64,000 nucleotides of DNA from Trypanosoma brucei (GCA_000002445.1 CP000069.1:736001-800000); one strand, 5' to 3'. Shown: positions 1-64,000, counted from the first letter of the stretch. A program made the numbers and translations. Notes: a model not told the origin generated them from the letters alone.

Positions 1-188
1 AAACTATGGAGAGTCTCACTTATACATACATGATGGACCATGAGGTAACGCTTATGTTCAAGGAGATTGGGGATCCTGCGGGTTGCTTGGCTTTCAAAGT
101 TGCAACAAAGTTATTTGACGGGCGTATTCTTAAGGATGGACAGAGCAAACGCGAAAAATTCCACCAGGAACAGTTTGGTGAATTGTGA
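1..188 (+). CDS. 3' end of an upstream gene that enters from before the window (partial); product unknown
   Basis: The reading frame is open from position 3 to a TGA at 186-188 (track ORF 6..188). It is on the same strand as all other genes. No recognisable motif. Confidence 0.3.
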   Translation, partial: TMESLTYTYMMDHEVTLMFKEIGDPAGCLAFKVATKLFDGRILKDGQSKREKFHQEQFGEL

Positions 189-624
189 GGTTGTGTGATT
201 TGCTCGCTCTGTGCTGTGCTGTGCTTTGGGTGGAAGTAATACAATGGTGAGCGATTTAAAGGAGTGCGCTTGGGCGCTATTGTTCGGTGTACTGAACTGT
301 TTTGTTGAATTTCCTCGTTATCAGATACGACAAGGATTGGAGGATGGACGCTGAGGGAGCGAATCAAAAAAAAACAAAACAAAGATTCTCTCTTACGTGG
401 AGAAGGACGCCTTGCGGTGTCTGATTCTTGCGGCTACTCATGCGTTTTAATGTGGGTAGAGCTACGAGCAACCCAAAGGTCTTCATTCTTCACCTTTTCC
501 GCGTGTATTCATGTTTTTTCTCTTTTGCACTTGTGTTGGACGAAACGCCGTGCAAAGTAAATAAGTGAAGTGGACGGCCGTACACGTATCTAAGCAAATA
601 AATTGATCACACCCAAATACAGCC

Positions 625-2343
625 ATGTCCTCTGTGTCAAGTGATCACATTGAGCTAATTCCTTCACTGAAAGGAGTGACGGTCTTTAGCGATCGTGCGC
701 AACTTGCATTCGTTGCAAGCACCGCACTCGAATGCGGTACACATATAATCCACCTTCGGCCAGAAGGCAATTGGGAGGATATGATTACCAACACATTGCT
801 GGTAAAAGTCCAAGACGGATCAAACCGCCACGTTGCGGTCCACGACGTTCGACTCAAACACACAGACCTAACGGAGGAAGTGCGAGAGGGGGTGAGAGTA
901 CTTAAGGATTCGATCGATGAGTTGCAGGGGAAGATTGACGCAGTCACCGACAAGAAAAAGGTTCAAAGCGCCGTTGAAGCAGCTGTTGAGAAGATTGAGA
1001 AAAAACTCATGATTATGGGCGAGCGGGATTGCCCATCGCGTGCTCATAAACAGTTAACAGATACGACGGCGATCACGTTATTTCTCTCTCAACCATCATC
1101 GTGGATGGAGCTCATTTGTTTCATAAGCGGCCGCAAAAGACACGTTAGGGAGTGTTTGCTGGAGTTGAAGGATGAAGAGACGAAGCTTCAGGCGAGCTTG
1201 TCAAAACTCCAGGAAGAACTAGGAGAGATGCAACGTGGAAAGCGAAGGCAGCGCCGCAACACAACTGTTGAGGTAACGTTAACGGTTCGTGAGCAACCCA
1301 CCGAACTGAAACTTAACGTTAGTTTTGTTGTTACAGGAGCATCTTGGAAGCCATTATATGACATGCGTGTGAGCTCGAGTGCTTCAACTATGGATCTTAC
1401 GTACTACGCGCAGGTGCAGCAGCGTACGCCCATAGATTGGAATAAGGTTCAACTGAAGGTGAGTACGGCGGCACCCCATTTCGGAACTCAGCCGCCCAAA
1501 TTGGCAACGTGGAGGATTAGTCTCAAACCGCCTATTGCCAACTTGAAACCGCGTCTTCTAGCAATGAATTTGAGGGGGATGCCCATGCCGTGTGCTGCGA
1601 AGGCCGTGGACACGACTGATTGCAACGCCGCCCCCAGAGAGGCGAGGGTGAAGCAAGCCATCGTCTCTTCCTCGTCACCCTTCTCAGGTGCCATCAGTTC
1701 ATTCCATGTTCTTGGTCTTACCACAGTAAGAAATAACAACCGATTGGTAAAGGTTGCCATTGCGAAGCAGACATTTCCGGTCGAGTTGGAGTATCACGCA
1801 GTGCCGAAGAGCGATAAAAGGGTGTTTCGAACTGCAAAGGCAAAAAACACAAGTCCATACATATTCCTTCCGGGGAAAAGTCACATTTTTGTTGATAGCA
1901 CATTTATGTGTGGTTCGAGGTTGGATTTGGTACCGGCTGGGGCGGATTTCAGCGCTTCCCTTGGCGCCGACGAGAGAGTGGAGGTTGTGCGTAAGGAGGT
2001 CAAGCGTACTCGTTCCATAGTAACGAGAGTTGTGCGCTCCCCACTCGTGCGTATGGACCACGTATATGAATTTTCCGTGAAGGGAACAGTACAGAGGGAA
2101 ACTACGCTGCTGGTGCGTGACCAATGTCCCCTGTCACCTGATGATGAGGTGAAGGTGTGTGTTGTGGAGCCTAGTTCCAAGGCATTAAAGGGGAGATTAA
2201 CTGCCGACGGCATGAAATGTGCCATGGACCAGATGGGGATGATAGAATGGAAATTGAAACTTTCACCTGGGGCGAATAATCACGTATTTCGGTACGCGTT
2301 CCAGGTGGAGCACCCTGAGAGGTTGACTGTTCGAGGCGTGTGA
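625..2343 (+). CDS. Conserved hypothetical protein, DUF4139/DUF4140-like (coiled-coil in first third)
   Basis: 572 aa ATG-initiated ORF. Central segment VSFVVTGASWKPLYDMRVSS...LTYYAQVQQRTPIDWNKV resembles the ASW.P.YD region I associate with DUF4139 (MuiA-like) proteins. Lys/Glu-rich coiled-coil stretch at aa 80-210. Poly(T) tract in the 3' flank. Confidence 0.55.
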   Translation: MSSVSSDHIELIPSLKGVTVFSDRAQLAFVASTALECGTHIIHLRPEGNWEDMITNTLLVKVQDGSNRHVAVHDVRLKHTDLTEEVREGVRVLKDSIDELQGKIDAVTDKKKVQSAVEAAVEKIEKKLMIMGERDCPSRAHKQLTDTTAITLFLSQPSSWMELICFISGRKRHVRECLLELKDEETKLQASLSKLQEELGEMQRGKRRQRRNTTVEVTLTVREQPTELKLNVSFVVTGASWKPLYDMRVSSSASTMDLTYYAQVQQRTPIDWNKVQLKVSTAAPHFGTQPPKLATWRISLKPPIANLKPRLLAMNLRGMPMPCAAKAVDTTDCNAAPREARVKQAIVSSSSPFSGAISSFHVLGLTTVRNNNRLVKVAIAKQTFPVELEYHAVPKSDKRVFRTAKAKNTSPYIFLPGKSHIFVDSTFMCGSRLDLVPAGADFSASLGADERVEVVRKEVKRTRSIVTRVVRSPLVRMDHVYEFSVKGTVQRETTLLVRDQCPLSPDDEVKVCVVEPSSKALKGRLTADGMKCAMDQMGMIEWKLKLSPGANNHVFRYAFQVEHPERLTVRGV

Positions 2344-3030
2344 TCGGGAAATATATATATATATATATATCCATTTGTTGATCTGTCCCTGCCATCAGAA
2401 GGTCTTGACTTAGTGTTTCTTTTTTTTTTTTTTTACAACTATCACTACGATTATTGCCGATATTACTATCTTCATCTGTTTGGAAGCATACGAAAAATAC
2501 TTTCTGTTATTGTGCGCGGAATATTCGTCACATCGTGAAAAATGTAAACTGAACAAAAAGGAAAAGGGGGTTAAGGAAGAGCTTTGTAAAGGTATTTCTA
2601 CGACATATACCTTGTTATTGTTATCGTTGTTGCTTTAATATATTTTTTGAATCAGTGCTCTACCTGTGGACGTGTGCATGTACCAGTTCCTCCCCATTTT
2701 CATATATATGTGCTTTTACATATGCATAGGTATGTTCTTTATGTGTTAATATGACTGTGAGCGGCGAGTGTGGTCAGACGTTTTTTTTTTTTGGAGGGGG
2801 GAAATATGATCTCTAGAAGAGAAATTGTTTTATTTAACATATAAAAATGGTGTGTGTGCATGCAATATATAGTTAACAACTTTATCTCCATACTGCTTCC
2901 TTTATTTTTTTTCTCGTTCGTGTAGCGTCCGTTCTCTTTTTTGTTCTCATATATTGTTGCCTTCTGCCTTGGGCTCTGTCCCCTCCTTTTAGAAACTGCT
3001 TGGTACTTTACTCTGCGTGTTGATATATTG

Positions 3031-3092
3031 TCTTTTCTTCCCTCTCTTTTCGACAATGTTGTTCCTTTCCTTTTTTGTTTTCTTCCATGCAC
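3031..3092 (+). promoter_or_regulatory. Polypyrimidine tract (candidate trans-splicing acceptor signal) upstream of the GCP gene
   Basis: A >60 nt C/T run (tctttcttccctctcttttcgacaatgttgttcctttccttttttgttttcttcc) with downstream AG, about 240 nt upstream of the ATG. Confidence 0.45.
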
Positions 3093-3331
3093 ATGGGTAC
3101 AAATACTATCCTGCCTATGCTGAGCCCTGGCTGCGGATTAAGGAGACGAAACCTCCTCCCCACTCCAGCAAGTTTCACAACTCACACTTGCATCACTTGC
3201 TTCTCTCCTAGCGGCCAACATTTCCAACTTTTAACCGGTAGTGCGCTTTGAATTGAGTCACACGACAAGCAAAAATTTTCCATAGAAGGTGGAACAGGAA
3301 GAGAAATATAAGGTTACAAAGAATAGTGACC

Positions 3332-5341
3332 ATGGAAGAACTGCAGTGCGCTCTTCTCGGGTTTCACTCCGCGTCGTTACCCTTCGAGATATTGAAGGAT
3401 TCTCCGTGTGATGCCGGAGTTACTGGCACTTTCTCGCAGCTCCACCCATCCGAGCGGTCGTTGGTCGGGGAGGTGTTGCCACTCGGGGAGATGTGTCAAA
3501 CGTTACGGGCTCTTGCTACTGACTTTGCTGTTGGACGCACAGATGGGCTCTACATTTCAGCTATTGCATCCGCTGTCGTGCAAATACTGCGTAGTTACGA
3601 GGAATCCGTCCGAGCTGCTGTAACGCCGTCCTCGGTTGTGTCGCTCCGACCCACGTACTTTCTCGCTTTTTCACTTATCATGGAGATGGTTCAGCAGCAA
3701 AAGAATGCAGATCTTCTCCTTGTAACAATACAGTCGTTCCTTTCAAATCGGGAGATCCCCCAGAAGTTTAGGCTGTGGATGGGCGAGGCTGTGTGGATGT
3801 CTCTCCTTTATACCATTGGACACTATGTTGCTCATGGTGTTGTGCTCCATGGCCGCCGTGACTTCTTTATTTCTGTGAAGTCAAAGGGAGGAAAGGAGGA
3901 CCACACACTGCATAGTGATCTCCTTCCTCATGGCATACCCATGGAACTTGGCTTACTGATACTCTCAGTGGGAAAAGAGCGGCGGGTTCTGCTCAGTGAC
4001 GCTGAGAGTCACGGCAAGGAATATCTTGAGCAGCTTGCGTTGGGTGCGCAGGATGAGGCAGCGGATGCGGTGTTTAGGGCTATTTACCACCCATCGCTGT
4101 GTGTGAATGGTTTCCTCGTAGTGGATGAGCTGGAGACACGTGTTGAGGAAACGCATGCACTGTGGTCAAAGGCCTTGTGGCTTAAAGTTAGTAAACAGGT
4201 TGACCTGCGGAAACACATAGATGCGATGCGGGCGATGTTCTTGTGTCATCGCGGGGACTTTTGGCATACGTTTGTGGAGACCGCTTTTTCAACTTTTGTG
4301 GATGATACCATTTCACGATCGACGGTAACGGAGGCGGTGGTCAACCGGACTGCTGCGGATGCATTTGCATATGCACTGGAAATGTCAGGTTTAGGGGATG
4401 TGCGCGTGTTTGAGCGCTTCAGCACATTTGTGCGGCTCCCAATTGAGGCAGAGGAGGGTGAAGGAAGCGGGACTTTGCGCTCCATTGAGGATACGGCTCG
4501 AGCAATTCTGAGCTGCATGCGTGGCTTAGGGCTTCATTACGTTCCCCCGCGAGGTTTGCAACTTGTTGTGTCACCCAAGGCTATGGAGTACTATCAGCGT
4601 ATCTTTTCATTTCATATTGTGAGGCGCTTTTCACTACACGCACTTCATTCTGTTAGGGGTCTCTTTTCTGAGGCACTGCTAACGAACAAGAACCCGTCGC
4701 CGGAGCTCCGCCGTGCCTTTGCAATAATGCAATTGTTGTTATTTCTCCAAACCACATTGGGTTACTATCTCCAGGTGGATGTGATAGTGCTAAGAAATGC
4801 TGAACTTGACAAGGCAATGGCAAAGTGTAAGAGCGTGCAAGATGCAAAGAGGTGTTTAGATCGCTACGTATGGCATATTACCGAAGGCTCTTTTATTGCT
4901 GAAGGGTCTAATGCACTTTTTTCAGCGTGCGAGGCTCTTTTCCAGTGTTCGTTTGCCCTCTATGTGCTTTGCAAGCGTTACAGGCTAGTTTCGTGGGCTG
5001 TTGAAGGCTCACGGATTCCGATAGAAGTGTTGGCTGCACTTGCAGCTTTGGAGACTCGTGTGCATCAGGAAATTATTGCCGCGTTTACGGGGCACCTTTC
5101 GGGATCTTCAACACGTGGGAACGAGCGGGCTCTGTGGGCTCGCCTGGACTTTAACCGATTCCTCTCCGCGGGGTTGTATGGTGGACCTTCTACTGTATTT
5201 CAGCAACCCCAGCGGCCTGTGCCCAGTAGAAGTTTATCAAGTTCCTTAAAAAGTTTGCGGGGCCCCACGCAGAGCCGACTCCGCGGGGAGCGAACGACAA
5301 AAGGAACCAGTTCCCCCACACCGAAAGCAGGGCACCGGTAG
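3332..5341 (+). CDS. Gamma-tubulin complex component (Spc97/Spc98 = GCP family; GCP4-sized)
   Basis: First ATG at 3332; the track ORF starts at GTG 3326. Motif MRAMFLCHRGDFWHTFVETAF matches the GCP GRIP2 signature (y-LL-x-GDF-xx-F-hd). 669 aa is close to GCP4 length. A polypyrimidine tract at 3031-3092 precedes it. Confidence 0.5.
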   Translation: MEELQCALLGFHSASLPFEILKDSPCDAGVTGTFSQLHPSERSLVGEVLPLGEMCQTLRALATDFAVGRTDGLYISAIASAVVQILRSYEESVRAAVTPSSVVSLRPTYFLAFSLIMEMVQQQKNADLLLVTIQSFLSNREIPQKFRLWMGEAVWMSLLYTIGHYVAHGVVLHGRRDFFISVKSKGGKEDHTLHSDLLPHGIPMELGLLILSVGKERRVLLSDAESHGKEYLEQLALGAQDEAADAVFRAIYHPSLCVNGFLVVDELETRVEETHALWSKALWLKVSKQVDLRKHIDAMRAMFLCHRGDFWHTFVETAFSTFVDDTISRSTVTEAVVNRTAADAFAYALEMSGLGDVRVFERFSTFVRLPIEAEEGEGSGTLRSIEDTARAILSCMRGLGLHYVPPRGLQLVVSPKAMEYYQRIFSFHIVRRFSLHALHSVRGLFSEALLTNKNPSPELRRAFAIMQLLLFLQTTLGYYLQVDVIVLRNAELDKAMAKCKSVQDAKRCLDRYVWHITEGSFIAEGSNALFSACEALFQCSFALYVLCKRYRLVSWAVEGSRIPIEVLAALAALETRVHQEIIAAFTGHLSGSSTRGNERALWARLDFNRFLSAGLYGGPSTVFQQPQRPVPSRSLSSSLKSLRGPTQSRLRGERTTKGTSSPTPKAGHR

Positions 5342-6360
5342 GTAATATTCGGGTGGCTCTGGTGACCACGAAATTTGACATAGTTCCCCGATTATCCTTT
5401 CATATTTCTCGATCGCTTGTTTCTATACTTCACGAAATGCTATGTTTCCTTCGCTGTACTCAAGAAAAGTGAGGAGGCGAAGGCAAGTATGGTTTTGTGA
5501 ACATAACCCTCTTGTAACTGCTTGTAAATGTGTTCTTTATCGCTTTACACGGCTCTTTTTTTTTTTTCGTTGTTGTTGTTATTGAATGCACCTTTTTCTT
5601 TATGCCATTTCCTTTTTTCCTCATCGTAGAAGTTTGTTAAAGCAGACATAAACGGGTACGGGTGGATTCGGGGATATGGATTAGGAAAGGGATGTCCATA
5701 GTCGTTCAGCAACTATCTTTCTAGCGGTATCATACTATTCATTCTTAATGTCTTCTTCCCGCAGGTGTTTCGCGGCACGTCGACGACAGCTTACTATATA
5801 TATATATATATATTTCACTGTATTTGTGTCTGTACGCGCGTACAGAGTGTTTCTACAAACCGGTTGCTCAGGTGTGGCTCCCTCGTCCCACGCAACGCAT
5901 TGTTGAAAAGGTGGACTAAAGCCTTCTGTGCCGTGCAGCAGATGGTGGAAGCTGCATTTCCGTTTAAATCGTTCCCGTTTTCCTTTTCTTCTACATTCCC
6001 ATGCGCTTCCTCCTCTTCTTTCAATGTCGGGTCAGGCAGGGAAGACATTCAGCTGCTTGTACGGTGTTTTTGAGTGGTTGATATTTCACAAATGTGTGTG
6101 ACTTTTTGTAAGAAATAGTGTGTGTGTGTGTGTATGTGGAAATAACACATTATTTCATGTCTGCGTGCGCAAGCATCCTGATCCGAGTACTCGTTGGTTT
6201 GCTTTGCTAAATATTTGCTCCCACTTCTGCTAGTATCGTTTTTTTTTTTTTGCGCCATCTCCTCATTAATTAATTAATTATGATTTGCTCCGCTCCGTAA
6301 TCATCTAACTGTTTAGGTGTAGTTTCAACCGTGTGGGTGTGTTGTCTGTAACATTAGTAG

Positions 6361-6975
6361 ATGAAGAGACCATGGGGTGAGTCCGTTGGGACGCAGAGCA
6401 ATCACACTCGCACGGATGGAGTCCAAGAGCCGTCCGCTTCTGCTGAACTCGCTGCATCCGCAAATGATGACACGCAAGTGAGAAGTGACGGGCGTAACGT
6501 ACGTGTAAGAAGTTCAGGTTCTCCACGTACAATTGATACGGGTAATGGGGGCGGTTCAACAGTCGTATCACCACAGCGTCAGTTGAGTGACCAACGGTTA
6601 CCGCAAGCATCCTCGAGACATGAATTGCTGGAGGGCACTTCTGAGTTTCTGTTGCGTACGGAGGGGAATATTCCATGCTCCTTTGGTAATGTGCCGAAGG
6701 ATTCTATAGGTTATGAATCGCAGTGCTGTTGGAACTTGTACAATAATACGGGAACAACGCACTATGAACCACCATGGAGGACGTGCTTAGCTGTGGAGAA
6801 GAACCGGGAGAACCCCTATTATTTGCCATGGCTTGACTCCATGAAAATACCTCCACTGGATGAATTACTTTCGAAAGTAGACGAGCGGAAAAGCAAAGCA
6901 GCAACCTCTGGTGATGTGGACTCCGGCACGAACGATTCTAATGTAAAAGACGGATCTACGAAGCATGCGGATTAG
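6361..6975 (+). CDS. Hypothetical protein (Ser/Thr-rich N-half, Cys/Trp-containing C-half)
   Basis: 204 aa ATG ORF on the coding strand. It sits about 1 kb downstream of the previous gene and 0.4 kb upstream of the next. C-terminal segment CSFGNVPKDSIGYESQCCWNLYNN...PYYLPWLD is not low-complexity. No family recognised. Confidence 0.4.
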   Translation: MKRPWGESVGTQSNHTRTDGVQEPSASAELAASANDDTQVRSDGRNVRVRSSGSPRTIDTGNGGGSTVVSPQRQLSDQRLPQASSRHELLEGTSEFLLRTEGNIPCSFGNVPKDSIGYESQCCWNLYNNTGTTHYEPPWRTCLAVEKNRENPYYLPWLDSMKIPPLDELLSKVDERKSKAATSGDVDSGTNDSNVKDGSTKHAD

Positions 6976-7386
6976 CCACGGTTACCAGCATAATTGCGGG
7001 TGCGTTTGCAAAGAGCAGCATCGTTCTCAAATGTTTCTCTCTCACTTTTTTTAATCCCTCAGTTTCACGGTACAGCGGGAGGCGTGCACAAGCTTTCGCT
7101 TAATAGTCGAAAGCTGCGTTGATTAAGCATGTAGGGGACATCCCTTCTCCGTACCGCTTGGATACGTATCTACTCATCTCTCTAATTTATTTGGTGAAAG
7201 TGTTCCTCTCATGTGCTCTTTACGTAGTGGTACTTTCTTCGTTTTTTTTAAATTTCTCATAATACTGTTGCCGTCGACGTGGTTACCGCTTTCTATTCAA
7301 ATTTATATAATTACTGATAGCCGTTCAGAAGTTATTAGCGACATTGATCGGGGCGTGAAGCGAGTAAAAGGTCAGTAAGGTGAAGT

Positions 7387-8070
7387 ATGCGTCGTGCACT
7401 TGTATTCACAGCTTTTGCTGCTAACTCAGCCGCAGCAGCTTTCGCTGCTTCTTTTGCCAAATCACACACGGCGGTGGTAACAAATCCAACGGTACCCCAA
7501 CCCGTCTACATGCAGCAACGCTTGGTATCGGACCAACGACTTTCTGAAGCCACTTTACGTGAGTTGGAGGATGAACGCCAACGCGCTGGACTACCAGAGA
7601 AACCGGAAATACCTGAGGGGTGGACAATAGACCGTAAGCCTGGTGTGACACATTTCACAATGCGCAAATCCCATGGGGACGAGGAAATTATCCTGCAACT
7701 CACAGGAGAAGATAGATCAAATGAAGAGATCACGCGCACTCTCGATGTTTTGGTGGTTAATGGCGGGAAGGCGTTGGTGTTTGGCATGAGTGTGGAGGAT
7801 GGCGAGTTTGTGATCAACAATGTCTGCTTCCGGCATGACGGAAAACTAGCCTTGGACACGTCGGCAGAAGCACAGTTTCAGAAGAGCCAGCTGTACATGG
7901 GCCCCGACTTGGCTGATCTGGAGGACCATCTTGTGGACAGCTTTACAAGCTATTTGAGTGCACGTGGCGTCAATGATACGCTGGCTAATTTCATTGACCA
8001 GTTCAGCTTGTGGTCAGAGCAGGCGGACTACGAAGAGTGGCTGAGCAGCATTAACAAATTTGTTTCGTAA
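7387..8070 (+). CDS. MAM33/p32/gC1qR-family mitochondrial acidic matrix protein (kinetoplastid p22-like)
   Basis: N-terminal Ala/Ser-rich presequence (MRRALVFTAFAANSAAAAF). Acidic C-terminus LVDSFTSYLSARGVNDTLANFIDQFSLWSEQADYEEWLSSINKFVS matches the conserved MAM33 C-terminal helix (DxFxxYLeeRGidxxfaxFlxxyxxxKEqxEYxxWLxxvkxFv). Confidence 0.7.
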   Translation: MRRALVFTAFAANSAAAAFAASFAKSHTAVVTNPTVPQPVYMQQRLVSDQRLSEATLRELEDERQRAGLPEKPEIPEGWTIDRKPGVTHFTMRKSHGDEEIILQLTGEDRSNEEITRTLDVLVVNGGKALVFGMSVEDGEFVINNVCFRHDGKLALDTSAEAQFQKSQLYMGPDLADLEDHLVDSFTSYLSARGVNDTLANFIDQFSLWSEQADYEEWLSSINKFVS

Positions 8071-8645
8071 CGTAAAGAGGAGAGGAGGGGGGGGGGCGGG
8101 AGCACAACACAAAAAATAAAGAGAACTGTGGAAAAAAAACAAGAAAGGGGTCTATAACTAGACTGCTCCAGTAAACATCTTTGGTTCCATTGTTGCTGGT
8201 GTTGCAAAGCTACATTTAATGAATTCCTGACTTTTCTGTTTGACTCTCTTAGTTATTTTTGTTTGTGCGGAAATCATTTTTTTTTGTTTTTACTTCTCGG
8301 GTCGAAGGGGCAGCAAAAGTACCGGCAGAAAGACGATATCGAAGATGAAAATGAAGGGGAGGGGGAGGGGAGAACACGGCGGCGTGATGCTTGTGGTAGT
8401 GGACAGTGGAAGGACAAGGGAGGGGCGATGATGCGAAAAAATTCGGACAAGCATAAATAGTTGCTCATTTTTTTGTAAGGAAGGACCATGGAGAAGGTTT
8501 GGTGCCATGGATATGAGTCACATTATTTGGATACCTGTCGCACTTATGTGCCCTTTTCTTCTGTTCAAGATGAGGGAGAAATCCGATAATGGTCAACTTT
8601 TGTAGTTATTACTGATTTGGACGCCCAAATTGCTTCCCTCCACTT

Positions 8646-8712
8646 TTTTTCTTTTCATTCGTCTTCTTTCGTTCTTGTACGCTGCCCCCCCCTTCGTATT
8701 CGTAGTGCGGCG
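8646..8712 (+). promoter_or_regulatory. Polypyrimidine tract upstream of ATG5
   Basis: ttttttcttttcattcgtcttctttcgttcttgtacgctgccccccccttcgtattcg. Typical kinetoplastid splice-acceptor and polyadenylation-guiding element. Confidence 0.45.
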
Positions 8713-8930
8713 CGTAATGGTACTACTTCCTTTTTTTATTGCCTTTCTTCACCCATTTCTTTCCAAAATGTGGCTGACCTGCATCTTGATTTGAATTCTC
8801 TTATTTCACATATTATATCACCTGAACACGCGTATGCTAAAGTGAATAAGCGAAGACACTCCACACATTTGGGGTGTTGGTCCCATTTCCCCGCTCATCA
8901 GACGTATTGATTTCAAACGTGTGCATAGAC

Positions 8931-10271
8931 ATGGCTACAGAAGCGGAGGAATACGTGGGAGGTGTACCAATTATCGTGTCGCTAAGTAAGACGGACTGCA
9001 CCATTATGGAGGAACCACCTTCACTTTCATATTTGCTGCCGCGCACAACGGCGTTAATGGCAATACGCGATGATGTACAAAAGTTCTTTTCACCCTTCAT
9101 AGCTGCGCAAGTGGACACTCCACTACTGGTTTGGTTCACATACAATAATGAACCTGTTCCGTGGCAATACCCTGTTGGTGCTATAAAGGACAGTATCATA
9201 GCTCTAAAGTTGTGTGAGGGAAGTGGAGCGGATGTGCCTTTCCTTCCAGATACGGTGGCAGCGCTGCCCTCCCCCGCAGAATTGAACCCACACTCATTTA
9301 CTGTGCCATTATTGCTGGAGGCGCGTGTTACTTGTGTTTCGTCTGACAAACCTTTAGGAGTTCCATGTCCTGGGCAGGAGGACAATACGGCGTGTCGAAA
9401 CTCTGAACAAACCGTACGAGACTACTTAAAGCAAATAATGAAAGGAACATTTTCTGCCATGTATGGAAGCATAAAAGGGATAATGGACGCTCGCAACGAG
9501 GTCATCAACGATATGTTGAACTTCGCTTTGTGTACGCATATGGGGGAACCGTTGGTGCAGGCGTTAAGAGCGCACAACGAGCGTATGACAGTGCTGCGGC
9601 GTACAGTGCGCAACTTCTCAAATGTTGCTGTTATGATCAACATGCCTTTGGCGAATAAATTCATGCATTTTGCTCTTTTTCGTGTTCCTGCATCTACATG
9701 CATGGCGTCTCAGGGTGGTGGTTCTACTTTGAAGGGTGGAGATTTCAGGTCGAGTATATCGAGTGTGGAACAATCAAGTGGAATAGTGGAAAGTGTACAA
9801 ATTGGACAAAGCGTTGATGGTAATGACGGTGGAATGGGGGCGAGCAACGCGACAGTTGTAGCCGATGACTGTAATGTAACATTTGGAGAAATTATTTGGC
9901 GCGCTTTGCTAGTGCCGTGGTGTAGAAGAAGCAAACAAGCCGTTCCCGACGGTGCGCCTGCAGATCCTGCAGCGCCGTTCTTTCAAGCCTTATCACGCTT
10001 TTATGAAGGTATGAATGATTATGTAGCGTTAGGTGGTGTCGTTTCCTCTTCACAAGCGGGAGTACTGATCGACAAATTTATTTCGTGCAGTAATGCAGAA
10101 AATGATGCGGATGGAATATATGTTACGTCTTCCACCGCACCAACTCGGCGTCAACGCCTTGGTTTCGTTGTTCAAGGAACATGCCCTCCTCTTCAAACTC
10201 CAGTGAAGTATTTGCTGGAACGGTTTACATCCGCCGATGGGAGGTTGTACGTCACATTTACAGTGTTTTGA
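8931..10271 (+). CDS. ATG5: Autophagy protein ATG5
   Basis: First ATG at 8931; the track ORF starts at GTG 8874. N-terminal region IIVSLS...PPSLSYLLPRTTALMAIRDDVQKFF...LLVWFTYNNEPVPWQYPVGAIKD parallels the ATG5 N-terminus (IP...PYYLLLPRVSYL...[20 protein letters not shown]). 446 aa, longer than the opisthokont protein. Confidence 0.7.
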   Translation: MATEAEEYVGGVPIIVSLSKTDCTIMEEPPSLSYLLPRTTALMAIRDDVQKFFSPFIAAQVDTPLLVWFTYNNEPVPWQYPVGAIKDSIIALKLCEGSGADVPFLPDTVAALPSPAELNPHSFTVPLLLEARVTCVSSDKPLGVPCPGQEDNTACRNSEQTVRDYLKQIMKGTFSAMYGSIKGIMDARNEVINDMLNFALCTHMGEPLVQALRAHNERMTVLRRTVRNFSNVAVMINMPLANKFMHFALFRVPASTCMASQGGGSTLKGGDFRSSISSVEQSSGIVESVQIGQSVDGNDGGMGASNATVVADDCNVTFGEIIWRALLVPWCRRSKQAVPDGAPADPAAPFFQALSRFYEGMNDYVALGGVVSSSQAGVLIDKFISCSNAENDADGIYVTSSTAPTRRQRLGFVVQGTCPPLQTPVKYLLERFTSADGRLYVTFTVF

Positions 10272-10540
10272 TGGATCATATGAATTACATTTCCATGGGC
10301 GCTGAAATAGCTTCTACTACTGATAAGAAAGTGGGGCAAAGTGAGTGAGCTGCGGTTGTTGTGATTGGAGTTATTGTTTAATTGCCTCAGTGTCTCACAC
10401 GTTCACGTTTTGCATTTGTGAATACACTGTTGTTCTTCTGACTACCCTCCTGCTTCTTATTTATGTTGCATTTTTTCTTTTTGATAATCAAAATATTGTA
10501 TCATTTTACAGTTGCAAGGTAATAGTAGTGGCATCTGCTA

Positions 10541-11707
10541 ATGCGCAAGAAGAGCGTGCAAGAGACCGATGAGGTTCCGAACGAGAGATTACCTCACATT
10601 TTGTCGTCTTCTGATGATCCAACTGAAGTGAACAAAGCTCTCGTTGTACTTCTACGGAGACTTCGCGCAGGTGCCGGCGAACCCATTTCTCTCTCACCAG
10701 CAACTCTTAGTCAACTCCTCCGTATTCTTGTGGGGCGCACAGATGATGCGTGGTTGGAGGTGAGAAAGAAAATTGCTTTTGTGTTTAGCGAGTTACTATC
10801 AAAGGACAATGCGGATGTGCTGGCGGATGCACTGCTCTACGGACGGTTGCACACCACAACAAGCAGCGAAGCTCGCGCCAGTCGTATTGACTTTGGAGGC
10901 GTGGATGAAAATAGTGCGCCGGACCCGTTCACGTCACTGAAGAAAATGAAGGAAATTTTAGGAAAACTGGCAGAGGCACATGGTACGGTGGAGCGGTGTG
11001 TTCCTGCGGCCGATGTTTTCCGAACATTTTTGCGCCTCCCTGCTCTTTTGGAAGTCATTATGTCGCCAGAGCCGCTATTCGATGTTGAGGACAACGACGG
11101 ATCTGCTCCCGCCCACCACGCAACGAAGAAACGCTGCTTCAATGATACTTGCATTGGAATACTTTGTCGCAGTGCGCAGGCTTACACAACAGCCCTTTGC
11201 ACAGAAACTTGGCGCTCACTTTCCACTGCCTTATGCACAAATAAAGCTCTTTCGGCACCTTTGCTCTTGTGTTATTTCAACGAATTTGTGGGCATGTTCC
11301 TGGGCTGCTTGGAAGGTGATAACTTCGTGGCAAAGCTTCATGCTCTGGAGCTCATTGATGCCATTCTTGAAGATGCCGCTTTTCTCAAAGCACGCCCAAA
11401 GCTTGCAGAGTCTCCGGCGTTGCTTTGTGCGTTACTTCCCCTGACGAACTCACGGTCACAACACATTCGTTTCCTTACTTTTGATGCAATTAAAGTTTTC
11501 ATCGCAAAGGGAAACAAACCAGCCCCGATCCGTTATATTCTCTACATAAACCGTGAAACACTGGCACGCTATGTAGAGGATTACTCCCCCAATGAAGCAA
11601 CCATCGGGAAAGTGTTGAGTGCGGAGAAGGAAAAAATTCTGCGGAGTCTTCTTTCATTAGAACCACTGAGCCATGAGGAAGAAGTATTGTTGAATGCGTC
11701 GGCGTAG
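10541..11707 (+). CDS. Mo25-like protein (calcium-binding protein 39 family)
   Basis: 388 aa. Segment NFVAKLHALELIDAILED...SQHIRFLTFDAIKVFIAKGNKPAPIRYILYINRETLARYVEDY matches Mo25 ([38 protein letters not shown]). Confidence 0.65.
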   Translation: MRKKSVQETDEVPNERLPHILSSSDDPTEVNKALVVLLRRLRAGAGEPISLSPATLSQLLRILVGRTDDAWLEVRKKIAFVFSELLSKDNADVLADALLYGRLHTTTSSEARASRIDFGGVDENSAPDPFTSLKKMKEILGKLAEAHGTVERCVPAADVFRTFLRLPALLEVIMSPEPLFDVEDNDGSAPAHHATKKRCFNDTCIGILCRSAQAYTTALCTETWRSLSTALCTNKALSAPLLLCYFNEFVGMFLGCLEGDNFVAKLHALELIDAILEDAAFLKARPKLAESPALLCALLPLTNSRSQHIRFLTFDAIKVFIAKGNKPAPIRYILYINRETLARYVEDYSPNEATIGKVLSAEKEKILRSLLSLEPLSHEEEVLLNASA

Positions 11708-11724
11708 CGTTTGGGTGGAGGTGC

Positions 11725-11725
<1 letters not shown>

Positions 11726-11760
<35 letters not shown>
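11726..11760. repeat. Compound microsatellite (TA)n(TG)n
   Basis: atatatatatatatatgtgtgtgtgtgtgtgtgtg immediately after the Mo25 stop codon. Confidence 0.9.
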
Positions 11761-11837
11761 CATGTGTGTTTATGCTTGGTATTTGGTGTTTGAAGAATTG
11801 TTGGTGTCTTCATGTGTTAACCTCCGGCAATATTTTC

Positions 11838-11928
11838 CCTTTTGTTTGTTGTCCCCTTCGTCCCTGTCGCTGCATTTCTGATTTATATCCTCTTTCCCTT
11901 CCATCTTTGTGTCTCCTTTTTTTTTTCA
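11838..11928 (+). promoter_or_regulatory. Polypyrimidine tract upstream of the protein kinase gene
   Basis: A long CT-rich run ending in a T10 tract. Placed between the stop of the Mo25 gene and the kinase ATG. Confidence 0.45.
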
Positions 11929-12219
11929 AAAAAAAAAGAATATTGTTGTGGTGCTGTTCGTACCCCATTGTGAAATATTGTGTGCACGCTTGAGGGTAAA
12001 GTGTGATATTCAAATTTGACCACGGTAAAAGAAATAATAAAAGGTCAGAGTGTAACGCCAAGGGTTGAAAGAGTGCTGAAGTGGAGGTAGCGTTACATTG
12101 AAGGGTAACGTGACATTCATCAAGTGCAACGAGAACATTCTGGATATAAACAAACTTGATTTTTTAGCAGACGAGAAAAACCGTCGTCGTACTGTTGGTT
12201 CTATTGGTGACACTGTGGT

Positions 12220-13761
12220 ATGCCCCGTAGTGGTGATGCCAAGAGCAGCGGCAGTGAGGTTGCTTGCCGCACATTTGACCCATGTCAACTTAATTTATCT
12301 TCGGCAACGCCCGTGGGCTCAGGGGCAATTTCTCATGTAGTGCGCACAACCCTGCAGGGCGCGGCGAACACCCCAATAGCGGTGAAGATTCTGTCGAAAA
12401 TTCAACTACTTCAGCAGAAAAAAGTTCAGTCGGCGATGAATGAGAAACGTGCACTCTTAGACTTGGCACCACATCCCTTTATCGCTCGCTTGTACGGCAC
12501 GGCCCAATCCGAGGATGAGCTGTACTTTGTTATGGAACACCTCCCACACGGAGACCTTTTAGAGCATATCAGAACCCGGTATTCACGACATTCGTGCCGC
12601 CGACACTCTGAAGATGTTGCCAACACCCCGAGTGATCGTAATGGGCTGCAAACATCGTCTAGTTCCACTCCTTGTTTGGACTTCCACGACATTCAGCTCA
12701 TTACGGCGCAACTTGTCGTGGGGCTCGCTCACGTATTTGCGAAGGGTTTTGTGTTGCGTGACCTTAAACCTGAGAATATCGTGTTCGACGAAAAATATCG
12801 TGCGTGCCTGATCGACTTTGATACGGTGGATGTGGAGGGCCGCACCGCACTGCCCATATCCAACAAAGGAGTTGCGGTACGCAGCAAACGCTCCAGCGGT
12901 GAAGGGAAGGACGGAGCTAAGAAACGACTAACCATTTCATCCATACAGACGATGCGGCGCAATACCGCTAATTTTTGCGGGACAGCGCAATACGTCTCAC
13001 CTGAGATGGTAGGGGAGTGCCGCTGGAGTTACAGTAGTGACCTTTGGGCTCTTGGCACCGTTGTTTATGAGATGCTGTATGGGAAACATATGTTTTCGGG
13101 AGATAATGCCTTTAAGGTAATGAAGGCTGTGGTAAAGGGCGTTTCACCTGAGAATGTCCCCTTTCCTCGTGTGGATATCGGTCCAGAGTTTGACGCCTTT
13201 GAGCGCACGAAGGATTTCATAGTTCGGTTGTGCCACACAGATCCAACTCAGCGTCTTGGTGTGAATCCAATCACTGGAATGTTCGATCTGGATGTGCTAA
13301 GACAGCATGACATATTTGGGGATTTCTGTTGGGATGTTTTGGATGAGCACGTTCAGCAATACAGGCCCGTTGACATTTCCGCTAACCCCAATGAATGCGC
13401 GGCTCCCGCTTCGTTCCGCGGGCCGCTGCATCCGCAAATGTTGTCGGATCACACAGCTTCCCTGGAGTCTCACTACCACGCTGTGCCAGTTCATAACCCA
13501 GAATACGCTGAGTACGTTTATACGGCTACTGCCGATGTTAATCCGTTTGAGCGGTGGGCGTGTGGTGTTGTTGAGAAAGATGCTAATTATAATGTGGAAA
13601 ATGAGGCTGTAACGAGAGGGTTGGAGAAGGAAAGTGTTCCCAAGCTTAGCGCAGAAAACTCTGAGTGCGACGGCAGTGATGATGATGATGATGATATTTC
13701 CGTGATTGATGATGTTGGTGTGCAATACTTCAATAATGTTCATGAAGATTTCATGAAGTAA
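12220..13761 (+). CDS. Serine/threonine protein kinase (AGC/PDK1-like catalytic domain with inserts; poly-Asp tail)
   Basis: Kinase motifs are present: Gly-loop VGSGAISHV, VAIK-like AVKIL, catalytic loop LRDLKPENIVF, DFD (DFG variant), activation/P+1 segment FCGTAQYVSPEM, DLWALGTVVYEML. The N-lobe resembles PDK1. Inserts lie after subdomain V and between VII and VIII. A DDDDDD run sits near the C-terminus (13672-13700). Confidence 0.8.
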   Translation: MPRSGDAKSSGSEVACRTFDPCQLNLSSATPVGSGAISHVVRTTLQGAANTPIAVKILSKIQLLQQKKVQSAMNEKRALLDLAPHPFIARLYGTAQSEDELYFVMEHLPHGDLLEHIRTRYSRHSCRRHSEDVANTPSDRNGLQTSSSSTPCLDFHDIQLITAQLVVGLAHVFAKGFVLRDLKPENIVFDEKYRACLIDFDTVDVEGRTALPISNKGVAVRSKRSSGEGKDGAKKRLTISSIQTMRRNTANFCGTAQYVSPEMVGECRWSYSSDLWALGTVVYEMLYGKHMFSGDNAFKVMKAVVKGVSPENVPFPRVDIGPEFDAFERTKDFIVRLCHTDPTQRLGVNPITGMFDLDVLRQHDIFGDFCWDVLDEHVQQYRPVDISANPNECAAPASFRGPLHPQMLSDHTASLESHYHAVPVHNPEYAEYVYTATADVNPFERWACGVVEKDANYNVENEAVTRGLEKESVPKLSAENSECDGSDDDDDDISVIDDVGVQYFNNVHEDFMK

Positions 13762-15497
13762 TGGTATTATGTGTGTGTGTGTGTGTATGTATGGGAGGCA
13801 TTCGTCACTCTATTTCCTTTGCAGTAATTCAGTTGTTACTTCGAGTTTTGTTCCTTTCTGAAGTGGTAGACACAATTAAGGTCTCTACCTTTTCTCTTCT
13901 TTTTTTTTCTCTCTGGGGGAATTATTCCCTCCTTCGTCTTTTTTTTTTAATATATCCTGACCCATTATTGTCGCGGTCTCCACTGGCCTGAAAAAAGTAC
14001 CCGAGAGGGCGAACATATGCGAAAGTTTTGTTGGATTAAATGTTGTTGTATTTGTTTTGCAACGTACATTCCCTCTTTTCTGATTTAGCTCCCTTACTCA
14101 AAATCGACACCATGCTTGTATGGTTTCGACGGTTGCAGTTGCGAAAAAAAAAAGAAAACAGTGGATATGGAGCAAAATCTAAGAAGGATTTCCCACTCCT
14201 TTTCTATTTTATTGCCTTGCGCTACAAAGCCAGCGTGGTCAATGCACTCGTAAGATATCAGCAGGATGAAACGTTGACCTTTGCAAGGAGAGTGGGGAAG
14301 AAATAACTTTGTTTACCCTACGCTCGCAATGGTTCCACTTATCCATTCGTATATTTATCTTTTTATCTATTTACATATGCTTGTATCTATTTATATGTAC
14401 GCATTCATTTATGAATATATGTGAGTTACCAACTGGCTTGTGGAGTGCCTTTGGTTACTGCGGTTTGATCCAGGAAATTAGTTGCATGTTGGTGGAGCGG
14501 AGTGGAGTGGAGTGAGAAGATAAATGGAGGGGGATTGCCTTTAACAGCAGCACTTTATGTAATATGGGTTCTTTGCAGGAAATTGCTTTCACTCATGAAC
14601 ATACCGCTCATAATTTCCGCACCATGTGATCTATTAACGGCATATTTTGATACTGGTAGTCGCAAAGGTTTTATTCCTTAACATATTAACCAAAAAATTA
14701 TGAAAAAAAAGTACACATGACGCGGTAGCGTTCGTCCCTCGCATCATACCACCTGACCTCTGGTGAGGCGCATGCCCAAAAGCGTGTGTACTTCAACTGC
14801 TTGTGCCACTTATTATTATTATTATTTTTTTTTTTCTTAAGGAGGGGAGGAGGGGTTGAGTGTGAGGCGTTAAGCTGCAGATGGTGATACGACCATATCG
14901 TGGAAACCGTGAGGGCAAAGGGTTGCATGATGTTTTATTCTCTTTGGATTTACCGTATGCAAAACAGATGATATGGGTTGTATAACATTACCTAGCTGAT
15001 CAAAGGAGTTGTGTATATTTGTGCGTTAACGCGTATTATACATTAATTGGAGGTGATAAAATGAATAAGCTTCAAATGTTTTCTATTCGTCTTTTATGTT
15101 TTGTTTTGCGTGTGTGTGTGTGTGTTTTCTTGCTTTTTTTTTAAGTTGTGGCACTGCAGCAGGGAAGTTGGTGAGGGTTGAGGTTGTATCATCGTCAGCG
15201 TTGCAAGTGATTGCGAACTGGCAGGAAGCGCCTCTTTTGAATTGAAAGCAACAAAGCTGATTTTTTTGAAAAAGAAATATATAAACATGCATATACAAGG
15301 TGTGTACAGTACAAGAGGAGAGTGAGCATGTTTTACGGTTGTAGGGGAATGCTCTGATGAGTTGCGCTTAGTGATATCCCGTGCGTAAATAGCAAAAAGA
15401 AAAGACTAACGAATACAAACACTTTTCTATTTTACCTTGACATGTCAGGCTTGCTCACACACTGTTTGAGTTTGCAATAGCACCAAAATCAGTGTTA

Positions 15498-15567
15498 TTT
15501 CTTTTTGCATTTCTTCCCTTGTTTAAATTTTTTTATTGCTTCGTGTACTTTCTATTTTCCTTTTTCA
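15498..15567 (+). promoter_or_regulatory. Polypyrimidine tract upstream of the Trx-UFD2-like gene
   Basis: ttatttctttttgcatttcttcccttgtttaaatttttttattgcttcgtgtactttctattttcctttttc, followed by AG. Confidence 0.45.
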
Positions 15568-15702
15568 TAGAGTCTGTTAACCAAATTAAAAGGGGAGGTG
15601 AAGAAATAGGGGACGCTGCTTACAAGGATAGTATTTTAGAAATACATTCAGGTTGGTAAGCAGACACGACAAAGCGTTTTTCTCTCCCTGTTTTCTGCAA
15701 CC

Positions 15703-18702
15703 ATGATTGAGGTAAGCAGTTTGGAGCAACTGTTGTCTTTTATTCAGAGGGAAGCCATTCTCGTAGTTAAGTTCTATGCTGATTGGTGCGGGCCATGCAA
15801 GCAGATAGAGGGGCAGTATAACGTGTTGAGTCAAGTGTTCACAGCGGTAACATTTTGCACGTGCAATATTGACCGCAATCGAGCCTGCGCGGAGCGTTTT
15901 CAGGTGCAAAGTATACCAACATTCATAATTTGGTACCGTGGGCGTGTGGAAACGACAATCCGTGGAGGAGATTTACCCCAAGTGGAAAGAGTAATTGTCG
16001 ATTTGACCAGACAACAGCAGCATGGTGAAGTGGCGATTGCTTCGGCGTCACGGGAGCAATCTGCATCACGCCCAATCCACGAGATTTTGCTGGCGAAGAT
16101 GAATCAACTGGCGCAGACCATCAAGACCACCCCCGCAAACAAGGGTGCTGAACAAGGTGCTTGCGAAGCAGTTTATGCTCTTCTCGAAGCCGGCTGTGAG
16201 CAACAACCGTTCGGTGCTTTGTTGCTTCCCTACTTTGCTTGTGAGGGATTCAGTGCGGTTGCTGTGGATGCCCTGTTTGCTTACATTTCTTCCAAGGGTG
16301 AGCCATATTCCAAAGGCATTCAAATAATTGTCAATAGAATGATGACCCAATTGATTGAATTTTTCCTGGCTTCGACCTTGGACCAGACTCGCGAACTATG
16401 TATGATGCAGCGGGCAGTGTATTCTATGGTGACATGCCGTTCGGTTCTGCCTATATTTGTTCATTCACACCTCTTTTACAGCGATTCTTTTACTGATGGC
16501 TTACAACTTGAGTATGGGACTATCTTAGGTGCCATACTCGGTGTGGGTGTGTTTAGTCGCGCATCCCGCCCGCTTCCACCACTCTTGCGCATGGTTGAGT
16601 GGAGGGGCTATATGGACATGTTTCCTACAGAGTCGGAAGACCACTCTCAAAAAATATCGGACCTGCAGAGCAGCATGGAAACTGCATGTGATGCGAACAA
16701 ACGTATAGTCCTGGTGCTGCTCCAAAATAAACTGTCCCGTTTTCACACATTGCGGTTCATGGGGTCGGCCCTACGTCTCAACGCCGGGTACACCAGGACC
16801 ATGCACCATGATTTGCCTCTTTCCTCACGGTTCTTTATGTGCCAACTGAATGATGTGTTAATGGAGGCTGCGCTTCCTGTGTTCACGAAGGGATGTGATG
16901 CGTCATCTATTCCACCTGCTTATCTTTTGGAAGATCCGGGTGAGGAAACGGTCGTGGACTTTGGGGAAAGTGTAGAGCGCATCACCCATTATGATGAAAA
17001 CCGACCGCTTCCTTCCTTTCCATCACTTCAAGAACCCTTCAAACCTACTGTGCATCTCTTTTTCCTTGCGGCTCGCTCAATGATGCTTAGCGTGTCAGTT
17101 CTCATCGAGTTGCATGAACGAGTTGAACATGAATCATCACGACCGAACACCTCAACTCAACAACGTGCCTTGTGTATTGTGGAAAAGTCGCTCGTTGAAG
17201 GGCTGATTGGCTCCCACAGTCTTGGTCAGAAACGTGTGCGTTTGTTGAACGGAATTGCTGGGTGGCTTGTAAAAGTTATGGGCACGCTGGAGGATGGAAC
17301 TCTTTTACCTGAGCCACCTGAGACCTGGAAGTATTTACCACAGCAGTTAGTGGAAGTAGTCATTCGTGGCATGCAGCTTGCTCCACTAGACTATCCCGAC
17401 GTGGAAAATGTTATCTCACTTATGCTTGTTTTGATGGGGAACACAGTATACTTTCCTAAACCCCATACACATGCGCTTTTTCCAGACTTTCTTCTGCGGC
17501 TTTTGCGAAATGAGGATACGCAGCAAGCCTTAATGGCACACCGATGGTTTTCCCAGAATATCGTACGCAGTTGTGTTTTATGCTATATTGCGGTGGAGAA
17601 GTCCACCTACGAGAAAGTATCGGTGCGTTACACACTTTCACGGTGCACGAAATCATTTCTTTTGCACGAATCCTTGTGTCAACCTGTACGTGCAGAGTTT
17701 GAAGCAGGCGGGACGCTTTTGGAACGCTTTTCGCACATGGTCACTGCTGAGGTTAACGACGCAGTGGATCAACTGATTGGCACATTAACGCAAATGAACC
17801 GTCTCGTGCGTGAGGGTGCCGATCTCAGCGAAAATCCCAATCCTCATCGCGGTGATGGTGGAGGGAACGATGGCACTGCAGGTCGTGCCGCGACTGTTAA
17901 TCGTGGAACTCATAGGAATACGGAAAATGAGGAAGAAAGTGAAGATGAAACTGAGGGCTCACCTCAGTCTTACCATCAGCTTGGTCTGGGGTTAAAGCAG
18001 CGGATTCTTCTCTTTGAAGGTAGTGTGGACCTGTTCATTCAGTTGGCATCGAGTTTCCCCAAAGGCGTTGCCCAGAACATGGTGGCGCAGCAAATTAGCC
18101 AGATGTTGGCGCGAAGTCTTACTAGTTTTGTTGGAGCGGACAGTAAAAAACTGAAGATCGAGCATCCGGAGCGCTACGGTTTCCGACCTCGTGAAATACT
18201 TGGACGTATTGTTGAGTGTTTGGTACAGTTCGTTCGCTTAGAGAACTTCCTGCGATGTCTGTGTAACTGTGGTGTGCCGCAAAAGGATATCCTCCAGGCG
18301 ATGAAGGTAATTTCAGAACGCGGACTAGTTGGTGAGCATCTTGTGTGGAAATTGAATGAGATCGCTTCTTCCCTCCAAGCCATGTCGGCACGGGTACGTG
18401 AAGAGGAAGCCCTATGGGATGAAGCGCCGGAGTTTGCTCTCGACGCCTTACTTTCCACGCCGTTGCTTCGTCCCATAGCTCTGCCTTCTGATGTAAAGGA
18501 TTTGGACGATCTTGTGTATACAAATGAGGACACTCTTCATCACCTTTTGTTGTCGGAAAGCAAACACCCGTTTACTAAAGAGTATCTGGATGAAGAGATG
18601 GTGAAGGAGTTCAACGCACGTGAGGACGTTATGCAGGCGAGGGAGCGACTTCAAAACCGCATAGCCGAATGGTTGAGGAACGCGAAGGCGCACCGTGAAT
18701 GA
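15703..18702 (+). CDS. Thioredoxin-domain / UFD2-like (E4 ubiquitin-chain elongation factor-like) fusion protein
   Basis: 999 aa single ORF. The N-terminal ~105 aa form a thioredoxin fold with WCGPC (FYADWCGPCKQ, nt 15784-15816) and cis-Pro IPTF. The C-terminus PSDVKDLDDLVYTNED...HLLLSESKHPFTKEYLDEEMV aligns with the yeast UFD2 U-box ends (PDEFLDPLMYT...HLLSDSTDPFNRMPLKLEDV) but lacks the central part of the U-box. Between them is a long helical region compatible with a Ufd2 core. Confidence 0.55.
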   Translation: MIEVSSLEQLLSFIQREAILVVKFYADWCGPCKQIEGQYNVLSQVFTAVTFCTCNIDRNRACAERFQVQSIPTFIIWYRGRVETTIRGGDLPQVERVIVDLTRQQQHGEVAIASASREQSASRPIHEILLAKMNQLAQTIKTTPANKGAEQGACEAVYALLEAGCEQQPFGALLLPYFACEGFSAVAVDALFAYISSKGEPYSKGIQIIVNRMMTQLIEFFLASTLDQTRELCMMQRAVYSMVTCRSVLPIFVHSHLFYSDSFTDGLQLEYGTILGAILGVGVFSRASRPLPPLLRMVEWRGYMDMFPTESEDHSQKISDLQSSMETACDANKRIVLVLLQNKLSRFHTLRFMGSALRLNAGYTRTMHHDLPLSSRFFMCQLNDVLMEAALPVFTKGCDASSIPPAYLLEDPGEETVVDFGESVERITHYDENRPLPSFPSLQEPFKPTVHLFFLAARSMMLSVSVLIELHERVEHESSRPNTSTQQRALCIVEKSLVEGLIGSHSLGQKRVRLLNGIAGWLVKVMGTLEDGTLLPEPPETWKYLPQQLVEVVIRGMQLAPLDYPDVENVISLMLVLMGNTVYFPKPHTHALFPDFLLRLLRNEDTQQALMAHRWFSQNIVRSCVLCYIAVEKSTYEKVSVRYTLSRCTKSFLLHESLCQPVRAEFEAGGTLLERFSHMVTAEVNDAVDQLIGTLTQMNRLVREGADLSENPNPHRGDGGGNDGTAGRAATVNRGTHRNTENEEESEDETEGSPQSYHQLGLGLKQRILLFEGSVDLFIQLASSFPKGVAQNMVAQQISQMLARSLTSFVGADSKKLKIEHPERYGFRPREILGRIVECLVQFVRLENFLRCLCNCGVPQKDILQAMKVISERGLVGEHLVWKLNEIASSLQAMSARVREEEALWDEAPEFALDALLSTPLLRPIALPSDVKDLDDLVYTNEDTLHHLLLSESKHPFTKEYLDEEMVKEFNAREDVMQARERLQNRIAEWLRNAKAHRE

Positions 18703-19737
18703 TGCAGAAGAATGATAGAGAGTGCGTGTGCGTGTATGTGTGGTATTGTGCTGTTGGCTAGAAACGGCACCTTCTCTATGAGCTCCCCATTTTTTTGTTT
18801 TGCTGTGGGTAGTTATGACTTTCTGCATTCTTTTCGGTTGTGTGTTTCATCCGAGGTTTCTTTTCGTTTTCATTAGGGGTAAAGTGGGGGACGGTTGGCA
18901 CACTCCTTCATTTCCAGCTGTTTTAATTTTGGGGGGCTGATCGTTGAGAATTGTGGTTTGCGGTGTTACTTCCCTGCACACTTCGCGGTGCCGGACGTGT
19001 AGAGAAATTAAGTGCCATCATGTGAAGCCATTGGAGTGGTCGTGACCCAATGACCAGTGGTTATTGTTGGTGGGGTGGGTGCCCAGCGGTCGCGCCTGTT
19101 CGATGTAGTGCTTAACATTCTTTGTTGTTTTATTTCATCCATTCTTAAGAGTTTGTGTTCACTTTTGTGGCGTCGAGTGTTTATCTTTTAATTCCATTCG
19201 GTGCCTTTTTCCCCTGTTCCCGTTTGCGTTTTCAAACGGTTGTGCGGCAATCCGACAGAGGGTGAAAGCTGAAGGTTGGTGAGGGGACTATTTCTATGTG
19301 AGGGAATAGGAGTGGTATTGTGGAAGACTTGTTGCATGTCTTCACGTATATAACGCAATTTTCCCTGCTTTGCTGCAAGTGGATCGGCATGTTTTCAATC
19401 CACAAAAAAAATTTTTAAGCTTAAACCACTGGCCGACGCTTGTCGCTGATAAAGGAAACCGAGATGGTTCAGTGCGCCTTCAGCAAACTGGTGGCTGTGG
19501 CTTCCGCTTGGTGGGTTGTGCACCGCACTGTGTGTTTGCTTCCATGTTGTCCGTTACGTTGGGCCTGTTCCAACAACTGAATCAGCGGGAGTATGTATGC
19601 ACATATTTACCGAATTACGGATTGCGCTTATCTTTTGTTCATTCCCTGCTAATTTTCGCTACGTGATACGCCATTTATTGCGCGTTGTTTACAAAGCTGA
19701 TTTAGCGGCGGATAATATTCCGTCCCTCTCTTCTTGA

Positions 19738-21216
19738 ATGTTTCGTCTAGACGGCTGCCTGATGGGACGGTGGAGCCACCGAGACTTTTTGCGCGGTCGT
19801 ACAAAACTCGGTGGTTCCGTTCACACCCGACACACGCATGGCTCCCGCGGTCGCTACAAGCGGTTGAGCAGCATGTATGGTCTTAGGGATGGCCGGCGCC
19901 ATGCGTGGAATCATATGCACGGTGGGCTTGGTTTGAAGGCGGGAGGCGGGTTATTTGGCCTCCGTATCCCGCGGCAACATGCGCTTTCTACTCTGTCGAA
20001 GGAGGAGTACGATATCGCGCTGCACGGGCATCCCAACATTACAAACCCATATAGGTTGTACATGGATGAACATCCTGATTTGGAGAGTGTAATGCGTAAT
20101 GCCTGCTTGAAGGTGCAACTGGTATTGCTAATGCCCCGTGTACGGCGCACAGCTTTGCAAACCAATTCTCTGCCACCTTCATGGGAAGGCCTGCTGCGGC
20201 ATGTGGGAGAGGCATTGCAGGGTGAAATGAAGTTCTTAGGTCAAAGTAGAGGCGTCACAACTCACTTTACTACGATGTCCGCGTCGGCTACCTGCTCATG
20301 TTCTGCAAGTGATGCGCTTCGCGCTGCCGCTGTTTCCCTGTTTGAGGATCATGTTAGAGGGACCAAGTTGAAGGTGCAAGGGAGTAATTTGCTGCGTAGG
20401 GACGCTAAGGGGAGGTGCAGCAGATTCTTTGGTTCTGCGTTATCCAACCCTTGTATCCCCCTTTCCTTGTCAGCCCCAGCGTTAAAGGCGACGGCATTAC
20501 CCTCTTCCACACCACCGCAACTTCGGTCCGGTATCGGCGCGGCCAAAACCGAAGTGGCGCCCTCAGTGTTTAAACTATCGGAATACCATATGGACTCTAC
20601 AACACCTACCAAGAACTCCGACACCGCTGCCACTACTGTCACCACTAAGAGCGCGTATCACCTCACTCAGCGTGGTGCCCAACAACTCCTTTTGGACTTG
20701 CGGCATGATAATCCGGGTGCTCTCTGCATGTGCCTTCGCTTAGGTGAGATTATACACAATGGCGAGGACCTTCATGAGTGTGTTGGACAACAAAACGGTG
20801 GGGAACCCAAACGTAAACTGTTGCGAGAGGACCTTGATCCTGATGAAGTTGGTGTTTGGAAGCACCCTGCGACCTCAGTGGATGCGTTAATGCGCTGGCA
20901 GTACCTCAATTGGGACCCACGGGGACACTGTGCGGATGTGTTGCCCCACGATAAGCGTGTCCAGACAGTTTGCATATTTGTTGACGCTTCACGGGCGCGC
21001 TGCTACGGCGAGTTACCATCGACTGATACAAGTGATGGTGCACAGCAAAGGGTGTCGCGTTCACTGATGACTGAACAATTCTCCGAAAAGTTGTTAGAGA
21101 TGGATTACAAGTGTGTGGAGAGCAATGATCTTGTTGGGGCATTGGCAGGTTTGAAGCGCTGGTCGGTGGATTATCAGTGGCGAGCTGTTGACTCTCGGAT
21201 GCGAGCAGCGTGCTAG
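19738..21216 (+). CDS. Hypothetical protein (Arg/His-rich N-terminus)
   Basis: 492 aa ATG ORF immediately after an in-frame TGA. Coding-strand orientation is consistent with its neighbours. No recognised domain. Confidence 0.45.
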   Translation: MFRLDGCLMGRWSHRDFLRGRTKLGGSVHTRHTHGSRGRYKRLSSMYGLRDGRRHAWNHMHGGLGLKAGGGLFGLRIPRQHALSTLSKEEYDIALHGHPNITNPYRLYMDEHPDLESVMRNACLKVQLVLLMPRVRRTALQTNSLPPSWEGLLRHVGEALQGEMKFLGQSRGVTTHFTTMSASATCSCSASDALRAAAVSLFEDHVRGTKLKVQGSNLLRRDAKGRCSRFFGSALSNPCIPLSLSAPALKATALPSSTPPQLRSGIGAAKTEVAPSVFKLSEYHMDSTTPTKNSDTAATTVTTKSAYHLTQRGAQQLLLDLRHDNPGALCMCLRLGEIIHNGEDLHECVGQQNGGEPKRKLLREDLDPDEVGVWKHPATSVDALMRWQYLNWDPRGHCADVLPHDKRVQTVCIFVDASRARCYGELPSTDTSDGAQQRVSRSLMTEQFSEKLLEMDYKCVESNDLVGALAGLKRWSVDYQWRAVDSRMRAAC

Positions 21217-21525
21217 CACGAGTGGTGTTTTCTGCTCTGTTGTGAGCTGTATTTTTTTCGATGATGGAGAGGGGTGCAGTTCAGCAGTGGTTGTGCCATT
21301 TGGTACTCTTCACTTTCATAGGCGTGGGTGAGTCACAAAGTAGTTTGATGAGATGGATAACTGGGTACCCCTTCATTGAGTTTTACTGTTAGTAACATAC
21401 GAATGTATGTATTTCGTTTCCATATATCGTCTTTCCACTCTTTTCTTGTTAACTTTTTGCAACCTTCAAGAGGGGTAGGTGAGCCATCACGCCTTCTGGA
21501 TCACCTTGAAACACACCCGTCATAT

Positions 21526-22563
21526 ATGCGACGCGTGACTTCCACCGCTGTGCACCGCACCGTTTCTTCAGTCCTGTCGCCGGCGCTCTTGCCGTCTTTC
21601 AATGGCACATTGCTGTTATCCGTTTGCTTTGCAAGTTGTTCAGCTGCACCGGTGAGAAATTTATACAAGCGCTTGGGACTTGACCATAAAGCAACATCCG
21701 AAGAAGTGAAGGCGGCGTACCGCCAACGTGCCCTTGAATGTCACCCCGACGTGGTGGATGATAACCGGAAGGCTCAAGCTGAGGTGGATTTTCGCGCAGT
21801 TTCTGAGGCTTACGACGTGTTAATCGACCCACAGAAACGCAAGGAGCACGACAAGGCACTTGGACTCGAGCGTACAGTACCTCCTGCAAAGAAGCAACAG
21901 GAGGGAGAAGGAGTGGGTTGCGATTCTAAGGGTTCATTTAATAGGGGAGTTACTCGGCCACGAAACCGGAAACCGTTCGTGCGGGGCGACGCAGATCGCA
22001 ACTTCCGTGAAGCATTTCACGGTATGTCGCTCGATCAAGTACTCTTTCGGGAGCGACTGAGGCAACGACGTATGCAAAAGCAGATGGAAGAAAAGGCAAA
22101 GGAGGGGGACGATGGCTCCCCCGCTGGACGTGAGGAGTCTATTCGGCGTGTGGCTGCTGCAGCGGCGGAGCGCTTTGCAGAAAAAGTGCGGCGACAGTAT
22201 GGACCAGGCATGTTGCGGCATGCGCGTGTGTACACAAGTTTGTCCCGTGATCCGCAGCCGCCACCGTCGGATTATATGCCCTTTCGCCCGTTCCATGGCT
22301 GGACTGTACCGAATGGTGTGCGGACGCCACCTGAACCGACTTTAGGTCCAACTGCAAAGGTGGAGGACGTGAAAGATGTGCAACTTGCAGAACCTGCGGT
22401 TGGTGATGCCAGCCACCAGCGGAAGTTGCCGAAACATTTCCCAGTGGTACAGGCACCGGATGGTTCTTCGTTGCTACGAGAGGAAGCCATTGCCTGTATG
22501 GAGCGGGAGCGGCGCTTACCACACAACATGGGAAAGTTGTACTCATATCACAGACCATACTAA
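21526..22563 (+). CDS. DnaJ/J-domain protein (type III-like, probable mitochondrial presequence)
   Basis: J domain NLYKRLGLDHKATSEEVKAAYRQRALECHPDVV...AYDVLIDPQKRKEHD with the HPD motif. Start moved to the first ATG (21526) downstream of the pyrimidine tract 21400-21470; the track ORF starts at 21376. N-terminus MRRVTSTAVHRTVSS is Arg/Ser/Thr-rich. Confidence 0.75.
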   Translation: MRRVTSTAVHRTVSSVLSPALLPSFNGTLLLSVCFASCSAAPVRNLYKRLGLDHKATSEEVKAAYRQRALECHPDVVDDNRKAQAEVDFRAVSEAYDVLIDPQKRKEHDKALGLERTVPPAKKQQEGEGVGCDSKGSFNRGVTRPRNRKPFVRGDADRNFREAFHGMSLDQVLFRERLRQRRMQKQMEEKAKEGDDGSPAGREESIRRVAAAAAERFAEKVRRQYGPGMLRHARVYTSLSRDPQPPPSDYMPFRPFHGWTVPNGVRTPPEPTLGPTAKVEDVKDVQLAEPAVGDASHQRKLPKHFPVVQAPDGSSLLREEAIACMERERRLPHNMGKLYSYHRPY

Positions 22564-23001
22564 CCGAGTCAGTAACTGAAGGGACTGCTGTGGTCCTCGG
22601 CTACTGGACAACTTTGTTATAACCTGGTGCGCTGGGTATTTAGGTTACTTTTCTTCTATTATTATTTTTCTTTGTTTGTCTGTGGGAATGATTGACGCAT
22701 TACGCCATTTACCCCTCCCTTCTTCAACTGGTGACGATATTAACCCTTCTATTTTACCGTTTAAATGTTTCCATTCACCTTCACACCACAAATGTGAAAT
22801 ACTGAGCGCATCCTTTGTCTACAAAAAATACACCACATCATAAAATATATGACGAGAAATACATATATTTCGATCAAAAAAAAAAGATCAACTAACAGCA
22901 GCAAATACGTATATATTGTAGAAGCCGAGAAAAGCCAAAGAAAAAGAAAAGAAATCAGTAGGGGAAGGTCAAAAAAAACACGACAACTCATTCGTTTCAG
23001 C

Positions 23002-23724
23002 ATGCGGCGGCAAATTCTTGGTGCTGCTTGTTTAGTTAAGGCGGCTGCAGCACCGGTCCTCACGGAGTCGGCCCGTGGCATTTACACTACATGGGCCTCG
23101 ATTCCACTGGAGCCGTGGGCAACGAAAGAGCCATGGCTGAAACGTCTCACCAATCAGTCGCGCTATCGTAGTTTTGAGTTTTGGCACGTGCCAGAGGCGA
23201 AGGCACCAACAGGTATTAAATTCTCCTCAGTGGAACTGTACCTCCTGAGTGGCATCGAAGATGATACCAACCGCCTCTTGAACTTAAGTTGGACGTACGA
23301 CTTTGACTCTTTCTGGAGGGACCGTGTGGACGCGCATGAGATGCTGTACAATTCTATCTACAAGAAACCTTCTTTCATTTCCGGGTTTTTGTTTGGAAAT
23401 TATTCAGACAATGAAGCTGGACGGAAACACATTGAGAAAAAGTTGAACTACCTCAAATCTGTGCTCCTTTGGGCTTTTGCTACGGAGCATTGCCACTCAG
23501 CCATTGTGAAGGCAAGATTCGTCATGCAACGTGATGTATGGAATGCTTTGGAGCGTGAGCGGTATCTTGCGGGTTGCTTGGAAGTGGTAGAGACCTTTAA
23601 GAAAGAAATACCTCAAGAGTTTGCAAAGAAGGCAATTGAAGAGCTCCAAAACGACCTTACGGCTATGCGGCACTGGGTATGGGACTGCCCGAATGTAAAG
23701 CGAGCGTTCCCACAGTTGTCGTAA
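23002..23724 (+). CDS. Hypothetical protein with mitochondrial-presequence-like N-terminus
   Basis: ATG at 23002 (MRRQILGAACLVKAAAAPVL). The upstream part of the track ORF (22849-) is A-rich and lysine-dense, so it looks like UTR. The remaining 240 aa are of ordinary complexity with no recognised domain. Confidence 0.45.
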   Translation: MRRQILGAACLVKAAAAPVLTESARGIYTTWASIPLEPWATKEPWLKRLTNQSRYRSFEFWHVPEAKAPTGIKFSSVELYLLSGIEDDTNRLLNLSWTYDFDSFWRDRVDAHEMLYNSIYKKPSFISGFLFGNYSDNEAGRKHIEKKLNYLKSVLLWAFATEHCHSAIVKARFVMQRDVWNALERERYLAGCLEVVETFKKEIPQEFAKKAIEELQNDLTAMRHWVWDCPNVKRAFPQLS

Positions 23725-25709
23725 TAGGAAGAAAGGAATTAAAAGTGTCAGTTTTCCTTTCCATAGTCGAACGGGGGGCTGCGGTGTCTGTGTGTGTGTG
23801 TGTGTGTGGGGTGGGGAGGGGGGAGGAAAGTGAATAGCAAACAAAAGCGAAGAACCGAGCGAAAGCAAGAAGAAATAATTTTGAAAAAAAAACTATTGAA
23901 CATATTATTCGCTCGAGTCCATGAGAAATGAAGAGATCACAAGGGAATTGTACGGGGATATTTTATCTTTTTTTCTTCCCTCTATGCCTCCATAGCTGGG
24001 AGATCCAAGGGTGAATTCGAAACAAATACACTTGGGTTGATGTGAATGCGTTTTCTTTAAGTGTTCTTTACAAACTTTTCTCATTCATGTGGCCTCGTTT
24101 CGCTGGCTGCCATTTAGCACATATTTGAATTTAGTAACGGGAAGCCGGTTGTATTGCCCCCTTTTCCCCTATTATGAGGTACCTTCACTACGCCAACAAC
24201 GACACAAACGCGCCGCCACATCATCCTCCAATGACCATCGTATTATACATATATATATATATATATATATTGCGCATCATATTTCTCGATATCGCTCGGG
24301 ACTTAGCGCCAACGGAGTTGCTAAGTGAATGTAGATGATGTTGCAGTTGCGGTGGTGCCTGTCTGGAAAAAAAAAGAGAAGGCGTGTATGAGGGAGGAGG
24401 GGAAAGGGGAACTATGCCGTGTTTTCATCTTTGTAATATCTTTGGGTGTTTATTGGGTATATAAGTCTCGGAACAACCATTGGAGGATAGGGAGAGTGGA
24501 CTTTTTGAAAAAAGAAAAAGGTGGAGAAAAAGAAAGAAGGTAGGAACTATGGAAAAGACGTTTGCCGTGTATCGATGTATCACAAATCATCAGACGTGGT
24601 GGTGAAGTGCTCAAACCTGTCAGAAAATTGTTTTAGTTTACAAAAAAAAATAACAAAACGATTATCGTTACTTTCTCATCCCTGTATTTTTCCTTCATTT
24701 AGTTAGTAACAACACGCTTTTTTTCCCAGGTAAGCCCCGTGCGCACGGCGATGCAGTTCTAGTTCAGTGGGTTTCAAACAAAAAGGGGGTTTTCAAGTAA
24801 TCTCGTTATTATTTCCTCCCACTCTTTGCTCCTCCCAAGAATTCGTTACTTATCGGGTTGACACCTATTCTTTGCTTTGTACCTCCACGAGTGTTCGCAT
24901 TAATTTCATGTACGCACTTATTTCTTTACCTTTTCTTTTCTTTTCTGTTTTTTTTATATTTCTTTGCCTCGTATCTTATAGTGTTTATGTATATTTCGTT
25001 CGATTCATTGTAGTGTGGAAATGCTCTTAATGTTGCACAGTAGATTATTATTATATATATTTTTGACCCCCTCCCTTACGACCAGCAGCATGCGAGGAAG
25101 ACGTGGTTGTGGAATATCATGACATGAAGTGGCGGTAACTGCAGTCGCAATGAATTCATTTACATCCCTTCAAATCGTTCATATAGGGGAAATATGTGTA
25201 CGTTTGAAATGAAAAAAAAAAGGGAAGCAGTTCGGCCATCGAATGCGCAAGCGGTAAATACTTCTTTTGGCTCACACTTTCCTCCAAGTTTAGTCTTGAG
25301 TTATTTTAGTGCACTGCTCGTTAAGCGTTACCCGATTTAACGTTGGTACTTCTCTACCGGTTTATTATCGGTATTATTTTTCATGTGCGTCACTTTACTC
25401 CTTTTTTGATTGCTTTTAACTTACACCATTTGTTTTGTTAATGCGAATCTCACCTTCACCGATTGCCTGCAACAAACTTTTGTCTTTTTTTTCCTTTTTG
25501 AATTAAATGGTTTACTTTGCTCGCTTAACTGTTTCCCAAGTACGTCTGCTGGCCGGAAGGGCGAAGCGTGACGCGAAACTGTTCTTGTCGGTGCGAAGAA
25601 AAAAGGGGGAAAAACAATAAACAGCAGCAGAGAGAGTGCTGTGAAGGAAGAGACCAGAGACGAGGTAATTTCCCGCAGTGGAAAATTTGATGGTGATTGT
25701 GGCAGCGAA

Positions 25710-26396
25710 ATGAGTTGGTTAACTCCTTCAGGTTCCTCATACTTTCTTTCCAAAGTGGTTGTAAACTCCGCACCGTGCGCTCCATTACATTTATTAGTGA
25801 TGCATCGATGCAGGGTTGCGTTTCCATGCGTGAATTACCGCCCTCTGCTTTGGCGCGGCATGTTGCAGGTCCCTTCGAGGCCAACAATATGTGATAATTC
25901 TCTCAAGGTACAGTTGCGCCACTCACGAATTAGTTCTTTCAAACAGGAGGGATATTACCGATTTGCAAGAGCCAAAGATATACATGTCGATGAATCATGC
26001 TTTACTTTGCTTACTGCGCGAGGTGGTGGGCCAGGTGGGCAAGGGTCGAACAGCAGCAGCAATAAGGTAGAAATGCGTGTTAACATGGCTTCTCTCAGCG
26101 AGTACTTTGATGAAGAATTGATTGGAAACATTAAAGCAAATGAATGCGGTAAAGCACTGACATCGGATGAGACACAGCTGATCATTTCAAGCCATGAACA
26201 CCGAAGTATGTACCAGAACAAAGAGGAATGCATTAGGCGGCTTCAGCAGATGATTCACGTGGCGTCATGGGTTCCTCCTGTGGAAGCTAACCCAATAAAG
26301 AAGCCCTCACATATCGTTTCTGAAAGAAAAAATGAGCGGAGAAAAAAAAGTGCAGTGAAAAAAATGCGTCAAACGGCTCGCAAAGGGCTGTGGTAA
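25710..26396 (+). CDS. ICT1/RF-1-domain peptidyl-tRNA hydrolase (GGQ protein, mitoribosome rescue factor-like)
   Basis: Motif ARGGGPGGQGSNSSSNKVEMRV is the GGQ loop of the class-I release factor/ICT1 domain. Basic C-terminal tail KKPSHIVSERKNERRKKSAVKKMRQTARKG is typical of ICT1/MTRFR. First ATG at 25710; the track ORF begins at GTG 25641. Confidence 0.65.
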   Translation: MSWLTPSGSSYFLSKVVVNSAPCAPLHLLVMHRCRVAFPCVNYRPLLWRGMLQVPSRPTICDNSLKVQLRHSRISSFKQEGYYRFARAKDIHVDESCFTLLTARGGGPGGQGSNSSSNKVEMRVNMASLSEYFDEELIGNIKANECGKALTSDETQLIISSHEHRSMYQNKEECIRRLQQMIHVASWVPPVEANPIKKPSHIVSERKNERRKKSAVKKMRQTARKGLW

Positions 26397-26701
26397 CGTT
26401 TCTGCAGAGGAATTGTGTACACTCAAATGGTTATGAGTTCAACAGTTTTTTAGTTGTGTTTAAAAAAAAAACGTTTGTCACTACTTACTGCGATTTTACC
26501 TTTCCTTGAAGCTATATTTGTTTGATTTATTTCCATTTTTTATTTCCTGTTGCTCTATCTCCCCTTATAATGTAATAGTTAGTATTCAAGTCCATTCAAA
26601 TATAGAACTTTTGAACGTTGTTTTTTTTTTTTTCATCCCTTTAAAACAATATTTATATTTCTAATATCACATCTTATTGTGTTTAGCTGTTTGGTTCAGG
26701 T

Positions 26702-27142
26702 ATGTTAAGACGTTTGTTTACGCGCATGGCCCCGCGGGCAAAAAATCATGAGGAACTGATGAAGATGTTGCGCGAGGGTTCACAAGTGGGGAAGATGGCG
26801 GCATCGGAGGAAAGTGGCGTGACATTTCGCGACATCCGCACGGTTCCCATCGGTGAGTCAAATGAAGCAAAGCGGCGACGATTGCTCTATCAATCAACTT
26901 ATCGCGGAATGGTGGAGATGGACATTATTCTCGGGGCATTCGCGCGGCAAAACATTGAAACGTTGTCGGCTCCTCAACTGGAAGAATACGATGCGGTGTT
27001 AAGACATTTTGATAATGATTTGTATAAATGGCTCGTAATGGATGTTGAGGCCCCAGCGGAGGTTGCGCAGATTCCGGTATTTCAGTCACTGCATTCTTTT
27101 GTTAGGGATGAGCGGGAGAAGTTACTGAAATGTGCATCATAA
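26702..27142 (+). CDS. SDHAF2: Succinate dehydrogenase assembly factor 2 (SDHAF2/Sdh5 family)
   Basis: RRRLLYQSTYRGMVEMDIILGAFARQNIETLSAPQLEEYDAVLRHFDNDLYKWL matches the Sdh5/SDHAF2 core (RLLYQSRKRGxLExDLLLSTFAxxxLxxMxxxELxEYDxLLxExDWDIYYW). N-terminal MLRRLFTRMAPRAK looks like a mitochondrial presequence. Confidence 0.8.
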   Translation: MLRRLFTRMAPRAKNHEELMKMLREGSQVGKMAASEESGVTFRDIRTVPIGESNEAKRRRLLYQSTYRGMVEMDIILGAFARQNIETLSAPQLEEYDAVLRHFDNDLYKWLVMDVEAPAEVAQIPVFQSLHSFVRDEREKLLKCAS

Positions 27143-28426
27143 TTTAGCCTGAGCATATCGGTTTTGTTTTATTCTGCTTTTGTCGAAGTGGGAGGAGGGG
27201 GGGGGGGTTGAGCAGGTGGAGTGACTTAAAAAAAAAAAAGAAGCAAAATAAGGGTGTTTGTAGTTTTGCCAAGTGACTTCGCTACTTTCTACTGTCTGGT
27301 AAGTTGATTATATGCCCAGTTGCGCGTAAACGCTCGTGGAGCCGAGGTCATGTAATAGAAAAAACACCTAAAATTTAGTATTGGGGAATTTATTGTCATT
27401 ACCTACTGTGTGCGTGGCAACGCACATTGCCTCGTTTAGTTTGTTCCTCTTTTGTTGGTATCATTATCTTGATCATTACTATCATTATTGTTATAGCTAT
27501 TTTTTCATTGTCGTAATGGTTTTTGTATGTTTTTTTTTTTTACGATGCGTATCTATGTTTATTTTCCTTTTTTTTCTTTACTTCTTTCTCAATTTGATTT
27601 GAATATCTGTCCCTTCTTTCTCTTCGCGATAACAAAATATGTCTTTTTTTTTCTTTTACTATTATCCGACACTTCCCTATTTTTCACTGCTGCTGTGCGT
27701 CTGCAAGCACCACCATATATTCTGTGCAAGTTTTTGTTATTATTTCATTTGTACCCAATTTAGCAGACACGAGCCGGGTGAATGTGTGCGTCAGCTTGCA
27801 AAATTCATATTGGTAGCATCAAGTAAATAAGTTTATTTGGTTCTATGCGCTCTTATGAGAGGAAAGGAAAAAAAAAACGGCAAGTTTGTGGGTGAAGGGG
27901 GATCGACACTTTTAAAAAGGGAGCAGAAGAGAACGGAAGAGAGGTGAAAGTTAAAGGAAGGGATGCTGCAAATATTTCACACAGGAAACGAATAAACTTG
28001 AGAGAAAAGCATATGCTTATGTGAAGGAAAAGGGGACTTGGGGAAATAGGCAAAAGTCGAGTTCTCTTACGAGGACTAAACAAATAAAGAAAGGTATAAA
28101 CATATTTGAAATGGGTAAGAAAGGGATAAATAACAAAACGCTCACCACTCAGTAAAGAAAAAGTCGGGACAACGTGTGTGGGAAACAATGTCATGGGCAA
28201 ATGTGTGTGTGTGTGGAGAGAGAGAGGGGGGGGGGAATTATTTGTTTGTCGTCCTGCAGGGGTACTAAACAAAAAGATGACATAAAATAACTTGTGCTGC
28301 ATCGTTGCTTACTCGCTGTGGATAAGTGCTTGTTCTCTTTTTCTTTCTTTATCTTTGGTTACTCCTATTCATAGAGAGAAATTCAGGGTGTGGGAGAGAT
28401 TGGGCTGCTACGTTCGTGTCAACGAT

Positions 28427-30991
28427 ATGGCGGAAATGCTGAACGAAACAGTCGTTTCCCCGCGGAAGTGGTATGTTCACGTGGCGGTTCAGTCATTCGA
28501 AGGAGAGTCGTGGGCCATGGTAAAGGGTGAGACAGCAAGGAATACCGCAGTTACTGCAGAACAATCAATGACGGTTGATACTGAAGGGAATCGGGAGAGA
28601 AATGAAAACTCCACAAGATCAGTGCTACTCCCATGTACGGATGCTATAAATAAGTTTTCCTCTGGTGTTGGGGGCGCCATGAATTCGGATAATTTCCTGA
28701 ACATCGTGCGGGAGTGCAACAGTGACGAGTCGTTAGTTAGCCGTGTGGCGGACGTTGGATTTGTTCTTAAACCATTTAGGGATAATGGCGGTAATGGCAG
28801 TTGTGAGAAGAACCGTGGCACTGTGGGTGGTGGTGACCGGCCTGCAGAAATGCACTACCAGCTTGTTCAATCTATTGACCCACTTCTAAAGGACGTATTG
28901 GAGCCACCTGTTTCTGCCGTTATCGATGACTGTGTTGATGCCACGGTGCTCGTTTACGGGGCTACGCAAGAGATGAAACACCTGGGCGTTGTTGGTACAC
29001 CGTCAGCGTGTGGTTTGTTGCCGAAAAGCATCTGCATGATCGTTAATAAGTGTTCTCAACATCGCAAGCAGACTCTGCTGGAGCGTGCGGCTACGGCCGA
29101 GTCAAATTCAACAGGTGGCTCAACGAACCTCACTGGCAGCAACATTTCTGGGGAGGGGACTCATAGAGGAAAAGATCATTGTTTTGTTGACGCTGAAGCA
29201 TCATTTATCGCTTTTGACAGAACCAATGTGGCGGATTTGTTGGACCTGAGTAATATCGACGTGGAAATTAGCTTTAATATGGCCCGGAAGGAAACACAAC
29301 CCAATAACGGTGGTGAAGACAGCACTTCTCAAGAATCACGCTGTGGTGTAACTTCCACCGGAGCCTGCATTAAAAACGCGCGTTCGCTGCCCGTTAATAA
29401 CGTAAATGATGCTCTCAAGGCACTTGATATTGGCCTCGAAAGCCTTGCTTCTGCTGTGAATAATGGTTTACTACCCTCAGAGATTGGTACGTCGCTGCTA
29501 TTTTCGCTTACTTTCTTCACGGACGACGGGCATGTGGCCACCTTCCGTATATTTTGTTTAGCCGAAGATGCTGCTGTTCAGGATTGGATCGTGTCATCGG
29601 TGCTATCAAGAAGTTCTGGTCCTCATAATGGCCCGGAACCACCGGTGTTACGTCACAATGCCGTGGCACTACTGATGCCTCTTCTGTGCCAGGGAAATGC
29701 ATTCGCGTCAGTGTTGCTTTGTGTATACAATTCTGTTACGGCACTTCAGCGACTCTCACGCGACTTAACTTTTGCCATCGCCGCACAAAAGCTCACCACA
29801 GCACCGTGTCCAGTGTCCCTTGTTGGAAGGAAGGGAATACCTTCGCTTGCCTGCGGCTCAGGGAGTCGCTTGCCGAATACCGGTCAGCGGAGTTTTTCAT
29901 CTGATAAGCACAAACGAGGCTCTGTGGTCTCGAAAAAGGAGCGACGAGTTGATCCTACCCACGTGGACTCTCCATTGAGCGGACTCACTCCACGCTCCGG
30001 CGTGTGTGTTCCGCTTAGTATGGACGATCAACTGATTCACGAGGAGGAATTAAGCAAAGCGTGTCAGGGGGAACGTTTTGTCGATATGCCCTTGCATAGG
30101 GCCAGTGGTGTTGAAGCACCATATTCAATTATTTTAACAACTGCAAAGAAGGAAACACGAGTGCTGCTGGGTCGCTCTCCACCAGCTCTCGCGGCTGAAT
30201 CGGGAGTGGCAGGCAACTTGAGTCATGGCGCTGAAACTGCTGCAGATTTGAATCTGGCATGTAGTGGTGAAGGTTGCCGTCATTCCTCTTCAGAGGCCGC
30301 CAACCTTTCCACTCGTGGGTCAGATGGAACTTTAAATAAGGTAGATGATGGTTGTCCCAGTGGAATAAAGAAAGTTGTAGATGCCGAACACAATGCTATG
30401 AAAGGCGTTTCATGCTCGGGAGTGCTGCAATTACCTTCTTTTGGTGACGGCGGGATTGAAAATGTTTCAAACAAAAGCGAAATTGGGAATGCCAAACCTA
30501 CAATGGGAAAGAATATAGATTATACTGCTAATTCCAGTGGCATCAGCAACTGCCAGGCGACGAGTCCCACTTCTGCAAATGTTTCTGATGCCCAACGCTT
30601 GCGATTCAAAGATATCCTGTGCAGGGATGAGGAACGACATGATGTGGGCAATGTCGATGTCCCCGCAACTTCTTCTGCATCCCCTCCACAGGGTGGAAAT
30701 GGTTCTGAAGCGGTTGCAGAGGGCCGAACAGTTTCCTCACTGGACCCTCATTCCACTTCAAGCGAGATGGAGTTACTTGTTGATGAATTTATTTGTTTCT
30801 ACCGTGATTCCTGCGCAACAAAAGACCGAGTGGCTCACCTGGAAAGGGAATTAGCTCGCGCCCGCAAAGCACTTGAGGGGAAACGGGAGTTGGAGGAAAA
30901 ACTGGCTCGGCAGCAGGACTTGACGGAAAAACTTCGTGAGCAGGTGGCTCTTTTGCTTGCTGAAAGAGAGTTGTACTGTGGGACGAGGTGA
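28427..30991 (+). CDS. Large hypothetical protein with C-terminal coiled coil
   Basis: First ATG at 28427 after polypyrimidine tract 28296-28370; the track ORF starts at TTG 28292. 854 aa. C-terminal RVAHLERELARARKALEGKRELEEKLARQQDLTEKLREQVALLLAEREL is a heptad coiled coil. No other recognised domain. Confidence 0.5.
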   Translation: MAEMLNETVVSPRKWYVHVAVQSFEGESWAMVKGETARNTAVTAEQSMTVDTEGNRERNENSTRSVLLPCTDAINKFSSGVGGAMNSDNFLNIVRECNSDESLVSRVADVGFVLKPFRDNGGNGSCEKNRGTVGGGDRPAEMHYQLVQSIDPLLKDVLEPPVSAVIDDCVDATVLVYGATQEMKHLGVVGTPSACGLLPKSICMIVNKCSQHRKQTLLERAATAESNSTGGSTNLTGSNISGEGTHRGKDHCFVDAEASFIAFDRTNVADLLDLSNIDVEISFNMARKETQPNNGGEDSTSQESRCGVTSTGACIKNARSLPVNNVNDALKALDIGLESLASAVNNGLLPSEIGTSLLFSLTFFTDDGHVATFRIFCLAEDAAVQDWIVSSVLSRSSGPHNGPEPPVLRHNAVALLMPLLCQGNAFASVLLCVYNSVTALQRLSRDLTFAIAAQKLTTAPCPVSLVGRKGIPSLACGSGSRLPNTGQRSFSSDKHKRGSVVSKKERRVDPTHVDSPLSGLTPRSGVCVPLSMDDQLIHEEELSKACQGERFVDMPLHRASGVEAPYSIILTTAKKETRVLLGRSPPALAAESGVAGNLSHGAETAADLNLACSGEGCRHSSSEAANLSTRGSDGTLNKVDDGCPSGIKKVVDAEHNAMKGVSCSGVLQLPSFGDGGIENVSNKSEIGNAKPTMGKNIDYTANSSGISNCQATSPTSANVSDAQRLRFKDILCRDEERHDVGNVDVPATSSASPPQGGNGSEAVAEGRTVSSLDPHSTSSEMELLVDEFICFYRDSCATKDRVAHLERELARARKALEGKRELEEKLARQQDLTEKLREQVALLLAERELYCGTR

Positions 30992-30999
30992 AAAAGAGG

Positions 31000-33900
31000 A
31001 GGGAAGTAATGACGACATGGCGGAGAATCGAAGCTAATCAAATTATTAAGGTATGGGATCACGGGGAATATATGGATTTAAGATGTAAAAGAAATAATAA
31101 AGGAAGTAAAGTAAAAGAGCTTGTGGAGGATATTTAAAAAAAAATAATAGATGGTGGTGACATAAGTTATGATTTTTGACGAGGAAATTATGTGGAGGAG
31201 GCATTGATTGTAATGTTTCTTGTGCTTTCCACAACTTCCTCTTTCTTTCTTTCTTTGCGCGGATCTGCACATGTGTTTGTGTGTTTGTGTGTGTGTGTGT
31301 GTGTGTGCTTGTGTGTATATAAATATGCATAAATATGTGTTAAGAGTCCTGTTGATTAATGTTACACACATTTGGTCGTATTACTTAATGAAGAAATAAT
31401 GAAGATATGTGAAAGCACGCGCATGTATGAAAGAGTATGCGTTTAGGTAGAGGAGTAGTTTCTTTTTCTTTTTTCTTTATTTATCTTGGTGCACATGGTG
31501 CCGGGTGCTCATCTGCACTTCGTCTCTCCTGTATTTACCCATCGTATCAGCAAAGCGATATTGATGCAGTTTTTTTTTCTTGTGATTTTGTTTGTCATAA
31601 TCACTTTTTGTTTTCTTTCAAGTTATTTTCATCTTTTTTTTTTTTGGTGGGTTCACCTGCTTCTCTTGATTTTGTTCCTTTTTGTGAGATAACTCTTTTT
31701 TTTTTTTATTCAGCTTTTATCATATCTGCGTATAATAGCAAAAAAAAACAACACGCACACACTCACGTGCATACGCATATGCGTCAATTCATCCGCCTTT
31801 CTTTCAGTCTTTTCACTCTCTCCCGTCGCAAATTTCTTTTTTTCTTCTTTTTTTCTTCTTTTTTTCTTTTTGACTTTATTAAAATATATTTATATATTTA
31901 TATATTTATATATTTTTTTTCCTTTTCCTTTTCCCTTCCCATTTCCCTCAGAAGCGCATGCGAGAGCACACTCCTTGAATGGGGTTTTCATGTTCCAATC
32001 ATTGTGTGTGTTTGTATGACGCACTCTAGCACGTCGCTCTGTTTTTATTGTTTTTGTTATATTTTTCGTCCTCTCCATATAAATTAAATGAATGAATTAC
32101 TTATATTAATATATATTTTAAAAATAAAAATAATAAAAGTAATATATATATATATATAAATATACCATTTGCGCTTTTTTTTGTTTTGCTGCTCTTTTAA
32201 CTAGTGGATCACACACCGAGGAATTTGAATCAAAAAGGAGCCACTTCCCGCTGTTCGCACACTCTCAAAGAAGAAAAAAAAATAAATAACAGATAAGCGA
32301 AAGAAATTAATTTGATAAGACAGCAACGACAAAAGGGTGTTTACACAAAAAAAAAATAAAATAAGCGCAAGTAAAAGAACAAAGATTTATGTTTTAGAAA
32401 AAAAAAGCAAGATGGATGGTGTGTACATATAAGAAATTAAGTTAGGTTAAATTAAAGTGTTACCCTCAATTCCGTTTGCATTTCTGTTCTTTCCTCAAAG
32501 GGGGGGGGTGGAAGGAAAAGGAAGGAGAGAAAAAGAAAAGATGTAACATTACATATAAATATAATTATTTACCTATTTATTCATATTTGTGTCTTATTAG
32601 TTGAGTCAAAACGAAATTAAAAGAAAATTAAACGAAGTGTTTGTGTTGCAATTCATACTGTACATTAATATGAATAATGTTTACGCTTTTGCATATTATT
32701 TTGGTGTGAGTGAGTGAGTGAGTGTGGTGGGAAAGGGTTGCAGTAACACCTGTTGGGGGTTTTTCTTTTTCTTTTTTGTTGTTGTTACAAAATTATTATT
32801 ATTATTATTATTTTGTTTCCACCTCCTTTTTTTTTGGTTCTTGCCGTTACGGATTTATTTTTAGCCATACGGATGTTGTGGGAATGGAGGGTGAATGGAA
32901 ACAAACGAAGGTGAATAACAACATTTACGTTTATGGGATTTGGTTTAATTTTTTTAATTGTCTTTCTTCTTTTTTTTTTTTGGTTGTGTGCTTTCGCCGT
33001 CTCGTATCATATCAACTTGCGTGTGCCTCGCAATATGACGCATATGTGTTTTCTTTTTCTTTCTTCTTTTTTTTTTTGTAATAATTTCTCACTGGTACCA
33101 CATACGGTTCCGACATTATCAGGAACAACGTTACGGAACTAATTATGTTGATCATCATTTAATTCTTTTTTTTTTGTTGTTGCTCTTGTAGAAATTTTTT
33201 AAAAAAAGGAAAAAAAAGAGAATTTTCGAGACACTTCGTTTTATCTTGTTTTCGTTTTTTGTTTTTTGTTTTTTTTTGTGTTTTTTGTGTTTGTTTGTTT
33301 GCGGCTGCGGTGAGAAGTGACAAAAGCAGCGAAACCGAAACGTTTATGCGGGAAGGACAATATTATCTTTCTTTTTTTCTTTTTTTTATTCAGTAACGGG
33401 AAGGGGCGACAGTCGCTAAGCTCACACGTAAGCTCGTGCAAGAATGGTGGGACAGTTGAATATATTCCATAATAAATAAATATAAAAAAAAGGAAGGAAA
33501 AACACTCGCAATATTATTTCCTTTCTGGTTTTGAATGTATTTTATTTTCTCACCATTGTTTCCCTTCGTTTTTTCTTTGTGTATGTTTTTTTTGAAATAA
33601 AAAAAACACGTTTGACATGATGGAAAGGAAAGATATTTTTTTTTCTTTTCTTCCAATGTGTCCGTCAACTTCATATATTTATACTTATTAAAGTCAGCAT
33701 ATACCTATTGTTATTTATTTTATAAGTATATAAGTATATAAATAAATAAATATATATATGTATGTATGTGTGTGTAATCGTTTATTCATATTTGCTTTAT
33801 GGACCATTTTTTGCAGTTGATTCCCGTGCGTTTTATCCCTCTCTTCTTTTGTTAATTCTTTTTTGTTAATTTTGTTCATCTCCTTATATATTCCATCTTG

Positions 33901-34300
33901 AAGAAGCACAACTGTTGTTTGTGTGTTTCCTGTCCTGTGCTGCATATTCGTATGCTACTACGGCTCATGTGTTTTATTTAGTGCGTGAATTCACTTTACA
34001 CACCTAACTGCACTTTGCGATGTTGTAGTCCTTTTTCATCTTCATCTTTATCTTTGTATTGATATTTTGCTTTACTTTTAATTTAATTCCATTCAATTCA
34101 ATTTAATTCTTTTCCTATTTTTTTCTAAAAAAAAAAAATCATCTCATAACTTTTATATCATGCATTCCATCATTTCACCTGTAACTCTTATTACGCTTAG
34201 GTGCAGTGATAGTGGCTCATACTTACAGAACAAATATTAAGTTTGGACCTTAGTTGTAAGGAAGGAAAAAAGAAAAATAAAATAAAAAAATTAAAAAAAC
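31000..34300. repeat. Approx. 3.3 kb AT-rich low-complexity spacer (homopolymer T/A runs, (TG)n, (ATT)n, (GTGA)n, (TAAA)n)
   Basis: No ORF of normal complexity on either strand. Track ORFs here (e.g. 31437-32087) translate to Phe/Leu/Ser homopolymeric peptides. Many simple repeats: (GTGA)5 at 32702-32725, (ATT)n at 32796-32812, long T runs. Confidence 0.8.
31262..31318. repeat. (TG)n-rich microsatellite
   Basis: gcacatgtgtttgtgtgtttgtgtgtgtgtgtgtgtgtgcttgtgtgtatat. Confidence 0.9.
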
Positions 34301-34303
34301 ATC

Positions 34304-35263
34304 ATGATTCCGTCACAACTGAAGAGCATGACAACATTCACTAATGAGGGACGGGTAAAGCCTCCTATGAGCTACAGAGCAAATATTGATGTTTTGCCGC
34401 AGCACATTGTTACCAAATACTTTATCTTGGAAAAGGATAAGGAGACGACAGATTGGTTAAAAGAAGCTGCGAATGTTAGCGCATTAAGGATCTTAATAGC
34501 CAACCTGCTTCGCCATTTTGTTTCGCTCACTACCGCCAATGGAATTGTGGGAAGAGGCGGCATGTTTGTTGTGTCTACCGAACAGGCTGCGAACTTGCTG
34601 CTCGGAAGGACAATTGCTCAGCAATGGACGCGCTACAGGGACACGATGGAGCCGCCTTTCGAAACATTACTTGATGTTGGCGCTGGTGATGGAGGTGTTA
34701 CTTCTCGATTGCAGCCTCTCTTTAAGCGAGTGACTGCTACAGAATTTTCTATACCAATGCGCTGGCGTCTTTGGCGGCGTGGTTATGAGGTGCTTCCATA
34801 TCAGGACCCCTTCACAAATAAAGACGGCTCGAGGCGGTATTATGACGTAATTTCTTGTCTCAATGTTCTCGATCGCGCAGACAGGCCCCTTGACCTTCTG
34901 GCGTCCATGCGCGACTCGCTGGGTCCTGAAGGTATTCTTCTTTTGGCTGTTGTATTGCCATGGTGCCCGTTTGTGGAAGACGGAAGCATTAAGAGACGAC
35001 CATCACAGATGATGCCAATGGACGGTGGCGAGTGTTGCAAAGGTGCGACGTTCGAGCAGTCATTACAATGCCTTATGGATAACGTTTTGGTACCGTTTGG
35101 TTTTCAGTTGGAGCGGTGGTGTAAACTACCTTACCTTTGTGAGGGTAATATGATTGCTGAATATGCCGTGCTTCATGATGCTGTTATGGTGCTAACAAGG
35201 AAGGGAGACAGTGGTACTGCAACTGCGGAAAAAGATACAGATGGTAGTACTATCCATACTTGA
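34304..35263 (+). CDS. METTL9/DREV-family SAM-dependent methyltransferase (DUF858)
   Basis: SAM motif I LLDVGAGDGGVTSRLQPLFKRVTATEFSIPMRWRL parallels METTL9 ([35 protein letters not shown]). Upstream GIVGRGGMFVVSTEQ resembles the DREV N-terminal region. Confidence 0.6.
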   Translation: MIPSQLKSMTTFTNEGRVKPPMSYRANIDVLPQHIVTKYFILEKDKETTDWLKEAANVSALRILIANLLRHFVSLTTANGIVGRGGMFVVSTEQAANLLLGRTIAQQWTRYRDTMEPPFETLLDVGAGDGGVTSRLQPLFKRVTATEFSIPMRWRLWRRGYEVLPYQDPFTNKDGSRRYYDVISCLNVLDRADRPLDLLASMRDSLGPEGILLLAVVLPWCPFVEDGSIKRRPSQMMPMDGGECCKGATFEQSLQCLMDNVLVPFGFQLERWCKLPYLCEGNMIAEYAVLHDAVMVLTRKGDSGTATAEKDTDGSTIHT

Positions 35264-35665
35264 AGCTGCCGTAAAACACTATTATTCTGCATGTAACTGT
35301 GTTGCTTCTGATGGGGGCTCTGATGCGTTTCCCTCAAATCATATGGTGATCTAGCCTACAAAATGGGTGAAGTGTCTTGCCATCATCGTGTTCATCCTCT
35401 ACCGCGTACGTTTACTTGTGTTGGGCATTTTTTCCCCCCCCCCTTTGGTTACATTTGGTCTCTTTTTTTTTTAAGTTATTATTATAATTTTTTTTTTTAC
35501 CCCAGTCCATGTTCGTTTGTGTGTAAGTTTCGAAGGTGATCTCCTTCTGTTTACCCGCCCACTTTTTGCTTCATGGTATGATTGCTTAATCTCTTGCAGT
35601 TGCCTTTGTGCCGACTCTTTTCGCGAAGTCAAGTTTGTAAGTGGCTTTTACAGAAGGTAGCGTAA

Positions 35666-37933
35666 ATGAGCGCACCACCACCGCCACCACCACAACCATC
35701 TGGAGGATTTCCCCCGTCATATGCACCGCCTGCTCCTCCAGGCTTTAAAGCACCCCCGATGCCGCCTGGTTTTAAAGCACCTCCGATGCCACCCGGTTTC
35801 AAAATGCCCCCCAGACCGCCAATGCCGCCAGGATTCAAAATGCCTCCCGGTGGGCCGCGTCCACCGGGACCGCCAATGCCACCACATGCTCAACAGGGAT
35901 CATATCCAAATTACCCAACTCCTCCCGGAGCGCCTCCGATGCCACCCGGCGGTCGTTATGCCCCCGCACCGCCGCGACCCCCAAGTGGAGGATCGGATCA
36001 AGAAAATGGACAGGGTTATATGATGCATTCGGGCGCCGTGCACGGACAATATGACGCGTATGCACGAGAGGACTACAATTACGGAGTGCCTCCGGGTCCC
36101 GATTCACGCGGGTATTCGTCATATCATCCCTCACAACAATACCACCAGGGATACTATGGAGCTCCTGCTGCGCACGGTGGCGAAAATCGTGGCAACCGCC
36201 GTGATGAAGAGGCCCGTGAACCGACCAACACCGTGTGGGTGGGGAACCTGGACGTCCAGAGGCATTCGGATGACTTTCTGAGGCAAGAGTTTCGGGAATT
36301 TGGAAGGGTTGTACGCATTGCTAAGGTGCCTGACAAGAGTTATTGTTTTGTGCATTTCCGCTATGTGGAGGAGGCGCGTAACGCCGTTGAGACGCTTAGT
36401 GCGAGGGGCTCATTGGGTGGAGCAAGGTTTAGCTACGGCAAGATGTTTGACTACTCGCAGGATGAAGGGGGCATGCAGCAGGATGGAGGCATGTCAAATC
36501 AAGGAATGCGACCACCTCGACGTCCCCGTGAGGAGGAACGTCACGAACATGAAGAGCGCCGCCGGCGCCCTCGTCGCGATGAGGAACCGATGGAGCCGAC
36601 TAATGTGTTGTGGATTGGGGACCTTCCCCCAACTATTACAAATGAGGAGCTGAATGAGAATTTCAAGGTCTTTGGAACAATTTTAAATATTTCGAGATTA
36701 GACTGTAAGAATATGGCATTTATTCACTTCGAAAATATTGAAAGCTGTACGCAGGCTCTAGACTTAATGCGTGATCAGCTCATTTGTGGCGCCCGTGTTG
36801 CGCTTAATTACGGTCGAGCGCAACGCAATCCTGTCTCCCAGACGACCGGACTCTCACCAGATGGCATCCCACTTAGTGAAACCCCGACAAATGTAATATT
36901 CGTTGGGCAGTTTGCAACAGATGTGACAGAGGAGGATATAGAAGCTTTGTTTGAGCCTTTTGAAGGGTTCATCAATTCCAAGTTTATCCACTCCAGCTGC
37001 ATCGCCTTCGGACATTTCGATACAGTAGATCACGCCCGCGCCGCTCGTGTGGCATTGAACAACACTCTTTTAAAAGGGGCTCCTGCGCGCATTAGTTTCG
37101 GTAAGACAAATCACACACTTACCATGGCTGACCGCATGCGCCGGGGAAGACCAGCACCTCTTGTGGATGGAGTTGAGGTCATCCCTGAGACCGCTGCAGG
37201 TGCGCCGGGCCGTGGCTCGCTTGATGGCGTTAGCGGTGCACTTGTCGCAGGTCCTGGTTTGAGTGGTGCGTCGGAAAATGGAGCAGTGGTGATGATCCCT
37301 GCAATGGGTGCGGCTGTCACTGCCACCTCGCCCCCGCAAGCTCATGCTTCTTTTACGCGTGAGAGACCTGCTCCCGACATGACTTTAGATGCTCGGTTAC
37401 AATCACTTCTAGGTGCCACGTATAATTCCTGCGGAGAGGCGGAGAAGTCGTTAAGTCCGAGTGTTATTCAAACTATATGTGATTTGATCGATGACTGCGT
37501 GGATGAAGGTAGTGAGAAGCGACTGGATGACGCTATCTTTTTATACACTCCACTTAATTCGGCTCATGTGTTCGGCATTCTAGCCAAACGGATGCAAAGT
37601 TTTTTTAACGACGATCCTCACAAGAAACTTTACATTGCGTACGCAGCTACTCGCGTATTGTTGGCAGCGAAAACGGACTACGTTTTCTTTACCAAGGCTG
37701 CCATGAATGCCTACCTTATGGTATTATTTGTAACCAGTCAAGGACAAACACCTGATGGGATGGAGCAACTTGTCGCCATAATTGAAAGTGTGCGTCGACA
37801 CCCCTTCATTGAGAAACAGCGATTGGATGCCGAATATACGGAAATTTTCCGCGGCCAATTGGAGGAAATCCTCGGACGTGCAAAGGAAGAACAGGACCTG
37901 ACGTCTCTCATCACAAAGAAGAGGCGTCGGTAA
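35666..37933 (+). CDS. RNA-binding protein with three RRM domains, proline-rich repeat N-terminus, helical C-terminal domain
   Basis: RRM-like RNP motifs: NTVWVGNL...KSYCFVHF (RRM1), NVLWIGDLP...KNMAFIHF (RRM2), NVIFVGQF...SSCIAFGHF (RRM3). N-terminal tandem PPGFK(A/M)PPMPPGFK repeats at 35741-35852. Arg/Glu-rich linker. Confidence 0.8.
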   Translation: MSAPPPPPPQPSGGFPPSYAPPAPPGFKAPPMPPGFKAPPMPPGFKMPPRPPMPPGFKMPPGGPRPPGPPMPPHAQQGSYPNYPTPPGAPPMPPGGRYAPAPPRPPSGGSDQENGQGYMMHSGAVHGQYDAYAREDYNYGVPPGPDSRGYSSYHPSQQYHQGYYGAPAAHGGENRGNRRDEEAREPTNTVWVGNLDVQRHSDDFLRQEFREFGRVVRIAKVPDKSYCFVHFRYVEEARNAVETLSARGSLGGARFSYGKMFDYSQDEGGMQQDGGMSNQGMRPPRRPREEERHEHEERRRRPRRDEEPMEPTNVLWIGDLPPTITNEELNENFKVFGTILNISRLDCKNMAFIHFENIESCTQALDLMRDQLICGARVALNYGRAQRNPVSQTTGLSPDGIPLSETPTNVIFVGQFATDVTEEDIEALFEPFEGFINSKFIHSSCIAFGHFDTVDHARAARVALNNTLLKGAPARISFGKTNHTLTMADRMRRGRPAPLVDGVEVIPETAAGAPGRGSLDGVSGALVAGPGLSGASENGAVVMIPAMGAAVTATSPPQAHASFTRERPAPDMTLDARLQSLLGATYNSCGEAEKSLSPSVIQTICDLIDDCVDEGSEKRLDDAIFLYTPLNSAHVFGILAKRMQSFFNDDPHKKLYIAYAATRVLLAAKTDYVFFTKAAMNAYLMVLFVTSQGQTPDGMEQLVAIIESVRRHPFIEKQRLDAEYTEIFRGQLEEILGRAKEEQDLTSLITKKRRR

Positions 37934-38023
37934 ATATGATTGGATTTGATGATTTGGTTGTACTGCTGTTGTGCGGTCATGGAAGTGTTTGAAAATGGGG
38001 GAGGGAAATGAAGAGGAAAAGCA

Positions 38024-38095
38024 AGCAAGCAAACAAACAAACAAACAAACAAACGAACGAACAACAACAACAACAACAACAAAAACCGAGTGAAC
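38024..38095. repeat. (CAAA)n / (CGAA)n / (CAA)n compound microsatellite
   Basis: caagcaagcaaacaaacaaacaaacaaacaaacgaacgaacaacaacaacaacaacaacaaaaacc in the 3' flank of the RRM gene. Confidence 0.9.
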
Positions 38096-39699
38096 AAGAA
38101 TGACGCTGAAGGTATGTGTGTTAGGCGTGTAAAAAGAGTTGATTAGTGAAGAGATAAATTTTTTTAAAAAAGGGAAAATACATACGAAAGAAAGAAAGGA
38201 AGGAAACAAAAAAAAACAAAAAAAGCTGAATGCATGAAGAATGGTATTAAATAAAGATAACGCTTACTAGGAAAACACTTTGACGGAAACTGGGGAGAAT
38301 CGGATACTGAGGAAAAGAAAATGGTGAGCGCAGGTATTGCGTTTGGGAAGGACATCACAAAAAAAGTATGATGACGTGAGTACACTGCGACTGCCGCAAC
38401 GAAGCAGTAAAGTATGTTAAGTGCGGCGATGTTTTCTTTTTCTTTTTCCTTCCGATTATTTTGCGTGAGTTTACTGTACTCTATATATCTAATCCTGTGG
38501 TGCTGCTGTTGTTTTCACGTTGTGTTCTTGTTTTGTCTTTTCTGACGCGCAGACGAACCCTATTGGCAGTAAGGATGGCAAGGCGTGTTGGCGGGTGAAG
38601 ATTTCAAAAAAATAAAATAAAATAATAACAATAATGATTGAATTTTACCATGAAAATACGACACGGTGTGAATGAAGTAGAGAGGAGAATATATTATAAG
38701 TTTGTTCAGGCTATGATTTGTTTTTTTTCTCTTTAATCGTCATTATTACTATGGTATTTGTAAGCAATAAACGTAAGTGTGTTCGTGCGTCTGTTGCAAT
38801 CACACTCTCTGATCAAATATCTTCTGTTCTTTTTTTTTTCCCCCTCACTGGCTTTCCTTCCCATCTCGGCCTTCTTTGTTTTCTTGTGTGGTGTTGCTTA
38901 CCAGCATGCAAACAAATAATAATAATAATGATAACAATAATAATGTTGCGATTACTGACATGTAAACCTGCATACATACAAAAAATACAAAACAAGAAAC
39001 ACATACACATCAAACTAAATTATTTATGATATAAACCAACGTAAAACAAAATATTCAATGAATAACTACATAAATATACTTCTAATATATATATATATAT
39101 GTATAAGCTGTCTCTAGGTTGCCTTCGTTTACACCCTCTTACAGCTCGCGTGTGGATTCGTTTCCTTTGCCTTGTTGATTTGATATCTACTCTGTTAGTA
39201 TTTGCTCCGGTGTCTCTGTGTGCCTGTCTCGCTTCAACAACAACAACAAAATATATCCACATCTTCAGGAACATACCCGCATCTTCTCGTGCACGTGAAT
39301 ATTATTTATGATTGAACACTTGTATTTGCACCTACAAATGCATGTACATTTACATATATTATCGGTCAACTGGGTGCTGTTGCGGTGATGTTCGATGAGA
39401 GTTTTTGAGTAGAGTCGCACTAAAAAAAAAATGCACGGATTTCTCTTCTCTCGCTCATGCTTGATTCCTTCTCATCATTAACTGGCTGCGTTCTTTCCTT
39501 CATTCCTTCATATATTCAGTGTTGATTGGCCATTGTTTTTCTTTGTGGTTCCCGTACCTGATGCCTGGGGGTGGATCATCATTACCAGTTGTGTAATTAC
39601 AGGTGTGTTTTCAATTTCGTCATGCACTGAAGCCCGGATTTACTTTTTGCTGAAGGGTACGAAATATCCTTATGTGGTGTCTACGCTCGCTAAAACTAA

Positions 39700-39742
39700 A
39701 AAAAAAAGAAAGGAAGGAAGGAAGGAAGGAAGGAAGGAAGGA
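39700..39742. repeat. (GGAA)n microsatellite
   Basis: aaggaaggaaggaaggaaggaaggaaggaggagg. Confidence 0.9.
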
Positions 39743-42364
39743 GGAGGAAAAGAAAAAAAAAGAGGAATAAACAGCAACGGCGGAGGATCCAGAAAAAATT
39801 GTTTTGGGACATGACGAGCAAATGTGGTGCGCGGACGTTCATTTCTGAGGGAACTTATTGGATTTTTGTGCCGCATGAGTTACGTTAAGGCGTGTGTTGG
39901 ATGGGGAGATGCTTTTCAGTTCCTGGAGTTTACCGGTGGCGAATTCTAAAAGAGACTCGTCGGTTGTAGCATTTGGACATAGGTAATGCAGTTGTCATGT
40001 AACTTCATGCCTTCTCATTACCCATTTAAAAAAAAAATGAATGAGAATAAACAATGTTTTCCGGAAGCTGAAGAAAAAGAGTGGAGGGGTAAAGTGGGTA
40101 ACTGGAAGTCAAAAGCAACGTGTTTAGTGAGTTTTTTTTTTGTGGTAGTGGTGGTGGATTATTTCATCAGTTGCAAGACCGTCGCTGTTATTTTTGTGGT
40201 TTGAAAATTTCTCGTTCCGTTATTTGAAACTTCATGTGATGGTTTGGGAAACTGCTCCTCTTCCTGTAGGTGATAATTATTCTTTTAATTTTCCTTTTTT
40301 TTTTCTTTTTTTTTTGGGGGGGGGGGAGGGGGACGAGGAGAGGCTTGGTTTGCCAAGTGTATGTGTGCACTAAACAATATTTGCGCTGCATTTAATGATT
40401 GAAGAAGTTGAGAAATGCGGTTAATTTGCAAAGAAAGAGTGAGGGAAAGGGGAGATTGTTTTTTTTTTGTGAATCTTCACAATGGGGGACACGACCTCGT
40501 TTCTTTTTTTTTTTTTGTGCTGGTTTGAGGTTTATGGTTCGTCGACATTTTAAATATATATATATATATATATGTATTCTCCTTGTGCTGAACGCTTTGA
40601 CTAATTTTTCTTTGGTTTTTTAAAAACCATGTGAGTCTTACGGACTCCAATCTGCTTTACCTCTTGTTACTTGAGGCGCCTTTGTATGACATTGTTGGAA
40701 CTATATAAATATATATATATTTATGATTTTTTTTTTTTGTAGAGTCAATGGTTTTCGTTTCTGATAATTGATTTTGGTGGAAGGGCATAATAATCAAAGA
40801 GATGTCCGTGGAATTTGAAGAAGTACAAAAAGATAACCCGGTTAGTCAAGTGTTGTACGACCGTTCCCGTTTTATGCTCTGAGGCTTTTTGTTCTAAAAG
40901 GAACTAAAAAAATAACAATAATAATATAACAATAATCAGAAGCGTACGCAACCTTAACGAATGTTCCACCGACGTGCTTCGCTGAGTATTTTTATACATT
41001 TGTGAATGCACGTGTAGTGGAGGATGGGGAGGGGGTTTAATACTTCAATTCCGTTTCCCCCTTTGTTTGGTGAAGGTGCAGCGCCGTAAAATTATAAATA
41101 CTTTCTAGGGTTAAAATGGTATTATAACTTCCCTTTATTAATCCTGAGAGTGTATTGTAAGAATATCATCTGCCGCTAATGGATCCCTGTAATTCTATGA
41201 TTGTTCGCTAAGCCTGTAATTGCATTGGACAAGTAAAAACAGGATTGTGTACACAAACCGTCTAGTTGTGTTACTTTATTAAAGGGATCTATATTTTTTC
41301 CCCTTGAAAACCAGCGTTATGAACGTTTTACGACTTAGGATTACATAGTGTTAATTATGTACGGATTGCCCTATATAAACACACTTTCTTCCCCAATATT
41401 ATACAGCTATCTGCAAGGTGGTGTAGGTGTGTTAGAAAAAAGTACGTTTTAAGATATCAAAGATGTTGATGCATACATGATTAATCTTCTCTGAGGTAGA
41501 GTGGGTAACAAATATCAGGACATTTATGGAATTTGTTTGTAAAAAGGGGCTGACGCCTTTTTCTTTCGACTTTCGGCCAGCACTGAACCCGAGAACTGCA
41601 TGCCATGCGGATGATATGTTGACAACCGATGTTGAAAACCCTAATAGTGTTTACTTTGACAGAGAACGTAAAATGGATCTGGGATCGCTGAGGCAATTGA
41701 TGGTAAGTTTTGTGTTGCCTAGAAACTCAGATTTCTTAAAAGCTTTTTTAAGTGGCGGGAGAAGCACTGCGTGCGGAATGAGCTGCGTTAGAAGCCGGAG
41801 AATGAGCACTTTATTATCGGTTTGAAAGTGCATGTGCACAACTCTCCGACGAGAATGTTCGAGTGCAGCACGAATCAAATGAGCATCTGGGTTGGATGCA
41901 ACAACAGCTCACATATATGCAAGAAACAAAAGCACAGCAAGCAGCGGAAATTGGAGGTCTACGTACAATCGATTTCTACGATACGGCAAAAATTGGTCAT
42001 AACTGAAGGTAAGAGAGATAAGACAGGGGAGTGTCAGGAACAACAGAGCAAATCGGAAACAGGGAAGGCCAAACATATAGATGAATGTGCATGGAAAGGC
42101 TGTTTCTCATCGTAAGAAGTAACTTAACCTTTTTCACATAGGGTTTGATTTCGAGGGATCCAGGAATTACGGGCAAATGCATTGGGCTTTCCTGGAGGAG
42201 TAAGCACTGAAGAAAAAATTCGAACTTTTGATGGAATGATGAAATATCTCCAAGGAAGGACTCCTGAATAACTGTTATCAGCATATCAGTTAGTGTTTCC
42301 CACGCCAACAATATCGCCGGGACAGGTATATACCGAGGCATAAAAAAACTTCGCATCATAGGTA

Positions 42365-42700
42365 TTGCGCCTGCACCAAGACGGCATATCGAAGGAACGC
42401 CTCCAACTAGGAAAACAATTGTATGATAAGCTGTGCACAGTACAAACGGTAAAAGACTACCCGGGGCTGAGGTTTAAAGACATAAAGGAAACTATCGAAT
42501 TCCATCTCAAAAAGGGTGATATTTACATTCAGGCCACTATGAAGGCGAGACGACAACAACAACAACAAATCGGTGTCCCTCCGAGAAGGTCTCAATGTTT
42601 CACATGCGGACAATTGGGGCATTACAGCAATACTTGTGGGGTGTTCAAACATAAACTGAACACACGTCAAAAAAGAGACATTCGGCCCCAGAAGCAATGA
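42365..42700 (+). pseudogene. gag-like ORF fragment with CCHC zinc knuckle (part of the retroelement)
   Basis: CX2CX4HX4C motif CFTCGQLGHYSNTC preceded by a basic/Gln-rich stretch (KARRQQQQQ). Typical of retroelement nucleocapsid. Confidence 0.5.
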
Positions 42701-44934
42701 ATTTGGGGGCCGTTAATATTTCCCTACCCATACTCCACCACAAGGGAAAAACTAACACAACGGAGAAAGAGTCATACAGTGGAGGACGATAACAATTACC
42801 ACCCCTCGTCGACAAATGAGTTACCCGACACGGACGGGAATAGTACGACCCTTACGCGCAGAAAAGTCGACAGCAGCTCAACGTATGAGAGGAGCCTTTC
42901 AAGGGATCTGGGAAATGTCAAATGGAAATCAACAACACGCAACAAAGGTGTTCTTGGTAAACGACGTCACGGTTATTCTAGCTTCTGCACACGATACGTA
43001 TATTATGGCACTGGCTTCAGAAGCAAACAAAGTAGCAAAAAGGATGTGAACACGCACAACTTGGGAACAGAAAGGACCCATAATCTAAGGATTCTATGCT
43101 TTCGCAGACAAACACGGACTACCGGCTGTCGAAACGACAATCCCCTTGTTTATTGTAAGTTTGCAACTGGCAAAGAGCAGCACCATACAGTATACAAGGA
43201 CACTACTATCATCACTAGCCGCAGAGCATACACCAGCGCGAATGTATTTGTAGCCGGACTATGCAGAATGACAGGGGGAAATACCATAAAACAGGCTTGA
43301 CCCATGTTGCGTTGGGAGCTCGATCTCGCGTGTGACACTTTAACACTAGAGCGGGATCGAGTGGCTTTAAAGCTGACCTGAATCGCAGCCAGCAGATGGG
43401 GAGAAATAGCACAGCTACAAAAGGAGAATTTTGTGCTCCATCCACAAGACAAAAAAGATGATGCCATAGTGGTAAACTGAGGAGCACTCCCGAAGATATT
43501 CAAAAGCGACACACACAGAACCGCGAAGTATGTGGTGATAAGCGGAGAAGATGCAAGAAGGATCCGAAGGGTAATCAGGGAAATGGAGGGTAATGAAAAG
43601 CTCACATCTATTACAACAAAAGGAATGAAAGAAATACTACGCTCACTCGGGATGACTGCACATTCAATAAAGAGAGGGAAATTAGCACACGTAGAATTGG
43701 CATGAGTGGTGTAAAAACACAAGCCCTCGACTTAAGATTATTAACACAATTAGGAAAGCACGCAGACCCTCAGAAGCTTTCACGAAGTACGGTAAGACGC
43801 TATCTGTGTCGATGGAACACCACCATCAACAAGTCGGAGCGGTTAACCACGTTGATGTAAAACATCTGATAGGGAGAAAAGCAGATATGCCATGCAATAT
43901 GCCGGAATCCTCACGCCGAGCAGTGTTAGCTTTATTGACAAGAAAAAATTATCGAGGGCACATCATCATTCGACGTTCGCAAGGAACGCGGGCAGTGTCA
44001 GATGAAGAAGAGAGACATTACTTCTTCAGGAAGTAAATGTGGGTACATTGTCTTTGGAATTGGTACGAAGACGAATGTAGGATGAGGCACAGCAACGGTT
44101 TGACAATGTATGGAACTTGATGATTGCCACGGAACGAAATTCGAAAGAAAGAGACAGGGAGTCTCATTTGCGGATTGCGGAAAAAGACGCCGATTTATTG
44201 CCTGGTCCAAGGTAAAAAATGCCAGAAATGATTACGAGGTTGGAGTCCTGTTGGGACACATATCCCTATATCTAAGTGCAGTTTATGATGAATCCGCAGG
44301 GTTGTTTGATTTAAAGGCTTCTTTTTTTCCGGATGAACAAGCCACAAAAGACATTCGAGCGAGTTTCCGCTGTTGCACAGAAAAGTGGGGAACTGGTAGA
44401 ATTGAATCGATTCCCAATGGGTTAATAAATGAAGCCATGAAATTGTACAGACATCACGAGAGTTTTGGCAGGAGACTCAGAGGTAGTGAAACCACAATAT
44501 GCGGCCGCCAACGAATCGAGGGTTCACACGTAGATCGATAACATCCGTATCAGTAAACCACACAAAACGGTCAAAGAATGGGGGGACCACATTGCTAAAA
44601 ACATGAAAGAATGCGGGGCAACGGTTGCCGAGCAACAAAAAATGGTCACACGATACGAATTTATCGGGGTTTTATTTGACCATGACAAACAGACGGTTTT
44701 GTTGAATGCAAAGACAACACGGCGGATTCGAGAATCGGCTCCACTCGAGACAACGACCATAAAACAGATGGAGAGAGTTGTATTCTGCATGATATACGCG
44801 GCTGGTATTGGGGGGGGGAGCCATTTTTCTCTTACTATATTTTCTTTAAAATGATGCGTCGGCGTTTATCTCGCCTAAATAGGAAATTGGTGAACCATTC
44901 CGATCGGGATTAGCTGCCAAAAAATGCATTAAAG

Positions 44935-45370
44935 TTGGCGAAGCAGTGGATGAGCGAGTTGTTGAAAAATGTAGCAGTGGTTCCACCACAGGTTCATCCC
45001 TCCACGGCCACACTGGTGACAGATACCTCCGTGCAGGGATGGGGAGGGATGTTATTTCGAGATAAAGGAGAGATTATAATAGCAGGAGGCTCCTGGGAAA
45101 CGGCACCTCACATGATATCATAAGGAGAAGTGCGAGCGATTCAATTCGCATTGTTAGCGATTCGGGGGCGTTTCGATGGGCCATTGCAAATATACGTGGA
45201 TAACACCACCGTAATGCATATTATGAAGGAAGACGACGCGCATTCAAGCGCCCTAGTGCGATAGGCATCTGTAAAAAACAGGATATTACGACAGGAACAG
45301 ATAAATGCCACATGGTGTTACGTACATTCAGGGGTAAATCCAACCGATGGGATGTCTCGAGGGATACCTG
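44935..45370 (+). pseudogene. RNase H domain of the retroelement (interrupted by a stop codon)
   Basis: TDTSVQGWGG..(stop)..GEVRAIQFALLAI...LQIYVDNTTVMHIM...ATWCYVHSGVNPTDGMSRG reproduces the RNase H catalytic D, E, D and terminal H...N..AD..SR pattern. Confidence 0.55.
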
Positions 45371-45782
45371 TCAGGGGACAGGACTTGGCGATGGGGTGGA
45401 ACATGTGGAGGAGAGCGCGGGAGGAGGTTTTAAAGACGCTTTCAGCTCTTTCATATCGTTAGTAAATTATCGTTCATAAATCGTATTTGCGTGGGATGAG
45501 GATGAAGGAACACAACCGGGCATTTAAGGATAAATAATTATTTTTTATATCTTTCTTATCGGTAATAAAGGGAAGGTAATGCCTAAACTATTCCTCTTTT
45601 TACTTTCTTATGTCTTTCTTCTCTCCAAAATATACATTTTTTAATCTAAAGGAAAAAGGGGAAGGGGAACGTGTCGGGTTTATCGTAAGCGGTTTTGAAT
45701 TCTGATCACTAGCTGTTGGTAAGAGTTCGGAAAGGGAAACTTGAATTGTTTTTTATTACATTAAAGTGAAGGCCCACGGTCG

Positions 45783-46712
45783 ATGCCACGCCATTTACGC
45801 TCGTTTTTTTGGGTATTGGTGATTGCCATCAGTCATTGTTCTTTCTTACAGCTGACGACACCGGTAGCAGGTGCATCACAGGGGGAAGCAAATGTTGACT
45901 ACGATGCCATTTTGTTAGAGCATATGATGGCACAAACTTTCACAGTCAGTGTTTTCACGGAGCGATACGGCGTATTCAATGCAAGCCTTGTTCTTTCAGC
46001 TTCCTCTAATTTCCCTGAACTCATTCACGGTGAGCTCATTCCCACTGGAACACAGAGGTTAGAAACGAAGGAGCAGCGGGGTTTGGAACATTTTTCACAC
46101 AACCGTTCGATGCTTGGAGTCACGCCGCCACAGCAGGTTGCTAATGCCCACCCCTCTCTGTTAATCATAAACATTAAAATGGATTATTCTGGGGCATCGG
46201 CAGGAACCTTTAGTGCCTGGAGTCTCCCAGCAGCGGATCGAGAATTACAAACTCGTTTGACGACACTAGATGAGAAAGAAATAAATCCAACGGTTTCAGC
46301 CAGTTTTTCCTTTCTCCCTGTCGTGACCGCTGCAATTCCCTCTTCACTGAGCGATATCCAACTTGCTCCACGCATGGCGAGTGGGACAGTCTCAATGGAG
46401 GATGGGAAGAAAGGAACCTTTACACTTAACTTTCTCTCGGACCATGAGTTTTCTCTAATAGTGAGATTAGAGGGTGATACTTCGTCTTTTGATAACATTT
46501 GGGCGCACGGGTACGCAAAACCAAATGATGTCTTATTTCCTCGTCGTCCCCCGTATAAACCCCCGGTTTGGCTCATTTGGCTGATGTCAGGTGCATGGTT
46601 ATCGGTTGTCTTGTTTCAAGTTATTAGTTATTGTTATTCTAACGATCATTCTGTGCAACCGAAGCAAATCGTCCGTGTGGCACCACCCGCCAAGGGCAAG
46701 AAGGTCAACTGA
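45783..46712 (+). CDS. Hypothetical type-I membrane protein (signal peptide + C-terminal TM)
   Basis: N-terminal hydrophobic signal-like segment FFWVLVIAISHCSFLQLTTPVAGA. C-terminal TM VWLIWLMSGAWLSVVLFQVISYC followed by a short basic tail. 309 aa. Confidence 0.5.
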   Translation: MPRHLRSFFWVLVIAISHCSFLQLTTPVAGASQGEANVDYDAILLEHMMAQTFTVSVFTERYGVFNASLVLSASSNFPELIHGELIPTGTQRLETKEQRGLEHFSHNRSMLGVTPPQQVANAHPSLLIINIKMDYSGASAGTFSAWSLPAADRELQTRLTTLDEKEINPTVSASFSFLPVVTAAIPSSLSDIQLAPRMASGTVSMEDGKKGTFTLNFLSDHEFSLIVRLEGDTSSFDNIWAHGYAKPNDVLFPRRPPYKPPVWLIWLMSGAWLSVVLFQVISYCYSNDHSVQPKQIVRVAPPAKGKKVN

Positions 46713-47399
46713 TGGTATACCCCGTGTTGGAATAGGTGAACCAAATGACTCATTTTTTCTTTTTTTTTTTTAAAAAAAAGAACTCTGCTTTGAGTTTATC
46801 TTTTTCATTGTGCAGGCTCTCCTTGGGGCGAACAAAGTGGTGGGAGAGACGGTACCTACTTGCGTTAAATCTCCTTTTTTCTCTTTGCACACCTGTGTGT
46901 GTCTGTTTCTATATTTATCGCGCCCGAAGAGGTAATAGGGGGAAACTGCTGAAAGTTTCTAACGCTTATGAACAGGGAAACAGAGATCGTTTTTTTTTTT
47001 GGAGGGGGGGGGGCGTTTACATGGTTCCTTTCCACGTTTCATCATATCGCACGCAGGAAGCGCCCTTTTGTACAATGAAAGTATTCTTTACCAGGGGTTG
47101 TTAGCGGGCGGTGTTTGAGAATTGGTGAGCAATAATAATCTTCGAACCTCCGTTTTCAGGTAAAAAACGAGTATAGTCGAAAACTGCTGCCAAATAATGG
47201 AGGACCAACTACAGCTTCTCTCTTTCCACATACTTGCCTCTTTACTGGTTGCCTGCTTGCTCCATATATATGACGCCGCTTCTTTGGCCTTTTTCTTTTT
47301 TTTTTTTAAATTTCCCTACGCCTAGTGACACTAAATAGAAGGTGCAGTAAAAGGGGTCGTGGTGGTGGTGGTAGGAGACGCACTCAAATTGCGCACCGA

Positions 47400-48839
47400 A
47401 TGCTCAGTGGAACTACTTTTGGAGCATCTCCACTGGCTCGTAATATCGCTGATGACCCCGAGGGGTGGCCGGTAGTTGTAGTCGTTGGTGAATTGGCCAC
47501 ATATATGTGTCGATCCGGAGATATTCGACCCTTTGCTCAAGAAAAACCAATTTCTGCTGATGTGCTGGGGAAACCACCACCAACAGCCACTGAGTCGGAC
47601 AATGACGCGACCAACTCGTCACGGGAGGAGGCACACTCGTTCCTTTTGTCAAGACTGCGAAGACATCTGTCGCATCGGAACATTATTTTAGTTGCACCTG
47701 TACGCTCTACATTGGAGTGGCACGAGAAGCTTGTGGTATTCTGTTTCGAAAAGCTGCAGGTACGTACACTCGTGATGTTGTCGGATTTTGTAGCCGATGC
47801 GTTTGCCGTTGGATGTCGGAATGCACTTGTGCTTCATGCCTCGCCCTCAGCCATTAGTATTGGTCGTGTAGAGGCTGGCGTTACAGTAAAGCAAGCAACA
47901 ATGTCTTATGGACAGCTTTCCCCATTAATGTGCGAAACGACAGGGGACATCAAACACAATGTATTAACGCAACAACATGCAAACGCGGGCACTAATTGTC
48001 GCGAAGGAGATAATCAAACCAGAGAGAGTGTCTCATCCGGTACCGCCGTTATACCCGGGAAACTACCGAGTGACGACTCTGTTTTTTCTTCCGTGTTTTC
48101 CGCTGCATCGCCGAAGGTTGTAGATTTGTTGGATGAAGTGCATCATGACGCACTTGCTTCTTTGGTAGGGGAGAACGTGTACAACCGCGTCGTTTCTTCA
48201 ATGCGGGAAGGTCGGCCAAACCAAAGGAAGTTGCGAGCAACAAAACGTGACAGAGCGAGCAACAGTGGTGGTCGGAGGAGTAGCAGGAATGGTCGAGTCA
48301 ATGCTGCTGCAAATGTGAGTGAGAACTCGAGCAAACGATCTCTTATTGACATAAGTAGCAGTGGGGGGGATGAGGGTGGGGAAAGTGAGGAAGATGACGG
48401 TGAAGGACCCCTCATTCGTCTCATATTGTCCGTCGCTGGTCGTGAGCCGGTTCCAGTTATTATTGCAGGCGAGGCCTTGCGTGTTGCTCCATCGCTTCAA
48501 AAGTTTCTTGAGGAGGCGGTCCGTGCTTGCGGTACCTCCCATATGAAACGCGCATGTAACGACGACTCAAACTCATCAAGTAGTTCATCGACAGCTTCGT
48601 CTTCATCTTCTTCGGGTGGCGCCTCGTCATTTTCCTCATCGTTATCGACTCCGAGTGATGGCCAGGAAGTTCTTAAAATTCAACCACTACCGATCGGAGA
48701 ACTTCCATGGGAACTGTCCCTTCTTGGTGGCTCCCTTGTCTCACAACTTCCTATGCTGGAATTGTGCAAGCTTTACATTTCACGGGAGGATGCGCTTTCT
48801 TCAAAAGGGTCTATCATACGTTGGCGGTCGGTCATTTGA
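47400..48839 (+). CDS. Divergent actin-related protein (ARP) with Ser-rich insertion
   Basis: Actin-fold landmarks are present. WPVVVVVGELATYMCRSGD corresponds to the phosphate-1 region (LVxDNGSGxxKAGFAGD). NIILVAPVRSTLEWHEKLVVFCFEKLQVRTLVMLSDFVADAFAVGCRNALVLHASPSAISIGRVEAG corresponds to the central actin block ([67 protein letters not shown]). The C-terminus LLGGSLVSQLPMLELCKLYISREDALSSKGSIIRWRS corresponds to the actin C-terminus ([34 protein letters not shown]). First ATG at 47400; the track ORF starts at GTG 47325. Confidence 0.65.
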   Translation: MLSGTTFGASPLARNIADDPEGWPVVVVVGELATYMCRSGDIRPFAQEKPISADVLGKPPPTATESDNDATNSSREEAHSFLLSRLRRHLSHRNIILVAPVRSTLEWHEKLVVFCFEKLQVRTLVMLSDFVADAFAVGCRNALVLHASPSAISIGRVEAGVTVKQATMSYGQLSPLMCETTGDIKHNVLTQQHANAGTNCREGDNQTRESVSSGTAVIPGKLPSDDSVFSSVFSAASPKVVDLLDEVHHDALASLVGENVYNRVVSSMREGRPNQRKLRATKRDRASNSGGRRSSRNGRVNAAANVSENSSKRSLIDISSSGGDEGGESEEDDGEGPLIRLILSVAGREPVPVIIAGEALRVAPSLQKFLEEAVRACGTSHMKRACNDDSNSSSSSSTASSSSSSGGASSFSSSLSTPSDGQEVLKIQPLPIGELPWELSLLGGSLVSQLPMLELCKLYISREDALSSKGSIIRWRSVI

Positions 48840-49292
48840 GAAGGGGGGGGCAGGGGAAAACTCCCGTAATATGTGTTCCGTTTTGTTGGGTGCATTTTGT
48901 CGTCTGTTTGTTCGACTGTTTTTTGTGGGTGCGAGTGTTGAAGGAGCCACTGCATTTTGTCACGTATTTGAGTGCTCCTTCTGCTCCGTTTTTTTACCCC
49001 TGTTTGAAAATGTATGACTGCGGGTGACAAGTTGAGGTGCCCTATACGGTGTATGTGCATTGCGTGTCTGTCTGTGGCGTGTTCCTTTGGATTATGTATC
49101 CCCTTGTCTACAGCAACCACTCTCCAACGAATTATTATTATTTTTTCCCTAACCACCTCACCTTTGTTACTTCAGGTGAATAATTCGGGTTCCCGCGCTC
49201 CATTGGAAAGGTCTCTACGGTGGAAACGAAAGGGGAGCGAGAGGGAAAGCGAAGTGAAGAGGGAAGAAGGTGTGCCAATATTTGTTACTAAG

Positions 49293-51107
49293 ATGCTGTT
49301 CTGGTGTCGTCATGTGAGCTGCTTACTTAGCCGCCGTCGTCACGTCCAATATACATCCAGAGGGGAGGTGGAGAGGCTGCGTAAAACTGCTATCCTTGAG
49401 TCAGCTGCGGAGATGCCTTTGCACACGCGTTCAACCACAGAACCGAGGCTGTTGCTGTCCACTACTTGCTCGACTTCAAACACAACATCCGCAATACGCA
49501 TTCTTGATGAAACAATAGAAGCGATGCGCAGTAGCTTGGGCACACAGAGCGGCAAGAGGGCAGTGTACGCCGCATCACGTGCCTTTAAAGTCTCATCGTT
49601 GTCTCATTTCATAACCGAGTGCCGGAGGTTGCGGCGGCAAATTGGTGAGTGCCGTGATACCAACAACCGTGTACTTCTTCGGCAAACGCTTCGTAATTTT
49701 TGGACGGATAATGTGGATGGGGCACTCGCCTGTTGTGCATTGAGGGGAAGAGACTTCGGTTTTGTAGCTGGGCTTGGTCTTGCAGACGACGGGCTTCATG
49801 TTAGTTTCACTGCTCTGAACCTTGCAGTTTGTAGTGTGACGCAGGAGAAGAACACTTGCACGTGCACAGACATGGTCCTGTCTCTTCACTACGTGGCAAG
49901 GGAACTTAACTTCATTGAACGAATGCACCGGCGTGAACCGGATCCCCACAAAGGGAAGAAATTCGAAAGAAAAAAAGGGATCAGGGATGATAGAAACTCA
50001 CCGAACGGTGAGGGGACAAGCAACAGCAACAAGGAAATAGGACGCGGTGGACCTACGCAAGAAGAACTTCAACATCTGAGGCGAACCGTTGCGACCTTAG
50101 GACTGGAGAGAATACACTATTTCTTCCTGCAGCGCGATGCTTCGGGTGCTGTGTTGGGGACGGCTGAGGATGCCCTCCACGTTCTGGAGTTTCTTTCTAT
50201 TGTGGATATCGACGATGCGGAAGACAGCGCACGGGTTCTTTTTGAGGCAACAAAACCACGGTCCCGCAAAAAAATTTATCAATTTGCCGTCACCTCGCTT
50301 CTTCGCCATGTCGTGAGTAACTGCAAAGATCTGAAGTTTACGTCAGTTGTGCATGCTTTCCGACTTCTGCGTATTTTTCTACCAGTGACGTGTCCTGATT
50401 CACCGACTAAGTTATCCCCACCACCACCATTACCTCCGCGGACGAAAGAGTGGGAAAGCAGTATTAATTCAGCGGCACCTAGGGTTCTCAGTCATACAAT
50501 AGATGCATTTCGTGGGGACCCTCACGATGAAACCGTTTTTGTTAGCGGGGGTGCAGAGTATTTGGAATGGAAAAGACAACTTGAAACTATGGATCGTATT
50601 TTATGGGGTCTATTTGCTGCGCTTCAGAAGAAGGATGCACGTTTTATAAATGCATTTCATTTTGTGCAGATTGTTGAAACGCTATCGCGCCTCCCACGTC
50701 ACTTGCTGTCGCGTGTTCCGCAACCGAAACGGGGAAGACCCCAAGGTGTTGGAGGGACAATGGTGTCCAATCCAACGCTTGAGGCTGCCGCAGTGCATGC
50801 CGCTCACTCTGGAAACCGAAGCTCCGATAGGGAAGTGATTTCATTAGAGGAACTGTGGGCCTACATGGTGGCAAAGGCGTGCATTTTCATACCGGGTATG
50901 ACGTCTGATCAGCGCCGCCGAGTGTGTTATAACTTACGTGTGGCAGTGATGAGTCGCGCCGTTTGTTTTCAATGCGAAGTGGAGGACATGCTGCAACCGA
51001 TGGCGCATGAACTTTCGCAGTATCCAAAGGATTTTGACGCAGTTATGTTTGATCGCGCCTCGCCCGGAGGGGCGAGGGGATGTTACTATACTGGTAGTGG
51101 TGCATAA
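49293..51107 (+). CDS. Hypothetical protein (start uncertain: 49014 or 49293)
   Basis: 697 aa track ORF from ATG 49014. The first 93 codons are pyrimidine-rich and look like a trans-splice acceptor region, so ATG 49293 (MLFWCRHVSCLLSRRRHV) is the more likely start. No recognised domain. Confidence 0.4.
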   Translation: MLFWCRHVSCLLSRRRHVQYTSRGEVERLRKTAILESAAEMPLHTRSTTEPRLLLSTTCSTSNTTSAIRILDETIEAMRSSLGTQSGKRAVYAASRAFKVSSLSHFITECRRLRRQIGECRDTNNRVLLRQTLRNFWTDNVDGALACCALRGRDFGFVAGLGLADDGLHVSFTALNLAVCSVTQEKNTCTCTDMVLSLHYVARELNFIERMHRREPDPHKGKKFERKKGIRDDRNSPNGEGTSNSNKEIGRGGPTQEELQHLRRTVATLGLERIHYFFLQRDASGAVLGTAEDALHVLEFLSIVDIDDAEDSARVLFEATKPRSRKKIYQFAVTSLLRHVVSNCKDLKFTSVVHAFRLLRIFLPVTCPDSPTKLSPPPPLPPRTKEWESSINSAAPRVLSHTIDAFRGDPHDETVFVSGGAEYLEWKRQLETMDRILWGLFAALQKKDARFINAFHFVQIVETLSRLPRHLLSRVPQPKRGRPQGVGGTMVSNPTLEAAAVHAAHSGNRSSDREVISLEELWAYMVAKACIFIPGMTSDQRRRVCYNLRVAVMSRAVCFQCEVEDMLQPMAHELSQYPKDFDAVMFDRASPGGARGCYYTGSGA

Positions 51108-51483
51108 CCGGCGGATAAGATGCTACGCGGCATTTTCGTGTCGCGTACGTGTGTGCGTATTCAGATGATTTTTTGTTTAAAAAACATTTCTTTGTTTTTA
51201 TTCTTTTATATATTATCTTCACCCTTCTTGTAGCGTTTCGAGGGTACGGGAGGGGGGGGGGTGGCAGAGAGTTGTAAAGTAGGGTATATGCGAAGACGAA
51301 GCCATACTTTCAAGCAAGCGTTTCTGGTGTTTTTGTATTTTTTTTCTGTGTCCTTTTCCCCCCCTTAAATCCCCTACTAATATAATTTACCGATTTTCCT
51401 TTCTGTCTGTCGATAACTTGCAATGTATTTATTATGCAGTGCTGTAGTCGTCTACCTACTTCACTGATAACAAGATAAGTGTT

Positions 51484-51876
51484 ATGATTCGCCGATTAGG
51501 CAGTGTTTCTTCCACGTCCTCTTCATCACTATGCCGTGCGGCATCAGTTGCGATGATTCCCGCTGCTCAGTCCCGCGCTGCGGTTAGGGAATTCCACAGT
51601 TTGTATAGCCTTGCGGCGTCACTTGTTGTCTGCTCGGGTTCCGTGTTGTGTTTTGCATCATGGGCGAATAACATATGCAACGTCAGGAAATATGGCCGCT
51701 GGCGTTTCCGCAACACGATTGACGATGTTATTATGGTTTCAGACTTCAAAACAGCGCGTTATATTGGAGGGTTTATTGGTTTCTTGTTCTATTGGCTCAT
51801 AGTAGGTCCGAGGAAATACATGTACGAGAGTAATTTAGCGGACATTCCTGGAAATAAGCGCTTTGGGCCTTTTTAG
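51484..51876 (+). CDS. Small hypothetical membrane protein (presequence-like N-terminus, one TM)
   Basis: 130 aa ATG ORF. Ser/Arg-rich N-terminus MIRRLGSVSSTSSSSLCRAAS. Hydrophobic helix YIGGFIGFLFYWLIVG. On the coding strand, between other genes. Confidence 0.35.
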   Translation: MIRRLGSVSSTSSSSLCRAASVAMIPAAQSRAAVREFHSLYSLAASLVVCSGSVLCFASWANNICNVRKYGRWRFRNTIDDVIMVSDFKTARYIGGFIGFLFYWLIVGPRKYMYESNLADIPGNKRFGPF

Positions 51877-52850
51877 ATGGAATGGTAAACATATAACCGG
51901 ACACAAAATGGATGAGGTAGAACAGTTATGCACCAGGGGATGCATGATGCAGCTAGAAATCAAAAGCTCTGATGCGGATGGAAGACGGAAGAAAGTGTTG
52001 AGGAGGAGGAGGAGGAGAGGAAAGAAGGAAGGAAGGAAGGAGTGGGGAAATGTTTAATCCACTGGAAGGATGTAGTTGCGTGCGTGAGCGAATATGCGGC
52101 GGGATTTGCCGTTCTTCAACAGTAGTAATAGCAGTAGTATTAGGTGTGGAAAAAAAAAAGGGATCCGCGTTTCCACTAACTCACACGTCTATATGTATAT
52201 ATATGTGTGTGTGTGTATTATCATCATAACGTCTGCAATCTAGCAGCGTTCTTCCTTCAGTGGTGTTCAGTCATTAATCCCTCATAGTGTTATCGAAGGC
52301 GATGCCTCGTGGAAGTTTTCTCTTCTCCCTCACCGAGTTGGTCGTGCATATATGAACGTGTTATTCCGACTAGGAAAGGGAGGAGGAAGCAGACATGATA
52401 TAATTTACCATTTCTGCAGAAACTGAACACGTGCACACATATTCGTTTTTGACTTGTTGTCACCTGTGGTTAAGAATTTTTTTTTATGTTGTGTCAGCAT
52501 AGTGATATCAGTTTTTAGGAGCGCGGATGAATGTTTTCTCAGTTCCATTATATACTCTTCCGTCTTTATTTTTTCTCTTATTATATATATTTTTTAACGT
52601 CTAATGGAGCCACCAATTGTAAGTGTAATAGTTCTTCTTACAACTTACTACTTCATACATCCACAACGATATCACAAAAAAAAAAGGAAAAAATCGACGG
52701 CAAAGTTAGAAAAAAGATTGAAGGGGTAGTGTTTCACACGAGATACAGTTCACGAGCCTTTTCAAATCCTTTAATAATCATTTGTCTTTGTTGTTGTGTG
52801 TGTGTGAAGTTTCTGAGAGAACAAAGAGTTTAAGGGAGACGCTCACACGA

Positions 52851-53282
52851 ATGAGGAAACAATTAAATATGCAGGAGGAAGGTGATGCTTCCACGGCACG
52901 TACACATCGGCGACTGAATGATTTGCGCATGCAACCTCTGAGTTCGCTGCCTATGACGATATTTATGATGTGGATGGTGGGCAACGATGTGAGTATTTTC
53001 TCCATCGTATTTGTTGGCATGGCTGTCACAAACCCGCTTCAGTCCATGTTGGGAGCGGCAAAAGTCTTTGAGGAATTTAATGAGGAGGCGGAGAAGGACC
53101 CACACGTACGCAGTGCCGTTGGTCATTCAAAGCTTATCTACATTGCCTGCTGTTTCGCCGCCCTTGCTGTGGCGCTCATTAAACTCAACTGGATGGGTCT
53201 TATGCCGGTGAATGCAATGGATTGGTTGGACAGCACACCCCCACAGTACAAGGAGCAGAGCATGGGCACATTTTTTAGTTAA
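52851..53282 (+). CDS. EMC4: ER membrane protein complex subunit 4 (EMC4/TMEM85)
   Basis: LSSLPMTIFMMWMVGNDVSIFSIVFVGMAVTNPLQSMLGA...LIKLNWMGLMPVNAMDWLD matches human EMC4 [40 protein letters not shown]...YKCQSMGLLPTHASDWLA. First ATG at 52851; the track ORF starts at TTG 52782. Confidence 0.8.
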   Translation: MRKQLNMQEEGDASTARTHRRLNDLRMQPLSSLPMTIFMMWMVGNDVSIFSIVFVGMAVTNPLQSMLGAAKVFEEFNEEAEKDPHVRSAVGHSKLIYIACCFAALAVALIKLNWMGLMPVNAMDWLDSTPPQYKEQSMGTFFS

Positions 53283-54059
53283 ATCTGTACGCGCATGAAT
53301 GCACACGCATGTGTTGTATACATGTGTGTGTATCGGTTTTGGCGCTAGTTTGTGGTGGTTAAGTTCGAAGCCTTCGTTGTTTTTTTTTCTTTGGAAGAAA
53401 AGAGCGTGAGTCTCCCAATGGTCAGCAGAGAATTGTGGTTATGACAACAATGAAACGAGAGATGATTACAGAATGGATGGTGCGATCAGGAAATGAAAGG
53501 GACTTGCAAGACACTAAAGCACCGGTGGTAGTTTCCCTATCCAAGGGAGCCTAAGTTTTCACACTTTTTACTTCACTGCGTGATGGACGGTAGTGCGCAC
53601 CCTTTTGCATTTTAGCGCTGTCACCGCAATGCTTCCACATCCCTTCTCTACGATTTGAGCGTGTTTCCCCTTTGTAAGCACTTTTGTTGTTGTTGTTGTT
53701 CCTTTCCACTCCGGTCGGTTCCCCCGGTCTGGAATAATGATTTTAAGTAGCACTTTGCACTATTCATTGTGACCCTACGTTGAACGTCGCGTAATTACTG
53801 CAGCGAACATGTTGCCTATCTCCCTTTTGTGTGTCCCACCCTTAATATTATAACGAACCATCTTTTCTCCTTTGCGCTGTGCCACTCTATTTTATATTCT
53901 CTCTCTGCATTGCATGCGACAGTTACAGTAGCGAGGAAGCGCGCTGTTATCACAACCAACGTACGTGAGGTGGAGGTTGAACATCTGTCCGGTTCATCCA
54001 CGGCCCAGCTTACGACTAGCCTTGTCACTAGTCCTCGCTCCCTTCCATTTGTTTTGTAG

Positions 54060-54347
54060 ATGACATCTCCCATCCTACGAGTTGTTCGCTTCATCCGAAC
54101 GTTTAATTTAAAGGAAAGCTGCAGCAGTCAACCTTACCTTTGGTATTTTTCTATTTGCGGTGTATTTATAACCTGGGCTAACTACGCACAATATAAGCGG
54201 CTGAAGCCCATGTACCCAAACTATGATGAATATCGCAAAAGTGAAGGTGGTAGAATGCTGGAGGCGAAGCGCCAAGAATTCGCTGATGTGATACGATACA
54301 ACAACATGGTGAACACGATGCGCAGTGATATGGGGGCTCGCTTGTAA
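54060..54347 (+). CDS. Small hypothetical protein with one TM helix
   Basis: 95 aa ATG ORF on the coding strand. Hydrophobic segment YLWYFSICGVFITWANYAQY followed by a charged tail. Preceded by a pyrimidine-rich stretch at 53690-53730. Confidence 0.3.
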   Translation: MTSPILRVVRFIRTFNLKESCSSQPYLWYFSICGVFITWANYAQYKRLKPMYPNYDEYRKSEGGRMLEAKRQEFADVIRYNNMVNTMRSDMGARL

Positions 54348-54730
54348 CAGCGGCATCCACATCCTGTTGTGGTCCCGCTCATATGATCTGTGTAACAAGG
54401 TGAAAACTTTTGGGGAAAGCTCCTTCAAAGGGAGGAACAGAGGGGCGTTTGCGTGTATATAAGACAATGAACTCAGCATTATCGTTACCGTTTTTCTTGC
54501 GTATCGTTCTTTCGCCAACTTAATGCCTCATTATGTGACGCAGAAGATAGAATAAAGAAATTTGCGTTGCGAGACACCTGAAGTTGATGCTATTCGCACT
54601 GTGCCAGCTGAATGCTGTTCCTTTTCCCCATAGTGGATATTTGTTTACTTTCAATTACCTTTGACTTTGTGGAGCATAACCAGTATCCCTTTTTTTACTT
54701 TCTGTTCGTAGGGTTAGATAGGTGTTTCCG

Positions 54731-55264
54731 ATGCGCCGTGATTGTGTAAGATGCAGCTCTTCAGTGGACCGTTTCATGGATGTTATTGATATATGTATGC
54801 AACGTGTTAATATCGGTTACCTGTTGAAAGGATACTTTCCTTTTTATTCGTTAGGGGTTGCCTTTTCTGCTTGCATTATATCCCTATCGCTTCTTATCCT
54901 CCCAGCACAACCGCTGTACGCCGGGGCTGTTCCGCTAGTGCTGCACGCTTTCTCTATTCTGATTCTTACTGGAGGCCTCTTTAACGCCGCTGGTGGAAAG
55001 ATCAAGCAGAGGAAGCATCAGGGGGAACTTATTACGGAGAGTGTAAAGGATGTGCTAAGTGAATTGCTGCGGTGTGCGACGTCATCAAGTGCTGTGTACG
55101 TGTTGCTGGCCTTGGAGGTTTTTGTGCAAATGAGCGCAATTTTCTCTGAAGCTGGATGTATTTGCTGTTTATGTTGGGTTTGGTTCGGTTGGCTCTTGTG
55201 TGGAAAACGCGAGGTGCTGCTTACATGTTGGCGGGAAGGGGGTCACCTAACATCTGATTCGTGA
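54731..55264 (+). CDS. Small hypothetical multi-pass membrane protein
   Basis: First ATG at 54731; the track ORF starts at GTG 54722. Hydrophobic segments FYSLGVAFSACIISLSLLILP, AVPLVLHAFSILILTGGLF, VYVLLALEVFVQMSAIF. Pyrimidine tract and AG at 54678-54705. Confidence 0.3.
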   Translation: MRRDCVRCSSSVDRFMDVIDICMQRVNIGYLLKGYFPFYSLGVAFSACIISLSLLILPAQPLYAGAVPLVLHAFSILILTGGLFNAAGGKIKQRKHQGELITESVKDVLSELLRCATSSSAVYVLLALEVFVQMSAIFSEAGCICCLCWVWFGWLLCGKREVLLTCWREGGHLTSDS

Positions 55265-55691
55265 AGTGAATTTAGTACATGAGTTGTTTAAGGCCCCTAC
55301 AAACATTTCGGTCATTTACGCATTGCCCCCATTGAGGGGTCACGCGACGTCAGTCTGTGAGGGGACGCGGCTGCCACTGTGAACTTATTGTACCGAGAGT
55401 TACCCGTCGCAAGCCAATTTTACAATGGGGAATACGATAGGGGGGAGAAGTGTGCGCAAAAAAGTAGAGATGTGGAACGTACGTCGGTGGATGAGCGGCA
55501 TGTGACTTCCCTCTTTCCTTGTAAAAGTGGTGTAAAACGGAGGATCGTACATCAGTGTCCGCATGCACCGCGATGCTTCTCTCGCGTTAGTCTTTTCACG
55601 TTGTAGGGCATCATTATAGTGCAGAAAAAGGTTGCTGAGCGTTGTGGTCTAGCGAGCCGTACTTGCGATTTGTAAAGAAAAACAACAACTA

Positions 55692-57011
55692 ATGTGGTTC
55701 AGCCGCTTTTCGCTATCGCTGGCAAGCACAGATGCTGGTGAGAAGTTACTGCGGAGCATTCGTGGCCGCGACATTACTTTGCGAGTCTCCACAAAGGACG
55801 GTAACGCACGCATCGTTTTTGCATCCACCACCAATTTACTCCGTGAAACGATGCGGCGACACAAACTGCTAACGCGAATGAAGGGTCAAACACCTTTCCT
55901 TGAGCTGGTTGGTACGCATTTAACCTTTACAAATATACTAGCTGCACTGCAGGAGGGCGAGGAACGCGTCGCTACACGTCTGAGTGCGAATGAGGGGACA
56001 ATTGTGACTGAGTCGCTTGCTATCGGTGAGTGCCGGTGTTATGTTGGTGGTCACAACGGTACCACGCTGGAGGAAGAGCCCCACTTCCCATTGAAGGTTG
56101 ACCGCTTTCTATATGGTCAGTCCCAACCCTTTTCGTCAATTACAGCCGCGTCTTTGACGCAGCTCATAGACCGCGACTATAACGCAACGGTTAGCTCCTC
56201 CGAGGGCTTTTGTAGTACCGCGCAAACTCCGGAAACAGCGGTGCCCCTGCTGGGTCTTGGAATGTTGTCACCAGAGGTTGTGGATGCTTATTATCGTAGG
56301 AATATCACACTGCATGGCCACACTTTTTTTCGTCAATCGGAGGGTTCGGTAGCGGCATTGTGGTGCTGTGCGTATCTCGACGACCCTTCGCTCCTGGAGG
56401 CGTTTGCTTTGTACTCGGAAGCGAGTGCCGCAAGCGAAAGCCCTGAGGCAGTCGATCGAGTTGACGAGATGATGCGTAAGACGGCTTGCTCATGCGGTGT
56501 TCTTGTTCAGCCGGTTGTGGCCGGGCGCGTGGTGGAAGAAAAAATTCATCTGCTACAACGCCTACTGGTCCGTGCATCGATCGTGCAACCTGAAATATTT
56601 AGCGTTCTGAAGGAAAGGGGGGTGCATGAAGGTTTAGCTTGTCAAGACTCAATCGCATTGGTTACAGGCGACCACGAAGGCGCTTATGAGGTAGCCAAAG
56701 CGGCGCGCCAATTTACACAAGATCCGTCCGTTTCAGCCCCAGTGGTTGAGAAAGTGCGAGAGGGATTGGGTTTGGATAAGGGCGAGCGTTTCTTTATCGA
56801 TCAAGCGTCTGTAGTGCGAAACGGAATTGATTATTTTTGTCGATGTTCCAAAAATAATTTTCTACGGGCGCTTGTGGCGCTCCCTGAGGAGCAGCTTTCG
56901 TCTCTTATGGAAGAAACTAGCTTTCGCTGTACGTTTTGCGCGAAAGAGCATGTGCTGCAACCCGAAGATTGGAGCAAACTGTTGCGCGACCGTACTTCCT
57001 TTAAAAAATAA
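55692..57011 (+). CDS. Hsp33-family redox-regulated chaperone
   Basis: C-terminal zinc-centre FCRCSKNNFLRALVALPEEQLSSLMEETSFRCTFCAKEHVLQPEDWSKL matches Hsp33 (FxCxCSRERVxxALLxLGxEELxEMIEEDGxxEVxCHFCNKKYxF). 439 aa. Confidence 0.75.
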   Translation: MWFSRFSLSLASTDAGEKLLRSIRGRDITLRVSTKDGNARIVFASTTNLLRETMRRHKLLTRMKGQTPFLELVGTHLTFTNILAALQEGEERVATRLSANEGTIVTESLAIGECRCYVGGHNGTTLEEEPHFPLKVDRFLYGQSQPFSSITAASLTQLIDRDYNATVSSSEGFCSTAQTPETAVPLLGLGMLSPEVVDAYYRRNITLHGHTFFRQSEGSVAALWCCAYLDDPSLLEAFALYSEASAASESPEAVDRVDEMMRKTACSCGVLVQPVVAGRVVEEKIHLLQRLLVRASIVQPEIFSVLKERGVHEGLACQDSIALVTGDHEGAYEVAKAARQFTQDPSVSAPVVEKVREGLGLDKGERFFIDQASVVRNGIDYFCRCSKNNFLRALVALPEEQLSSLMEETSFRCTFCAKEHVLQPEDWSKLLRDRTSFKK

Positions 57012-57267
57012 ATGAAAAAGAGGGGTATCTATGCATCTGAGAGAGAACTGGAGTGTTGCTTTGTGCTGGAAAGTGCCATTGGTGTTTTTGAATTTGTTTA
57101 TTTTACCTCATTACACTGCATGTGCATACCCGCTTATTGCATTTCTGTGCCTTTGTTTTCCCACCCTCTCACTACACACCCTTCATGCCAAACTAAAAAT
57201 GCGCCACTACGAACTGTTTTACCGTCGTACCTCCGTGTTGTCTTTTTTCGTTATTTAATTCACTCAC

Positions 57268-57325
57268 TATTGCTGCTCTTTTATTTTCTTTTATTTTCTT
57301 TTTGTTTTAATGATCGTACATGCGT
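57268..57325 (+). promoter_or_regulatory. Polypyrimidine tract upstream of the importin-alpha gene
   Basis: tattgctgctcttttattttcttttattttctttttgttttaatg in the spacer between the Hsp33-like gene and importin alpha. Confidence 0.4.
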
Positions 57326-57567
57326 CGGTTTTGAAGTTCAAATCACAAAGCGTAGAAACCAGAAACGCTTTCACCTGCGCTATTTCTTAATTTGGTTTAA
57401 AATATTCTAAGATTAGCAAGTAAACAAATACATTTATATATCTTTTAATTGTAGGAGGGGAAGGTCGGCTCGTTTAGGTGATTGACATATATATCTCTAT
57501 ATATCTCTATCTCTCTATATATTTTTTCCAGTTCTTGAACCGCAGAGACGTCTGAACCTTTGGGAAG

Positions 57568-59169
57568 ATGTTCAGTGGTCAGAATGAGAAACCGAAAGGG
57601 GCGAAACAAACCCCTTCGGTTCGAGGGGGTGCGGAGCGCCGGCAGCGGCAGATGATTAACATTCGACAGAAGGCCCACGGTGAGCTCATTAAACACATCC
57701 GCGAGGAAGAAGTAGCAATGGAAGGAGTTGATGGGCCCACGGTACCAGACCCCGGAAACGTTTGGTCGTACGATCAAAGAACCCGTCCCGATGACGTTCC
57801 GGTTCAGCTACTTCCCCAGTTCGTTCAGATGGTTATGAACGGCCCAACAGATAGAGAGGTATACCACGGGACACTGATGGTTCGCAAGTTACTTTCGGTG
57901 GAGAGGTCTCCCCCGCATGAAATGGTCGCCCAAAGTGGTGTCATTCCGCACCTTGTGAGCTTCCTGGACCGTGCAGATAACCCGGAACTGCAATTTGAAG
58001 CGGCTTGGGCATTGACGAATGTTGCTGCTGGCACATCCGCGAACACTATGATCCTCGTTGAGGTTGGGGCTATTCCGCGCTTTATCAACTTGCTCAGTTC
58101 ACCTAGTCCTGACTGTCGTGACCAGGGTGCATGGGCTATTGGCAATATGGCCGGTGATGGTGTTGCCACCCGAGATATTGCATTGCAACATAATGCTATT
58201 CCTGCTTTTGTCAACCTTATTTCAGACCCCGATCAACCTCTATCCATCGTTCGCAATGCAACGTGGGCTATATCCAACTTGTGCCGTGGGAAGCCTGCTC
58301 CCCCGCTGCATTATTTGCTACCCACGCTACCTGCTTTAGCCAATTTACTTTTTCACAGGGATCTGGAGATCGCCACAGATGCGTCATGGGCGATTTCGTA
58401 CGTTAGCGATGGTCCACACGAGCGCGTACAAGCGGTGTTGGATACTGGTGTTGTTCCCCGCGTTATAGAACTCCTCGCGGCAACGTCAATTCCGCTTCAA
58501 ACGTCATGCATCCGAACCATTGGCAACATCGCGAGTGGCAATGATGCACAAACACAAGTGATTATTAACTGTGGCGTATTGGAAAAGCTTGCTCCCCTTG
58601 TCACACACCGCAAGCGGGAGATTCGCAAGGAAACATGCTGGACTATCTCCAATATTGCCGCCGGCAATTCAGAGCAAATCGACGCACTCATCAAATCAGA
58701 TCTCTTTCCATTGGTTATCAAATGTCTCCAAGGTACGGAACTGGATGTGAAGAAGGAGGCCGTGTGGTCTATCGCCAACGTAACTCTCTGCGGAGTTTCC
58801 CCACATTTGTATTATCTTTTGGACTGCGGTGTCATCCCTCCGTTATGTGATGTCTTGAACACGCATGATCCCAAAACTCTTACAGTTGCCCTCGAAGCTC
58901 TCATGGGATTTCTGCAGGTGGGCGAAGACAGAGTTAAAACAGGAGAAGTACAGGAGAACCCCGTGGCGCGTGCCATCATTGAGTGCGGTGGTGTGGATGC
59001 CATTGAGCGTGCGCAATCCTCCACAGACTCCAGCATATACAGCATTGCACTTTGTCTCCTCGAGACATTCTTTAACGTGGAAGAGGAGGGAGCACCTCAG
59101 CAGTTTGAGTTGGGGATGGATCATGGAGATCCAAATGGACAACCACCACAAGGCCAGTTCGATCTTTGA
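57568..59169 (+). CDS. Importin subunit alpha (karyopherin alpha)
   Basis: N-terminal IBB-like basic region (RGGAERRQRQMINIRQKAHGEL). Armadillo repeats with EAAWALTNVAAGTS, WAIGNMAGDG and WAISNLCRGK signatures. 533 aa. Confidence 0.9.
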   Translation: MFSGQNEKPKGAKQTPSVRGGAERRQRQMINIRQKAHGELIKHIREEEVAMEGVDGPTVPDPGNVWSYDQRTRPDDVPVQLLPQFVQMVMNGPTDREVYHGTLMVRKLLSVERSPPHEMVAQSGVIPHLVSFLDRADNPELQFEAAWALTNVAAGTSANTMILVEVGAIPRFINLLSSPSPDCRDQGAWAIGNMAGDGVATRDIALQHNAIPAFVNLISDPDQPLSIVRNATWAISNLCRGKPAPPLHYLLPTLPALANLLFHRDLEIATDASWAISYVSDGPHERVQAVLDTGVVPRVIELLAATSIPLQTSCIRTIGNIASGNDAQTQVIINCGVLEKLAPLVTHRKREIRKETCWTISNIAAGNSEQIDALIKSDLFPLVIKCLQGTELDVKKEAVWSIANVTLCGVSPHLYYLLDCGVIPPLCDVLNTHDPKTLTVALEALMGFLQVGEDRVKTGEVQENPVARAIIECGGVDAIERAQSSTDSSIYSIALCLLETFFNVEEEGAPQQFELGMDHGDPNGQPPQGQFDL

Positions 59170-59852
59170 GAAAAGTTGATAAATATAATGAGATCGAGAT
59201 GAAAGGGATGAAAATGGTGAAGAAGGAGGGCACGTGTATATATATATGCCATAATGCTTAAAGTTGAGAGTGTATAAGTGTCTTCTTTGACACATACAGA
59301 ACTCGGGTGTACTACACCGCGGTTTAGGCGTGAGTTATGGACCGAATAATGTGACAGGTGATGGATGAGGGTTATGTGTATTTGTTTTTTGTGTATCTTT
59401 TAGTGTGGTGCGACTCTGTGTGAAGGTTCTGTTTCATTCGCGCTAAACGGTAGTGAAAGGAGTTCTTTTGTTTACTTTACTTTTTTGTTTTTTTCTTCTT
59501 CAATGTGATTTCACACACTGACGCTTCTTCGCGCTTATTTTTCCTGCTGTCCCTCATTGTCAAGGCACCGCGTTTTCTTTTTTTGATTCTGATGAACCGT
59601 CTGTGACTGTGGCATGTTACGCCACTTGAAGCATAACAGGAGTGATTCTATCTTATTCCTTGTGTTCTTCGTTTTTGGTGCTTGAACGCGGTTCTAAAAT
59701 GTTGTGAATCTCTTCAACTTTTCGTTGCGAACGAAAAATGAGGGGAAAATAGTCGAGCAAACGAGTAAGAATTTTTTTTTAAAGGGGGAAAAAGGGGGCT
59801 TGAAAAACAACAACAACAACAACAACAGTAGCAGCAAAGAAAAATGTGTAAA

Positions 59853-59902
59853 CATATATATATATATATATATATGAGTGTGTGTGTGTGTTTGTGTGCG
59901 TA
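59853..59902. repeat. Compound (TA)n(TG)n microsatellite
   Basis: catatatatatatatatatatatgagtgtgtgtgtgtgtttgtgtgcg. Confidence 0.9.
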
Positions 59903-60097
59903 ATTTTATGCAGGGAGAGGCCGAACAGGTTTGAATAAATATGAGAGAGAGAAATGGGGGTTAGGGTTCGGTTAGTTAAGTGTTTATGCGCGTCGGTATG
60001 AGCTTCAGGGAAAGTTAGTTGGGAAACCTAATGCTTTTTTTTTCTTTTTCCGTTTTTGTAACGATTAAAAGATAAAAGAGAGAAGAAAAGAAGAAAG

Positions 60098-60130
<33 letters not shown>

Positions 60131-61473
60131 TTATGCCTGCTTTGCCCTCCTTTTCCCCTTCTTTAAATTCTTAATGGGGTGGTCCTGAAGTAGTTTGACA
60201 TATATATATATACAAGTGTGTACGTTTCTGTGTGGCCGCACTTTTAACTGAACTTGCGGGCTTGCGTGAGTTCCACTTCAATTTTACAGAAGTTAAAATG
60301 CAGCATTTCTAAAGGATACAGAAACGAAAAGAAATGCAAAAAAAAGGAAATAATAATAATAATAATAACAGTGATGGAGCAAAGTGACAAATAGATTAAG
60401 AATGGAGTGATCGGATTCGCCTGTTCTTTCTATTATTGTTGTTATTACTAATATGAATATAAAGAAACAAAAAAAAAGATGAGGTATTGTCCACCTATTG
60501 TGACTGTGTGCTGGTGTTAGGGAGGAGGCAGATGAAAGAAAGAAGATGTGTGTGTGTGGGGGGAGGGGGAAATTAGAAAAAAAAAAGCAACAAAGTTATC
60601 AAAAAAAAAGTCCGAACAAATAGACAGAGGTTGTGATGGTGACGGTAAGGTGGCAAATGCTGTGAAATTTCTTTTTTTTATCTTTCTTCCCTTTTGGGTC
60701 TTGTTTCTATATGCTTTCCCTCCTTCTGTTGTCGTTCACTTCTATTTGTTTTGATGGGTTTATCTATATGTCTGTTCGTCATTCTTCCGTTTCTTTCTTT
60801 CCTTTCTTTCCTTCCCTTTCTTCTCTTTTTTGCTTTTACCTTTTTTTTTCCTTCGCACTCACTGACTTTTCTTTTCCCCTCAATTTACATTTTTTTCTCT
60901 CCGTCTTTCTCAGTCGTTCTCACTCCTATTGTTTGTGTTTGCATCCCATTGATGCATCGACCGAAGGGGACCGAGAAGGGAGAGGTGACGGAAAAGAAAA
61001 ATAAGGGGATAAGAGGTAAAGTGACCAGATAATAAATACATAAATAAAAAAAAGGCAAAGAGTGCCAAATATATGAGTGAGTATATTTCACTTATGTGAT
61101 CAGGCATTTTTGTTTCTATTTTTCCCTTTTTATTTTAACGCGTGTGTACAGGTATGTGTAGGTGTAGGTTTGTGGAGCTGGAGGCGTGCGGGTGGGAGGG
61201 CGGAAGGGTGTCCAATTTTTATTTTCGATGAAACCAAAGTGGAATCGTGTCTGCACGAATATACAGACATAAATATAAATATATATCTATAAATATTTAT
61301 GTATATATTTGTGTGTATATGTTTGTATTTGTCCGAGGGGAGGAGGGAAGTGAGGGGGATGGAGCGAAGATTTTGGAACGGATTCGATGAAGTGTCATAT
61401 GGTGTGTATCACATTGAAGGAAAAGAAAGGCGAAACCTTGCGATCCTTTTTCCGACTTCGGATTTCCCCATAA

Positions 61474-61479
61474 ATGTGG

Positions 61480-61512
<33 letters not shown>
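61474..61512. repeat. (CA)n microsatellite
   Basis: catacacacacacacacacacacacacacacactcat. Confidence 0.9.
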
Positions 61513-61514
<2 letters not shown>

Positions 61515-62181
61515 ATACTCACGCATATATATTATACATTATTTATGCGTGTCAAATGGGATATTTATGCTGGAGTGATCCATGAATGGTTTGAATAAAG
61601 ATGGTTATGTGGGGGTATCAAGGTTAGTGCCAGAAGGACAGGGAGATTAGAAGAGGGAGAGGAGGAGCGAAATAACCTGTAGGATATAATTGCATACGTT
61701 GGAGTGGTTATTATCCCCTCTTTTTTCTTCATACTTGGTGATGGCGACTAGTTTCTCTTTTCAGTTCTCTGGTGTCCGTAATCCGTGCACGGAATTGCTC
61801 CTTTTTCTTATTTCCATTCTTTTTTGTTAGTCACTCAATCTATTTTTTTTTATTATTTTCCAGGGCTCCTTTTTTTAAAAAAAAAATCTACCTCCTCCCC
61901 ACTCTGCTGGCTACCGTAACATAGAGTTTTGTGGACGATATCCCCTCCTTTTTATCTTTGCTGAGTATTGTGGCACCTGTAACTTCTGGTTTACACCGTT
62001 TTGATTTTGAACCATCACGTAATTTATTTATCCATCTCATCTTTTCTTTTTGAATTTTCTTTTACTGAAATCCATAATATAAAGGAAGAAAGCAACTGTT
62101 CTCTCGAAAAGAAGGGGGTAAATAAGGGGAATGGACGTGTTTTCAAGACATGGGAACCGTCGCCGACCTCGAGAGGACGAG

Positions 62182-64000
62182 ATGGAGGAAAATGATTACA
62201 CTTTTGACCGACAGCGAGACCGCAAGGAGAGGCGCCGTAATGAGCGCCGTGCAAAGAAGGAGATGCGCATTGAGGCGCACGAACGTTGGGTGGAGCAGTG
62301 TCGATTGGCCAGGGAACAGAAGAAAAAACGCAGCGTGCGCGTAAAAAATGGTAGCGAAAATCAAGCGGCTACCAGAAACTTTTCAAATCGGCCTCTAAGA
62401 GAGAGGAAAGTCAACCGTAATGCCAAAAGGGAAACCTCTTTCAACGACGCAAAGGAGAAATCAACTTCATCACAAAAGTTAACCATGGAAAGTAAACGTG
62501 AAGCAAAGCAGCGGGATGGAAAGTCTGTAGTGGATCTGGCGAAAGCGTGTGCCACAACACCAGATAGCACTCAGGGGAAATATATTCCTCCCTCGTTGCG
62601 GCAAAAGATGATAGTGCAGAAACCAACCAACGCTGTGAATGAGGCCGCACGGCGTATTATTAACAAACTTACAGTGCAGAATGTGGCTGACATGACACGT
62701 GAAACATCTGAGCTGTTTGGAGGTGGAGTTGAGGGGGCGACGCGAGCATCAGTGATAAGTAGTTTGGCAGAAAATATGAATCGCATATGCTTACTTGACT
62801 CTGGACCTCTCACACCTCTCGCTAGTTTACCCTTCGCTGGGTTAATTCGTGGACTGCAACTGCTGCACGGCAACATTGTTGGTGCTGAAGTGATCGAATG
62901 CTTGGCTATTGCTCTCCAACAACAGCTTATGGACAACAATGAGGCAGCCGCTTGTAACGGTGCCATGCTTTTAGCACATCTTTATTTGCTTAACGCTGTG
63001 GATTGCGTTTTGGCATCCACTTTCTTACGCAGCGTATTGCAGATGGGGGGTGGTGGTTCCTTGTGTGCTGCTGCAGCGGGTCTGACATTTCTCCGTGCAT
63101 GCGGCGAAAAATTGTTGAAGGAGGCTCCAGTCGAAATGGAGAGAGCATTAAATGAGGGAGCACCAAGCAGGGAAATCTCACAAAATGCTACTAGTCGTTA
63201 TTCAGCACTTCTTAGCCTCATCAAGGAGATTGTGGCGGGGCGCACGCGGAATGCACGACGAAGCGTTGACGAAGAAAAGGTTCCTCTTGACTCTCTCCTC
63301 AGCGACATTAGCACTTTGCTTTCCGGGGGAGGGAAGACGAGCTTATCATCATCAGGTAACAAGCGCGCACTGCTTCGTGTTATGAGCACAACAAGTGTGC
63401 TGACGGGCCTTTCATGGGCCCGCTTGATACAACAGGATAAACCCCATCGTTGGTATGTCCCTGAAACATGGACTGACACTGTCGGCGATGGGGACGAAAC
63501 AAACGATGAGCATGCTGATGACGATAAAGGAGGTGCATCTTCTGCTTCTGGTGACATCGATGAACGCTCAGATGGAGACGAAGGAACGGTGGAAAAAATG
63601 GAGCAAATTCGACTCTTGCGACAGCAGGAGAAGGCGATTTCAGGCCAGCGTCTCAACACTGAGAACAAGCGGGAAGTGTTCAAGTGCGTAGTAAATGCAT
63701 CTGATGACTTGGAGGCATTTACGTTGCTCATGCACCGTGATCCCTCATTCAGTCGGTTGCACGATACCTTCGCCGTCCTCTTACAGTGTTGCTACCAAGA
63801 AAATCTCTACAATCCTTACTATACGCAGGTAGTTCAGCGTTTCTGCAGTGCCAAGCCGTCATGCAAGAACACGCTTCAGTTTGCAATATGGGATATGTTC
63901 AAAACAATACGAGTGGAAGCGGTCGACGTTACAGGTTATCTCAACCTTGCGTGTTTGATTGCACAACTCATGCAGGAGGGTGTGTATACTCTTGCAGTGC
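62182..64000 (+). CDS. MIF4G + MA3 domain protein (NOM1/Sgd1-like or CWC22-like), 5' portion; continues beyond window end
   Basis: Found by manual translation; not in the supplied track because no stop occurs before the window end. Basic N-terminus RQRDRKERRRNERRAKKEMR. MIF4G-like KYIPPSLRQKM...ARRIINKLTVQNVADMTRETSELF. MA3-like ENKREVFKCVVNASDDLEAFTLLM...YYTQVVQRFC...LQFAIWDMFK. Open through position 64000. Confidence 0.55.
   Translation, partial: MEENDYTFDRQRDRKERRRNERRAKKEMRIEAHERWVEQCRLAREQKKKRSVRVKNGSENQAATRNFSNRPLRERKVNRNAKRETSFNDAKEKSTSSQKLTMESKREAKQRDGKSVVDLAKACATTPDSTQGKYIPPSLRQKMIVQKPTNAVNEAARRIINKLTVQNVADMTRETSELFGGGVEGATRASVISSLAENMNRICLLDSGPLTPLASLPFAGLIRGLQLLHGNIVGAEVIECLAIALQQQLMDNNEAAACNGAMLLAHLYLLNAVDCVLASTFLRSVLQMGGGGSLCAAAAGLTFLRACGEKLLKEAPVEMERALNEGAPSREISQNATSRYSALLSLIKEIVAGRTRNARRSVDEEKVPLDSLLSDISTLLSGGGKTSLSSSGNKRALLRVMSTTSVLTGLSWARLIQQDKPHRWYVPETWTDTVGDGDETNDEHADDDKGGASSASGDIDERSDGDEGTVEKMEQIRLLRQQEKAISGQRLNTENKREVFKCVVNASDDLEAFTLLMHRDPSFSRLHDTFAVLLQCCYQENLYNPYYTQVVQRFCSAKPSCKNTLQFAIWDMFKTIRVEAVDVTGYLNLACLIAQLMQEGVYTLAV

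What the first reader, a model, noticed from the sequence alone, without database searches (positions are those of the whole stretch)
41400..45480. Frameshifted retroelement relic (gag knuckle - RT - RNase H) embedded in a polycistronic gene array
This is the only part of the window whose + strand ORFs hop between three frames and whose composition (A-rich, few T-runs) differs from both genes and spacers. It carries a CCHC nucleocapsid knuckle (CFTCGQLGHYSNTC), an RT thumb-like F-IG motif and a recognisable RNase H ending in H..N..AD..SR. The order gag-RT-RNH and the absence of an integrase point towards a DIRS/VIPER-like tyrosine-recombinase element or a decayed non-LTR element rather than a Ty3-like LTR element. 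I could not find a tyrosine recombinase or terminal repeats, so the family is unresolved. Its insertion inside an otherwise gene-dense directional cluster, next to a 3.5 kb repeat-rich spacer, suggests a tolerated insertion site. It may be worth checking for siRNA production or an effect on downstream transcript processing.
Basis: partly seen in the sequence, partly recalled or inferred. Interest (0 to 1): 0.6.

Follow-up and report, generated by a model that had tools for sequence, protein, structure and literature searches.

The report
Dead VIPER retrotransposon in Trypanosoma brucei
This is a long-dead, full-length copy of VIPER, a known tyrosine-recombinase retrotransposon family, lying between two genes on Trypanosoma brucei chromosome 6, and the copy at this site is already catalogued, so it is ordinary.

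Summary
Window 41463-45462 (+) is one collinear retroelement relic. The window itself is T. brucei brucei TREU927 chromosome 6.

The relic has three ORF remnants in the VIPER order:
- a gag-like ORF1 with a CCHC knuckle (42596-42637);
- an RT/RNase H ORF3 (43812-45462) that overlaps ORF2.

Stitched translations match VIPER-type proteins of T. theileri and T. grayi (E 4e-113 for RT/RH, 4e-88 for YR, 2e-34 for gag). About 11 frameshifts, about 22 in-frame stops and a 26-aa deletion in the RT show that it is dead.

T. b. gambiense has the same insert with many of the same lesions. The syntenic spacer of T. cruzi, T. rangeli and T. grayi is only 1.5-2.0 kb and has no VIPER homology.

I found no terminal or split direct repeats.

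Ribeiro et al. 2019 list the gambiense copy by coordinates, and a TREU927 chr 6 copy, as degenerate copies (T. brucei gave hits to VIPER queries only). So this is already known, and interest is low.

One side observation: 927 and gambiense differ 3-8 times more inside the relic than in the flanks, in tight clumps. That suggests ectopic gene conversion between copies, or assembly mosaics.

The parts
41463..42700 (+). ORF1 relic, gag-like protein. The probable original ATG is at 41463 and the stop is at 42698-42700. An early in-frame stop lies at 41478. Downstream there are 4 frameshifts (near 41763, 41935, 42083, 42198) and 6 in-frame stops (41779, 41803, 42120, 42269, 42341, 42359).
   Evidence: A frameshift-aware alignment to T. 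theileri VIPER ORF1 (L002:6603-7868) covers its aa 9-421 at 37% identity. tblastn of the L001 gag ORF gives E 2e-34 for 42155-42697.
42596..42637 (+). CCHC zinc knuckle CFTCGQLGHYSNTC (CX2CX4HX4C) at the C-terminal end of gag.
   Evidence: Pfam zf-CCHC, E 1.8e-4, above the curated cut-off. It aligns with CYRCGRIGHYSSTC of T. theileri gag. It is unique in the window, with 0 of 100 shuffles matching.
42915..43860 (+). ORF2 relic, a Cre-like tyrosine recombinase. The ATG is at 42915 (MSNGNQQ, compare MGNST of P0044) and the stop at 43858-43860. There are 2 frameshifts (near 43245 and 43724) and 7 in-frame stops (43047, 43086, 43298, 43379, 43478, 43703, 43712). The catalytic positions are still readable: R 43394-96 (ASRWGE), K 43502-04, H-S-I-K-R 43661-75, H 43759-61 (GKHAD), Y 43801-03.
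   Evidence: 64% identity to the intact 319-aa T. theileri YR P0044 over its aa 27-319. Stitched query E 3.6e-88. A 41-member family profile hits Cre recombinase at E 8.5e-8, and R171, K202, H258, K261, H288 and Y301 are nearly invariant.
43812..45462 (+). ORF3 relic, reverse transcriptase plus RNase H. The ATG at 43812 overlaps the end of ORF2 by 49 nt, and the stop is TAG at 45460-62. There are about 4 frameshifts after the ATG (near 44016, 44144, 44383, 44810; the aligner's fifth, near 43726, lies upstream in the ORF2 overlap) and 8 in-frame stops (44078, 44423, 44426, 44438, 44531, 44911, 45121, 45262). A 26-aa deletion lies near 44190.

RT motifs:
- motif A, FDLKASFF, D at 44308-10;
- LPMG-type motif B near 44410;
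- motif C, W-I-D-N, with the W mutated to a stop at 44531 and the D at 44537-39;
- YEFIG at 44654-68.

RNase H catalytic positions: D 45022-24, E 45127-29, D 45199-201, D 45346-48.
   Evidence: Stitched query E 4e-113 at 49% identity and 91% coverage to T. theileri P0001. Homologues carry Pfam RVT_1 and RVT_3. Alignment A1. 84-87% identity over the first 130 residues (65% further on) to P0049, an ORF of another TREU927 VIPER copy that starts at the same Met and keeps the 26 aa missing here.
45463..45540 (+). Possible short remnant of the element's 3' untranslated end. The true 3' boundary is undefined.
   Evidence: A VIPER fragment at the start of a T. equiperdum scaffold stays alignable to about 45495. 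No B1-A2-B2 repeats were found. The pyrimidine-rich tract at 45545-45626, ahead of the next CDS at 45783, is read directly from the sequence. Its role as the trans-splicing signal of the downstream gene is inference.
37934..41462 (+). Context, not shown to be part of the element: a 3.5 kb low-complexity spacer between the RRM-protein gene (35666-37933) and the relic. It holds (CAAA)n at 38022-38064, (AAGG)n at 39706-39742, (TA)n and poly-T runs. The 5' boundary of the element lies somewhere at or upstream of 41463.
   Evidence: No VIPER protein homology upstream of 41487. No Rfam family and no tRNA.

Best explanation
Window 41463-45462 (+) is a degenerate but nearly full-length copy of VIPER (vestigial interposed retroelement). 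VIPER is a VIPER-like member of the DIRS order of tyrosine-recombinase retrotransposons. This copy sits in the spacer between an RRM-protein gene and a conserved transmembrane-protein gene on T. brucei TREU927 chromosome 6.

How the live element is thought to have worked (established model for DIRS-type elements, inferred here, not shown):
- Its RNA is bound by the gag-like protein through the CCHC knuckle.
- The RNA is copied by the RT/RNase H into DNA.
- The split direct repeats let that DNA close into a circle.
- The Cre-like tyrosine recombinase inserts the circle into the chromosome without a target-site duplication.

What this copy can do: nothing of that. All three ORFs are broken (about 11 frameshifts, about 22 stops, a 26-aa deletion in the RT fingers/palm region, and a stop replacing the W of the W-I-D-N active-site motif). 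No terminal repeats survive.

History: it inserted in the T. brucei lineage after that lineage separated from the T. cruzi / T. rangeli / T. grayi lineages. It was already dead before T. b. brucei and T. b. gambiense diverged.

Present state (inference): it is passenger DNA in sense orientation within a Pol II polycistron. It is presumably transcribed as part of the precursor and discarded during trans-splicing and polyadenylation of its neighbours.
For: - Host and locus: exact protein look-ups place the window on TREU927 chr 6.
- All three ORFs, in VIPER order, are collinear with T. theileri elements L001 and L002.
- RT/RH: E 4e-113 to T. theileri and 1.5e-107 to T. grayi 'TcC31.12'. Homologues carry RVT_1/RVT_3.
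- YR: E 3.6e-88 and 64% identity to intact P0044. The family profile hits Cre at E 8.5e-8, and the catalytic R, K, H, H and Y positions are retained.
- gag: 37% identity, including the CCHC box.
- ORF2 and ORF3 overlap, as described for VIPER (PMC12278014).
- Lesions are counted. Many are shared with the DAL972 orthologue.
- The insert is colinear in DAL972.
- It is absent from the syntenic 1.5-2.0 kb spacers of T. grayi, T. cruzi (two strains) and T. rangeli.
- Literature: VIPER is known in T. brucei and is degenerate there. The RepeatMasker count is 76 copies (PMC12278014, Table 1).
- Ribeiro 2019 Additional file 2 lists Tbg972_06_540613_556837 and Tb927_06_v5.1_771232_787690 as degenerated copies. 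Their Additional file 1 shows T. brucei hits only in the first three of its six query columns. The column headers were not shown; I read those three as the VIPER queries and the last three, all zero, as the TATE queries. The DAL972 relic lies at FN554969.1 546,620-550,607, which is the centre of the first interval.
Against: - No split direct repeats, terminal repeats or target-site features were found, so the element's ends are undefined.
- Pfam models applied directly to the window translation give only sub-threshold RT/RNase H signals (RVT_3, E 0.045) and nothing for the YR. The domain assignments therefore rest on homologues and family profiles.
- The chromosomal coordinates of the window could not be read directly. 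Identity with the listed Tb927_06 copy is inferred from the gambiense orthologue.
- The nearest relatives are T. theileri and T. grayi elements, not the T. cruzi reference VIPER. Only a weak hit to a T. cruzi fragment was seen (E 1.3e-13).
Confidence: 0.95

Rival explanations
1. This is a domesticated VIPER-derived sequence: a host gene or functional non-coding RNA retained at this site, like the VIPER-derived gene reported in Leishmania braziliensis and relatives.
For: A domestication precedent exists in trypanosomatids (PMC5146736, listed). The catalytic residues of the YR and RNase H are still readable. The copy is retained at the same site in two subspecies.
Against: - There are about 33 disabling lesions spread over all three ORFs, and the longest open stretch is about 200 codons.
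- 927 and gambiense each carry further private stops, including one inside the CCHC knuckle of gambiense.
- Divergence inside the relic is higher than in the flanking spacers, not lower.
- The element is absent from the syntenic site in T. cruzi, T. rangeli and T. grayi.
- No Rfam family matches.
Confidence: 0.02
2. This is a decayed non-LTR retroposon of the ingi/L1Tc/DIRE clade, or SLACS/CRE, rather than a tyrosine-recombinase element.
For: ingi, RIME and DIRE are by far the commonest retroelements in T. brucei (1314 INGI copies against 76 VIPER copies; PMC12278014). The element also has RT followed by RNase H.
Against: - A Cre-like tyrosine recombinase lies between gag and RT.
- There is no AP-endonuclease or restriction-like endonuclease signal in the Pfam scan of the translated segments.
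- There is no poly(A) tail after the last ORF.
- All strong protein hits are VIPER-type.
Confidence: 0.01
3. This is a chance juxtaposition: an ordinary host CCHC zinc-knuckle gene next to an unrelated RT/RNase H fragment.
For: CCHC knuckle proteins are common host genes in trypanosomes (general knowledge).
Against: - The knuckle sits at the C-terminus of a frame-broken ORF that is homologous over about 400 aa to ORF1 of T. theileri VIPER elements.
- The same knuckle occupies the same position in those elements.
- In those elements ORF1 lies directly upstream of the YR and RT/RH, as it does here.
Confidence: 0.01

Closest known systems
VIPER (vestigial interposed retroelement) of trypanosomes; VIPER-like subgroup of DIRS-order tyrosine-recombinase retrotransposons (Vazquez 2000; Lorenzi 2006; Ribeiro 2019, PMC6681497)
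   Same: - The three-ORF order is the same: gag-like with CX2CX4HX4C, then YR, then an overlapping RT/RNase H.
- Protein homology to T. theileri and T. grayi VIPER ORFs is strong.
- The W-I-D-N RT motif C and the H-S-I-K-R-G box of the YR are shared with the whole family.
- The degenerate state is as reported for every T. brucei copy.
- The gambiense orthologue is in the published list of copies.
   Different: - No split direct repeats (A1 ... B1-A2-B2) are detectable.
- There is a 26-aa deletion in the RT.
- The copy is only distantly similar to the T. cruzi reference VIPER.
- Ribeiro et al. reported 0 tblastn gag hits in T. brucei, whereas a gag relic with its knuckle is clearly recognisable here when T. 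theileri ORF1 is the query. This is a minor detail.
TATE (telomere-associated transposable element) of Leishmania and other trypanosomatids
   Same: It is the sister group, with the same gag - YR - RT/RH architecture and split direct repeats.
   Different: TATE is reported as absent from T. brucei (0 copies in PMC12278014 Table 1; no hits in the three columns of Ribeiro 2019 Additional file 1 that I read as the TATE queries). I did not run a TATE-versus-VIPER phylogeny myself.
DIRS1, Ngaro and PAT elements, and Crypton YR transposons
   Same: They share the use of a tyrosine recombinase instead of a DDE integrase. They also lack a target-site duplication, and (except Crypton) have an RT/RNase H of the LTR-retroelement type.
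   Different: DIRS1 has inverted terminal repeats and an internal complementary region, and its gene order is gag - RT/RH - YR. No such repeats are present here, and the YR precedes the RT. Cryptons have no RT.
Cre recombinase of phage P1 (solved structures such as 7rhy and 1crx)
   Same: The VIPER YR family profile aligns to Cre residues 16-203 at E 8.5e-8, including the positions of Cre R173 and K201. The HSIKRGA box aligns with Cre HSARVGA.
   Different: The relationship is only remote. Lys, not Arg, occupies the column of the second catalytic Arg, with an Arg immediately after it. The protein belongs to a retroelement rather than a phage.

Membership tests
VIPER / VIPER-like (DIRS order) | Gag-like ORF1, in several species with a CX2CX4HX4C box | tested here: met
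   41463-42700 aligns with T. theileri VIPER ORF1 (37% identity over about 394 aa; tblastn E 2e-34). The knuckle at 42596-42637 passes the Pfam zf-CCHC cut-off.
VIPER / VIPER-like (DIRS order) | ORF2 encoding a tyrosine recombinase with the catalytic R...K...H-x-x-(R/K)...H...Y set | tested here: met
   42915-43860 is 64% identical to intact YR P0044. All six positions are readable. The family profile hits Cre at E 8.5e-8. The ORF is broken by 7 stops and 2 frameshifts.
VIPER / VIPER-like (DIRS order) | ORF3 encoding RT plus RNase H, overlapping the end of ORF2, in the order gag - YR - RT/RH | tested here: met
   43812-45462: E 4e-113 to T. theileri RT/RH. RT motifs A, B and C and the RNase H D-E-D-D positions are identified. 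There is a 49-nt overlap with ORF2. The start Met is shared with P0049.
VIPER / VIPER-like (DIRS order) | Split direct repeats: A1 at the 5' end and B1-A2-B2 at the 3' end | tested here: inconclusive
   No direct repeat of 18 nt or more other than low-complexity runs in 37900-46000. blastn-short of the 5' flank against the 3' flank gives only 8-14 nt chance matches. Decay or truncation could have erased the repeats. [quoted passage not shown]
VIPER / VIPER-like (DIRS order) | No target-site duplication | not testable with these tools
   The ends of the element cannot be located.
VIPER / VIPER-like (DIRS order) | Listed as a VIPER copy by the curators of the family | tested here: met
   The DAL972 orthologue (FN554969.1 546,620-550,607) lies at the centre of Tbg972_06_540613_556837 in Additional file 2 of PMC6681497. 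A TREU927 chr 6 copy, Tb927_06_v5.1_771232_787690, is listed too. Identity of the latter with this window is inferred.
ingi / L1Tc / DIRE non-LTR retroposons | AP endonuclease N-terminal to the RT, a single long ORF, a 3' poly(A) tail and a target-site duplication | tested here: not met
   No endonuclease family appears in the Pfam scan of the translated segments. A YR lies upstream of the RT. No A-run follows 45462. I did not have ingi protein sequences to search with directly.
Ty3/Gypsy-type LTR retrotransposons | DDE integrase (rve) downstream of RNase H, an aspartic protease, and long terminal repeats | tested here: not met
   No rve or RVP hit. The RT/RH ORF ends at 45462, 320 bp before the next host gene. 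No LTRs.
DIRS1-like sensu stricto | Inverted terminal repeats plus an internal complementary region, with the YR downstream of RT/RH | tested here: not met
   The only inverted repeats are (TA)n and poly-purine low-complexity pairs. The YR lies upstream of the RT.

The most novel reading that the evidence does not exclude
The dead VIPER copies of T. brucei may still be exchanging sequence with one another by short-tract ectopic gene conversion. That would make this relic a mosaic that evolves several times faster than its flanks, and dispersed VIPER relics would act as recombination partners within the chromosome cores.

The evidence here is 5.2% divergence between 927 and gambiense inside the relic, against 0.6-1.8% in the flanking spacers. 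The differences come in clumps of up to 25 per 100 bp beside 335-bp identical runs.

Repeat mis-assembly, or divergent haplotypes collapsed differently in the two assemblies, would explain the same pattern.
Probability: 0.3. Interest if true: 0.3.

Novelty: already known. Interest (0 to 1): 0.1.

Why it matters
It matters little beyond correct annotation.
- It shows that this 4 kb stretch is a VIPER relic, not a gene. Short ORFs called inside it, such as the 204-aa gene call in DAL972 or P0049 in another copy, are artefacts.
- It dates the insertion to after the T. brucei lineage separated from the T. cruzi / T. grayi lineages and before the T. brucei subspecies diverged.
- It documents that a gag relic with a CCHC box and a YR with readable catalytic residues survive in T. 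brucei copies.
- If the clumped divergence reflects real gene conversion, VIPER relics would be a small, tractable system for measuring ectopic recombination in trypanosome core chromosomes.

Tried and rejected
- Pfam directly on ten stop-free translated segments gave only zf-CCHC and a sub-threshold RVT_3 hit. Homologue-based searches resolved it.
- My first stitched YR query used the wrong frame after 43703. That stretch is the start of ORF3. I corrected it against P0044.
- Searches for terminal, split direct or inverted repeats found only low-complexity matches. I used the repeat finder, TRF, blastn-short of the 5' flank against the 3' flank, and a self-comparison of the 3' flank.
- I tried to fix the element's ends by comparing non-coding flanks with the two T. 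theileri copies. There was no usable similarity. L001 and L002 themselves align only over their coding parts.
- I tried to fetch a second T. brucei copy through P0049, and to read the window's chromosomal coordinates through two window proteins. None was on record.
- Rfam and tRNA scans of the whole window found nothing.
- A search for other VIPER fragments in the window found none, by protein or by DNA.
- The RT/RH profile against PDB gave only weak hits (HIV-1 RT at E 0.003). That is consistent but not independent proof.
- T. congolense and T. vivax orthologues of the flanking gene were not returned, so the insertion could not be dated within the African trypanosomes.

Full report
**Where the window comes from.** Exact-sequence look-ups of six window ORFs return Trypanosoma brucei brucei TREU927 proteins on a 1,618,915-bp record, which is chromosome 6. 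Examples are the DREV methyltransferase XP_845375 at 34304-35263, the hypothetical protein XP_845377 at 45783-46712 and importin alpha XP_845385 at 57568-59169. All ORFs of 200 aa or more lie on the + strand, so the window is one directional polycistronic cluster. The ORF at 35666-37933 was not found by exact look-up. Its orthologues in T. grayi, T. cruzi, T. rangeli and DAL972 carry RRM_1 domains. No ORF of 200 aa or more lies between that gene and the gene at 45783.

**Checking the observation.**
- Frames: between 41.4 and 45.5 kb the + strand has only short open stretches that move among all three frames.
- Composition: the stretch is A-rich, at 32.9% A against 25.8% for the window and about 24.5% for neighbouring CDSs. 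AT skew is +0.26 to +0.28.
- Knuckle: CFTCGQLGHYSNTC is at 42596-42637. It passes the Pfam zf-CCHC cut-off and is unique in the window.
- Pfam applied directly to the translated pieces otherwise gives only a sub-threshold RNase H signal (RVT_3, E 0.045). Models alone would therefore not have settled the matter.

**What it is.**
- RT/RNase H: a translation stitched across the frames from 44104 to 45459 hits uncharacterised or mis-named proteins of T. theileri (E 4e-113, 49% identity, 91% coverage), T. grayi ('TcC31.12', 1.5e-107), T. melophagium, Leptomonas pyrrhocoris and Diplonema. Several of these carry RVT_1 and RVT_3.
- Reference elements: the genomic loci of two T. theileri hits (L001, L002) show the arrangement gag-like ORF, then YR ORF, then RT/RH ORF.
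- Collinearity: tblastn and a frameshift-aware protein-to-DNA alignment show the window is collinear with that whole arrangement:
  - gag aa 9-421 on 41487-42697 (37% identity);
  - the intact 319-aa YR P0044 aa 27-319 on 42960-43857 (64% identity);
  - RT/RH on about 43.7-45.46 kb (48% identity).
- ORF starts and stops: the likely start codons are 41463, 42915 and 43812. The third coincides with Met1 of P0049, an ORF annotated in another TREU927 VIPER copy that is 84-87% identical over its first 130 residues and 65% further on. The stops are at 42698-42700, 43858-43860 and 45460-45462. ORF3 thus overlaps ORF2 by 49 nt, as described for VIPER (PMC12278014).

- An exhaustive search with P0044 finds 636 relatives.
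- In an alignment of 41 of them, R171, K202, H258, K261, H288 and Y301 are nearly invariant.
- The family profile hits Cre recombinase at E 8.5e-8. It aligns ASRW with the Cre R173 region, TKT with Cre K201, and AHSIKRGA with Cre HSARVGA.
- In the window all these positions are still readable: R 43394, K 43502, HSIKR 43661-43675, H 43759 and Y 43801.
- The ORF nevertheless carries 7 stops and 2 frameshifts.

**RT/RNase H detail.** Alignment A1 shows motif A (FDLKASFF), an LPMG motif B, and the family's W-I-D-N motif C. Here the W codon of motif C is a stop at 44531. A 26-aa conserved segment (PF.V.EEK region) is deleted near 44190, relative to T. theileri and to P0049.

**State of the copy.** Counting per ORF:
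- gag has 4 frameshifts and 6 stops, plus an early stop at 41478;
- the YR has 2 frameshifts and 7 stops;
- the RT/RH alignment gives 5 frameshifts and 8 stops; one of the five, near 43726, lies upstream of the ORF3 start in the ORF2 overlap.

The element is dead. No split direct repeats, LTRs or inverted terminal repeats are detectable around it. No other VIPER fragment lies in the window. Its exact ends could not be fixed. The 5' end is at or upstream of 41463. The 3' end lies between 45462 and the pyrimidine tract at 45545-45626 that precedes the next gene. The role of that tract in trans-splicing is inference.

**History.**
- T. b. gambiense DAL972 is colinear through the whole region, with an intergenic distance of 7884 bp against 7849 bp here and 97.1% identity. 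It shares most disabling lesions. The copy was therefore dead before the subspecies separated.
- In T. grayi, T. cruzi (two strains) and T. rangeli the same two genes are neighbours, separated by only 1.5-2.0 kb. Those loci have no VIPER protein homology.
- The insertion is thus specific to the T. brucei lineage, or to African trypanosomes more broadly. T. congolense and T. vivax could not be tested.

**Comparison with what is known.**
- VIPER was described in T. cruzi and later in T. brucei and T. vivax (Lorenzi 2006, as cited in PMC6681497 and PMC6390901).
- T. brucei copies are few and degenerate. A recent survey counts 76 RepeatMasker copies and no TATE (PMC12278014).
- Ribeiro et al. 2019 list Tbg972_06_540613_556837 and Tb927_06_v5.1_771232_787690 as 'degenerated' copies. 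Their Additional file 1 shows T. brucei hits only in the first three of its six query columns. The column headers were not shown; I read those three as the VIPER queries and the other three, all zero, as the TATE queries.
- The DAL972 relic lies at FN554969.1 546,620-550,607 (L007 5690-9677 plus offset 540,930). That is the centre of the listed gambiense interval. The TREU927 chr 6 entry is therefore almost certainly this very copy. This is inference, because I could not read the window's chromosomal coordinates.
- The finding is therefore already known. The only small additions are these. A gag relic with its CCHC box is recognisable in T. brucei when T. theileri ORF1 is used as the query; Ribeiro's tblastn counted 0 gag hits. 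The YR catalytic positions are also all still readable.

**Mechanism.** The sequence shows three broken ORFs of the VIPER type in sense orientation within the polycistron. The mechanism of the ancestral live element is inferred from the established DIRS-type model: gag-bound RNA, reverse transcription, circularisation through the split repeats, and YR-mediated integration without a target-site duplication. The present copy's status as inert passenger DNA, removed during pre-mRNA processing, is also inferred. The element is in sense orientation and has no local inverted partner, so nothing here predicts siRNA production. The main survey of T. brucei siRNA loci does not contain the word VIPER (PMC3447711; 0 occurrences).

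**Rivals.**
- A domesticated VIPER-derived gene is contradicted by the lesions, by the private stops in each subspecies, and by divergence that is higher than in the flanks.
- A non-LTR relic is contradicted by the YR, the lack of an endonuclease signal and the lack of a poly(A) tail.
- A host CCHC gene is contradicted by gag homology and position.

**Side observation.**
- TREU927 and DAL972 differ by 0.3-1.0% in the flanking CDSs, 1.8% in the upstream spacer and 0.6% in the downstream spacer. Inside the relic they differ by 5.2%, and by 8.2% in the YR part.
- The differences are clumped. There are 25 per 100 bp at 45082-45181 and 20 per 100 bp at 43605-43704, next to a 335-bp identical run. 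The index of dispersion is 3.47, against a maximum of 1.46 in 2000 permutations.
- A T. equiperdum scaffold starts inside the RNase H part and is mosaic in the same way.
- Possible explanations are ectopic gene conversion among dispersed VIPER copies, repeat mis-assembly, and haplotype differences. I could not separate them.

**Verdict.** The novelty class is already known, and interest is low.

Noticed in passing
window 41487-45462 compared with L007 5690-9677 (T. b. gambiense DAL972): Divergence between the two subspecies is 5.2% inside the VIPER relic (8.2% in the YR part), against 0.3-1.8% in the flanking genes and spacers. It is strongly clumped, for example 25 differences in 45082-45181 and none in 44078-44413. 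This suggests ectopic gene conversion among VIPER copies, or assembly mosaics.
   Followed up: partly
L008 1-400 (T. equiperdum scaffold CZPT02001150.1), equivalent to window 45112-45500: The T. equiperdum scaffold begins inside the RNase H part of the relic and is followed by a run of N. The assembly therefore broke at this repeat. The fragment is mosaic relative to both 927 and gambiense.
   Followed up: partly
window 37934-41462: The spacer upstream of the relic is 3.5 kb of low-complexity DNA, with (CAAA)n, (AAGG)n, (TA)n and poly-T/poly-A runs. The whole intergenic distance in T. cruzi, T. rangeli and T. grayi is only 1.5-2.0 kb. About 1.5-2 kb of extra T. brucei sequence is therefore unexplained by the recognisable VIPER body. 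It has no protein, Rfam or tRNA signal.
   Followed up: partly
L007 6983-7597 (DAL972), and P0049 (TREU927, another locus): Gene callers have annotated short ORFs inside VIPER relics as hypothetical proteins: a 204-aa call inside the gambiense copy, and the 227-aa P0049 in another TREU927 copy. T. theileri VIPER ORFs carry misleading names such as 'trans-sialidase' and 'target of rapamycin kinase 1'.
   Followed up: no
L001 7434-10244 (T. theileri NBCO01000004.1): The 937-codon open frame of this T. theileri copy reads through the YR region in the wrong frame. The correct-frame YR segment is the separate 145-codon stretch at 7849-8283. This 'potentially coding' copy is therefore itself frameshifted.
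   Followed up: partly
alignment A2 (VIPER-type YR family), P0044 positions 258-263: In the box that aligns with Cre H289-x-x-R292 (HSARVGA), the family has H-S-I-K-R-G-A. A nearly invariant Lys occupies the column of the second catalytic Arg, and an Arg comes one position later.
   Followed up: no
window 31001-34000: This stretch has a markedly low G+C content (0.30-0.34, against about 0.45-0.50 elsewhere). It lies between genes and contains a 216-aa ORF at 31437-32087. I did not examine it.
   Followed up: no
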